A stretch of 64,000 bases of DNA from positions 253,208,001 to 253,272,000 of the forward strand of contig OZ024741.1 of the NCBI GenBank assembly GCA_964016885.1. Direction: 5' to 3'. Below the pieces are notes generated by a model, which saw only the letters and a list, made by a program, of their open reading frames with translations, was not told where the DNA came from and did not search any database. The translations under genes were made by a program, and so were the position numbers. Within the stretch, counting starts at the first letter, position 1; each line of letters opens with the position of its first letter. This document shows, in pieces, positions 1 through 64,000 of the stretch. This DNA comes from Eledone cirrhosa (lineage: Eukaryota).

Positions 1-833
1 AACTGGAACATCATCATCATCATCATAATCATCATCATCATTATCATCATCATCAATGTTTGACAGCCATCTTCAATGTTTGCATGGGTTAGACAAGTTG
101 TTATGTTATGGGTTAAGCCAGGTAAAGTGACTACACCTTGTTCATAGAGATATGTTTGGGATTTGGGTTTCTTTGGCCGGATGCCCTTCCTAATGCCAAC
201 CACATTCCAGAGTGTACTAGGAGCTTTACTCATAGTATCACCACTACCACCTTACAGAGTTCACTCGGTGCTTTTTTATCATAATATTCAAAACTGTTGG
301 AGGTCCTTCGATCAGTCAGTACATATATAGACATCAAATTAAAAAGTCATTAAAGTGTAGATAGAATGCCGTGCAGTATTTCATCCGTTTTCTGCACTCT
401 GCAGGTGAATCCTTTTGAACTGATTTTGCCTTCCATTCTCTCATAGTCGAAAAATAAAATACCAAACCAGACTGGCAAAACTTTTAGAAAATCAAACTAG
501 ATGCATCATTGTATCTCATCCCACATTTTGTGTTCTGATAGCAAGGCCTGCAATAAGACTAATTCCAAGTTGTATAGGTCCTTGTCTTTTCCTTTGATAA
601 CAACAGTGGTGTTAAGAGTGGGGAGACTTGCTTGCATGGGCTATCACTGGTCTTCTATAAACAATTAAACATTTTTTTAAACATTTCCCAAGGCTGTGCA
701 TTGTAAAAGAAATTTCCAGGTACAACTCAATAGTTTCACAAAACACATGGAGGTTTCCAATGTTAGTAGTACATGTAACATTGTCTTCTCAACCTTCTGA
801 TCAACTGACATAGCAATATATATATATATATGT

Positions 834-1176
834 AGGCACATGGCTTAGTGGTTAGAGCATTGGCCTTGCAATCGAAAGGTTGTGAGTTCAATTATCAGAC
901 CAGGTGATGTGTTGTTTCCTTGAGCAAGACACTTTATTTCATATTTCTCCAGTTTACTCAGCTGTAGAAATGAGATGATAGGGACTGGGGTCCCTATCAT
1001 TCCACTGCAAAATGGTTGTGGAGGTGCCACGGCAAAAAAGCCCCCAGCACTCACTGTAAATGAAGTTGGTGTTAGGAAGGGCATCCAGCTGTAGAAATCA
1101 AACCAAAATCAGTTCCTGTCCCATCCTTGCAAGCAGGGAAAAAGCGGACGTAAAATGAAATGATGATGATGATGAT
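834..1176 (+). mobile_element. tRNA-derived CORE-type SINE with RTE-derived 3' tail
   Basis: A box TGGCTTAGTGG, B box GAGTTCAATT, CORE-like CCTTGAGCAAGACACTT...CAGTTTACTCAGCTGTAGAAATG; 3' half matches the RTE 3'UTR at ~11330-11575; (ATG)n tail. Confidence 0.85.
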
Positions 1177-1247
1177 ATGTAATAGCTATATATATAATAG
1201 TTAGGAAGCTATATACGTATATGTAATAGCTATATATATATATATAT

Positions 1248-1350
1248 ATAATTGTTTCTACTTTTGGCACAAAGCCAGCAATTACCTAGTGCATTACTGG
1301 TACTTTATTTTATCGACCCCGTAAGGATGAAAGGCAAAGTCAACCTCGGT
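1248..1350 (-). mobile_element. Meta-domain-type SINE, 3' fragment
   Basis: Minus strand GCCTTTCATCCTTACGGGGTCGATAAAATAAAGTACCAG; many copies in the window. Confidence 0.75.
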
Positions 1351-3624
1351 GAAACAGAGTACAAGAGTAGTATGGCATCAGATTGTTTAATAACTTGTGA
1401 GTGGAAGTCACAAGCATGGTTACTTAGGCTTGAGAGGTATGGAAAAAGACCTTTAAAATCTACAGAAGTGCAGATGTCTTCCACAGATGTTGCCTTAGGA
1501 CCATACTTAGGATTTTTTGATGTCACCACATATAGCTGTGTAGTCTACAGAATACCATCACTATATGATGATAGAAGATACTTGACCATGTGCTATGCAT
1601 GTACATGAAGAGACCAGAAAGGACCTCCTGTGAATGGAAGACAGGAGGCTGGTGTAGGAAACAAGACAGACACTTGTCAAGACTAGGTTGAGGTCTGTGG
1701 AGGAAGATCTGGCAGACGTGGGCCCCAGTCTGGGAGCAGGCTCATGACAAGGCTTCTGACGACTCCAATAAGTGTATCAGATATTTATCATATCACTCAT
1801 TTTACATGTAATTACTGATAAACACAAGTGCTCCATAGGGAGTAAAAGGAACTAAAGAAAGAAAGAAAGAAACAAGCAAAGGAGGATGGGGGAGATTGTG
1901 GGGAGGTGGATGAGAGGATGGGGCGGTAGGGGGAGAGGAGGAGACAGAGGAAGGGGATGGAGGGAGGTAGGAGGGAGGACTAAGAGGATGAGAAGAAGAT
2001 GAAGAAAAAGAGGAGGAGACAAAAGCTATGCTGTCCGCCACCCATGCATATCTGTGTGTATGTCCTCTTTTGTCAATGTTTTTCGGCAAAAAGACTGAAA
2101 TCCCAGTGATTTCAGGAACAAAATCCTGAGTTACCAATAATTCATTGCCACTCTCACCATCAGAGAACCAGTGACTGACCTATTGAAAACCTGTAACTAA
2201 GCTTCTATTGTTTACCTCTGGCCATATAAAATACTCAAATGAATCAAAACAAATAAATATATGTCCAGTAGCTGATGACCAAACTGACCAGATCACTATT
2301 TCATTTAATATGTTGATCCATTGTTGTTTAGTACTAGGTCAGGTCTGATCCAGGAGGCCAATGATCAAAGACATTCCTGCCATGATCATTACATCTTTTT
2401 AGGTATATCTCCGATAATGTCATCTATTGTGTCTTTTTCTTTATTTAAGATACATGGGATTTGTGATAAATTTAGTTGCTATTTCTAGCAGGTTAAACAA
2501 CCAAGTAGAAGCTCCTTGTGATTGAATATATTTTTAGTATCTAATGAATAGATCTCTACTGTACAACCCTCCTTTAAGTGGTTGTTCTCACAATCTTAAC
2601 ATTGATATCGTCATCTTCATACTGTATATTGTATTTATGCCAAATATGTGTAGAGGAATTCATCTTTTTCCATACAGAAATGGAGATTTTTGTAATATCT
2701 AAAACTAAACCTGACAGCATCAGTAGAATGAAAGCAAGATTTAACAAGATAAGGAATAGAATGTTACTATTTAGTCCTGATTTTACGCATTTATATCATC
2801 CTTCGCTACCTCCACCTGCAACAGATTGAGCACTAACATAACTTAGCTACAGTTCATATAAATTTAGACCTCACCATTTATAGAGATTGTCTCTTCAGGC
2901 GCTCGGTAACCTACCCTTATTTCTTTTACTCTAAAACATGTTTTACTCTATACATGTTTTACTCTATACATGTTTTAGAAAGACATTTTTGTGAACATTT
3001 TCTGAGACCAAAGAGCTTCAGGATTTTGCTTTTGATGATACACATTATAGGAACTAGTTTAATAGCTTCGAATAGATCTACAATTTTTATATGGTCGAAC
3101 TTACAAACTTATAGATTTAAACCTAAATCTTGTATCTCTCCTCGTTAAGATAGTGTAATCTTATTTCCTAGATCTTGGCCAAAAGTAGCATAGATTCAAA
3201 AATCTAAAACATGTTTCTCCTTTTAAGCATAGCCTAGGATATTATTACATAGATTTTATGCATTGCATCTGAGAAAATACATAAAACACAGTTAAAATAA
3301 GATTCATGTGCATTGCTGTGGTCAGCACATGAGTCTAGTAAACAAAACAAAATAATCTATTAACTACAAATAAGGCAAAATGGAACAACCCCAATAAGTG
3401 TATCAGATGTTTATCATATCACTTGTTTTACATGTAATTAGTGACAAACACAAAAATACATTTAACTTGTACAGCCATGTCAGGCAAAACTAAAGATAAC
3501 TATCTAATAAATTTACAGTCAAAGTGAAAGCAGTCCTTGTCAAAGAATTGAAACCTACTGTCGAAACCCTAGAAGACTAACATGTCAAGAATTTTTTCAA
3601 TAACTGAACAACAACTTGAAGGTG

Positions 3625-3835
3625 ATGGATTAACAGAGTTGGTAGAGCATCAGATAAAATGCCATTGTGTATTTATTGTGGCTCTTTACATTTTGAGTTC
3701 AAATCCCACCGAGACCAACTTTATCTTTCATCCTTCTGAGGTTGATAAAATAAAAAATGTGTCAAATATTAGAGTTGATTTAATTAACTTTGCCCTTCCT
3801 ATAAATTTACTGGCCTTTTGCCTTGATTAGAAATC
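3625..3835 (+). mobile_element. Meta-domain-type tRNA SINE, diverged
   Basis: B box GAGTTCAAATCC followed by CTTTCATCCTTCTGAGGTTGATAAAATAAA. Confidence 0.7.
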
Positions 3836-4749
3836 AATAGAAATCACTGCTTTTCCGACATATTTCATCCCACCACATAACAACATAATGAGAATCACCC
3901 TTTCCCAGGTTTTAACACCTTCACGTTCAAAGCTTTAATCGATTCCAAATTGCCTGGTGTGCCATACAACATTAGTTCTTCATGGGTTGGACAAGTCTTT
4001 TCCAACATAGAATCCTTATTCTCATTGTAGTCCCTTCGTTATCTCTCACCACCACCCAGGTCTTCCTTGGTCTACCTCTACTGTGATTTCTTGGCACTTC
4101 TTCATCCAACGATTATCATCCATACACTTCACATGACCATACCTGCATAGTCTTCTCTCTTATTCTAGTTACTATGCTCTCAGAGCAATCTCCTCCATTA
4201 CTAATTAGATCACCTAAGTAGCAGAAGCTATCAATGACTTCTATGGATCCTTCTTAGGATTAGAAAATCGCTATATTTCTAGACTGCTGAAGTATACTGG
4301 TCAAATAATACAGTCATTTGTCACATCAACTCTCCTAAACAATCCCATCATTGTTGAAACAACTAACTTCAATAATTATAGGATTTTCCTCAATTTTTAA
4401 GCACATAATCATCAACAACTAGAAAAAACTTAATTAATGATTCTATCTTTTAAACAAACACCACACACTTTTACACTTATTTTTCAACAACCAATTATTT
4501 TTAATCTCTTACTAATCTTACTTGTTTCAATTTGCTTCTATTTTCTAGCTTTCAGGGGCTCCCCCATGCCCACCACCACCTCCACCACCACCACAACAAC
4601 AACAACAGCTTTTCTTTTTCCTTCAAGTGTGTGACAATCTTTCTATTCTACATCCAGTCATCATTTCAGCTACATGTTGATCTGGATGTAATAAATACTG
4701 ACCTCTGTAGAATGCCATTTCTAGATGACTATATCTAAATCATTGTCTC

Positions 4750-5145
4750 TAATAATGGTTTCTGATTTAGGCACAAGGCCAGCAATTGGGGGGGGGGGAG
4801 TCAATTAAATCGACCCCAGCGCATCACTGGTGCTTTATTTTATCAACCCCATAAGGTTGAAACTCAGAATGTAAAGGGCCATAACTATATGCTGCAAAGC
4901 ATGTTGTCTGGTGCTCTACCGATATAGCCAATCCATGTTGCCTATTGATTCTAATAATTGTTTCTACTTTAGGCACAAGGCCAGCAATTACCCAGTGCAT
5001 TACTGGTACTTTATTTTATTCACCCCGTAAGGATGAAAGGCAAAGTCAACCTTGGCGGAATTTGAACTCAGATCGTAAAGGGACGTAACTATGCTGCAAA
5101 GCATGGCATCCGACCCTCTACCGATTATGCCAATCCACTGCCCTA
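4750..5145 (-). mobile_element. Two tandem Meta-domain-type tRNA SINEs
   Basis: Copies at ~4750-4945 and ~4955-5145, each followed by CCTATTGATTCTAATAAT; minus-strand A box TGGCATAATCGG and B box GAGTTCAAATTCC. Confidence 0.8.
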
Positions 5146-5608
5146 TTGATTCTAATAATAAGAAGACATGTGGCTTAGTGGCTAAGATTTTGAACTCACG
5201 ATCTTAACATTTTGAGTTAGATTTGTGAACTTGTGAACTTGAGCAAGATGCTTTATTTCATGTTACTCCAACCCACTCAGCTGACAAAAATAAGTCATAC
5301 CTATAATTTAAAGGGCCAGCTTTTAATGAACTGTTCCATGCTGAATATCTCTGAGAATTATTGAAAGGGTGGATGTATGTGTTTGTGGAATGCTCAGTCA
5401 CTTGCATGTTAATTTCTGTTGTTCAAATAACTGGCACACTCATTGTCAGAATTGAAGGAGTTTCAACAATAACAATAATGATATTTTTAGTAATAATTGT
5501 TTCAACTTTTGGCACAAGGCCAACTATTTGAATGGAAGGGGAAGGTTGATTAAATTGACCCTAGTTCCTTATTAGTACTTTATCTTATCAACCCCGTAAA
5601 GATGAAAC

Positions 5609-5818
5609 CTTTCTCTGGTGGCTTGGTTCCTGCTGCCTTCAGTGATTTATCTAACTCGAAGCTCATTAACCATATCCTGAAATGAGTTCCAAATTGTTTT
5701 GCCCATACTCTTCCTAAACTGTTAAGGAATTTATGTCTCTTTATTAACATGATGAATTGGCATAGACTGTCCATATTTTCTTTTGTTACACCCTTCTTAC
5801 CCAGTGCAGGAACTGTCC
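5609..5818 (-). CDS. Candidate internal exon of an unidentified host gene (210 nt, phase 1-1)
   Basis: Unique non-repetitive open frame TVPALGKKGVTKENMDSLCQFIMLIKRHKFLNSLGRVWAKQFGTHFRIWLMSFELDKSLKAAGTKPPEK; acceptor TGTTGTTTCAG| and donor AAG|GTTTCA; frame closed just upstream of the acceptor. Confidence 0.4.
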
Positions 5819-6089
5819 CTGAAACAACAGTTCAAGCTGTTTGAATACACCCCAAGTCAAGGATGAATACTAACACTACAGTTTCAAATGTCAATCAGTC
5901 TCTAATCTTAAAACAAAAAAAGGAATCATCATGAAATTCAGAAAATTTGATTATCAAAGGAGCTGTCCACCCCATTTCTTCTGTTCTCTATCACCCAGTG
6001 TCATGCAGAGACCCTCAAAATATTGAGTATGAAACATCCATTTGCCATTGGTTGGTTATTTACACTAGCTCATAAAACAAATGATCAAT

Positions 6090-6390
6090 GCGTTTTTCCT
6101 TAACAGGCCTACATGTCTAAAATATGCATACGTCAAATCGCTATAGCAACCAGTCTGCCTCATACATTTCCAATCTATTGTTTATTTGTGATCTTTCCTG
6201 GCTGATGATAATGGCCTCTTTGATTCAAATAACTGTTACCTATCTTCTATTGTATGGCTACTCAGCATGGACCCTTATCTTATAGCTGGAAAGAAGATTG
6301 GATCTTTAGAGTGGTTTTAGATGTCACATGGGGAGATCGCCGGCCCAATGAGCTATTGCATGGGAACCTTTGTCCAGTATTAGACTTCAT
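6090..6390 (+). pseudogene. Degraded RTE-like LINE C-terminal fragment; inverted copy of 29825-30110
   Basis: Translates LLLYGYSAWTLIL*LERRLD..LRVVLDVTWGDRRPNELLHGNL. Confidence 0.7.
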
Positions 6391-6915
6391 CTTTGATTCT
6401 TAAATTGCCTATATTCCTTTCGGTCACCTCTATGGCGACCTCATTGTCCTCTTTGAACTGTTTCAGCCCCACATTTGAAAAGAGGGTAATAGCCCTGAAA
6501 TATCATATTAAAACACACTGGGTAAAACATTATTTTGTTCTGTTTTATTTCTCATAATTTTTTGCCCTTTGTATTTTTCTATCGCGTTGCACTGGCTTTT
6601 TGAAAATTATCAGTCTTTTATTACATATCTCACAATACTTAGTATGAACAACACTACTTTATATATAGAGATGCTGATGATATATATATATATAATATAT
6701 ATATATAAGTATGTATACGTACATACATATATGTATACGGACGTACAGTAGTATGTATATATATATACATACATGCACACATATATATATATGTACGTAT
6801 GGATTCACCGAACATTTATTATAATGCTCGGTGTGTTTGTAAACAAACATCAGGAATTAAGCCGTACAATGTCTAGCAACTATCGTTGCTCATTTGTTCA
6901 ACATTGACAAAGGAA

Positions 6916-6956
6916 CGCTGTACTAGTTTCAAGCTTATTAGCTATCGTCAGCAACG
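6916..6956 (-). ncRNA. Minimal type-I hammerhead ribozyme
   Basis: cgttg CTGACGA t-agct-aata-agct-t GAAA ctag TA cagcg: intact core, stems I and II, palindromic stem III (ACTAGT), GUA cleavage triplet. Confidence 0.8.
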
Positions 6957-7410
6957 TATACCTTCCTGCCAGATGATTGAACGTCTGAAAGTAGATACTT
7001 TCCTTATGCATATTAACGGCTGAGCACCCCAATTTGCATATCGAGTGAGTTAATCGGCCGGAGTACTGAAAACGATAAACGGAAAAAATGAAACGAAATT
7101 TCATTTTTCACACTTAGTACTGCTGTTACTTAAATATAAGTATGTATACGTACATACATATATGTATACGGACGTACAGTAGTATGTATATATATATATA
7201 TACATACATGCACACATATATATATGTACATATGGATTCACCGAACATTTATTATAATGCTCGGTGTGTTTGTAAGTAACAGCCGTACTAAGAGTGAGAA
7301 ATGAAATTTTGTTTCATTTTTTCCGTTTAATATATGTATATTATATAAATACATATATATATTATATATATATATGTATATATAATATATATGTATTATA
7401 TATATACATA

Positions 7411-7454
<44 letters not shown>

Positions 7455-7662
7455 ATATATAATACATATATATTATATATATACATATATATATATATGT
7501 ATATATAATATATATATACATATATATATATGTATATATAATATATATATATTATATATATATGTATATATAATATATATATATTATATATATACATATA
7601 TATATTATATATATATATATGTATATATAATATATATATATTATATATATACATATATATAT

Positions 7663-7694
<32 letters not shown>

Positions 7695-7818
7695 ATATAT
7701 GTATATATAATATATATATATTATATATATACATATATATATATACATATATATATTATATATATATATATATGTATATATAATATATATATATTATATA
7801 TATACATATATATACATA

Positions 7819-7912
<94 letters not shown>

Positions 7913-8199
7913 TATATATGTATATTATATAAATACATATATATATTATATGATGATTTCTAATGAATGAAACAGTTCTAGTCCTGTAGAATCTCATCTA
8001 TATTAAAACTATATATATTATATGTATATGCATATACACACACACATATATATATACATATAAACATATTATGTTTACCTTTTACACACACATATATATA
8101 TATACATATAAACATATTATGTTTACCTTTTACACACACATATATATATATACATATAAACATATTATGTTTACCTTTTACACACACATATATATATAT

Positions 8200-11100
8200 G
8201 TGAAGCGCCAACCCGGAGACCCATCCCTACGAGTGTCGACAAATGCCCAAAACTCCGAGTTGGTACCATCAATGTAGGCTCAATGAAAGGAAGAGCAGGA
8301 GAAATCGTAGAAATGCTAGAGCAAAAAGAAATTGATGTATGCTGTGTGCAAGAGACTAGATGGAGAGGAGAGTCTGCCAGAGTCCTGGTAGGAAAAAGTC
8401 GGTGCTACAAATTTTTCTGGGTGGGAAATGACGATGGGATGAGTGGTGTAGGTATACTACTAGCTGACAAGTGGGTAGATAAAGTAATCTCAGTGTACAG
8501 GGTAAATGCAAGAATCATTAAACTCAGACTAGTCCTGAATAAAACAATTACCACAATAATATCAGCTTACGCACCCCAATCGGGGCTGCCAGACGAACTT
8601 AAGGATAGGTTTTACGAGTCCCTAATGCACACTACTGCTCTAACAGACGACAATGACTTCCTAATCATCGCAGGAGATTTTAACGGACAAGTAGGTAAAC
8701 ACTGCGACGGCTTCAATAGAGTACATGGAGCCCATGGGGTTGGCACAAGAAATGAAGAAGGATTAAGACTTCTAGAATTCTGCGACGCCAATGACATGTC
8801 GATATGTAACACAAACGTTAAAAAACCCGACAACCACCTGATCACCTATAGATCAGGGGAGCACTCCAGTCAGATAGATTTTATCCTCACCAGAGGACGT
8901 GATAGATGGACGGTCGTAAACACAAAAGCCTTCCCTAGTGAGGAATGTACATCCCAACATAGCTTAGTTGTCAGCGACCTCACGGTCAGAACTAGTCGAA
9001 CCTGGAAACAGAGACCAACCTGGAGAAGAAAGATCTGGAAGCTGAAAGTCCCCTCAACCAGTAACAGATTTAAAGATATTTTACTCAACGCCTACGACAG
9101 TAAAGAAGAACAGATAGAGACATTTAATGTAGAAGAGAACTGGGAGTTCCTAAAAACTAATTTACTAGAGGCGACGGATGAGGTCTGTGGCTGGAGTAAG
9201 ACCTCAAGCAGGAGGAGAGTGACTTGGTGGTGGAACAATAAGGTAGATGAAGCAGTCAAGGCCAAGAGACAGGCATGGAAAGAATGGAAGAACGGGGGGA
9301 GCAGGGTACATTACGTAGAGACCAAGAGGGAAGCTAGGCGACAAGTATACTTAGCTAGGAGGGAAGCAGAGGATAGAAAATTCAAGCATGTTTTGCAACG
9401 TGAGGACCAGAAACAGGAGGTATTCAAGATTGCGAGGCAGTGTGTCAGAGATAGTTGTGATGTCATTGGAGAGAAGTGTATCCGGAATGATAAAGGTGAG
9501 CTTGCCCTCACAAGTGCTGAGAAGAAAGATGCATGGAAGAGTCATTATGATAGATTACTAAATGAGGAGAATGCATGGGAAGAAGAAACCCTACCCCAAG
9601 TAGACCCTATAGAGGGGCCAGCAGTACAAGTCAGCAGCAGTGTAGTAAGTAAGGCAATCAAAGATATGAAGATGGGGAAGGCAACCGGTCCATCGGGTAT
9701 AGCTGCCGAGATGCTGAAGGCATCTGGGCCTGTAGGTCACACTATAACCACACGTATCGTTAACCAGGTAATACTAGAAGGTGTCATACCAAAAGATTGG
9801 TGCAGTAGCATCATTGTCAACTGCTACAAAGGTAAAGGCGATGCACTAGATAGAGGAAACTATAGAGGTATAAAGTTGATGGACCAGGTCATGAAAGTAA
9901 CAGAAAGAGTTATAGCACAGTTGATTAGGGACCAGGTGAAAATAGACGAGATGCAATTTGGGTTTGTACCAGGAAGAGGCACCACTGATGCCCTCTTCCT
10001 TGTGAGGCAATTACAGGAAAAGTACCTAGCTAAAAGTAAGCCACTCTACTTGGCATTTGTTGACCTTGAGAAAGCCTTTGACAGAGTTCCACGTGCTGTA
10101 ATCTGGTGGGCTCTTAGAAAACTAGGAGTAGATGAATGGCTTGTGAAAGCGGTACAAGCCATGTATAGGGGAGCAGTCAGCAAAGTTAGGATTAGCAATG
10201 AGTATAGCGATGAATTTAGCGTACAGGTTGGGGTCCACCAGGGCTCAGTTCTTAGCCCCCTCCTGTTCATCATAGTCCTGCAGGCAATAACGGAGGAGTT
10301 TAAGACCGGATGCCCATGGGAACTCCTGTATGCTGATGACCTCGCACTTATAGCTGAATCTATGGTAGAACTAGAGATTAAATTCCAAACTTGGAAGCAG
10401 GGACTAGAAAGAAAGGGTCTCAAAGTCAACATGACAAAGACTAAGGTCCTTGTAAGTAGACGAGAAAACAGAACCCAGATCCCCTCAGGGAAATGGCCTT
10501 GCTCAGTATGTAGGAAAGGTGTAGGTAGGAACTCCATTCTCTGCCCCAAATGCAAACAATGGGTACACAAGAGATGTAGCGGGATCTCAGGAAGCTTAAT
10601 TAAGAATGTAGGCTTCACTTGCAGCAGCTGTGCTGAGACAGCAAGCAGCGAACAGCCACAGGAAACAAGTACCACCAATCTCTGGGAGGGCTCTGTAGAC
10701 AGCTTCTGTTACCTAGGTGACCGAATTAGCAGCGGAGGTGGGTGTTCGGAAAGTACAATAACTAGGGTAAGAATAGGATGGAAGAAGTTTAGGGAACTAC
10801 TACCACTGCTAGCTGCAAAAGGCTTCTCCCTCAGAATGAAAGGCAGACTGTATGATGCGTGTATCCGAACAGCAATGTTGCATGGTAGTGAGACCTGGAC
10901 GCTGAAGGTGGAAGACTTACGTAGATTAGAGAGAAATGAAGCCTGCATGCTCCGATGGATGTGTAACAGTAACATACGTGAACAACAAAGCATAAATGAA
11001 TTGAGAGAGAGACTGAGCATAAGAGGAATCAAATGCTGTGTGCAGGAGAGGCGGATGCGCTGGTATGGACATGTAATGTGTATGAAGGATGACAGCTGCA

Positions 11101-11577
11101 TAAAAAGGTGCAGAGCACTAGATGTTGATGGAAACCGCGGAGTGGGGAGACCCAAGATGACCTGGGATGAGGTGATAAAAGCCGACCTTACCCAATTACA
11201 CCTCTCAAAGGCAATGACACATGACCATGACTTCTGGCGTCACACAGTAATACAGAGTACCCGACCTCCCATGGGTACAAGCTGAAGCATATAGAAAATA
11301 TGCCCCCACACCCCCACAGCAAGGTGGTCGTGGAGGTGCCACGGCAAAAAAGCACCCAGCCCACACTGTAAAGTGGACGTGTAGGTGCCACGAAAAAGCA
11401 CCCAGCACTCACTGTAAATGAGGTTGGTGTTAGGAAGGGCATCCAGCTGTAGAAATCAAGCCAGATCAGTTCCTGTATGAGCAAGACAAGGTCAGCCGAC
11501 CAGACACTGCCCACAACAGGACAACCCGTCTAACCCATGCTAGCGTGGAAGAACGGACGTAAAACGGTGATGATGAT
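8200..11577 (+). mobile_element. RTE-clade LINE, 5'-truncated copy A
   Basis: Collinear with copy B from ORF codon ~10 onward; 3'UTR; (TGA)n tail. Confidence 0.95.
8283..11285 (+). CDS. RTE ORF: APE endonuclease + reverse transcriptase + PHD-type zinc finger; native start lost
   Basis: CVQETRW, GDFNG, IDFIL, SQH; FVDLEKAFD, QGSVLSP, YADD; C4HC3 cluster. Confidence 0.93.
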   Translation: MKGRAGEIVEMLEQKEIDVCCVQETRWRGESARVLVGKSRCYKFFWVGNDDGMSGVGILLADKWVDKVISVYRVNARIIKLRLVLNKTITTIISAYAPQSGLPDELKDRFYESLMHTTALTDDNDFLIIAGDFNGQVGKHCDGFNRVHGAHGVGTRNEEGLRLLEFCDANDMSICNTNVKKPDNHLITYRSGEHSSQIDFILTRGRDRWTVVNTKAFPSEECTSQHSLVVSDLTVRTSRTWKQRPTWRRKIWKLKVPSTSNRFKDILLNAYDSKEEQIETFNVEENWEFLKTNLLEATDEVCGWSKTSSRRRVTWWWNNKVDEAVKAKRQAWKEWKNGGSRVHYVETKREARRQVYLARREAEDRKFKHVLQREDQKQEVFKIARQCVRDSCDVIGEKCIRNDKGELALTSAEKKDAWKSHYDRLLNEENAWEEETLPQVDPIEGPAVQVSSSVVSKAIKDMKMGKATGPSGIAAEMLKASGPVGHTITTRIVNQVILEGVIPKDWCSSIIVNCYKGKGDALDRGNYRGIKLMDQVMKVTERVIAQLIRDQVKIDEMQFGFVPGRGTTDALFLVRQLQEKYLAKSKPLYLAFVDLEKAFDRVPRAVIWWALRKLGVDEWLVKAVQAMYRGAVSKVRISNEYSDEFSVQVGVHQGSVLSPLLFIIVLQAITEEFKTGCPWELLYADDLALIAESMVELEIKFQTWKQGLERKGLKVNMTKTKVLVSRRENRTQIPSGKWPCSVCRKGVGRNSILCPKCKQWVHKRCSGISGSLIKNVGFTCSSCAETASSEQPQETSTTNLWEGSVDSFCYLGDRISSGGGCSESTITRVRIGWKKFRELLPLLAAKGFSLRMKGRLYDACIRTAMLHGSETWTLKVEDLRRLERNEACMLRWMCNSNIREQQSINELRERLSIRGIKCCVQERRMRWYGHVMCMKDDSCIKRCRALDVDGNRGVGRPKMTWDEVIKADLTQLHLSKAMTHDHDFWRHTVIQSTRPPMGTS

Positions 11578-11931
11578 ATATATATACATATAAACATATT
11601 ATGTTTACCTTTTACAGACACATCATCATCATCATCATCATCATCATCACCGTTTTACGTCCGTTCTTCCACGCTAGCATGGATTAGACGGGTTGTCCTG
11701 TTGTGGGCAGTGTCTGGTCGGCTGACCATGCCTTGCTCATACAGGAACTGATCTGGCTTGATTTCTACAGCTGGATGCCCTTCCTAACACCAACCTCATT
11801 TACAGTGAGTGCTGGGTGCTTTTTCGTGGCGCCTACACGTCCACTTTACAGTGTGGACTGGGTGCTTTTTTGCCGTGGCACCTCCACGGCCACCTTGCGG
11901 CGGAGGGGGGGGGGCATATTGTTTATCTGCT

Positions 11932-14900
11932 TCAGCATGTACCCATGGGAGGTCGGGTACCCTGTATTACTGCGTGACGCCAGAAGTCACGGTCGTGTGT
12001 CATTGACTTTGAGAGGTGTAGTTGGGTAAGGTCGGCTTTTATCACCTCATCCCAAGTCATCTTGGGTCTCCCCACTCCGCGGTTTCCATCAACTTCTAGT
12101 GCTCTGCACCTTTTTATGCAGCTGTCATCCTTCATACGCATCACATGTCCATACCAGCGTAACCGCCTCTCCTGCACGCAGCATTTGATTCCTCTTATGC
12201 TCAGTCTCTCTCTCAATTCCTTTATGCTTTGTCGTTCACGTATATTACTGTTACACATCCATCGGAGCATGCAGGCTTCGTTTCTCTCTAATCTACGTAA
12301 GTCTTCCACCTTCAGCGCCCAGGTCTCACTACCATGCAACATCGCTGTTCGGATACACGCATCATACAGTCTGCCTTTCATTCTGAGGGAGAAGCCTTTT
12401 GCAGCTAGCAGTGGTAGTAGTTCCCTAAACTTCTTCCATCCCGTTCTTACCCTAGTTATTGTACTTTCTGAGCACCCACCTCCGTTGCTAATTCGGTCAC
12501 CTAGGTAGCAGAAGCTGTCTACTGTTTCTACAGGGCCCTCCCAGAGATTGGTGGTACTTGTTTCCTGTGGCTGTTTGCTTGCTGTTTCAGCACAGCTGCT
12601 GCATGTGAATCCTACATTCTTAATTAAGCTTCCTGAGATCCCGCTACATCTCTTGTGTACCCATTGTTTGCATTTGGGGCAGAGAATGGAGTTTCTACCT
12701 ACACCTTTCCTACATACTGAGCAAGGCCATTTCCCTGAGGGGATCTGGGTTCTGTTTTCTCGTCTACTTACAAGGACCTTAGTCTTTGTCATGTTGACTT
12801 TGAGGCCCTTTCTCTCTAGTCCCTGCTTCCAGGTTTGGAATTTATTCTCTAGTTCTACCATAGATTCAGCTATGAGTGCGAGGTCATCAGCATACAGGAG
12901 TTCCCATGGGCATCCGGTCTTAAACTCCTCCGTTATTGCCTGCAGGACTATGATGAACAGGAGAGGGCTAAGAACAGAGCCCTGGTGGACCCCAACCTGT
13001 ACGCTAAATTCCTCGCTATACTCATTGCCAATCCTAACTTTGCTGACTGCTCCCCTATACATGGCTTGTACCGCTTTCACAAGCCATTCATCTACTCCTA
13101 GTTTTCTAAGAGCCCACCAGATTACTGCACGTGGAACTCTGTCAAAGGCTTTCTCAAGGTCGACAAATGCCAAGTAGAGTGGCTTACTTTTAGCTAGGTA
13201 CTTTTCCTGTAATTGCCTCACAAGGAAGAGGGCATCAGTGGTGCCTTTCCCTGGTACAAACCCAAATTGCATCTCGTCTATATTCACCCGGTCCCTAATC
13301 AGCTGTGCTATAACTCTTTCTGTTACTTTCATGACCTGGTCCATCAACTTTATACCTCTATAGTTTCCTCTATCTAGTGCATCGCCTTTACCTTTGTAGC
13401 AGTTGACAATGATGCTACTGCACCAATCTTTTGGTATGGCCCCCTCTAGTATTACCTGGTTAACGATACGTGTGGTTATAGTGTGACCTACAGACCCAGA
13501 TGCCTTCAGCATCTCGGCAGCTATACCCGATGGACCGGTTGCCTTCCCTATCTTCATATCTCTGATTGCCTTACTTACTACGCTGCCGCTGACTTGTACT
13601 GCTGGTCCCTCTATAGGGTCTACGTGGAGTAGGGTCTCTTCTTCCCATGCATTCTCCTCATTTAGTAATCTATCATAATGACTCTTCCATGCATCTTTCT
13701 TCTCAGCACTTGTGAGGGCAAGCTCACCTTTATCATTCCGGATACACTTCTCTCCAATGACATCACAACTATCTCTGACACACTGCCTCGCAATCTTGAA
13801 TACCTCCTGTTTCTGGTCCTCACGTTGTAAAACATGCTTGAATTTTCTATCCTCTGCTTCCCTCCTAGCTAAGTATACTTGTCGCCTAGCTTCCCTCTTG
13901 GTCTCTATGTAATGTACCCTGCTCCCCCCGTTCTTCCATTCTTTCCATGCCTGTCTCTTGGCCTTGACTGCTTCATCTACCTTATTGTTCCACCACCAAG
14001 TCACTCTCCTCCTGCTTGAGGTCTTACTCCAGCCACAAACCTCATCCGTCACCTCTAGTAAGTTATTTTTTAGGAACTCCCAGTTCTCTTCTACGTTAAA
14101 TGTCTCTATCTGTTCTTCTTTACTGTCGTAGGCGTTGAGTAAAATATCTTTAAATCTGTTACTGGTTGAGGGGACTTTCAGCTTCCAGATCTTTCTTCTC
14201 CAGGTTGGCCTCTGTTTCAGGGCTCGTCTAGTTCTGACCGTGAGGTCGCTGACAACTAAGCTATGTTGGGATGTACATTCCTCACTAGGGAAGGCTTTTG
14301 TGTTTACGACCGTCCATCTGTCACGTCCTCTGATGAGGATAAAATCTAACTGACTAGAGTGCTCCCCTGATCTATAGGTGATCAGGTGGTTGTCGGGTTT
14401 TTTAAAGTTTGTGTTACATATCGACATGTCATTGGCGTCGCAGAATTCTAGAAGTCTGAATCCTTCCTCATTCCTTGTGCCAACTCCATGGCCTCCATGT
14501 ACTCTATTGAAGCCGTCGCAGTGTTTACCTACGTGTCCGTTAAAATCTCCTGCAATGATTAGGAAGTCCTTGTCGTCTGTTAGAGCAGTAGTGTGTATTA
14601 GGGACTCGTAAAACCTATCCTTAAGTTCGTCTGGCAGCCCCGATTGGGGTGCGTAAGCTGATATTATTGTGGTAATTGTCTTATTCAGGACTAGTCTAAG
14701 TTTAATCATTCTTGCATTTACCCTGTACACTGAGATTACTTTATCTACCCACTTGTCAGCTAATAGTATACCTACACCACCCATCCCATCGTCATTTCCC
14801 ACCCAGAAAAATTTGTAGCACTGGCTTTTTCCTACAAGGACTCTAGCAGACCCTCCCCTCCATCTAGTCTCTTGCACACAGCATACATCAACTTCCTTTC

Positions 14901-15051
14901 GCTCTAGCATTTCTACGATTTCTCCTGCTCTTCCTTTCATTGAGCCTACATTGATGGTACCAACTCGGAGTTTTGGGCATTTGTCGACACTCGTAGGGGA
15001 GGGTCTCTGGGTTGGCGCTTCACGTGGGTGCTTGGTAGCTCGCAGATTCAT
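11932..15051 (-). CDS. Intact RTE ORF, 1039 aa: APE + RT + PHD finger
   Basis: GTINVGS, QETRW, GDFNGH, LDFIL, SQH, YADD; no stops or frameshifts. Confidence 0.96.
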   Translation of the reverse strand: MNLRATKHPREAPTQRPSPTSVDKCPKLRVGTINVGSMKGRAGEIVEMLERKEVDVCCVQETRWRGGSARVLVGKSQCYKFFWVGNDDGMGGVGILLADKWVDKVISVYRVNARMIKLRLVLNKTITTIISAYAPQSGLPDELKDRFYESLIHTTALTDDKDFLIIAGDFNGHVGKHCDGFNRVHGGHGVGTRNEEGFRLLEFCDANDMSICNTNFKKPDNHLITYRSGEHSSQLDFILIRGRDRWTVVNTKAFPSEECTSQHSLVVSDLTVRTRRALKQRPTWRRKIWKLKVPSTSNRFKDILLNAYDSKEEQIETFNVEENWEFLKNNLLEVTDEVCGWSKTSSRRRVTWWWNNKVDEAVKAKRQAWKEWKNGGSRVHYIETKREARRQVYLARREAEDRKFKHVLQREDQKQEVFKIARQCVRDSCDVIGEKCIRNDKGELALTSAEKKDAWKSHYDRLLNEENAWEEETLLHVDPIEGPAVQVSGSVVSKAIRDMKIGKATGPSGIAAEMLKASGSVGHTITTRIVNQVILEGAIPKDWCSSIIVNCYKGKGDALDRGNYRGIKLMDQVMKVTERVIAQLIRDRVNIDEMQFGFVPGKGTTDALFLVRQLQEKYLAKSKPLYLAFVDLEKAFDRVPRAVIWWALRKLGVDEWLVKAVQAMYRGAVSKVRIGNEYSEEFSVQVGVHQGSVLSPLLFIIVLQAITEEFKTGCPWELLYADDLALIAESMVELENKFQTWKQGLERKGLKVNMTKTKVLVSRRENRTQIPSGKWPCSVCRKGVGRNSILCPKCKQWVHKRCSGISGSLIKNVGFTCSSCAETASKQPQETSTTNLWEGPVETVDSFCYLGDRISNGGGCSESTITRVRTGWKKFRELLPLLAAKGFSLRMKGRLYDACIRTAMLHGSETWALKVEDLRRLERNEACMLRWMCNSNIRERQSIKELRERLSIRGIKCCVQERRLRWYGHVMRMKDDSCIKRCRALEVDGNRGVGRPKMTWDEVIKADLTQLHLSKSMTHDRDFWRHAVIQGTRPPMGTC

Positions 15052-15296
15052 ATTTCATCTATTGATTCAGAGTTGCTCGTGTATTCCCAGCTCATCCATC
15101 CATAACGGTGGGAAAATTGAGGGCTAGAAGAACAGTGGTGGTGGGGTAATGGCAGGGTGTGTTGGGATGCGCCAGAGGCGGAGAGAGTTAGTTAGGCAGG
15201 TAGTAGCAGCAGCAGTGGAAATGGCATGCTAGGTTTGATTGGTCGAATAGACTATGGTGGTGTGTGGTGGTGGTGGGGGGGGGGGGAAATTGTGAG

Positions 15297-17270
15297 GTAG
15301 GAACTGAGGGTCGCATGGTAAATATCCAAGTTAATACTACATCAGTAAAATTAACAATAATAACGTCATGAAAAAAACTACTAAGAGAAACCCTAGAAAA
15401 TTTATCGCTAATACAGCAGGGAAAATTTAACGCTAATACAGCAGGGAACATCATAATATTAACGACAATATGTAGGCTAAAATACCTTCGTAGATTAGAT
15501 GGATGGCTGGAATAATTGGAGTCAGCTCTAGTGATACATTTTAGCAGAGAAGAATGGGAAAGTATCTATCTCTTCAATATTTTCAGATTGAATGAATTAG
15601 GTTAAAGACAGGGTAGTAAGCCTTAAAGAAGTGCATAGAGAGGGGGGGGTAGGAACTGAGGGTCGCATGGTAAATAACAGAGAGATACAATAGGATTAGA
15701 ATACCGCATGGTAAATATCCAAGTTAATAAGTTAATACTACATCAGTAAAATTAACAATAATAACGTCATGAAAAAAACTACTAAGAGAAACCCTAGAAA
15801 ATTTATCGCTAATACAGCAGGGAAAATTTAACGCTAATACAGCAGGGAACATCATAATATTAACGACAATATGTAGGCTAAAATACCTTCGTAGATTAGA
15901 TGGATGGCTGGAATAATTGGAGTCAGCTCTAGTGATACATTTTAGCAGAGAAGAATGGGAAAGTATCTTATCTCTTCAATATTTTCAGATTGAATGAATT
16001 AGGTTAAAGACAGGGTAGTAAGCCTTAAAGAAGTGCATAGAGAGGGGGGGTAGGAACTGAGGGTCGCATGGTAAATAACTGAGAGAGATACAATAGGATT
16101 AGAATACCGCATGGTAAATATCCAAGTTAATAAGTTAATACTACATCAGTAAAATTAACAATAATAACGTCATGAAAAAAACTACTAAGAGAAACCCTAG
16201 AAAATTTATCGCTAATACAGCAGGGAAAATTTAACGCTAATACAGCAGGGAACATCATAATATTAACGACAATATGTAGGCTAAAATACCTTCGTAGATT
16301 AGATGGATGGCTGGAATAATTGGAGTCAGCTCTAGTGATACATTTTAGCAGAGAAGAATGGGAAAGTATCTTATCTCTTCAATATTTTCAGATTGAATGA
16401 ATTAGGTTAAAGACAGGGTAGTAAGCCTTAAAGAAGTGCATAGAGAGGGGGGGGGTAGGAACTGAGGGTCGCATGGTAAATAACTGAGAGAGATACAATA
16501 GGATTAGAATACCGCATGGTAAATATCCAAGTTAATAAGTTAATACTACATCAGTAAAATTAACAATAATAACGTCATGAAAAAAACTACTAAGAGAAAC
16601 CCTAGAAAATTTATCGCTAATACAGCAGGGAAAATTTAACGCTAATACAGCAGGGAACATCATAATATTAACGACAATATGTAGGCTAAAATACCTTCGT
16701 AGATTAGATGGATGGCTGGAATAATTGGAGTCAGCTCTAGTGATACATTTTAGCAGAGAAGAATGGGAAAGTATCTTATCTCTTCAATATTTTCAGATTG
16801 AATGAATTAGGTTAAAGACAGGGTAGTAAGCCTTAAAGAAGTGCATAGAGAGGGGGGGGGGTAGGAACCGAGGGTCGCATGGTAAATAACTGAGAGAGAT
16901 ACAATAGGATTAGAATACCGCATGGTAAATATCCAAGTTAATAAGTTAATACTACATCAGTAAAATTAACAATAATAACGTCATGAAAAAAACTACTAAG
17001 AGAAACCCTAGAAAATTTATCGCTAATACAGCAGGGAAAATTTAACGCTAATACAGCAGGGAACATCATAATATTAACGACAATATGTAGGCTAAAATAC
17101 CTTCGTAGATTAGATGGATGGCTGGAATAATTGGAGTCAGCTCTAGTGATACATTTTAGCAGAGAAGAATGGGAAAGTATCTTATCTCTTCAATATTTTC
17201 AGATTGAATGAATTAGGTTAAAGACAGGGTAGTAAGCCTTAAAGAAGTGCATAGAGAGGGGGGTAGGAAC
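15297..17270 (-). repeat. Five tandem monomers (352, 401, 405, 406, 402 bp) forming the LINE 5' end; putative promoter array
   Basis: GTAGGAAC at 15297, 15649, 16050, 16455, 16861 and 17263; units near identical. Confidence 0.92.
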
Positions 17271-17573
17271 ACATATATATATATATACATATAAACATAT
17301 TATGTTTACCTTTTACACACACATATATATATATAAATATATATATACATATAAACATATTATGTTTACCTTTTACACACACATATATATATATACATAT
17401 AAACATATTATGTTTACCTTTTACACACACATATATATATATACATATAAACATATTATGTTTACCTTTTACACACACATATATATATATATATATATAC
17501 ACATATAAACATGTTTACCTTTTACACACACACATATATATATATACATATAAACATATTATATTTACCTTTT

Positions 17574-17619
<46 letters not shown>

Positions 17620-17786
17620 ACATATGTTTACCTTTTACACACACATATATATATATGCATATAAACATATTGTTTACCTTTTACACACACATATATATAT
17701 ATATATATATACATATAAACATATTATGTTTACCTTTTACACACACACATATATATATACATATAAACATATTATGTTTACCTTTT

Positions 17787-17826
<40 letters not shown>

Positions 17827-18838
17827 ACATATGTTTACCTTTTACACACACACATATATATATATACATATAAACATATTATGTTTACCTTTTACACACA
17901 CATATATATATATATATACATATAAACATATTATGTTTACCTTTTACACACACATATATATATATACATATAAACATATGTTTACCTTTTACACACACAT
18001 ATATATATACATATAAACATATTATGTTTACCTTTTACACACACATATATATATATATACATATAAACATATTATATTTACCCTTTACACACACACATAT
18101 ATATATATATACATATAAACATATTACGTATGCATGTATGTATGTAAAGAGACAAGTCTGGCCAGAATTAGCCATGCCATACCTTGCTCCAAGAGGACTG
18201 TATATTTGGCTGGGGTTTTACAGCTATGGCTGCAAGCATGGCTGAGTGGTTCAGAAGTTTGCTTTGCAATTAAAAAGTCCCAGATTTGGTCCCTCTGAGT
18301 GGCATCTTAGGCAAGTATTTTTTACTACAGCCCCAGGTTGACCCAAGCATTGAGAGGGAAATTAGATTGGCAGAAACTGTCTGGAAGACCATTAAATGGA
18401 TTGTACCGGTAATTCAATGGTGTAACCTTGTTGCACAGGTATTAATTACAACTTTATATGTGTTCAACTTTACCTTTCATCCTTCCGGGGTAGATAAAAT
18501 AAAGTACCAGTTATGTACTGGTGTGATATAATCAACTTTCGTCTTCGCCAAAATTACTGCCCTTGTGCTAATGTTAGAAAGAATTATTTTATTTGTCTTT
18601 CTTAACAGAATTCTATATATTTTAATATTTCTAAAGCTCATAGTTCCACTTTTCTTTTCTTACTTGTTCCATTCTTCTCTTTGTTTCAATGTTGCTATGT
18701 GTTCTTTCATTATTTTACTGATTCTAGTCATTAGACTGCAGCCATGTGTGTTTGTATCAATAATTCTTACCACTCATCTACAAAAATCTCATTCTGCTCC
18801 ATATATTATAAATGTTCTGTTTCCATTACAGTTTCATT

Positions 18839-18851
18839 GTTGCCTAGCAAC
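18839..18851. promoter_or_regulatory. RFX X-box motif GTTGCCTAGCAAC
   Basis: Near-palindromic match to the RFX consensus in unique sequence. Confidence 0.5.
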
Positions 18852-19402
18852 TCCAGAGTAATATGGCCATTCTGCTCTCCTGAATATTTTTGAAATGGGT
18901 GAATTTATATTACTTCCCCAAAACTCAAATTTTTCTCTTTCTCTTAATTCTCATTTATTTTTACATATTTTGGTAAAAAAAAAAATTTCTAAAATGTTCA
19001 CTTTCTATATTTTTCCTCTATTTAGACTATTTTTATAAATAATTATGATAATTTTTGTTCCTTTTCTAATAAAACAACTCCCATTATTTTAAACCATTCA
19101 AGGGCACCAGATTGGCAGGATCAGTAGAGTGTTGGACAAAATGCTTTGAAGCATATAGTTACAACCACTTACATTCTGAGTTTAAATCCCACTGAGGTTA
19201 GCTTTGCCTTCCATCCTTACGGGGTCGATAAAATGAAGTACCAGTAGGTATTGCATAGTGTTGGTACCTGACGGCTGTGTTTCAATAGCAAATGCCATAA
19301 AAATGGCAAAAGCACAGTTGCTGGCCACTAACACTTTACAATATATATACACACATGCATACACCCACAGACAGACATACACACACACACACATATATAT
19401 AT

Positions 19403-19548
19403 ATAACAAAATTTAATATAGAAATGTCTTCTACAGGACTAGAACTGTTTCATTCAAAGAAAATAATCAGAGCTTTCCTGATAATTTCCTTCAAATAAAA
19501 CAGTTCTAGACCTTTAGAAGCCATTCCTATATTAAACTTTGTTGTATA
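19403..19548. repeat. Fold-back of ~70-bp arms carrying degenerate hammerhead motifs (Penelope pLTR-like)
   Basis: Arms are reverse complements; consensus with 7951-8010 gives CTGATGA..GAAAcag..ctgTA. Confidence 0.65.
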
Positions 19549-19859
19549 CATTCTTCTAATGTATTGAGTACCATTTACTATGGTTACTCCCTTTTGAACA
19601 TGGGACTCACACACACACGCACACACATATATGTATATATGTAATAGGTAAACAGATATAACAACACAATCAGTACAGGAAGGAATATATTAGTTTAACC
19701 CTTGAAATAACAGGAAGAGGGTCTTAGTGTTTCGGAGGCTAGTCCTTCATCAAAAGAAAGAATGAAAAATTAGAAAGATTAAAGGGATGAGCAAGGCGGA
19801 GTTGGAAAAAAAAATTTTAGAGAAAAATAACAGGTCCATTAATATTGCCAGCTCTTGAT

Positions 19860-22047
19860 ATCATCATCATCATCATCGTTTAACGTCCATATTCCACACT
19901 TGCATGGGTTTGGACGGGAGTTTTCCCACTTGAGGCAAGAGTGGTTGTCTTGCTCGCATAGGACTGTCTGGCGGGTTTTCTACAGCTGGATGCCCTTCCT
20001 AACACCAACCACATTTACAGTGTGGAACTGGGAGGTTTTTACCGTGTTGCCTACACGGCCACATTACAGCGTGGACTGTGTGTTTTTTTTTGTCGTGACA
20101 CCTACACAATCTCATTTGTTTCGGGCTGGATGTTGTGGTACCAACATAACTTTACATTGAAAGGGGTGGTGTGGATGGGGTGGGATGGGGTGTATTTTGT
20201 TAGAGGTGCCTACTGACTGTAGTAGGTTTCACTTTGTACTTAGGTAAGGCGGGTCTTCTCTATTACTGTGTAGCGCCAAAGGTCTCAGTCCAGTGACATT
20301 GTCTTGGAGAGGTGTAAGTGTGTGAGGTTGGAATTTATCAAGTCGTCCCAGGTTTTTCTGGGTCTGCCTACTCCGTGGCTACCGTCTATTTTTATTGCCC
20401 TGCACTTTTTTATACAGCTGTCGTCTTTCATGCGCATCACGTAACCATACCAACGTAGTCTTCTCTCGAGTAAACAACATCTGATCCCTCTTATTTCTAA
20501 TTTTTCCCTTAGTTCGTTTATGCTTTGCCGTTCACGTATATTACTATTACACATCCAGCGGAGCATGCAAGCTTCGTTCCTCTCCAGTCTGCGTATATCC
20601 TCGGCACACAATGCCCAGGTCTCGTTGTTCATATGCAGGCATCATACAGCCTGCCTTTCATTTTTAGGGAGAACCCTTTAGCGGCTAATAGTGGTATAAG
20701 CTCGCTGAACTTTTTCCATCCAGTTCTGACTCTAACTACTGTACTTTCAGAGCACCCTCCCCCATTGCTGATTTTGTCACCCAGGTAACGGAAGCTGTCC
20801 ACTATTTCTATAGAACGATTTGTGCAATGGAATGAGCTAGTATTCTGTGGGCACTTGCTGCTATTTATTGCACCAGATCACCAGCCACATCTAAAATCTA
20901 TGTTCTTAGTTAGCTTACCTGTGATCCCACTACATCTTTTATGCACCCATACTTTGCATTTGGGACATAAAATGGAGTTTCTACTTACTCCTTTCCCACA
21001 CACTGAGCATGGCCATTTCCCAGATGGGACAGGCACCCTATTTTCCTTCCTACAAACTAGAACTTTAGTCTTAGACAGGTTAATTTTAAGGCCTTTTGAT
21101 TCTAGGCCATGCTTCCATGTTTGGAATTTCTTCTCTAGTTTGGCCTTTGATTCAGTTATGAATGTTAGATCATCTGCGTATAGGAGTTCCCATGGGCAGC
21201 CGGTCTTGAACTCCACTGTTATAGCCTGAAGGGCAATAATAAATAGTAGGGGGCTAAGAATGGAGCCCTGATGAACACCAACTTTTACGCTAAACTCTTC
21301 ACTATATTCGTTGTTAATTCTAACCTTGCTGACTGTTTCTTTATACATGGCTTGTATAGCTCTCACAAGCCATTCATCAACACCTAGTTTTCTAAGAGCC
21401 CCCCAGATAATGGAATGGGGGACTCTGTCGAAGGCTTTCTCCAAGTCAACAAAAGCTAAGTATAGGGGTTTACTTTTAGCTAGGTACTTCTCCTGTAGTT
21501 GTCGTACAATGAAAAGAGCATCTGTGGTACTTTTACCTGACACAAACCCGAACTGCATTTCATCTAGATCAATTCTCTCTCTGATTAGTTGCGCTATTAC
21601 TTTTTCTGTGACCTTCATGACCTGGTCGATTAATTTAACGCCTCTATAGTTACTTCTATCTAGGGCATCTCCTTTACCCTTGTAGCAGTTAATGATGATG
21701 CTGCTACGCCAGTCCTTCGGAACAACCCCATTCTGTATGACTTGGTTTACTATCCGGGTGACCATGGTGTGTCCCACCGTTCCAGAAGCTTTCAGCATTT
21801 CAGCAACTATTTCCGAAGGCCCAGCCGCCTTACCCGTCTTCATATCTTTGATTGCCTTACTTATTATACTACCTTCGACTAACACTGCTGGTCCCTCTAT
21901 TGAGTCGATGTGGGGGAGACTGTCTTTCTCCCATTTATTCTCCTCATTTAGTAGCCTTTCGTAGTGACACTTCCAAGCTACCTTCTTATCAGCGTCAGTG
22001 ATGGCAAGTACACCATTATCATTAAGGACACACTTCTCCCCGACAAT
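19860..22047 (-). mobile_element. RTE LINE second subfamily, 5'-truncated and frameshifted
   Basis: ORF pieces 20878-22047 (YADD, PHD) and 20285-20632; distinct 3'UTR; (CAT)n tail. Confidence 0.92.
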
Positions 22048-22101
22048 ATATATATAAAGCGGACGTAAAATGATGATGATGATGATGATATATATATATA
22101 T

Positions 22102-22450
22102 GATAAATGTAATCTGAGTTTTTCGAATATTAATAACATTCGATTCGTTTGCAATTTTGCAAACAAGCCTCAATTTCATAGCCATGTCAGTAGAATGAGC
22201 CCCTCATTCCTGCTCTTGTGTTGGCATGCGAACAGAACTGCAGACACTAATGTTTCTGGGTATCACTCTTCATCAATACAGTTCACTGTTCACCTGCCAA
22301 ACTGTCAGAGTTAGTGAAGTGTAAGAATGAAGTGTTCTCCTGACATGGCTATAAAATTGAGGCTTGTTTGCAAAATTGCAAACGAATCGAATGTTATTAT
22401 TAATATTCAAAAAACTCAGATTACATTTATTGCCTTCAGCCATGTAGAGC
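22102..22450. mobile_element. Fold-back element, ~88-bp inverted arms around a hammerhead motif; partial second copy 23914-24140
   Basis: ATAAATGTAATCTGAG...GCCATGTCAG versus CTGACATGGC...CTCAGATTACATTTAT. Confidence 0.8.
22235..22284 (-). ncRNA. Type-I hammerhead motif with a core C-to-U change
   Basis: gaactgta TTGATGA agagtgataccca GAAA cattagtg TC tgcagttc. Confidence 0.6.
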
Positions 22451-22477
22451 AAAATTTTCTTTCTATATATATATAAG

Positions 22478-22945
22478 TTACGGAGTAGGCAGACCCAGAA
22501 CAACCTGGGACGATTTGATAAATTCTGACCTTACACACTTACACCTCTTTAAGACAATGTCACTGGACTGAGATTTTTGGCGCTACGCAGTAATACAGAA
22601 GATCCGCCTTGCCTAACTACAAAGCGAAACCTACAGTCAGTAGACACCTCTTAATCAAATATACACCCCCATCCCACTACCTCAACTCCCCCCCCCCATC
22701 AACACCACCCCTTTCTCTGTAAAGTTATGTTGGTACCACAACATCCAGTCCTAAATAAATGAAGTCGTGTAGGTGTCACGACAAAAAAACACACATCCAA
22801 GCTGCAATGTGGCCGTGTAGGTAACACGGTAAAAACCTCCCAGTCCACACTGTAAACGTGGTTGGTGTTTGGAAGGGCATCCAGCCGTAGAAAACCTGGA
22901 AGATAGACATTAAACGATGATAATGATAATGATGATGTTGATGAT
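22478..22945 (+). mobile_element. RTE subfamily 2, 3' fragment
   Basis: Matches the reverse complement of ~19860-20375 with an internal deletion. Confidence 0.85.
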
Positions 22946-22954
22946 ATATATATA

Positions 22955-23277
22955 AATAAAGTGTCTTGCTCAAGGAAACAACACATCACCTCAGACCGGG
23001 TGATGTGTTGTTTCCTTGAGCAAGACACTTTATTTCACATTGCTCCAGTTTACTCAGCTGTAGAAATGAGATGATAGGAACTAGGGTCCCTATCATTCCA
23101 CTGCAAAGTGCTCGTGGAGGTGCCATGGCAAAAAAAGCACCCAGCACTCATTATAAATGAGGTTGGTGTTAGGAAGGGCATCCAGCTGTAGAAATCAAGC
23201 CAGAGTCAGTTCCCGTCCCACCCTTGCAAGCAGAGAAAAAGCGGACGTAAAATGAAATGATGATGATGAATGATGAT
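22955..23277 (+). mobile_element. CORE-type SINE with 5' fold-back inversion
   Basis: Same family as 834-1176; head replaced by an inverted copy of the CORE segment. Confidence 0.85.
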
Positions 23278-23374
23278 ATATTGTGTGTATGTGCATGTGT
23301 AAAAAGTAAAAGTGGAAACAGCACAGAAGTATACTTAAAGTATCTTTTTTTCTTTTTTTTCTATTTTACTTTAA

Positions 23375-23585
23375 CCTGTTGACTGCTGCGTATATTTTAC
23401 ATACCTACAGTTGCTGTGTCGGGTTTTTCTCAGTAAAATTACTATTATTTTAAACAACACATCTAAATGATTGACAAACATCACCTCAAGAAACTAGTAA
23501 CCCCATCTAGCTTCGAAGTTATGAACTGTTGGAAAAGAGTTCAAACATGTTAGGATGAGTTATCTTGTCTGTGGCACTGAAGAGG
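23375..23585. mobile_element. TTAA-flanked piggyBac-type MITE
   Basis: TTAA|CCTGTTGACTGC...GCACTGAAGAGG|TTAA; second copy at 28556-28872. Confidence 0.7.
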
Positions 23586-24057
23586 TTAATCAGACTGTGT
23601 AAGTGTTTAAAAAAAGGGGGAGTTTTATAAAATATGAATGACAGGTATAGTGGTCTATGTTATTGTCCTGTATATAACAGATATGTGGCTCAATTCCTGT
23701 TAGTGGTCCTGTCATATATATTCTTTAAAACCCTTACTCTGTCAGCCTAAAGAAAAATAGAAAAAAAAAGAAAAGAATTGCTTTAAATATACTTCCATGC
23801 TGTTCCCACTTTTACTTCATACATATAATCTTTGATTTGTATGGAACTTAACCCTTATCCTCCTTCTCAACTATATATATAAATATATATAATTAAAAAA
23901 AAAATGTGTTCACTCTACATGGCTGAATACAATGAATGTAATCTGAGTTTTTCGAATATTGATAATAATATTCGATTTGTATGCAATCAAGCCTCATTTT
24001 AAAGCCATGTCAGTAGAATGAGCCCCTCATTCTTGCTCTTGTGTTGGCATGTAAACA

Positions 24058-24107
24058 GAACTGCAGACACTAATATTTCTGGATATTACCCTTCATCAGT
24101 ACAGTTC
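24058..24107 (-). ncRNA. Type-I hammerhead ribozyme
   Basis: gaactgta CTGATGA a-gggt-aat-atcc-a GAAA tattagtg TC tgcagttc; 8-bp stem I, GUC triplet. Confidence 0.75.
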
Positions 24108-24205
24108 ACTGTTCACCTGCCAACTGTCAGAACAAGTGAAAATATATGGTATTTTCTAAAATATACATGATGATGATGATGATATATATATATATATAAC
24201 ATATA

Positions 24206-24262
<57 letters not shown>

Positions 24263-25479
24263 GATAACAAGTTATCGTTTTATGTAATCCAGTTAGAAGT
24301 TGTGAGTACTCTGTTCTATGGATAGTTTTAACGTATGGCGTTGTTTGACTCAACAAGAGGTTTCTGCAGTTAGGTAGTGAGTTTGCAAGAATTCTCATGT
24401 AGGTTATTCTTGGAGTAATAATAGTGAAAGAGTGAAGAATAACATGGTCGGCTATACAAAAGGGTTGAAAACCAACCCTACTAACCCAAGCTAGCATGGA
24501 AGGTAGACGTTAATCGATAATGATGATGATGATGATGATTTATATAGTTCAAGGAAACAACAAAACAGAGGTACAAAAAGTCTTATAAGTTTCCTGCTTT
24601 ATATGGAAAAGGGGAAAGAAAGTTTGAACGTGTCGGGCTTTAGATCCTCTTCTGGAGTACAAAAAATAGAGGCAGGATCACAAAGGATAGATACAGAAAA
24701 TAAAAGGTAGTCCGTAGTGTGAATGTATGTGTCCTTTTAAAAGTTTATTATGTAAAGTATCAATGTTTGTGTGTGTTATGCATACATCCATGTGGTGTGT
24801 GGTTGTGGATTTTTTATGTGTGAAGTTTATTTTGTGTGTGTGTAAAGTATCTGGCAGTGTTTGCGTATGTCCGTGAGATCTGTGGATTTGTATGTGTGAG
24901 TATATGATTAAATTTTAATGTGTGTATGTATTTTGAAGTTTTTATTATGTACGTGTAAAGTATTTAACTGTGATTTGTATGTAAAAGTTTATATATGTTT
25001 TAACGAGTTTGTGACATAGCATAGAGGAAGTGTGTTTAGTATGTGTTAGAGAGTATATCACAGAGCAGATTATAAGATGGGTGGCGCATTAAGGCTATGG
25101 GGATAAAATGTTTGTAAAGAAAATATAAGTTACTGTTCTCTACGCCAGCACAAGTCGGGGGGGGGGGGGGTGGAACAATATGAGAGCGTGAAGATACAAA
25201 TTTGGTCAATTTAGTTGAAGTGATTAGTTTAGTTCTTTGCACTCTAAAATGGTCAGAAAACTTTGGTATGCAATAAACTTAACATGTACAAGAATTGTAG
25301 CGCATATACAAATAGATGTGTATTTTGATAGTTTGGGAAGAAGAATATAATTATTGAGGAGTGGCCATGGATCCCTATGTGCCTCTAGTCTTATCAAGAA
25401 CATAAGTGACAATAACATTATAAATGGAAAGCTAGCCAATTAAGCATGAAAATAATTTTGAAAAGCCGTTTTAAGCGAA

Positions 25480-25920
25480 TCCGGTCAAGTACAAAACTAC
25501 TTTTTGTGATGTCAACGTATTTTTTTCGTTGTTTACTATACAAATAACAGGTAAGTACAAAAACATTTTTTTATGTAAAAAATAAAACATTTTTCGTTGT
25601 GATGACAAAATACAAAACATGACAAAATACAAAACTATTCTTTTTGATGTAAAAAAAAAAACTCCTTGTTTAATATACACGTAATATGTAGGTACAAAAG
25701 TACAAAAACTATTTTTTTTAAGTAACAAAAATTTCCATGTTTACTATATACGAAATATGGAGGTACAGAGGTACAAAAACTGTCTTTTTGAAATAAAAAA
25801 AATGTTTCCATGTTTGCTATACATGTAATATGTAGGTACAATAGTAGAAAAACAATATTTTCTATATAAAAATCTTTTTTTCCGTTGTGTACTACATTGT
25901 ATTTGAAATAAAAACACATT
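25480..25920. repeat. Degenerate ~60-70 bp tandem repeat
   Basis: Recurring GTACAAAA(A)CTATTTTTT...TTTCCATGTTTACTATA. Confidence 0.7.
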
Positions 25921-26217
25921 AGGTGATCTTTTCAAATCTTTAGCATTTTAAAAATATTGTATCGATTGTGTTGTTATTTCTGTTTACCTTTTACATACAT
26001 ATATATATATATATACATATATTTATTTAGGTTTGTTGCTTCACCACTGGATAGAACTGGTCATTCTGTATGGTCAACCTCGATGTAATATTATGGAGAG
26101 CACTCAACGTAATGCAACTCACCCGTCTTCGTTTGTGTAGTTGGTGGTGCGAGTACGGAGTTAATTATTATTAAATAACAGGAGGCTGGGCTGGTGTAAT
26201 TCCTTAAAAGATTTATT

Positions 26218-26275
26218 ATACTATGAACATTTCAATGACCGGGTTCAGTATGAATCCGGTGACGTCATCAGGTAT
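26218..26275 (-). ncRNA. Type-I hammerhead ribozyme with long stem II
   Basis: atac CTGATGA cgtcaccggattca-tac-tgaacccggtcatt GAAA tgttca TA gtat, then AATAAA. Confidence 0.72.
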
Positions 26276-26491
26276 TCGAAATATAACAAAGGAATATAAT
26301 AGACAAAATCCATGGGGCTGAAAATCAGAGACATAAGGGCGACTGAACATTTAGCAGCTTCTACTCCGGTCGGCCATATATATATATAAAATACTTGGAC
26401 CTCTTTTAACCATCTTTTGATCTTATATTATATATATATATATAGAGAGAGAGAGATAGATTATATATGTGTGTGTGTATATATATATATA

Positions 26492-26591
26492 CAGGGTGTC
26501 CACAAAAAATGTATACACACTTTGATTACTTGTTCAGGAAATATTTATTAGAATGCTGTTGAAGTGTGTATACATTTTTTAATGCACCCTG
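26492..26591. mobile_element. 100-bp Tc1/mariner-type MITE
   Basis: TA|CAGGGTG...AAAAAATGTATACACACTT / AAGTGTGTATACATTTTTT...CACCCTG|TA. Confidence 0.8.
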
Positions 26592-26595
26592 TATT

Positions 26596-26627
<32 letters not shown>

Positions 26628-26630
<3 letters not shown>

Positions 26631-26966
26631 TTATTCAAAATATTAACAAATGAAGGATATTCACATAATCAAAATATATGCTTTATTATATATATTTCAA
26701 AGGTACTGTGTTGTTTTTTCAGTACGTCTTCATCAGATAAAATATATGATTTGATATATGACATACCGCTACGGTCTTGATTATTCAATTCCAGTATTGG
26801 CAGTATTGAATAATCAAAACTGTAGCGGTATGTCATATATCAAATCATATATTTTATCTGATGAAGACGTACTGAAAAAACAACACAGTACCTTTGAAAT
26901 ATATATAATAAAGCATATATTTTGATTATGTGAATATCCTTCATTTGTTAATATTTTGAATAATAT
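26628..26966. mobile_element. Near-perfect fold-back (~160-bp arms) of a hammerhead-bearing pLTR-like sequence
   Basis: Arms separated by a ~15-nt spacer; hammerhead motif in each arm. Confidence 0.85.
26852..26913 (+). ncRNA. Type-I hammerhead ribozyme; mirror copy on minus at ~26681-26742
   Basis: ttttat CTGATGA agacgtactg-aaaaaacaaca-cagtaccttt GAAA tatata TA ataaag. Confidence 0.7.
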
Positions 26967-28555
26967 TAAAAACTCCAGGAAAACCTCTGTTGAGTGCTTC
27001 TAATCTATTGTAAAATTGTATTCATTGAGTAATCAACGAACCATATTAATCTTTGGTTATATAATATATATATATGATGGGATGAGTTTTAATATATTAT
27101 TAAATTCAAAACTACTATGAAGACATAATATGGTGAACCACAAGGACATGCATTTCATTAAGCGATCGCAACTTTTTAAACTTGCACTATATAAATATAG
27201 GTTTATGAAGCTAGTCAAAGAGAATCAGTACAGCTTCAGTCATCTCTTACTTACTCAATGATATAATCAGGTTTGTATTATTAGAAATGCAAACCCATTA
27301 TTCAGAGTGTATACATACGTTAATTAGTAAGATAAACAGTGTGAAGGGGGTGAGGTAGGTACTTCAAAAGCATAGTAACTAAAGTAAGAATTGTGTGAAA
27401 AAATTTCAGGGAGCTATTTCTTCTGCTGGTAACAAAGGGTTTCTTTCTGAGAATGAATGACAGATTGTATATTGTTTGTGTACAAAGTACAATGCTGTAT
27501 AGTAAGAAAAGGGTGCCCTTGAAAGCAGAGGATATGTAAAAACTAGAAAGAAATTGGAGTGTGTAATATTAGTGTGCATGAATGAAGGAGCACAAATAAG
27601 CTGAGAGAAAAGCTGAATGTATGAGGAATTCGATGTTATGTACAAGAGAGAAAACTATTCAGGTAGGAGCATATAACACAGATGGCAGATGACAGTTATA
27701 TAATTAAGCCATCCAGCGCGAAGGGTCTTTTGTGTCTTAAGCCCCTCCAATAATTTGTTTCAATATATCATACTTGTGCTTTGGTATTTACTACACTGAT
27801 TTTCTATTGACTCTAAATATATTAGTATGATGATCATCATCAATTAACATCTATCTTTCACGCTAGCATGGGTTAGATGGGTTTGTCCCATTTGACGCAA
27901 ATTTGGTTTGGTAACTGTGTCTCGCTCATATAGGACTGTTTCTGGCTTGCTTTCTACAGCTGGATGCCCTTCCTAGTGCCAGCATCATTTACAGTGTGTG
28001 TTGGGTGCTTTTTGCCATGTCTCCTACACGACCACTCTACAGTGTGGACTGGGTGCTTTTTGTCATGACATCTACATGGCCACTTTACTGTGTGGGCTGG
28101 ATGTTTTGTGGTACCAACATAACTTTACAGAGTAAGGATGGTATGGGTGGAAGTGGGAGGGAAGTGTAGGGTGTATATTAGATTAAGAGGTGCCTATGTT
28201 TTTAATTTCTTTCTTAGTCTTGTATTGGTGATAAAAATGTATGAGCTAATAATAATTATACACATGTAGAATATATATACTTAAGCCCCACCCAATTCCA
28301 AAACTGTAACAGAAGCTCTAATAATGAAATGCTTAGGGCTCAAAGTAGATCAGACTTGTGTATGCCAGAAACATAGGAAGACATGGGACAAAATGAAGGC
28401 TGGTATGAAAATGCTGAACCTCATAAAGGAGATATCAAAGGTCTGTGACAGATGATGACATATGGAGCTGCAGAAGATCTGGCCACCCATGCAAGAATGA
28501 CAATTAAAACAATGACATGGTAGAATTAATAAAAGTGAGGTATGACTAGATTTAA

Positions 28556-28872
28556 CCTGTTGCCTGCTGTGTATATTTTACACAGCTACATTTGCTGTGC
28601 TGGGTTGTTTTATTTTTATTTCAGTAAAATGACTATTTTTTTTAAACAAACATTTATTATCAACACATATCAGAATGATTGACAAACGTCACATCAATAA
28701 ACTAGTCACCCCATCTAGCTTTGAAGTTATGAACTGTTGGAAACGAGTTCCTAACTTTAATGTTATGAACTGTCAGAAATGAGTTCAAACATGTTAGGAC
28801 GAGTTATCTCGTCCGTGGCACTGGAATATATACATACTAAGATGACTTATCTCATCTACAACACTGAAGAAG
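28556..28872. mobile_element. TTAA-flanked piggyBac-type MITE, copy 2 with internal duplications
   Basis: Homologous to 23375-23585; TTAA on both sides. Confidence 0.7.
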
Positions 28873-29559
28873 TTAAGTCTCTTTCCTTCATTATATTCCT
28901 GTTAGAGGATGGTGGGTTGGCAGATTCATTAGAGCATCAGACAAATACTAGTAGTATTTGTTCTGGTTCTGTACGTTCCGAGTTCGAATCTCACAGACAT
29001 CAACTTTGCCCTTCATCCTTCCAGGGTCAATAAAATAAATCACCAGTCAAGTCCTGTTAAGTCTCCATTTACTGTAATCCTCTTCAATACTATCTTATAC
29101 ATTCTCTTTCTCTCCCTCCCTCTCTCACTCTTTTCTTTCACATACTTGCCCTGGTTCTTCGTTTGTCATTGCTCTCTCTCCCTGCTATTATTTTTCTCTT
29201 AGCCACATGGCCACGTTGCATTGAACAAATGGAAACAACATAGTTTAGTGAGGATTCTTTAGTTATTTAGTGTTCAGTGCAATCTCACAAGTGTTTCTGC
29301 CATAATATAATTGTTTCTACTTTTCGCACAAGGCCAGCAATTATCCCAGTGTATTACTGGTACTTTATTTTATTGACCCCATAAGGATGAAAGGCAAAGT
29401 TAACCTCAGCGGGATTTGAACTCAGATCATAGTTCAAATCCTGCCGAGGTTAACTGTCATAATATAATGCACTCAGCAAACAAATAAATAAGGACAATAT
29501 ATGGTTGAAATGACTCTTTCTTCAAGTCATGCGTCACTGCACATAGTATATACAAATCA

Positions 29560-30110
29560 AGATTATAAAGTTACTAATCAATTAATCAATAGGCCGCACT
29601 GCTTGCATGGATTCTAGTGACTCCCTGTCATCATCCAATTCTATTGTTCTTCATATTCAGCAGATCAGAGGGATTACAGTTTATGTTGACACAAATCTAC
29701 TTGATATAGGTCTTGGCTTGTCACCTTCTGCTAGCTCTTCCTTGTGTAGTCCCCATAAATAATAATTTCATCTTTAGCTCTCCAATAATGCCCTACAAAT
29801 CAGACTCTACACACTTTGATGATGTCTAATACTGGACAAAGGTTCCCATGCAATAGCTCATTGGGCCGGCGATCTCCCCATGTGACATCTAAAACCACTC
29901 TAAAGATCCAATCTTCTTTCCAGCTATAAGATAAGGGTCCATGCTGAGTAGCCATACAATAGAAGATAGGTAACAGTTATTTGAATCAAAGAGGCCATTA
30001 TCATCAGCCAGGAAAGATCACAAATAAACAATAGATTGGAAATGTATGAGGCAGACTGGTTGCTATAGCGATTTGACATATGCATATTTCAGACATGTAG
30101 GCCTGTTAAA
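29560..30110 (-). pseudogene. Degraded RTE-like LINE C-terminal fragment
   Basis: LYGYSAWTL..LERRLD..TQGRASRR*QAKTYI on the minus strand. Confidence 0.7.
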
Positions 30111-30309
30111 GTAAAACACTTTTGTTTGTCTTGTTTTGAACTGTTTCAGCCCCACATTTGAAAAGAGAGTAATAGCCCTGAAATATCATATTGAAACACA
30201 CTGGGTAAAACATTATTTTGTTCTGTTTTATTTATCATCATTTTTTGCCCTTTGTATTTTTCTATCACGTTGCACTGGCTTTTTGAAAATTATCAGTCTT
30301 TTATTTTAT

Positions 30310-30657
30310 ATCATCATCATCATCATCATCATTTCATTTTACGTCTGCTTTTTCCCTGCAAGGGTGAGACGGGAACTGACTCTGGCTTGATTTCTACAGC
30401 TGGATGCCCTTCCTAACACCAACCTCATTTACAGTGAGTGCTGGGTGCTTTTATGTTGTGGCACCTCCACGACCACTTTGCAGTGGAATGATATGGACCC
30501 CAGTCCCTATCATCTCATTTTTACAGCTGAGTAAACTGGAGCAATGTGAAATAAAGTGTCTTGCTCAAGGAAACAACACATCACCCGGTCTGAGAATTGA
30601 ACTCACAGCCTTTCGATTGCAAGGCCAATGCTCTAACCACTAAGCCATGTGCCTCCA
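30310..30657 (-). mobile_element. Full-length CORE-type SINE with RTE tail
   Basis: Reverse complement of the 834-1176 family. Confidence 0.88.
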
Positions 30658-31375
30658 TATATATATATATATATACATATGGTGGTAGAGATGATACTCC
30701 ATATTTATATATACATATGGTGGTCGAGATGATACTCAATATAAAACACTCCTGCTACACACTGGAAAGTTGTTGCTGTTAGCAAAAGCAATCAGTCATA
30801 GAAACTATACCAAAACGGAATGTATGCGTAAGATGCAGTAAGCTGACCTGCCTAATCTTAGAACATGACAATCTGTCTAATCCATGTAAGCATGGAAAAT
30901 ACATAGATGCAAAACAGTGACGGTGACGATAATGACTATGATGACAATGATGATGATGATGATGATGATGATGATGTTCATGATGATGATGAAAATGATT
31001 GGAGTGGTGATTCCAATGATGGTGATGATGATGATGAATGTGGTTATGTTTGAGATAAAAGATGACAGCCATGGAGAAGAGGTGAAGAATTACAACATAA
31101 ATGTGTCATTAAAATATTGAAGAATTAAAGGATTGATATATTAAGGAATCAATAGACAAGATCCCAAACCTCATTCACTTACAGAGTGTGGTGAAAATCA
31201 CCTAATCTGACCAAGTAAACAATGTTTCAATTGATCTTTCCATTGCTGATACTGTCTCCTAGTGGCAACTCCTGGTAGAAGGAACAACATGAAATAAAAT
31301 ATCTTGCTCAAGGACATAACACATCGCCCAGAATCAAACTCACAACCTCATGATTGCAAATCCAATTCTCTATCC

Positions 31376-31680
31376 CAGCATTCTCAACCTGTGTCCCTAG
31401 GAACCCTAGCGTTCTACAAGCAGTTATTAAGGATTCCATGAGAAACAGTGATAAATAACCTAATGCATTTTTGAGTGATTTTTGTTTAATTTTATATTCG
31501 TAATTTTCCTCTACACATACGGCATATTGCTGGACAATCCTTGATTATTATAATAAAGGCTTCAACCTCTAAAAGAGATAGATATTAATAATGGTATACG
31601 AAAATCTTTATGCAGAGGTTCCCTGAGATATGAAAAGTATTTCAAGGGTTCCATAAGGGTACAGAGGTTGAGAAACATTG
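31376..31680. mobile_element. hAT-Charlie-type MITE
   Basis: TIRs CAGCATTCTCAACCT / AGGTTGAGAAACATTG; imperfect 8-bp flanks CTCTATCC / CTCTAAAT. Confidence 0.7.
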
Positions 31681-32199
31681 CTCTAAATAAAATATTACAG
31701 CGTGATTAAGAAGAAGAAAATCATTTTGAAACTTAAAATTATAGTTAAAACTGTTTCTCTGAACTGCGAAAAAGGGTAATGCACCACTTTTCAAATTATG
31801 CAGGTGATGAAAACAGTATTTATCTATTTAATTATTTGATTTAAATGTCTGTATAGAGCTAGTAAGTTATGACAGACAAGGTGAGGTATCTAGTATCCCT
31901 TACAGTTAAGAAACAAAAGCAAGATAAACAGAGATATCAAAAATGAAAAAGGGGAATTTTTCTGAACATATGATGTCTCGGTTCATGGACAGTGTCTTGA
32001 GTAATAAACACGCAAACCGGTAACAACAGTTGACAACAAGCTGGGAGTATTGGCGGGAAAGTGTCACTTGCTGTGTAGTTAGTTACTATGAGGATATCTA
32101 TCTATCTTTCACACACAGCCTCTCTCTTACTGTATTTCTCTCACAACATTTTGTATGGGAAAAATAGTTTCAGTTCATAAACAGTTGACAAACAGCCTT

Positions 32200-32238
32200 C
32201 AGGAATGAATCAAGTTCATGAGCTGAGGTTCCACTGTA
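32200..32238. mobile_element. pogo/Tigger-like TIR remnant
   Basis: Reverse complement TA|CAGTGGAACCTCAGCTCATGAAC; partner end not found. Confidence 0.45.
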
Positions 32239-33158
32239 TGTTACATTATATGTATAACAACATACAAACAGACATAGACATACATTTGATTTCATATATT
32301 ATAAATATGATTGATAAGATAATTTTAATTAGTTTACACATGCAGTAACAACTAAAATTTATAGCTTTGTCCTATCATCATCATCGTTTTTATGTCCGCT
32401 TTTCTATGCTTGCATGTGTTGGATGGGTTCTTCTAAACATGGCATCTCTCCATTTGTCATGTTCCTTTGTCATCTCCTCTACCAGTCTTAGCAATTTGAA
32501 GTTCACTCTCACAACCTCTGCCAAGCTCTTTTTTGGTTGTCCTTTACTGCAGCTTCCTTTCACTGGAATTTCCTATGTTAAGTTAAACATTTTAAGTCTG
32601 TCCCAGGCCTGGAGGCTTATCCTGTTTTCCTCAGTATTAAGCGACTGCTAGTACAAGACTCTTGCTCATTCATGAAACCAGTTTAACTCCCAGTTACTGT
32701 TAGTCCTTATTTTCAGCTGAATGTATTGGAGCAACTAGAAAGAACTCATCATACCAACCAGCCAAGGAATCAAGCCCCCCCCCCCCCCAAAAAAAAATCA
32801 TTATCATAGGTTTAACAGCCTAACCACTGGGCCATGCAACTATACTTTCTATAAAATCAAAAACACTACTAACATGCCAGTAATTAATTGCCATTATTGC
32901 ATTAAATATTCCAATCAGTGTATTTGGTTCACTAAACCAATTATAGAAGTGGCTTTAAATATAACTTCACAATGATCAGTTAAGAGAAGAGTAAGCTGTT
33001 GCTGATAAGAATATATATATATATATATATATATATGACAACTTTCTCTCTCTTTCTCACACTCTCTCCTGATGAAAGTATATATATTTATGACAACTCT
33101 CTCTCTCACTCTCTCCTGATGAAAGTATATATATACATACATATATATATATATATAC

Positions 33159-33293
<135 letters not shown>

Positions 33294-33322
33294 CATACAT
33301 ATATATATATATATATACATAC

Positions 33323-33392
<70 letters not shown>

Positions 33393-33395
33393 GTA

Positions 33396-34865
33396 CTAGC
33401 TGGGGTATCTGGCTTTACCCAGGAGAACAGTTAAGAGAAGATGGATAAAAGAGAAAATGACTGTATTGCATGTGTTTTTTGGTTTACTGTATGAGGTGAG
33501 ACTGTAATGTGTGAGTGAAAGAGAGAGAAACATAAAAAAAAAACAATCATAAAACTTCCTTATTAGGCTGGCAGAGTAAACTGCCGATTTAATGGTAGTA
33601 TTGGCCTTGGATTTTAAATGTTGTGAAATAACCATAGTCAGTATAATCTTTTTCAGCTCCAAGGGATGTCATCTGAAACGCAGCAATATACCACATAACA
33701 TTGCTTCTGAAGTGTTTAGCTTCGTTAGTAGGGTCTGTAAGCAGTATTCTCATCTCATATCCTGCGAAATGTCACAATGTTGACTTGTCCTTCTATTCCC
33801 TCTATGAACAAGTACATTAAATTTCACGCCCGTATTTGGGAATTTATTTTGTAGCCTTTTAGAGAATTTTGTGCCAAACAAAAGATAATGGTCAAGAAAA
33901 ATGGGATGGTGAGAATTGTTCTGGTTCAGTGAATATGGCTGGTGAGCTGAGTGTCAGAATTCAGACTTTCTATTGAAATAAAGAAAGTAGAGATAGGTAT
34001 GTTTATTTGTGTGCTTGTGGGTGTGGGTGTGTGTGTGTGTGTGTAGGAAGATGATTCTATTACAAAATATATATATTCTCTCCATCTTAACATGCTAACC
34101 ATACTCCCACACACACATACACACACACACAACTCCCTCCCCCATTTCTACTAATAGAATCATCTTCCTATACACACACAAACACACAAATAAACATACC
34201 GATCTCTACTTTCTTTATTTCAATAGAAAGTCTGAATTCTGACACCCAGCACACCAGTCATAATCACTGAACCAGAACAATTCTCCCCATCCCATTTTTC
34301 TTGACCATTATCTTTTGTTTGGCACAAAATTCTCTAAATGGCTATAAAAAATTTCCAAAATACGGGCATGAAATTTAATGTACTTGTTCACGTGACAGTC
34401 ATAATTTCCTTTATAACCAATCAAATTACATTTATAAAAAAACCCTTCGTGAGCCACTTTTTTTTAACTAAAAAGAAATTCAAACACACACTGGCGGGAA
34501 AGCTGATGTGCTTATTCACGTGACTGCATCAACCAACCAAACTTCACTCATATATGAAAAAACAATCTGAGCCCCCCCCCCCCCTTGTTTGAAGAACTTT
34601 GTAATGCGAACTGGCGTGAAATTTATTATACTTATTCACCAACCAACCAAATTACTTCTCTAAAAACGTAGCATTTTGAGCCACTTTTCTCCATATAAAA
34701 CAGAAGTAACATTCAAAGACCAACCAGATGTGAGAAAAACCACAGACTCTCCATCTCAACTCTACTTTTGAAAAGCAGAAGAACTGCAAAACCGGTAAAG
34801 GAACCAAATAAATATATAATTAAAAAAAAAAAGATTCCAGTTGCATTTTCGATTTCATCGTTTTT

Positions 34866-34880
<15 letters not shown>
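33396..34880 (-). mobile_element. Possible non-autonomous Helitron containing a large inverted repeat
   Basis: A|CTAG followed by hairpin CTGGGGTA..TACCCAG (3' end on minus); other end runs into (TA)n; flanked by interrupted TATGACAACTTTCTCTC repeats. Confidence 0.45.
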
Positions 34881-34929
<49 letters not shown>

Positions 34930-35343
34930 GTTTGTATATGTATAATAAAGCTTTATATATATATATGACAACTTTCTCTCTCTCACAAAATCTCACGTGA
35001 TGAAAGTTTGTTTATATTTGCCTCCTTCTAGTGTTACCATTTGCACAACTTACTTGCCTATTATTCTTTCCTGTTTCCAGTCATGGGAATTTTTATTGTT
35101 ATTTGTTTATATATTTGCTTTGCTGTTCCGGATCTCTATGTTGTATTGTCTTCTAGACATCTTTCTGACTGCTTGTTTTAAGCTATCATGCAACCTGGAC
35201 TCAACATTATACAATACCACCTTTATGCACGAAATTGTATGGCTAACAAGTGGATTATGAGGAAGATAGATGTTTATTAAACCAAAGTATTTCATTTTTA
35301 TTGTGTGCAACTTTGCTATGTGTGTGTGTATATATATGTATTG

Positions 35344-35391
<48 letters not shown>

Positions 35392-35443
35392 CTATATATA
35401 TAAATATATATAAAGTATCATCAACATCATTTGAACATCTGCT

Positions 35444-35515
<72 letters not shown>

Positions 35516-35559
35516 AATTGGCAAAAGTAGAGTTGAACAAGGAAAATACTCACTATCTA

Positions 35560-36295
35560 TCGAAGTATGCACCTACAAGATGATGCAGACAGGCTGTTTT
35601 GGAAAAGAAATGAGGCAGGTAGGGCATTGCTGAGAGTACAGAATGCTGTCAAAATAGAAGCAAGGGGTATGGGCTGCTACATAGTTTTCTATAAGAAAGA
35701 AACGCTTATATTGGAGGTTGTCAGGGAAGGCATATTTGAGAAAAATAGGGGCCCAGAAAACACAAAGACTGATTGCTGAAGAGCATAAAAAAGCATTTGA
35801 TGAAAAGCCCTTGCATTAAGCATTACTTTACCCTTTAGCATTTATATTACTCTATATTTACTATTGTATTTTCATAGAAAAAGCTTTATCTCACATAATA
35901 TTGAATCTATGAGATTTTGTTATTATGTATTTTGAGAACAATACCTTAACATTAGTATGAGTTGCTGGTTACAGCTGGTTTGAACAGAAAGAGGTGAAAT
36001 AATTCTGGCTGGATATGGTCAGTTTAAATGCTAAAGAGTTAAGGAAACAAGAAATGTGTGATAACAAAAATACTTGGTTATTGTCACATAAAGGCTAAAA
36101 TAAGAAAGAAAGGGAAGGACTTATATTAGCAGCATCAGATCAAGCCATGAGAAGAAGGTGGGTAATGAAAAACATAGACAAGATGTTTAAGGCTAATGCA
36201 GAACTTTAAGGCTAATGCAGAACTAAAGCAGAGACAGTTGCCCACATCATTTCAGAGTGTAAACAGTTATCCCAGACTGATTATAAAAAAATGCT
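35560..36295 (+). pseudogene. R4/Dong-like (RLE-type) non-LTR retrotransposon relic
   Basis: HLQDDADRLFWKRNEAGRALL; EREGLILAASDQAMR; CRTKAETVAHIISECKQLSQTDYKK zinc knuckle. Confidence 0.7.
35831..36038. mobile_element. piggyBac-type MITE nested in the R4/Dong relic
   Basis: TTTA|CCCTTTAGCATTTA...TAAATGCTAAAGAG|TTAA. Confidence 0.7.
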
Positions 36296-36572
36296 AACCC
36301 CAGCAGGATTTGAACTCAGAACGTAAAGGGCCATAACTCTATGCCACAAAGCATGGTGTCCAATACTCTACTGATACTAATGATAATAATAATTATTTCT
36401 ACCTTTGGCACAAGGCTGGCAATTATCCCAGTACATTACTGGTACTTTATTTTATCGACCTCGTAAGGATGAAAGGCAAAGTTAACCTCGGCGGGATTTG
36501 AACTCAGACGATAAAGGGCCGTAACTCTTTGCTCCAAAGCATGGCTTTGGACCCTCTACCAATACTGCCAAT
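36295..36572 (-). mobile_element. Two Meta-domain-type SINEs, one partial
   Basis: Same family as 4955-5145. Confidence 0.8.
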
Positions 36573-36632
36573 GGTGAGAGATGTATCTCTTCAAAAGTAA
36601 TAAATGAACAAAAGTCATTATTCACTGGTAAT

Positions 36633-39272
36633 ATCACAGTAACCCACAGTAACTACAATAACACATAATAACCCATAACAGCCTACATTAACCCACCATA
36701 ACCCACAGCAACCCACAGTAACCCACAGCAACCTTCAGTAACCCACAGCTACACACAGTAGACCACAGTAACGAACAGTAACCCGCAGTTACCCACAGTA
36801 ACCCACAGCAACCCACAGTAATCCATAGTAACACACAGTAACCCACATTAACCCACAGCAAGACACAGTAACCCACAGTAACCCACAGCAACACACAGTA
36901 GCCCACTGTAGACCACAGTAACCCACAGTAACCCACAGTAACCCACAGTAACCCACAGTAACCTCCAGCATCCCACAGTAACCTACAGTAATCCACAGCA
37001 ATCTACAGTAACCCACAGCAACACACAGTAACCCACAGCAGCCCACAGCAACCCACAATAACCCACAGTAACCCACAGTAACCCACAGCAGCCCACAGCA
37101 ACCCACAATAACCCACAGTAACCCACAGCAGCCCACAGTAACCCACAGCAGCCCACAGTAACCCATAGTAACCCACAGCAGCCCACAGTAACCCACAGTA
37201 ACCCATAGTGATCCACAGTAACCCATAGTAACCCATAGTAACCCACATCAAAACACAGTAACCCACAGCAGCCCACAGTAACCCTCAGCAACCCACAGTA
37301 ACCCACAGTAACCCACAGCAACCCACAGTAACCCACAGAAACACACAGTAACCCACAGCAACACACAGTAACCCACAGCAGCTCACAGTAACCATCAGCA
37401 ACCCACAGTAACCATCAACAACCCACAGTAACCGACAGTAACCCACAGTAACCACCAGCAGCCCACAGCAGCCCACAGTAATCCACAGTAACACACAGTA
37501 ACCCACAGCAACCCACAGTAACCCACAGTAGCCGACAGTAGCCCACAGTAACCCACAGTATCCCGCAGCAACCCACAGCAACCCACAATAACCCACAGTA
37601 ACCATAAGCAACCCACAATAACCCACAGTTGCCCACATAACCCACAGCAGCCCACAGTAACAATCAGCAACCCACAGTAACCATCAACAACCCATAGTAA
37701 CTCCCAGTAACCCAAAGTAACCCACAGTAACCCAGGGCAATCCACAGTAACCCACAGTAACCCACAGTAACCCACAGAAAAACACAGTAACCCACAGTAA
37801 CCCACAGCAACACACAGTAACCCAAATCAGCCCACAGTAACCATCAGCAACCCACAGTAACCATCAACAACCCACAGTAACCCACAGTAGCCCACAGTAA
37901 CCCACAGCAGCCCACAGTAACCCTCAGTAACCCACAGTAACTATCAACAACCCACAGTAACCATCAACAACCCACAGTAACCCACAGTAACCCACAATAA
38001 CCCACAGTAACCCACAGTAACCCACAGCAGCCCACAGTAACCCACAGTAACCCACAGTAACCCACAGTAACCCACAGCAGCCCACAGTAACCCACAGCAA
38101 CCCACAGTAACCCACAGTAACCCATAGTGATCCACAGTAACCCATAGTAACCCATAGTAACCCACAGTAACACATAGTAACCCATAGTAACCCACATCAA
38201 CCCACAATAACCCACAGCAACACACATTAACCCACAGCAGCCCACAGTAACCATCAGCAATCCACAGTAACCCACAGCAACCCACAGTAACCCACAGCAA
38301 CACACAGTAACCCACAGCAACACACAGTAGCCCATAGCAGCCCACAGTAACCATCAGCAAACCCACAGTAACCATCAACAACCCACAGTAACCCACAGCA
38401 ATCCACAGCAACACGCAGTAACCCACAGCAACACGCAGTAACCCACAGCAACCCACAGTAACCATCAACAACCCACACTAACCCACAGCAATCCACAGTA
38501 ACCCACAGCAATCCACAGTAACCCACAGCAGCCCACAGTAACCCACAGTAACCCATAGCAATCCACAGTAACCCACAGTAACCCACAGTAACCCACAGCA
38601 GCCCACAGTAACCCACAGCAGCCCACAGTAACCCACAGCAGCCCACAGTAACCCACAGCAACTATCAACAACCCACAGCAGCTCACAGTAACCCACAGTA
38701 ACCCACAATAACCCACAGTAACCCACAGTAACCCACAGCAGCCCACAGTAACCCACAGCAACTATCAACAACCCACAGCAGCCCACAGTAACCCACAGTA
38801 ACCCACAATAACCCACAGTAACCCACAGTAACCCACAGCAGCCCACAGTAACCCACAGCAGCCCACAGTAACCCACAGCAGCCCACAGCAACCCATAGTA
38901 ACCCACAGCAGCCCACAGTAACCCACAGCAGCCCACAGTAACCCACAGCAACTATCAACAACCCACAGCAGCTCATAGTAACCCACAGCAGCCCACAGTA
39001 ACCCACAATAACCCACAGTAACCCACAGTAACCCACAGCAGTCCACAGTAACCCACAGTAACCCACAGCAGCCCACAGTAACCCACAGCCACCCACAACA
39101 ACCCACAGCAGCCCACAGTAACCCACAGCAGCCCACAGCAGCCCACAGTAACCCACAGCAACCCACAGTAACCCACAGCAGCCCACAGCAGCCCACAGTA
39201 ACCCACAGCAGCCCACAGTAACCCACAGCAGCCCACAGTAACCCACAGTAACCCATAGCAACCCACAACAGT
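36633..39272. repeat. 2.6-kb 10-bp satellite (ACCCACAGTA / GCCCACAGCA variants)
   Basis: Continuous decamer periodicity, ~260 units. Confidence 0.97.
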
Positions 39273-39349
39273 AGACTAACCCAGTTCTACATTAACTTCA
39301 GTAACAAAATATCAGAGACAAAGAAAAAAAAAACAATCAGCAAACATCT

Positions 39350-39387
<38 letters not shown>

Positions 39388-39430
39388 CAGCAGCAGCAGC
39401 CGCAGCAACAGCAGCAGTAGCAGCAGCAAC
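39350..39430. repeat. (CAG)n microsatellite
   Basis: Direct reading. Confidence 0.9.
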
Positions 39431-39601
39431 TGTTGATCTTTGTTAGTTAGATCAATAACACAAATCACATGCCAAGTGTTAAATATACGTCTGTTTCATC
39501 ATCATCATCATCATCATCATCATTTTGTATGCATATATGTATGTGTATGTCTGTGCATGTACAAATATAGGTATATGTATATATTTATATGTATATATAT
39601 G

Positions 39602-39647
<46 letters not shown>

Positions 39648-39754
39648 TGTATATATACATGTATGTATGTATATGTGTATGTATATATATATATATATCT
39701 GTGTGTGTGTATGTGTGTGTATGTATATATATATATAGTTAGATATGTGTGTGA

Positions 39755-39808
<54 letters not shown>

Positions 39809-40312
39809 GGATATGGATATATATACACAGACACACATATATATGTGTGTGTGTGTGTATGTATATATATATACATTTGCATGTGTGTGTGTGTGTCTAT
39901 GAGTATGACTGTGTGTGGGTGACTCTCTGAGTGTATATTTACATGTTTGCATATACGTGTCTGTGTGTTCCCAGTCTAATTAATGGGGTTTGTTGTTGTT
40001 GTTTAACCCCAGGTCAGCTATGACAAGTAACCCCAGAATCAAATGTTTTTTAACCCTAATCATCACATCGTATTTTTAGACAATGTATCCAGAAATACAT
40101 TATCTAATATGACCTCCTTTTTTTAATATGGTTAGGTGTGTTATGAGTAAAACGAGGGCTGCTATTTCTAGCAAGTCAAGAAACCACATACATATTTTTT
40201 CGTTACTTTGTATGGACTTGTCATTATCGTTCTTCTTTTTTTTTATTGTGTCTGTGCTCCAGCATGACCACTGACTGGAATCGATGAAAAATTAAGCAAT
40301 TTTTTATAGAAA

Positions 40313-40503
40313 AATAATTGTTTCTACTTCAGGCACAAGGCCAGCAATTACCCAGTGCATTACTGGTACTTTATTTTATCGACCCCGTAAGGATGAAAGG
40401 CAAAGTCAACTTCGGCGGGATTTGAACTCAGATCGTAAAGGGAAGTAACTGTGCTGGAAAGCATGGCGTCCGACCTTCTACCGATACTGCCAATCCACCG
40501 CCT
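40313..40503 (-). mobile_element. Full-length Meta-domain-type tRNA SINE
   Basis: Minus: GGCGGTGGATTGGCAGTATCGGTAGA..GAGTTCAAATCCC..GCCTTTCATCCTTACGGGGTCGATAAA. Confidence 0.85.
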
Positions 40504-40899
40504 TATAGAAAAATACTGAAAATATATTGACTTAATAGAACAGAGGTACATATGCATGGTCCTATACTTAGAGCCTTTAAATTTGACCAGGGAAATGGAA
40601 GCACAATCTATGACAAATTTCAGAGCCTCTGAGACTGTCTGAAGAAAGGAAGAAAGGGTAGTGTCCCTTTAAGGGGATTCTAAGTCTTAGGCAAATGGAA
40701 CTAGCCATGGCAATTTTCAAATCATCTGAAACTAGTCAGAGAGAGGGCAGCATCTTTGACCCTATTTTCAGGGCCACTGGGATTAGTTGGAGAAAAGGAA
40801 GTATCTATGAGCCCTTAGATTGGTCAGAGAAAGGGCTGCACTTTTAAGGGCTTCTGTAATTGACTGGAAAAAGGGAACTGTCCATGATCCCTACTTCAG

Positions 40900-41308
40900 G
40901 GTCATTAAGACCAGCCAAGAGAAGAAGTTGGACGCATTTGATTCCAGGTGTCTGCGAAAGATCCTGGGGATTAAATGGAGTGACCATGTAACAAACCAGG
41001 AAGTCAGGAACTGCACCAACCAGCAGCTAGTCTCTTCTGCCATCTGCAAGCGACGCCTGGGCTGGTTTGGGCACGCTTTGAGACTTCCCCCGGAGAGACT
41101 GGCGAACCAAGTACTTAAATGGAACCCACAGGGAAGCAGATGGAGAGGGCGACCCAATATGAACTGGCGCCAGACAGTTGAGAGGGACCTGCGAGCGACA
41201 GACAGACAATGGCGGGACGCTGTGCAACTGGCTGCTGACCGAACGCGGTGGAACACTATGATTGCCTCATGTGTCGCAAGACGCGGGAGCTTCTGAGTCT
41301 GAGTCTGA
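40900..41308 (+). mobile_element. Third RTE-type LINE 3' fragment with (TCTGAG)n tail, inside a degenerate ~45-bp minisatellite (40570-41660)
   Basis: EKKLDAFDSRCLRKILGIKWSDHVTNQEV..RRLGWFGHALR..RGRP..W. Confidence 0.85.
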
Positions 41309-41735
41309 AGATGGGCAGAATCTATGGCAATTCTCAGGGCCTCTGAGACTGACTGGAGGAAAGGCAACATACGTGACCAATTATTAGGGCCTCTGAGTTT
41401 GATGAAGAAACAAGCAGCACCTATAACACTAATCAGGAAGAAGAGCACGTGTCTATGGTCCCATTTTAAAGGTCTATAAACTTGGTCATGGATGGTATAG
41501 GGGTGCATCTATTGCAATTTTCAGGGATTCTAAGTTTAGTCAGTGAAAGGGCTGTATCTATAGTAATATTCAATTCTTCTGAGACTGTCTGGAAAAAGGG
41601 GGAGATGTCTGTGACCCTTTATCTGGGCCTTTGAGATAGGTGAGAAAAAGAGATAACATGAAATTCAGACGAGAAGTCTAGCCAAATATGTGCAATAGAG
41701 TTAACTCCTATAAAGGTACTCAAAAGTGGCCAGGT

Positions 41736-42056
41736 AGTGGTGGTGGTGGTGGTGGCGGTGGTGGTGGTGGTGGTGGTGGTGGTGATGGTGGTGGTGGTGG
41801 TGGTGGTGATGGTGGTGGTGGTGGTGGTGGTGGTGGTGGTGGTGGTGGTGGTGGTGGTGGTGGTGGAGGTGGTGATGGTGGTGGTGATGGTGGTGGTGGT
41901 GGTGGAGGTGGTGGTGGTGGTGGTGGTGGTGGTGGTGGTGGTGGTGGTGGTGGTGGTGGTGGTGATGGGGGTGATGGGGGTGGTGGTGGTGGTAGTGGTG
42001 GTGGTGGTGTGTGGTGGTGGCGGTGGTGTTGGTGGTGGTGGTGGAGGTGGTGATGG

Positions 42057-42087
<31 letters not shown>

Positions 42088-42230
42088 GGTGGTGGGGGGG
42101 GGGGGGGGGTGATGGTGGTGTGTGGTGGTGGTGGTGGTGGTGGTGGTGGTGGTGGTGGTGGTGGTGTTGTTGGTGGTGTTGGTGGTGGTGGTGGAGGTGG
42201 TGGTGGTGGTGGTGTTGGTGGTGGTGGTGA
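41736..42230. repeat. (GGT)n microsatellite, ~500 bp
   Basis: Direct reading. Confidence 0.95.
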
Positions 42231-42539
42231 ACATATTAAACTGGAATACCAAAAGGTAGTTAAAGACAAGTTACAGATAATGTGAACAATGAAATGAAGA
42301 TGATGATGATGAGGAGGATCGAAAGAAGGAGGGGGGGGTAGTAGAAGAAGAAGGTGGTAATATGAAATGAAACTAATATTAGGGGTAATCAAAACATATA
42401 AGGTTGATCCAGCTTGGCCAGATCCACTAATAATTTACATCTACACAATTCTCTCATTGTTTTTCCATTCCAATTGTGTGTGTATATGTATATAGATAGA
42501 GATATATGCACATGTATATATGTGTGAGTGTATATATAT

Positions 42540-42640
<101 letters not shown>

Positions 42641-42824
42641 TATATTGTTATAATCAATTTATGTTTGTTAAATGATGATATATACACACAAACATACATA
42701 TATATACATGTATACATACACATGTATATATATATACATATATATCTATATATATATATGCATATATTTATTTATATATATTTATATATATATATATACA
42801 TATATATGAGTATATATATATTCT

Positions 42825-42869
<45 letters not shown>

Positions 42870-42991
42870 TGCATATATGTGTGTACATGCAAATCTGTTG
42901 GGGTGGGGGCACTGTAACCATAGAATACTGCTGCTTATTAAAATAGCATAGTCAGCAATTTTTACCTAGACGCCAAATACTGTATATATAT

Positions 42992-42992
<1 letters not shown>

Positions 42993-43025
<33 letters not shown>

Positions 43026-43138
43026 CCATTTTACGTCCGTTCTTCCACGCTAGCATGGGTTAGACAGGTTGTCCTGTTGTGGGCAGTGTCTGGTCGGTTG
43101 ACCTTGTCTTGCTCATACTGGAACCGATTCTGGTTTGA
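42993..43138 (-). mobile_element. RTE family A/B 3' end fragment
   Basis: Matches 11621-11760. Confidence 0.85.
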
Positions 43139-43794
43139 TATATATATATATATATATATATTTATTAAAATAACAGATTAAAGTTTAAGCAAAGAATCGC
43201 TGCTTTCACCCTTAACGGGATCTTCTGAAACTCTACGGTTCTTATATATCTGATATATATTTATATATATTTATCCTTATCGAGCCCTCTTTGGATTTTA
43301 GTCTTCCAATTTATTATTATTACTGCCGAGGTTAACTTTGCCTTTCATCCTTAAGGGGTCGATAAAATAAAGTACCAGTAATACACTGGGTAATTGCTGG
43401 CCTTGTGCCTAACGTAGAAACAATTATTACTATATATATATATATACACACATACACACACACGCAAATACACACACACATATATATATATAAATATATC
43501 CATCTATATGATGGACCCTTAACTCCTGGTGGAGTTGTAGGGTTACTGTAATAACATGTAGCATATCATCATGAACATTTTAAATCCAACAAGGGCTGTC
43601 CCTATCCACGTCTGAACTGAGCCAATTTCTTCTAGAAAAAGGAAGGGATTGGGAAGGAGAAAGAATCAGCCCCATTTCTAGACTGATACTCAAAGGGGTG
43701 AGTGGTAAAGTTTACCTTGGTGGGATTTGAACTGAGTGTGCAGAATCCAAAACAAATACCAGAAAATATTCTGCCATTCTCACAGTTTACCACC

Positions 43795-43875
<81 letters not shown>

Positions 43876-43950
43876 GTCTATATATATATATATACACATA
43901 TGTCTATATATATATATATACACATATGTGTGTGTATATACATTTGTATA

Positions 43951-44089
<139 letters not shown>

Positions 44090-44581
44090 ATAGAAAATTG
44101 GTACACACACCTGGGCCTGTCTTTTTATGTACCACAGTCAGTCAAAAGTATTACATACCCATTTGTTAACATTATATTATATACACCTGAATCATCAATA
44201 TCTGATATATACTTTTGTTCTGAATGTATAAAGAAAAACCATAGATAGTGTATATACATCAGAGTCAACAGTATATAATTGGAATATACACACAAGATCC
44301 AAGAAATATTAAATGTCCTAAGCATAATACAACAACAAATCTACAGCAAATCAGCTATATAATATATATACATCTGACTTAGAAACAAAATATATAATAT
44401 ACAACACTAAGATCATTGTCTAGACAGCATACATTGCATATATACACACCAGATCCAGCAGAATATATATAAAATATACACACCAGATCCAACAGCATAT
44501 TATATATCCCAGTCAAAATAATACAAATAAACAAACATACATGTGTATATGTATATGTATATATATATGTGTGTATGTGTG

Positions 44582-44651
<70 letters not shown>

Positions 44652-44790
44652 TATATGTATATATGTTTACATATACACACTAGATCCAACAGGTTATTTT
44701 ATAGCCCAATCAGCAATATATACCAATATATATACCAGAGTCAGCAATATATTACACACACACACATATATATATATATACATTATATAT

Positions 44791-44821
<31 letters not shown>

Positions 44822-45059
44822 TATACATAAATATACACACAAAAGAGAATAATAAGTATATACAATATAAATAATACATATATATACACTCACCAGAACC
44901 AGCAGTATATATACACACACAAGATATATATATTTGTGTATACATATATATACATATATATATGCAAACATGTATATATTTATATATACAGTACACATCC
45001 ATAAAGCTGCTACTCTCCAGACAAGTAATGAATTGGTTATACAGTTGACACTCTGATTC

Positions 45060-51110
<6,051 letters not shown>

Positions 51111-51544
51111 CTACCTACATCATACATACATACATATGTAACTATGAATGTGCATATATGGAGATCAATGAAAATTCGTTGCTTATATGTGGTATAGTTT
51201 TTATGCTGATTTTTCACCTACTCAGCTAAAATATTTATATCCTATGTTGACATACATGCTTGCTAAACTGGTAGACTGTGAGAGCGATATGTAGACAGGT
51301 GGGCTGATAGTCTGAGCAGTCGGCTGGCTGACACAATAGATAGCTGAATAAATTGGTAGTTTGGTAGAATGGGAGACTGGGTGACATTTTGGTAGAATGC
51401 GGGACTGGCTCTGTGATATAGTGATAGTCTGGTAGGATTGTAATTGACTGACTGTTTAGTAGGCTGGTTGACTGGAAGACATTTTGGCAATGTGGAAGAT
51501 CAGCAGAATAGTAGATTGCTTGGCAACATGGTAGACACATTAAC

Positions 51545-52120
51545 AATGTGGTAGACAGGTAGACACATTAACTATCACTGGCAAACACTGTAACATTATG
51601 GTAGACAAGCTGTCTGGTAGACTGGCTACCTGGAAGACTGATTGACTCCTTAACAATTTGGTAGATTGAGAGAATAGTAAATTACTTGGCAACATTGTAG
51701 ACTGGTAGACACTTTATAATGTGGTAGACTGGTAGACACTTTATCAATTTGGTAGACTAGTAGACACTTTACAATGTGGTAGACTGGTAGACACTTTAAC
51801 TTTGTGGTAGACTGGTAGACACTTTAACATAGCGGTAAACTGGTAGACACTTTAACATTGTGGTAGACTGGTAGACAATTGATCAATGTGGTAGACTGGT
51901 AGACACTTTATCAATTTGGTAGACTAGTAGACACTTTACAATGTGGTAGACTGGTAGACACTTTAACTTTGTGGTAGACTGGTAGACACTTTAACATAGT
52001 GGTAAACTGGTAGACACTTTAACATTGTGGTAGACTGGTAGACAATTTATCAATGTGGTAGACTGGTAGACACTTTAACATTGTGGTAGACTGGTAGACA
52101 CTTTAACAATATGGTAGATT
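51545..52120. repeat. ~29-30-bp minisatellite (GTGGTAGACTGGTAGACACTTTAACATT)
   Basis: Direct reading; a multi-unit block is itself duplicated. Confidence 0.9.
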
Positions 52121-52474
52121 AGCTAACTGTGTGACAGATTAATTGACTGGTAGAATGCTAGACTTTGTGCCTGATAGACTTTTAGACTGGCAGATTGTGT
52201 GGTATACAGGTGGTCTAGCCTAAAAGCTGATTGACAGAAAAGATGGTTTATATTTATTCTTCCATTCTTTGTCTGGTTTTAGTCATTAAACTGCAGCCAT
52301 ACCAAAGTCTTGCCTCAAACGTATTTTAGTCAAACATATCAACCCCCACGAATTTGCTTCAAGTCTGGCACATATTTTAACAATCTCTTTAATGTCAGAT
52401 TGATGAGTTACAGGTCATTAACAAACAATGAAAGAAAACATACACATGTATATATATATATATATATATGTATT

Positions 52475-52594
52475 CCGAACTTTCCTGATGAAGAACTTCT
52501 GTCTGAAACATTGAAACCTCCTCCACTTCCATCAAGCATGAACCTAATATAACTGTGTACAATTGCCTCCTGTGTTTTGTTTGTTCATTTTCAA

Positions 52595-52631
<37 letters not shown>

Positions 52632-52980
52632 CATGTGGCCACACACACAGATAGACTGAAGCCATGCCCATCTGCCAATTTCTTCTCTTCAACACACACA
52701 CACAACCACATCCATGCAGCCCCATATCCTCCACCATGGCTCCCCCAGGCCGGACTTTTCACCCACCTCCCCCAACACTTTTCTTTTCTTTAACTTCCTT
52801 TCCTAACCTTCTCACACTACTCATATGTCTATTTGTTCTTTCCTTACCCAAACTTGCCTGAAGAAGGACTTCTGTCCAAAATGTTGAAACCTCCTCCACT
52901 TCCTTCAAGCATGAACCTAAAATAACTGTGTAATTTTATCTTCTGTATTTTGATTTATTTCATTCCATTTATTAACTATA
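52475..52980 (+). mobile_element. Two direct-repeat pLTR-like segments with degenerate hammerhead motifs
   Basis: CTGATGA at 52485 and CTGAAGA at 52858, each followed by (G/A)GAC-TTCT-GTC..TTGAAACCTCCTCCACTTCC. Confidence 0.6.
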
Positions 52981-52993
52981 TATATATATATAT

Positions 52994-53228
52994 ATTGTTA
53001 TACTTGGGGAGGGTTATAGTGTTGTAATAATATTGCCAGAATTAATAACAGAACACACTCACTGTTTGGTTGGTTTTCGCTTCTGTATCTTTTATATCAG
53101 TTAATTCATTCGGTCCTCAATGTTTACCATTAACTGACCAACGGTCAAAAATACAAATATAATATAGATATAAACACATATATGTAGTCTAACAAAGTTC
53201 TTTCGTTGCACATCTGCAACATCATCAT
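52994..53228 (-). mobile_element. Partial pLTR of the Penelope-like family at 58548-60710
   Basis: Homologous to 58548-58795 including the GTTGCA-GATG-TGCAAC hairpin. Confidence 0.8.
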
Positions 53229-53229
53229 T

Positions 53230-53905
53230 TTGAGAGGAAAACCTTTGTAGCTAGCAGTGGTAGAAGCACCCTGTTCTTTTCCCATCTTGTCTCACTCTGG
53301 CTACTGTACTTTCAGAATACCAAATTCATTTGCTAATTTGGTCACTCATGTAACAGCATTTAAAGAAACATGTTTCCTGTTTTCTGTTTACTGCTCCTAT
53401 GTTTTGACCACATATAAATCTTTGCTAGCCTGCCTCAGATCCCACTACATCTGTTGTGTTCCCATAGTTTGCATACTGAGCAAAAGCATTTCCCTGAAAG
53501 CATCTTGGCCCTGTTTCCTTTCTACTTACTAGGACTTCTGTCTTAGCTATGTTGACTTTAAGAATTTTTGCTTCTAAGGTATACTTCCTAGTTTGGAATT
53601 TCTTCTCTAATTCTGCCATATATTCAGCTATAAGGATTAGATCATTGGCATATTGGAGTTCCCATAGGCAGCCAGTCTTAAACTGTACCCTTGTAGCCTG
53701 CATGATGATAATAAACAGGAGAGGGCTAAGTACAGAGCCCTAGTGGACCCTCACTTGCACACTAAATTCCTCACTATTTATCATTGTTAATTCTACGCTT
53801 GCTGACTGCTCATCTATAGTTAGCTCGTACTGCCCTCACAAAGCACTCAACTACCTCTAGTCTTCTAAGATCTCATCAGATTATGGAGCAGGGGACTCTC
53901 CCATC
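53230..53905 (-). pseudogene. Degraded RTE RT fragment
   Basis: FKTGCLWELQYANDLILIAE..LKVNIAKTEVLV. Confidence 0.8.
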
Positions 53906-54229
53906 TACTTTTCCTTGTCTTAATACCCTTGCCCTCATCGACTAAATACCTACTCACTTTATCCATGTCCAATTGCATACTCCCTTCTCTCCCCAGCTTC
54001 CATGCTCCTTTGGTAGCTCCTGTCATGCTCAACCTACATACAAGCATGGAAAGCTGTTCATGCTTCAAAACTGCTCCCCCCTCCCATACTGTAAGGGGCT
54101 CATACTGATAACATGAAAAGAGTTAATTCCAAATGTACTCTATAAGTAATTTAGGCTGGTGACATGACCTTGTATAGAGGTTGTACTGGTGACATGAAAA
54201 AACACACTCAGTTCAATATCAAGTTAGAT

Positions 54230-55401
54230 ACCAAGTCTAACCACCCTAGATCAATATTAAACTCTATCACTAAAGGAATATCCAATAGAATCTCTAATCT
54301 ATCTTATGACAAAACCATATTTAGCAAAAATTCACAATACTATAATCAGGCATTAGCTAGATCAGGCCATAATAATGAGATTGAATTCCTACCTATAAAA
54401 ACACATATTTACAACATTATTTCTCACAATATGTCCATGAGGAAAAATAGTAATAAGAGTAATAACCACACATACACTAATAGGAAGGGTAGCATCAAAC
54501 GTAACTCGCACCAGAGAAGACACCAAAATACTATAAACGGAAACACCTCAACAGATATAAAAAACAAAAATAGAAGAACTAATACATTTTTCAACTCCCC
54601 TTTCAATCTAAACGTCTCTACCAACCTACCTAAGGCTTTCTTCTCAATCCTGGATAAACACTTCCCATATGGCCACAAGTACCATAGTCTTATAAATAAA
54701 AATACCATTAAAATCTCCTACTCTACCACGCCTAACATAGCTAGTAGCAATAAAAGAAAGATTAATACTTACTTTCAAAAAACTAAAACACAGCAGGGGG
54801 TAAACTTTCAAAACAACGTAATAACTACAAACCCTGATATCAATAGTAATAATAGTAATAACACTAATGAAATCAATAGCATTAGGAGCGACAACCTTCA
54901 TAGCCATAATGCAATACCTAGCAACCAGACTTCTACACAACATAATAACCGACAAGATAACATCCAAAATAAATGTAACTGTAGATCTAATAGAACCTGC
55001 CCTTTAGGTAAAAACTGCTTTATCAAGGACATCATTTACTCATGCATGGTCAGAACTAGCAATTCTTCTGAAACCTATATAGGCTCTACTTCAAATTGCT
55101 TCAAAACGAGATACAACTCACATCTCCATTCTTTCAAAAAACACAGTCTAGCCAACTCCATTTCACTATCTAGCTACATACACTATCTGAAAACTAGGAA
55201 TAGATCATATACACTTCAATGCGAAGTGATAGGTAGGGTGGCATCGTACAAACCACCTAATAAATTATGTAACCTCTGTCTACTAGAGACCCATACTATA
55301 ATCTTTTCGAACTTTAACCTCCTTAAAAAAAATCGGAAGTGTTTGCGTCATGCCAACACCGCTTCCGACACTCCTTCCAAAGCTTTAAACCTAGTATATA
55401 A
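54230..55401 (+). pseudogene. PLE RT C-terminus + GIY-YIG endonuclease; frameshift in the A-run near 55330
   Basis: CNCRSNRTCPLGKNC..IIY..YIGST..FKTRYNSH..CNLCLLE; alternative frame gives SEVFASCQHRFRHSF..SI* ending at 55401. Confidence 0.8.
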
Positions 55402-56815
55402 CAATGACAGATTTGAACTCATCACCACTTTTAACACTGCACCTCAAGGGCTTGCCTTCCACCACTACACCACACACTCTGATCCACCCTTTCCTCGACA
55501 CAAATCATTCTATCTATCTATAACTTTATACCCTAGAAATATCCCCATAAACACCAACTTTTAATATAATTACTTTTGATTACTTATAATTATATAGGGA
55601 TTGAAATATAATACAGTTTATATAAACTTTAAATACTAGATACAACAATGAATTATATATGCATTTGTAATTAAATGTATAGAGTAATAACATTGGATAT
55701 ATATAGGATTAATTTATTAACATAAGGGATTTGACTGACTTATATGTAGTGTGGTGCAATGAATTATATATACATTTATAACTTAATGGCTAGATTAATG
55801 ACATTGTATATGGGGGATGAATTTTTTTACCCAAGAGATGTATCTAATTTTATTATGCAAACAGCCGTACGCTGCTCCATAGCTTACCAAAGGTTATGTA
55901 GACAAAAATCTAATTGGACCTTTAATATGTTTTGAGAGTAGACTGTATTTAAAGTGAATTTGGTATAAAGATATAGCACTTTGCGTGGGAAATTCAATTA
56001 TAGCGCTATATAATAAGGAGTAATCAACTTCCTATAGATACCTTTAATACATTATGATAGAGTAGACTGTATTTAAAATTAGATATAAATATATAACCTT
56101 CTATATAAGGGACTCAATTGAGGCACCATATAATGTATGTTAGGACAATGAATTTAGTTATGAGAATCAGCTAGTTACCTCCCCTTATGCGTTAACTCCC
56201 CTTAATTGCATACCTACTTCCGGATAATAAACCGCTGTAAATTCTCTCAGCAGAAAGAACCTATTCTATAAATATGGATTAAATAACACCGAGCCTCAAT
56301 ACGTTACAATCCTTTACTACATCAAACATTCAATACTAATACATCGTAACATATGTGATGGATGTGAAAACTATAACTTCCTTTTTCTGGATGTGAAAAT
56401 GGTGGTGGATGTGAAAACTATAACTTTCTTTTTCTTTTTCTGCACACATACTAATTTGATCTATACAAAAAATACCCTCCCACTACAACTACCATAATAC
56501 TCTTGCTTACACGCTTAAAGTGCTTGTATTACATGTAATACCTTGCCACACAATACTCTTATATAAATGAGACACACTTGCTCTATATATGACTAATGCA
56601 TACACTATCTACTAGATCTGATTATTGGACTATTCTCTTGCATTATCTGTGCTATCTGCCGCATGTATTTTAATTTTGATTTTAAATTTGAATTACTATA
56701 CAAATATAGTATAGTATAATATATGTCGCTCCACTATACATCAATATATATATATATGTATCTGTATGTCTCCTGCGTTGGATAGGAGGTCAATTATATG
56801 TACAAGCATTAAAAA

Positions 56816-56864
56816 ATGCTCTGAAGATTCCAAGCCTAAGTTTGGATGAAACAATTGTAAGTGA
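56816..56864 (+). ncRNA. Minimal type-I hammerhead ribozyme in the PLE 3' end
   Basis: tgct CTGAAGA t-tccaagc-ctaa-gtttgga-t GAAA caattg TA agtg AATAAA. Confidence 0.78.
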
Positions 56865-57057
56865 ATAAATGTTTTGAACATAGCTTTGATCCTTGTGAAT
56901 TCTATATAACTGCTCTGTAGAACAACTGATGTTCTTACATTGAGCTACTTATCTTACTGGTAATAAGGTAGTAATAAATTACTGACCTTCCCTGTTTATA
57001 GTTTAAAATATACATAACTATAAATAGTATCCTTAATATTATATATATATATATATA

Positions 57058-57267
57058 CAGGGTGTTTCAAAAAAATTGATATCAATGGCCTGTTCCCAAG
57101 GTTGTCGCATTGAAATATATTGTGAATTAATGTTATAACGTGGACATGTTTTGAGGAATAAATCTTGTGTTACTCAACATGGATCCTGCTTAGTCTCGTT
57201 GTCCTAGACCTTGTAGTTTCTGGGATATTTACATCTCAAATGATATTAAATTCTTTGAAACACCCTG
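57058..57267. mobile_element. Tc1/mariner-type MITE
   Basis: TA|CAGGGTGTTTCAAAAAAATT ... AATTCTTTGAAACACCCTG. Confidence 0.75.
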
Positions 57268-57667
57268 TTGCAAGAGTTGCCTCCCTTGTTGTGACGATCA
57301 CATCACCAGTAGAGTAACGCTCTCTAGACAGGAAGTAGCTGAAATTACTTCCCGTTGTGGTCGCCTTTTTTGTCACTTCTTGCAGGGACCATATAAAAGG
57401 GACAGCTCCAAGCTGTCTCCCTCTCATTTGCCCTTTCGGCTGCTGGACTTCGGCCAGGCGCGTTCGCCGAGGCTCTACTCTCTAGCAACCCTAACATGGT
57501 CTCTTGCGAGCTCACTTCAAAACGGTAACAAATAACTTTACTTCATATTTCATCTACTCTTGACATGTCAACAATTCTGCACTACATAACTTCAACTTGT
57601 TAATTAAACTTTATACACACAACCTGGTGTCTTGTTATATTTATACACACCAGTGTTCTGTTATAAC
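57266..57667 (+). mobile_element. Probable solo LTR inserted in the MITE end
   Basis: Starts TGTTGCAA, ends TTATAAC; TATAAAAG at 57392; ATTAAA near 57604; CCCTG repeated on both sides. Confidence 0.45.
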
Positions 57668-57668
57668 C

Positions 57669-57723
<55 letters not shown>

Positions 57724-58241
57724 TAGATAGATTGATTAATTGATTGATTGATAGGTAGATAGGTAGGTAGATAGATAAAAAATTTTATTAGCCACAAGGG
57801 CACAAAAGAAGGATAGATAGATAGACAGAAAGGCCACTAATACAAACACAAGAAAAGCAACAAGAACATCAACAATGGCAACAACAACATACAAACATCA
57901 TCATCATTGATATAGACACAGGTATAAGAGAAAAACAATCTCACCCTTATATACAATTACCTTCCAGCAGAAAGTGAATTCTTTCAAAAAATATAATTAA
58001 TGTAGGATGTTTTTATGAGATGAAATATGCTGTGTAAATATTGGTATACATAAACACACATCAGTATATACACATGGGTATATACACACACATACAGCGG
58101 TAGATACAGTCAAACACATATGTTTGCAGTTAAGAAAACACTCAGATGCAACTTTATAAGCACGGAACTATATATGTGCATATATACAAATATGCATCGC
58201 TGTGTGTGCGTATATATATATATATATATATACATACATAT

Positions 58242-58297
<56 letters not shown>

Positions 58298-58363
58298 ATA
58301 TGTGTATGTATGTATGTATATATATATACGCACACACAGCGATGCATATTTGTATATATGCAC

Positions 58364-58399
<36 letters not shown>

Positions 58400-58476
58400 G
58401 TACATGTGTGTGTGTGTATGCTAGAAGAGGAAGAAGCCTTTAAGGTCATGATTATGTATATTTATATATGTATATG

Positions 58477-58553
<77 letters not shown>

Positions 58554-59055
58554 ATATTTGGGGAGGGTCATATTTGCGTAATATTGCCAGAATTAATAAC
58601 AGAACACACTCACTGTTTGGTTGGTTTTCGCTTCTCGCTGTCTTTTATATATATATATCTGCGATCTAACTTACTCGGTCCTCAATGTTGCCATTGACTG
58701 ACCGGCGGTCAAAAATAATACAGATACAATATAGACAAACACATATATATATAGTTTACATAAATCTTTCGTTGCACATCTGCAACATCGTCAGTGGTGT
58801 TATATTCATTGTTCCTCCTGTTGTGTTGTATGTCTACGCCATTTTTTTGTTCAGTCTGTCTATATATTTATTTATTTATTTGCTTGTTTGTTTATCTTAT
58901 TTTATTTTGTCTTCTTTGCGCATGCGTTTGCGTGTGTGTATAGTGTTATGTGTGATGTGTGACTAGTGTGGATAGTGTTGTGTCTGCTGGGTGACTGGTG
59001 TGTGTTTATGTGCTTGTGTATGTATTTATTTATCTTATTTTATTTAATTTAATTT

Positions 59056-60149
59056 CTAAACGTAGCACGATGGAAAGCATCCAGCAGATAGCTAATTCCA
59101 TACACCAGAGTATAACTGTAACTATAGACTTCCCTTCCAAACACCCTAACAATAGACTACCTGTATTAGACACAGAACTCTGGATTAACACTATAGACGA
59201 GAGAGCCCAAATTCTCCACTCACACTATGCTAAACCCATGGCCTCCAAATACCTGATACTCAAAAACTCAGCAATGTCCAGTAGTGCTAAGTTTAATATT
59301 CTGATCGCAGATTTGGTACGAGTGATGAAGAATGTGTCCAGCATGTGCGACCCAACAGAAATGGAAGGACACATCCAACACTTCATCAACCGCATGCAGT
59401 TCTCTGGCTACAACCAAAGAGACAGAGTCAGAGTATACGAAGGAGCCATGGAAAAGTATAAGACCCTCATAGAACTGGACATGAAAGGAATTTGCCCACT
59501 ATACAGGAGCAAATCATGGAATAGCTTAGATAGGGCTAGACATAAGATAGGGAAGGCCACATCATGGTACGACAACCAGAGATATCAGAGTGTCATGTTT
59601 GTGGACGCCACCCCTGGAGGGAAATTAGCTAACCAGTGTAGAAAGGCCCTGAGAAAGACCCACTTAAAAATAAAGGTGGTAGAAAAGCCAGGAACCACCA
59701 TAAAATCCCTGATCAGCAAAACCTACCCTTTTAAGAAAACCCACTGTACCAATAGGAAATGTATCATATGTAAGGTGAACCCCCGGATAAACTGTAAAAC
59801 TAGAAACGTAGTCTATAGCATAAGATGTACAGAGGGTACTTGCAGAAACACGACAACAACATACATAGGTGAGACAGCTCGTAGCATAGGTGAAAGGATA
59901 GACCAACACTGGGGGGAACTAAAAGGACGAAAAAACGGGTCAGTACTATACGAACATGCTAGACAACATCATGACGGTAACATAGACAACATAGAAATTA
60001 GAATAATATCTAAACATAGGAATGACCCAGCAGATAGGCAAATCAGAGAGGCCAGTGAAATAGAAATTAGAAGACCAAAGCTAAACAGAAAGAATGAGTG
60101 GAACAACAACAACACCCAAACAAACAACACTGACCTAAGAGAAGTATAA
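59056..60149 (+). CDS. PLE RT C-terminus/thumb + Cys-rich linker + GIY-YIG endonuclease, N-terminally truncated
   Basis: LPVLDTELW, RMQFSGY, CTNRKCIIC..CKTRNVVYSIRC..YIGETARSIGERIDQH..EH..HH..REA..LN. Confidence 0.88.
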
Positions 60150-60413
60150 ATAAATAAGTAAATTAAATTAAATAAAATAAGATAAATAAATACATACACA
60201 AGCACATAAACACACACCAGTCACCCAGCAGACACAACACTATCCACACTAGTCACACATCACACATAACACTATACACACACGCAAACGCATGCGCAAA
60301 GAAGACAAAATAAAATAAGATAAACAAACAAGCAAATAAATAAATAAATATATAGACAGACTGAACAAAAAAATGGCGTAGACATACAACACAACAGGAG
60401 GAACAATGAATAT

Positions 60414-60477
60414 AACACCACTGACGATGTTGCAGATGTGCAACGAAAGATTTATGTAAACTATATATATATGTGTT
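60414..60477 (+). ncRNA. Hammerhead motif in pLTR; mirror on minus at 58738-58801
   Basis: CTGACGA t-gttgca-gatg-tgcaac GAAA gatttatgtaaac TA; stem I weak. Confidence 0.6.
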
Positions 60478-60811
60478 TGTCTATATTGTATCTGTATTAT
60501 TTTTGACCGCCGGTCAGTCAATGGCAACATTGAGGACCGAGTAAGTTAGATCGCAGATATATATATATAAAAGACAGCGAGAAGCGAAAACCAACCAAAC
60601 AGTGAGTGTGTTCTGTTATTAATTCTGGCAATATTACGCAAATATGACCCTCCCCAAATATAACAATATCTGTTTCGACACACGATTTCATATAAAAAAC
60701 CTCGCAAAACTATATATATATTTATATATATATATATATATACATATATGTACATACATATACATATATAAATATACATAATCATGAACTTAAAGGCTGC
60801 TTCCTCTTCTA

Positions 60812-60888
<77 letters not shown>

Positions 60889-61496
60889 CATATATATATA
60901 TATATATATGGTGGCTGCCAACTCGTTTTCGAGTACGGCCACTATTTTATATCCATGTAGGAGAACCCCTACCGAAGCGCTGAACGAGTGTGACTTTTTA
61001 GTCCAGCCAGCGACTTGAAAACACTGGTACAAACACTACACTTGTGACAATTATTGACACGTAGTGCTGGGCCCATGGTACCATGTGATGACAAGTGCAG
61101 AGAGATCTCCAGATATAAAGCAATGCCTGTGCAAAGGCACTGCACAAAGCCAGTCCCACTCTCTTAACCAAGATGATATTTACCAAAAAGAAGAACAAGT
61201 CAACATCATTGGATACCATCAGAGTTGCAGGTGTTATATCAGAGTTTTCCTTCTTCTAGAATTCTGCCTTGACAAAGGCTAAGGGGTCATCTCTCCCGGT
61301 GATTATGGATGGCCATTGACTCTTAAGAGCTCCTTTGCCCTTCGACAGGTTTTGTTTTTAGTCCTGCAGGATGTCCAAAGTCCCCCTCCTCACCAAGAAA
61401 CCTTGGTGGGGTTGCCAGTTTAGTCGCCAATGACCCGACCATTGGACAGGTTGTACTGGGCTACATGTTACCAGTAGCACCAACTGGTGACCTGAC

Positions 61497-61641
<145 letters not shown>

Positions 61642-61642
61642 G

Positions 61643-61737
<95 letters not shown>

Positions 61738-61893
61738 ATATATTATATATATATATATGTATATGTATGTATATATATATATGTATGTATATATATTATA
61801 TATATATATATGTATATGTATGTATATATATATATGTATGTATATATATTATATATATATATATGTATATGTATGTATATATATATATGTATG

Positions 61894-61997
<104 letters not shown>

Positions 61998-62327
61998 CAC
62001 ACATAAAACAAGAGACTCCCCCATATATAAACATTGCAAGTTAATCATCATCATCGTCATTAGTAGTAGTAGCAGGAGCAGCATATTACCTGACACTACC
62101 TCCAGCACAGTGTCACAACACAGTTTGAATGTCACTCTTAATTAACTCTTTGTATACATAAATACATCCCCACATACCTACACATACATACATAGATGCT
62201 CACACATACATATACATATATATAAGTATAAAGAGGAAATAAACACAGAGAACCAAAAACAGTTTTATTAGGTTTACTCTTATATATATATAGAATTATA
62301 TATATAAACATACATACATTTATATAT

Positions 62328-62717
62328 ATCATCATCATCATCATCATCAACGTTTAACGTCCCTGTTCCACGCTTGCATGGGTTTGGATGGGAGTTTTCC
62401 CACTTGAGGCAAGAGTGATTGTCTTGCTCGCATAGGACTGTCTGGCAGGTTTTCTACAGTTGGATGCCCTTCCTAACACCAACCACATTTACAGTGTGGG
62501 TCTGGGAGGTTTTTACCGTGTTGCCTACACTGCCACATTACAGCGTGGACTGTGTGTTTTTTTGTCGTGACACCTACACGATCTCATTTGTTTTGGCCTG
62601 GATGGTGTGGCACCAACATAACTTTACATAGAAGGGGCGGTGTGGATGGGGTGGGGGTGGTGGGACGGTGGTGTATTTTGTTAGAGATGCCTACTGACTG
62701 TAGTAGGTTTTACTTTG

Positions 62718-62720
<3 letters not shown>
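62328..62720 (-). mobile_element. RTE subfamily 2, 3'UTR fragment
   Basis: Matches 19860-20240. Confidence 0.88.
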
Positions 62721-62777
<57 letters not shown>

Positions 62778-62787
62778 CATATATATA

Positions 62788-64000
62788 CAGGGTGCGAACG
62801 ATATTTGTTTGCAAGATTACTGTCTAGGAAAAAATAACACAGTAGTTTTATTTTTTAAGATTTATTTATCAAACTTGGGTCAGTTTGTCTTCATGGCTTG
62901 TTCTTTCGATCTCACTCGATACACTCGCCATTGGCTTTAATGATGGCCTCAAGGCGGCCTCGGAACCGGCTACAGGTCTTTGTCACTGCCCCCCCCCCCC
63001 CCCCCGACTCAGGCCCCTAAAGGCACTTGTGATCCTGGCCTTCAGACTGTCTTTTGTATTGCCGATAGTTTTGTTGGTGTCTCGTTCCACTGCGCCCCAC
63101 ACAAAGAAGTCGAGGGGGTTGCAGTCAGGCGAGCTGGGAGGTCAGATGTCAGGTGAAGTGTGGTCGACGAAGTTCTCTGACAGCCAGGCTTGGGTCTTTC
63201 GGCTGGTATGGCAGGGCGTTGAGTCTTGCTGGCACACGTACGGCCTACCTGCAGCTACCTGGTCGATCTAGGGCTTTACTACCTCGCTCAGAACGCGGAT
63301 GTAGCCATCGGTGTTCAGCTTGAGGCCCTCAGGGAAGAAGTGAGGCGGCACGATATCACCTTGACTGCTGACGACACCTAACACCAATGTTGTCACTGGA
63401 AACTTTGTCTGCATGACTCTGGGCACGTCTTTGGATGAGACAGCAAGCCACATGTTGTTCTGAGAGTTGATCTTCTGGTCTTGGCAGAAGTTTTTCTCGT
63501 CAGAGAAAAACCACAGCATGTCTGGCTCCAGTGGGTGTTTCAACTTGTTGATCAGCTTCTTTGCATGCTTCAGTCGTTTTTCTTGCATCGCTTTTGACAG
63601 AAATTGTCCTTTCCTCATCTTGTATGAATCGTAGCAAATGTCTTCATGTACCACCAGCCTAATGATATTTTCATCCACGCCTTTCTCCCTTGCAATGGCA
63701 CGCATCGACTTGCTAGGTTCATTGTTGATGATATCCTGAACTTCAGCGACGAACTCGGGCATTCTGAAGGCGTCAGATTGTCGATCATGTGTTTTCCTCT
63801 CTGATGTTGCTTCGTAGTCGAATCCTGAATCTTTCAATTCCTTTCTGACCTTTTCCACCATTCTCCTCCCGGCGTGGATTCCAAGAAGAACTCCGTGTCT
63901 CTTCCACAAATTTGGAGGTTCAAAATTATTCATAATCAATTATTCTGAAAATAAATAATGGAAATATAGTCACTGTTTTTATGAAGACAAGAGTGACAAC
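62788..64000 (-). mobile_element. Tc1/mariner superfamily DD37D (maT) transposon, defective, runs off the window
   Basis: TA|CAGGGTG terminus; WFFSDEKNF, QQD..37 residues..SPDCNPLD; two Trp-to-stop changes and a C-run disruption; coding ~62912-63939. Confidence 0.9.

Follow-up and report, generated by a model that had tools for sequence, protein, structure and literature searches.

An ordinary inverted transposon pair built from an unusual RTE-type LINE in Eledone cirrhosa

In a window of 64,000 nucleotides of Eledone cirrhosa DNA (contig OZ024741.1, positions 253,208,001 to 253,272,000; all coordinates below are those of the window), two near-identical LINEs, here called copy A and copy B, face each other tail to tail inside a minisatellite. 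Is the inverted repeat that they form a selected silencing device, or did it arise by accident? We favor, with a probability of roughly 0.7, two separate target-primed insertions into neighbouring minisatellite units, which would make the inverted repeat an accidental by-product and not a selected silencing device. The locus is an ordinary inverted transposon pair built from an unusual RTE-type LINE, and its features are as follows.

8035..8199, plus strand: left part of the 48-bp minisatellite, ~3.4 units (TRF, unit register)
8200..11577, plus strand: copy A, a 5'-truncated RTE-type LINE without leader and without start ATG
11578-11621, no strand: spacer of 44 nt, or 43 nt with one ambiguous base assigned to the tail of copy B
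11622..11931, minus strand: 3' UTR and (GAT)9 tail of copy B, with a 46-bp duplication, an RNA box and a terminal region
11932..15051, minus strand: ORF of copy B, 1039 aa from the ATG
12592..12723, minus strand: PHD finger (C4HC3, aa 777-820; PF00628, 27.2 bits against a cut-off of 24)
15052..15304, minus strand: leader ("tether") of copy B, 253 nt, unique, C-rich, 51% GC
15305..17270, minus strand: five tandem monomers of 402, 406, 405, 401 and 352 nt, 35% GC (TRF)
17269..18126, plus strand: right part of the 48-bp minisatellite, ~16.7 units (TRF, unit register)

Alignment of the arms, 8200-11577 (plus) with 15023-11640 (minus), gave 96.6% identity over 3375 columns, with 3259 matches and 116 substitutions, and so bears out the first-pass annotation in its description of near-identical LINEs arranged tail to tail as an inverted repeat of ~3.4 kb. 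The 9-bp indel that it listed is present, as sequence kept in B (~12523-12531) and deleted from A, and is joined by a 3-nt gap that it did not mention, with the sequence kept in A (10648-10650); both indels are in frame. A ends with (GAT)3 at 11577, as annotated, while B ends with (GAT)9 at 11622, one position from where it had been placed. The proposed spacer length of 43 bp holds if the ambiguous base is given to the B tail and is otherwise 44 nt; rather than exactly one minisatellite unit, the spacer is about one period and straddles two units, consisting of a unit end plus 6 nt from the start of the following unit. The element extent of 8200..15025 describes the arms well, but B likely continues to 17270. 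Internally, the spacer can form a weak 7-bp hairpin (-3.6 kcal/mol as DNA), and since the B tail is 18 nt longer than the A tail, the unpaired centre of the repeat amounts to 44 nt plus an 18-nt bulge, about 60 nt.

Copy B appears, as judged from its sequence, to be young and intact: no residue is lost at columns kept in at least 90% of homologues, and a single 1039-aa frame contains an APE endonuclease (aa 32-266; PF03372/PF14529) and a reverse transcriptase (RT; aa 557-761; PF00078), followed by a thumb. The protein model (AF2) has a mean pLDDT of 87.8, and its top Foldseek matches are L1 ORF2p and R2. Copy A begins within the ORF, with the ATG and ~9 codons missing, and carries a stop-free APE-RT-PHD frame up to 11285, followed by a 290-nt 3' UTR and the (GAT)3 tail.

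We provisionally assign the family to the RTE clade from its architecture. The single ORF with APE followed by RT, the fold match to L1 ORF2p, the (GAT)n microsatellite tail and a 3' end in common with SINEs all agree with this label; no C-terminal CCHC pattern was found after aa 860 and no separate ORF1 was seen. The homologue matches contained no labelled RTE references. An HDV-like 5' ribozyme has been reported for some RTE families, not for all RTEs, and Rfam and a descriptor search found none here: the HDV-like descriptor search over both strands of 11601-17330 gave 0 hits, as did a search for the hammerhead core, and Rfam over the monomers, leader and 3' UTR returned no ribozyme at E up to 5. 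The 42 Rfam rows comprised sub-threshold miRNA-type hairpins over the junction and the minisatellite, none at gathering score. With these searches empty, there is no support for deriving the monomers from a retrozyme-like element.

Upstream of the B ORF, the leader contains a CCAAT box at ~15244, and the five monomers differ by 0-1 substitutions between any pair; one 8-nt motif opens every monomer and the leader. No CpG island was found in the monomers, whose GC content (35%) is host-like, and stops interrupt the reading frames of both monomers and leader. The monomers probably represent an amplification of the 5' end of B, which would then reach 17270, and are known from this single copy only; together they would form a leader that probably acts as promoter. 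TRF detected no 5' monomers in relatives with long flanks (6 inspected loci, L001-L006, of 12); the 12 loci came from a contig scan, in which contigs were short and ~45% identical. Our literature search, in which coverage of such monomers was of L1, returned no report of them in RTE elements within the text available.

The unusual part of the protein is a PHD finger placed between the YADD and CYLG motifs of the RT. The insert is also present in A and in a divergent copy at 20.9 kb; a C4HC3 pattern lies downstream of YADD in 113 of 120 homologues, which are ~50% identical to B, and the eight zinc ligands are invariant in 99/99 aligned proteins. Among PHD structures in the PDB, Pygopus gave the best match. 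Its K4me pocket is built by Y341, V350, A356, W366 and D352 (PMC2726290), and four of these five positions are kept in the LINE PHD at 775, 784, 788 and 797, with no equivalent of Asp352. Across the 99 proteins, position 775 is aromatic in 94, V784 is found in 89, S/A788 in 98 and W797 in 98. The net charge of aa 773-822 is positive in all 99 (median +7), unlike an acidic surface of the Pygopus type. The PHD occupies the primer-grip part of the RT, and we predict that it touches chromatin or nucleic acid at the target while the element inserts. No description of a PHD inside an RTE RT was found in the literature searched, including the available text of the sea-snake RTE paper. Two family-wide features, this PHD and the relocated RNA box described below, are absent from the first-pass annotation.

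Were the arms copied from one another or inserted separately? Between the arms, dN/dS is 0.27 over 1026 codons, and the 51.5 synonymous changes exceed the 28.8 +/- 4.4 expected under neutral simulation (0/2000 simulations that high). At the 50 amino-acid differences, departures from columns at least 90% conserved among 98 homologues fall seven times in A and never in B (p = 0.016), which corresponds to decay of conserved columns (~575 sites) of ~1.2% in A and, as a 95% upper bound, 0.5% in B. At a conservation threshold of 50%, the departures number 10 in A and 4 in B (p = 0.18), and polarisation of the DNA differences, for which the 74% copy served as outgroup, did not confirm an order of insertion: 25 of 59 changes were derived in A and 18 in B, with 16 unpolarised (p = 0.36). 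Non-random differences of this kind point to two insertions and not to a fold-back artefact. Assemblers struggle with long inverted repeats in DNA rich in microsatellites, and we weighed the possibility that the pair is an artefact of assembly or fold-back, or that one element was duplicated locally in inverted orientation; yet errors or local copying are incompatible with the dN/dS value and with seven losses clustered in one arm. A fold-back would also have inverted the minisatellite on the far side, whereas orientation and register are unchanged across the left part, the spacer and the right part; the two outer flanks also differ, by 2.25 kb. We regard such an origin as extremely unlikely. 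Selection on the arms, the conserved losses and the continuous minisatellite orientation with target duplications thus uphold the annotation's claim of independent insertions, on stronger grounds than the scattered substitutions and indel that it had offered.

We also considered gene conversion spreading from the centre of the repeat. Mismatches per 200-bp bin are uneven (p = 0.009), with a peak of 17 in the proximal 3' UTR bin and 3 in the last bin, but they form no clear gradient, and this candidate was rejected.

The order of the two insertions and their target sites can be outlined. A is likely the older, decayed copy, as suggested by its seven conserved-residue losses and 9-nt deletion, and the last 10 nt of the left minisatellite, (AT)5, are probably the 5' copy of its target duplication (8-10 bp), with a T4 run 10 nt upstream. 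RTE insertions carry a Tn-TA signature, a 10-bp duplication that starts with A ten nt past a T run (PMC6007223, PMC13295347); this signature, with duplications of 7-15 bp, fits A and does not fit B, where the duplication at the 3' junction is 2-6 nt and the nearest T run lies ~20 nt upstream. We propose that the endonuclease would cut AT-rich tracts at T|A, freeing an AT 3' end with which the (GAU)n RNA tail would pair; since such tracts read identically on both strands, insertion is possible in either orientation, and a 21-unit array would supply ~21 AT target sites per kb. A would have inserted first (~1.2% decay per site), leaving the 10-bp duplication that fits Tn-TA, and B, a full-length copy that may derive from a sister sub-lineage (under ~0.5% decay), would have followed on the other strand, one unit away from A.

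Two other routes could have brought the copies so close. In one, the first copy marks the site, for instance through chromatin read by the PHD, or two RNPs act at opposite nicks in a concerted insertion. A pair of long, nearly intact copies with just 44 nt between them is expected to be rare (in O. vulgaris, recent RTE insertions of near-full length number only 182; PMC13282606), and the PHD retains most of the Pygopus K4me pocket (PMC2726290). The decay asymmetry of 7 to 0 speaks against a single concerted event, and the uniformly basic PHD, set against an acidic Pygopus pocket and with the Asp352 position missing, against attraction; we find this route distinctly improbable. In the other, copies first several units apart, or on different chromosomes, were joined by array slippage or unequal crossover. 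Hairpin loops promote deletion of repeated units, the unit length in this array varies from 45 to 63 nt, and near-identical units would give indistinguishable junctions, but an extra step is required that has left no direct sign, and we consider such joining very improbable. The spacer carries a private C-to-G change relative to the other minisatellite units, which is neutral on slippage.

The long ORFs elsewhere in the window are transposon-like, and none was recognised as a host gene. Separate insertion, our preferred reading, also agrees with the other family ends. In the window there are 13 family-related 3' ends, six on the plus and seven on the minus strand; 12 come from 23 (GAT)3+ runs and one from an interrupted tail, the 11 excluded runs being three rows from an element that the window edge truncates and eight without an element-like end. 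A second opposite-orientation pair surrounds one common AT tract at 22.04-22.09 kb, and at 43 kb a 124-bp copy belonging to the subfamily of A and B has (AT)n at both flanks. ATATAT follows 5 of the 13 tails (p = 4e-5 against all positions), but the enrichment is not significant once AT microhomology is conditioned on (p = 0.13), and dedicated (AT)n targeting was rejected.

The B 3' UTR contains a conserved RNA box near 11773-11784, which is a 5' UTR feature in relatives and a 3' UTR feature here. Three local SINEs with tRNA-like heads have the same 3' UTR box and tail as the LINE; the heads were judged by eye, and ARAGORN called no tRNA in them. The box forms a 6-bp stem with weak covariation, only one pair showing two-sided change. 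For the box motif, the literature search returned only unrelated papers, and the supplement of PMC5786205 gave no match. A scenario that joins these elements strikes us as decidedly doubtful: in it, a chromatin-reading PHD in the RT of a widespread RTE lineage new to the literature steers copies to marked chromatin and beside earlier ones, has here placed a young master copy with a monomer promoter next to an old one, and so created a self-triggered hairpin locus that silences the family together with the box-sharing SINEs.

Could the pair nevertheless act as a silencer in trans, with the B promoter driving read-through into antisense A and the hairpin being diced, or fed to piRNAs, to repress the family? 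The leader is present on B and missing from A, and no AATAAA/ATTAAA occurs on the B sense strand from the B 3' UTR until 9128 (2.4 kb), so that read-through giving a 3.4-kb hairpin RNA, as the first-pass annotation proposed, is feasible as far as the sequence goes. The predicted duplex contains 1774 perfect 21-mers and runs of up to 191 nt, 45 of the 116 arm mismatches would form G-U pairs in RNA, and hyper-editing of neighbouring inverted repeats is exceptional in octopus (PMC5625713). On the other hand, B looks very young, so that selection would have had only a short time to act; duplexes of this kind are unwound by ADAR (PMC5625713), which is expected to compete with Dicer; and many further family ends on opposite strands lie nearby, so this locus is not the sole possible source of dsRNA. 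We judge a functional trans-silencer unlikely. A B transcript extending past its tail would fold into the 3.4-kb duplex, which ADAR would likely edit and retain, and such retention would chiefly damp B itself. An apparently intact young copy tied to a full-ORF antisense partner constitutes a natural experiment on ADAR versus small-RNA pathways acting on a multi-kb duplex.

The expectation that the DNA would be cruciform-prone found no support. With Alu inverted repeats in yeast, a spacer of 9 bp lowers breaks by 80%, and fork arrest is then no longer seen (PMC8053094), which places cruciform palindromes at spacers below ~9 bp and near-perfect arms; at this locus the loop spans 44-62 nt, with arms that are 3.4% divergent.

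Among known systems, inverted Alu pairs resemble the locus in that one retroelement family, by separate insertions, creates potential dsRNA (PMC3215922, PMC8053094), although the arms here are ten times longer. Inverted Alu pairs are strongly depleted at spacers of 24 bp or less (I:D ~0.07), and the 44-nt spacer lies beyond this zone (PMC3215922). Inverted transposon pairs are already well known, and the locus is best read as an accident. Mu killer of maize, a rearranged DNA-transposon derivative with demonstrated trans-silencing, likewise presents inverted transposon sequence capable of forming hairpin RNA; the present locus differs in comprising two separate LINE insertions.

The element itself shares with Bov-B and plant RTE-1 a single APE and RT ORF, no visible ORF1, a microsatellite tail, the duplication signature of A and a 3' end common to tRNA-type SINEs (PMC6007223, PMC13295347), and differs in its PHD inside the RT, its tandem 5' monomers and its 290-nt 3' UTR with the relocated box. 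RTE-2_OV of Octopus vulgaris is likewise an RTE-type single ORF with a microsatellite tail, and its UTR of ~600 nt compares with 605-660 nt for the B leader plus one monomer (PMC9115989). The RTE-2_OV protein has 1109 aa and a C2H2 finger, and its microsatellite starts at the ORF end; the present family has 1039 aa, a PHD within the RT and a 3' UTR that is structured, and the available part of that paper's supplements gave no match to our family motifs. In rodent L1, tandem monomers in the 5' UTR are linked to the ORF by a tether of ~250 nt (PMC5381506), much as the B monomers precede a 253-nt tether, but the B monomers are AT-rich, 352-406 nt long, without a CpG island, almost identical and known from one copy; if other copies have it, the monomer-plus-tether leader would represent convergence. 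Finally, CR1 and L2 LINEs carry a Pygopus-like PHD proposed to aid chromatin targeting (PMC4120745), there in ORF1 or at the ORF N-terminus and here within the RT, a region the same paper calls highly constrained. As a feature fixed within the RT across a large LINE lineage, the PHD departs from the usual architectural constraint on ORF2, and this lineage makes it possible to test directly if LINE proteins choose their sites by reading chromatin, a question raised, and left untested, for the CR1/L2 PHDs (PMC4120745).

The inverted repeat described in the first-pass annotation was confirmed by alignment. Copy A of an RTE-type LINE (8200-11577, plus strand) and the matching part of copy B (15023-11640, minus strand) match in 3259 of 3375 aligned columns; the differences are 116 substitutions and two gaps of 3 and 9 nt, both in-frame. 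In each copy, a frame free of stops encodes APE endonuclease and reverse transcriptase (RT) domains (Pfam), and the element ends in a microsatellite tail, (GAT)3 on A and (GAT)9 on B. The extent first given for the pair (8200..15025) describes the arms correctly, but these belong to unequal elements: A starts within the ORF, ~9 codons past the position of B's ATG (15051), and B probably extends 2.25 kb further. Likewise, the spacer, claimed as exactly one minisatellite unit of 43 bp, amounts to roughly one period but measures 44 nt (11578-11621); the 48-bp array itself covers 8035-8199 to the left of the pair and 17269-18126 beyond B.

The proposal that A and B are independent insertions is borne out by a dN/dS of 0.27 and by the far minisatellite, which is not inverted. 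The two copies, compared over 1026 codons, show 51.5 synonymous and 52.5 non-synonymous differences; neutral simulation gave 28.8 ± 4.4 synonymous differences, and the observed value was reached in 0 of 2000 runs. This excess argues that A and B had separate source lineages, in which much of their divergence accumulated under selection. A fold-back artefact was considered and rejected, since it would flip the far-side minisatellite, whose orientation is unchanged. At columns conserved in ≥90% of 98 homologues, A departs at 7 and B at 0 (p = 0.016), an asymmetry that is non-significant in weaker tests (10 for A and 4 for B at a 50% threshold; 25 and 18 using a divergent copy as DNA outgroup). 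The sequences thus suggest that A is older (~1.2% decay) and B young (<0.5%).

Why the pair lies here was assessed from the junctions and from related copies in the window:

19860-22047, minus strand: third copy of the PHD-bearing LINE lineage, 5'-truncated, ~74% identical to A/B, frameshift near 20630
22047-22945: repeat cluster; LINE end, palindromic element and LINE fragment in succession
42992-43139, minus strand: 124-bp 3' fragment of the A/B subfamily, 94%, (GAT)11 tail, (AT)n on both flanks

The target duplication of A (8-10 bp) has A as its first base and lies 10 nt downstream of a T4 run, which is the RTE 'Tn-TA' signature in the accessible text of PMC6007223 and PMC13295347. This signature could form in most minisatellite units; the B junction agrees with its T|A part only. 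At both junctions the (GAU)n tail could pair with an AT end over 2-3 nt. The window holds 13 related LINE 3' ends (6 plus, 7 minus), five of which are followed by ATATAT, a strong excess against all positions (p = 4e-5) but none against positions following AT (p = 0.13). A second opposite-orientation pair shares one AT tract at 22.04-22.09 kb, where a 15-nt LINE 3' end with a (GAT)6 tail lies head-to-head with the third copy. After it come a palindromic 320-bp element (22110-22430) and a LINE 3' fragment on the plus strand, which shares 86% identity with the end of the minus-strand third copy and therefore forms another inverted pair with it, ~2 kb apart. Attraction of the second A/B copy to the site of the first is possible but not needed; plentiful symmetric AT targets suffice to account for the tail-to-tail arrangement.

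Upstream of B's ORF lie a leader of 253 nt and a tandem array of five units (402, 406, 405, 401 and 352 nt), 2.25 kb altogether. The units differ pairwise by 0-1 substitutions, and the array starts exactly with the 8-nt motif that opens every unit and the leader. The minisatellite after B is in register with the unit interrupted by B's tail, with a 2-6-nt duplication. From this one copy we infer that B is full-length, at 5.65 kb, and that its 5' end has been amplified. Given the single copy and the AT-richness of the monomers (GC 35%), these may instead stem from a local amplification or from host DNA that was captured, rather than from B's own 5' end. Rfam and descriptor searches found no ribozyme for B.

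In A and B, a C4HC3 zinc finger (PHD; PF00628, aa 777-820) scores above the Pfam cut-off; in the truncated frame of the third copy it falls slightly under. The finger lies between YADD and CYLG, motifs separated by a median of 126 aa in homologues. The C4HC3 pattern follows YADD in 113 of 120 homologues, and all eight zinc ligands are invariant in 99/99 aligned proteins. The predicted structure (mean pLDDT 87.8) matches L1 ORF2p and R2, and the profile alignment to L1 is interrupted at the PHD insertion point. The closest solved PHD matches are from Pygopus, and 4/5 positions of the K4me pocket, as defined in the available part of PMC2726290, are retained. The Pygopus pocket is acidic, whereas the LINE domain is basic in 99/99 proteins (median +7). 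The finger may read histones or bind nucleic acid near the primer grip; we lean slightly towards nucleic acid. Many database proteins already carry the PHD as automatic annotation; we found no description of a PHD within an RTE RT in the part of the literature searched. In one Atlas cluster of APE-RT proteins, 78% have a zf-PARP domain, a hint that other zinc fingers were acquired by related LINEs.

Ten copies of a 12-nt box, each set within a short stem, are present in the window. Besides the 3' UTRs of A and B, the box is carried by those of four divergent relatives, by a fragment at the window edge and by three SINEs:

834-1176, plus strand: SINE, tRNA-like head
22975-23277, plus strand: SINE
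30310-30654, minus strand: SINE, tRNA-like head

The SINEs are ~92% alike and have ~120 nt, including the 3' UTR box, plus the tail in common with the LINE 3' end; the LINE is their likely mobiliser. RTE-type LINEs of the lineage, with microsatellite tails and animal-like flanks, also occur in six contigs (L001-L006) filed under bacterial genome bins; these contigs are probably eukaryotic DNA, from a host or the environment, that ended up in those bins. In L002, the box precedes the endonuclease by ~200-230 nt in both of the related PHD-type elements, and the tail of the complete one directly follows its ORF. The box is absent from B's leader and from L001's 610-nt upstream region. SINEs that join the 5' UTR and 3' UTR of an RTE in a bipartite structure have been described (PMC5786205, text available in part). 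Judging by the two elements of this one contig, L002, the A/B lineage would have adopted the 3' half of a bipartite-SINE-type element as its 3' UTR, plus a new 5' leader.

Neither AATAAA nor ATTAAA occurs on the B sense strand across the 3' UTR and spacer; ATTAAA is first reached at 9128, and AATAAA not before 7253. Lacking an earlier poly(A) hexamer, a B read-through RNA would pair over at least 2.4 kb; the full arms share 1774 perfect 21-mers. Because A has neither promoter nor start codon, a hairpin read from the plus strand would require a host transcript, and no host gene was recognised among the long frames of the window. As first proposed, a read-through hairpin might be edited or diced, or might silence the family in trans. 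Animals in general hyper-edit inverted repeats that lie close together, octopus to an extreme degree, and such duplexes are unwound by ADAR (PMC5625713, accessible portion). The AT microsatellites and (CAT)n-tailed repeats of the window give its host an octopus-like appearance. The suggestion that the DNA is cruciform-prone is not supported: the centre comprises 44 nt plus an 18-nt bulge, with a weak hairpin of its own (-3.6 kcal/mol), and exceeds the relevant spacer limits. As far as the available texts report, breaks at Alu inverted repeats placed in yeast are down 80% at a 9-bp spacer, with no fork arrest at 9-12 bp (PMC8053094), and strong depletion of inverted Alu pairs is confined to spacers ≤24 bp (PMC3215922). 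Hairpins could still form transiently where the DNA is single-stranded. The inverted pair is a known sort of arrangement, probably without function.

The window contains further repeats:

19409-19551, 26626-26968, 33805-34390: short inverted/palindromic repeats, 81-95% alike, probably MITE-like
36635-39267: 2.6-kb array of 10-bp units, strong strand skew
54155-55564, plus strand: long frame, no Pfam match
58995-60149, plus strand: long frame, no Pfam match; Atlas clusters HTH_animal and GIY-YIG
63268-63939, minus strand: Tc1/mariner-type transposase fragment (PF01498, E 0.0017, under cut-off)

The two long frames resemble Penelope-type C-terminal regions with GIY-YIG nuclease; a 291-bp, 100% inverted repeat (58550-58840 / 60375-60665) encloses the second.

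Finally, as judged by its architecture, the element behaves as an RTE-clade LINE, and what sets it apart is the PHD within its RT, its leader with monomers and the changed position of the box. It is distinct from RTE-2_OV as presented in the accessible part of PMC9115989, and a consensus of its family may already stand in the supplements of PMC9115989 or PMC13282606. In CR1/L2 LINEs, PHDs lie in ORF1 or at ORF N-termini (PMC4120745, in the text available), whereas that of A/B lies within the RT. The tandem monomers of B, joined to a ~250-nt tether-like leader, resemble the monomers and 250-nt tether that form the 5' layout of rodent L1 in the available portion of PMC5381506.

Follow-up and report, generated by a model that had tools for sequence, protein, structure and literature searches.

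A young RTE-type LINE family in Eledone cirrhosa with tandem 5' monomers as candidate repeated promoters

The A module of the Dictyostelium element TRE5-A is tandemly repeated, and the internal promoter of insect LINEs is a single copy at the element's 5' end. In the portions of the literature that were available, TRE5-A is described as a non-LTR element with a modular 5' UTR whose A module has promoter activity (PMC5911963), and insect LINEs as users of internal DPE promoters (PMC4748587), with jockey, Doc, G, I, F, SART1 and TRAS1 combining TCA(+1) with RGWYV at +28 (PMC4748587, PMC1538597). The available parts of the rodent literature report that mouse L1Md (A, Tf, Gf) and rat L1 elements carry a variable number of tandem 5' monomers, including a distinct proximal monomer, ahead of a ~250-bp tether, that younger copies have more monomers, and that the arrays are renewed by duplication through a mechanism that is undecided (PMC6454616, PMC5381506, PMC9022269); two models of array regrowth, unequal exchange and expansion during cDNA synthesis, have been put forward for the mouse (PMC6454616). 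By contrast, RTE LINEs such as HmRTE-e01, BmRTE and the octopus RTE-2_OV, as far as the available part of PMC2887409 describes them, have one ORF with an AP endonuclease and a reverse transcriptase (RT), no RNase H match, a simple-repeat 3' tail and mass 5' truncation, and the 5' UTRs described in the available text (PMC2887409, PMC9115989 section 6) are unique sequences of 276 to ~600 nt with no monomer array. The literature that was searched yielded no RTE element with 5' tandem monomers, the available portions of PMC3747384 and PMC13282606 holding nothing on the subject, although Repbase, Dfam, subscription journals or supplements may describe one.

The element analysed here lies on the minus strand of the window, that is, the whole 64,000-nucleotide stretch of Eledone cirrhosa DNA under study (Table 1). 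Its 5' array was resolved by TRF into 4.8 copies of a 405-406-bp period with 99% matches, and the five units, each of which begins with GTTCCTACC, are 96.9-99.8% identical to the second one. The preliminary description had placed these near-identical units directly upstream of the RT ORF; the units are confirmed, whereas a tether of 252 nt separates them from the ATG. It was right that array and element together interrupt a minisatellite, as the identical 48-bp repeat is found on both sides, and that the monomer junctions share a motif, which reads CCTCA|GTT at four junctions and has G instead at 16869. A run of C residues of variable length follows the junction. The unique UTR also starts with the junction motif, as had been stated, opening at 15304 with the same nine bases as the monomers (GTTCCTACC); the most plausible reading is that this shared stretch marks where the repeat ends on its 3' side. 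The proximal unit of the studied copy lacks ~50 bp of the monomer tail, and such a short-tail monomer is the proximal unit in 77 of 92 scorable family copies. A second copy, 96% identical and cut ~30 bases into the ORF, occupies positions 8200-11577 (+) of the window; the tails of the two copies face each other across one unit of the same 48-bp minisatellite. Elsewhere in the window are an older related LINE fragment (20250-22200, -), which is 75% identical, and a 2.6-kb strand-skewed tandem repeat of 10, 20 and 50 bp (36635-39267).

Table 1. Features of the studied element and its flanks (window positions)
Feature	Position	Strand	Remarks
Outermost monomer, 402 bp	16869..17270	-	Opens at 17270, the element 5' end
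Monomer, 406 bp	16463..16868	-	Opens at 16868; reference for monomer positions
Monomer, 405 bp	16058..16462	-	Opens at 16462
Monomer, 401 bp	15657..16057	-	Opens at 16057
Proximal monomer, short-tail type, 352 bp	15305..15656	-	Opens at 15656
Candidate Inr+DPE	17178..17211	-	A+1 at 17209, DPE match at +28..+32; putative function
Candidate Inr+DPE	16772..16805	-	A+1 at 16803; putative function
Candidate Inr+DPE	16367..16400	-	A+1 at 16398; putative function
Candidate Inr+DPE	15964..15997	-	A+1 at 15995; putative function
Corresponding block, proximal monomer	15563..15595	-	1-bp deletion shortens Inr-DPE spacing in the studied copy
Unique 5' UTR (tether), ~252 nt	15052..15304	-	
Single intact ORF, 1039 aa: AP endonuclease, RT (YADD), PHD finger	11932..15051	-	ATG at 15051
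3' UTR, ~300 nt, ends in (GAT)n tail	11622..11931	-	
48-bp AT-rich minisatellite, 5' side of insertion	17271..18126	.	
Same minisatellite, a single unit, 3' flank of insertion	11578..11621	.	

The coding region is that of an RTE-type element. The single 1039-aa ORF matches PF03372/PF14529 and PF00078 and has no Pfam match to RNase H, and no ORF of at least 150 aa that could represent a separate ORF1 was found in the array or the tether. The element ends in a (GAT)n tail and is frequently truncated at the 5' end, exact 24-mers taken at element positions 3188, 1864 and 227, thus from 3' to 5', having 10125, 2332 and 761 matches. This layout fits the RTE description in the available part of PMC2887409, an assignment that is set by layout and is compatible with RTEX or other single-ORF clades; protein searches for relatives returned no named clade. 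The L1 clade is characterized by two ORFs, a poly(A) tail and a CpG-rich 5' UTR, and the studied element, with one ORF, a (GAT)n tail and a monomer of 35% GC, is therefore not an L1. Nor does it match RTE-2_OV (1109 aa, C2H2 finger), in view of its PHD finger and ~300-nt 3' UTR. The PHD finger follows the RT domain (aa 778-821, ~12590-12725, -), and the ESM Atlas contains unnamed clusters with the identical set of RT, endonuclease and PHD domains. In this RTE-type LINE the monomer-plus-tether design resembles that of rodent L1, with which the family shares the variable arrays, the distinct proximal unit, the greater monomer number of younger copies and renewal by duplication, with the presumed promoter residing in a monomer that, unlike those of L1, is not CpG-rich. 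It differs from insect LINEs in that the motif pair, a candidate promoter, is repeated in every monomer, and from TRE5-A in that the latter has two ORFs, targets tRNA genes and inhabits an unrelated host.

Collection of further copies, which the preliminary description had proposed for counting monomers, established that the array is a family-wide feature with a variable number of units. A 27-base pattern spanning the junction of the last monomer and the tether had 615 exact matches genome-wide and a control had none. Ninety-six of the first 100 junction matches listed were sampled (L081-L176), two others being already covered and two being second matches within one locus. For counts of length and position two segmental duplicates were dropped (n=94), and seven copies were censored, six because the array ran beyond the 4.8 kb examined and one at a gap, leaving 87 mapped 5' ends. 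The array measured at least 350 bp, and so held at least one monomer, in 78 of the 94 copies, at least 750 bp in 54 and at least 2 kb in 23, and 70 of the 96 copies kept an ORF of at least 1030 aa. Among the 20 best-scoring arrays 17 were joined directly to a tether, one via a 5' inversion and two had no body; arrays of 12 and of at least 15 units are present in the genome. In an additional set, 40 of 46 listed copies with a tether but without the exact junction, reading by hand identified 22 in which a variant junction is preceded by sequence related to the monomer, 16 whose truncation falls within the tether and two that could not be resolved. In a sister subfamily (30 loci) with a UTR that is 84-90% alike, the 5' module is partly homologous and is duplicated at 370-640 bp in ~9 loci.

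Individual copies display further rearrangements. L042:1-3335 is a 5'-inverted copy whose array points outward from the body, an arrangement like that left by twin priming. L040 and L045 each consist of 4-5 monomers whose 5' junctions are ordinary, orphan promoter-like arrays with no body within ~20 kb. Several sister-subfamily copies (L196, L202 and L213) have in common an unrelated, partly duplicated segment of 100-200 bp in the 5' module, 100-400 bases upstream of the tether, which may be a captured SINE-like repeat, and in L251 the first ~40 bases of the tether are tandemly repeated about four times. With respect to insertion sites, (TA)n occurs within 30 bases of an end in 56 of 86 scorable copies from the L081-L176 flanks, which suggests that TA microsatellites are strongly targeted or that copies are retained there. 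In the unique flanks of this sample any target-site duplications appear to be short or missing; among 30 copies outside (TA)n a match of at least 6 bp was seen in nine, compared with 62 of 870 mismatched control pairs.

The distribution of array lengths resembles that of truncations within the ORF. The 24-mer counts give a loss rate of 1.1/kb in the 3' half of the ORF and 0.68/kb in its 5' half, and arrays also end at 0.68/kb, a comparison in which the exact 24-mers may mark different subfamilies. Kaplan-Meier survival of the array tracks the ORF-derived curve to ~4 kb (0.25 vs 0.26 at 2 kb; 0.068 vs 0.038 at 4.8 kb). As the array decays at the rate of the 5' half of the ORF, no full-length class is seen, and most array ends would be ordinary truncations of much longer templates.

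Array architecture is remodelled more quickly than the ORF mutates. Builds vary greatly from copy to copy, one monomer containing a 98-bp sub-repeat up to ~19 times, and copies with no substitutions in the 3.1-kb ORF differ in array build; in four such copies, for example, the proximal unit has 5, 3, 3 and 1 sub-repeats. Monomer heads diverge by 0.24% within copies and 2.1% between them, differences between copies amount to 2.4% in the monomer, 1.0% in the UTR and 0.3% in the ORF, and private variants are common to the units in 10 of 25 multi-monomer arrays. Slow growth after insertion found no support, as length does not rise with age and in fact falls slightly (rho -0.22, p 0.04, n 89). Private changes per kb in single monomers and in the ORF were 0.26 and 0.26 in young copies, 1.0 and 1.2 in the middle group and 1.0 and 2.4 in the oldest, where the shortfall of single-monomer changes leaves room for some later homogenisation. 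The lack of growth with age and the matching rates of change in young and middle copies together suggest that the arrays for the most part already existed when the copies inserted, and that they were probably rebuilt fast before or during that event.

The preliminary description held that each monomer drives transcription from the TCAGTT junction of the following unit, which would set the element 5' end at GTTCCTACC. The studied copy starts there; five copies with this start were found genome-wide, in addition to L039; L218 starts at tether base 2. These five, the real elements among eight genome-wide matches with foreign flank directly before the motif, slightly exceed the 2-3 roughly expected, and L039 was missed by the pattern. 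The 5'-end counts, however, largely refute the model, which is very unlikely to be correct. Only one of the 87 uncensored ends falls at monomer position 1, and the interval from -6 to +8 of the junction contains one end where 2.1 were expected. In a genome-wide scan (TATATA, a gap of up to 24, then the anchor; distinct loci counted by hand) the junction gave 10 loci, the fewest of five intervals, the others having 12 (positions 19-43), at least 29 (55-79), 16 (139-163) and 29 (367-391; chi-square p 0.01 with rough weights). The only match combining a flank with the tether start proved not to be an element. In older subfamilies the motif is mostly lacking, with GTG or CTG at the junction, as judged from 40 loci chosen for failing the exact pattern and 30 sister loci not so chosen. 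That TCAGTT resembles an initiator is correct insofar as it fits TCAKTY, but the match is at chance level, TCAKTY being present in 49% of 3000 dinucleotide shuffles and at three sites in the monomer (A at positions 66, 384 and 406), and an RGWYV check of the monomer detected no DPE at +28 of the junction. The variable C-run after the junction also argues against the model. The ends are largely scattered, the very randomness that the preliminary description had named as telling against its proposal, and the start of the studied copy at TCAGTT is best read as coincidence.

Among the TCAKTY sites, only TCA(+1)TTC, with its A at position 66 and thus 65 bases into the monomer, has RGWYV at +28. Such a pair arose in 0.7% of 3000 shuffles, and in 0.03% when G at +24, the preferred base in Inr-DPE promoters, was present as well. 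The Inr consensus and the 27-bp Inr-DPE spacing applied here derive from the available part of PMC1538597. The site is found at this offset in 211 of 217 young monomers. Of 14 sister matches, ten have TCACTC, a mismatch to TCAKTY, and one TCAGTC at equal spacing, while three are cut short or carry a deletion at this point, one of these three beginning at the Inr A itself. The Inr-DPE block is free of gaps in 21 aligned monomers drawn from young, intermediate and sister subfamilies, and gaps occur to either side of it, although the conserved region extends to ~position 160 and conservation is therefore wider than the Inr and DPE. Of seven matches in public sequencing runs, all of them contigs, a single one comes from RNA: a 174-nt gut-metatranscriptome contig that matches the monomer and is uninformative on starts or expression.

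The 5' ends also show a modest excess downstream of this site. In the sample 11 ends lie at positions 63-83, an interval picked after the data had been seen, against 3.1 in simulation, and none lie at 96-145 against 8. In copies without (TA)n flanks eight ends were observed at 63-79 where 1.2 were expected, whereas the excess is absent from (TA)n-flanked sampled copies (2 vs 1.4). Copies outside the sample gave 22 of 52 ends against ~12 expected (p 0.002, from hand counts and rough weights), a p value that becomes 0.03 without ends that are ambiguous at the anchor edge. Narrower scans found nine loci at 48-64, 18 at 83-99 and four at 99-115, and the chance of a stop per monomer in the candidate interval was 6.8% vs 2.5% expected. 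The excess at 63-99 is broad and 2-3.5-fold, with no single-base peak: exact starts at position 66 number five loci genome-wide, no more than at position 1 (five), so a sharp start was not found. The control at position 156 had one locus, a count that covers one lineage variant only and is not like for like. Raw ends number 29 loci at positions 367-391, the same as the minimum at 55-79. A step in the end counts at position 65 was discounted, since control windows revealed that the pattern favours ends near the anchor; chance matching with (TA)n flanks as the cause of the 63-83 excess failed in simulation, microhomology-guided joining lying outside the model. The pair at position 66 is a better promoter candidate than TCAGTT, made plausible by the internal DPE promoters of insect LINEs but not proven.

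On balance, and with restrained confidence, we favour the view that the element represents a young RTE-type LINE family in which monomers of ~350-1100 bp precede a tether and each monomer likely contains an internal Pol II core promoter at position 66, not at TCAGTT. The monomers would then likely act as repeated promoters. Most source RNAs would start many monomers upstream, drop-off of the reverse transcriptase would set the array length of the new copy, and a copy retaining roughly one monomer would not be left promoterless; lost units would likely be restored as repeats duplicate rapidly, before insertion or in its course, with unequal exchange or slippage at source loci as the most likely route. 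The initial proposal that monomers preserve promoters through retrotransposition is retained with respect to the family-wide array, the variable unit number, the monomer-plus-tether layout and the quick renewal, and abandoned with respect to the start at TCAGTT. It is possible, though unlikely, that the RT itself rebuilds the array at each insertion, the cDNA re-annealing to an internal monomer, at the RNA 5' end or upon slipping, and copying until drop-off. Such rebuilding, an instance of the expansion during cDNA synthesis modelled for mouse L1 in the available part of PMC6454616, would explain the missing full-length class and the single drop-off rate through ORF and array, as well as the homogeneous copy-specific arrays, the differing arrays on identical ORFs and the absence of growth with age. 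Unequal exchange in long-array source loci, however, predicts identical patterns, such long arrays (12 and at least 15 units) exist, and the RT step itself has nowhere been observed. In an equally tentative form of this idea the element has no fixed 5' end, and telomerase-like iterative copying would give each insertion that reaches the UTR its own homogeneous stack of Inr+DPE modules, with length set by drop-off. The data agree with either mechanism, unequal exchange at source loci or an expansion while cDNA is being made, and we lean towards the former.

The lack of a sharp start peak, the smooth decay through the array and the low GC would also agree with monomers that are not promoters, being instead a slippage-prone passenger or a truncation buffer, with source transcription driven by host or far-upstream promoters. 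We regard this as quite unlikely, given the homologous 5' module and fixed Inr-DPE spacing in subfamilies whose UTRs are 84-90% alike, and the 5'-end excess at 63-99; moreover, read-through sources should bring in host sequence, whereas all 96 of 96 copies end in monomer or exceed the examined span. A separate satellite or assembly artefact lying beside the LINE, in place of an array of its own, is extremely improbable and already refuted as a general explanation. The two bodiless arrays among the 20 best-scoring, with no matching body within ~20 kb downstream, and C-run lengths that vary as read errors would, are in its favour. The remaining 18 of those arrays reach the tether directly or through an inversion, the 615 junctions recur genome-wide, array types are grouped on the ORF phylogeny (18 changes vs 39 when shuffled), and monomer pieces and the joint of the 96-98-bp sub-repeat occur in contigs of other public runs, all of which contradict such an account.

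If the favoured reading is true, the rodent-L1 answer to the loss of 5' promoters arose independently in a single-ORF RTE-type LINE, with modules that are of the DPE type and not CpG/YY1. The several hundred very young, mostly intact copies, together with differing arrays on identical ORFs, make both models of regrowth directly testable in this family. In repeat libraries such arrays would be mistaken for satellites, or collapsed.
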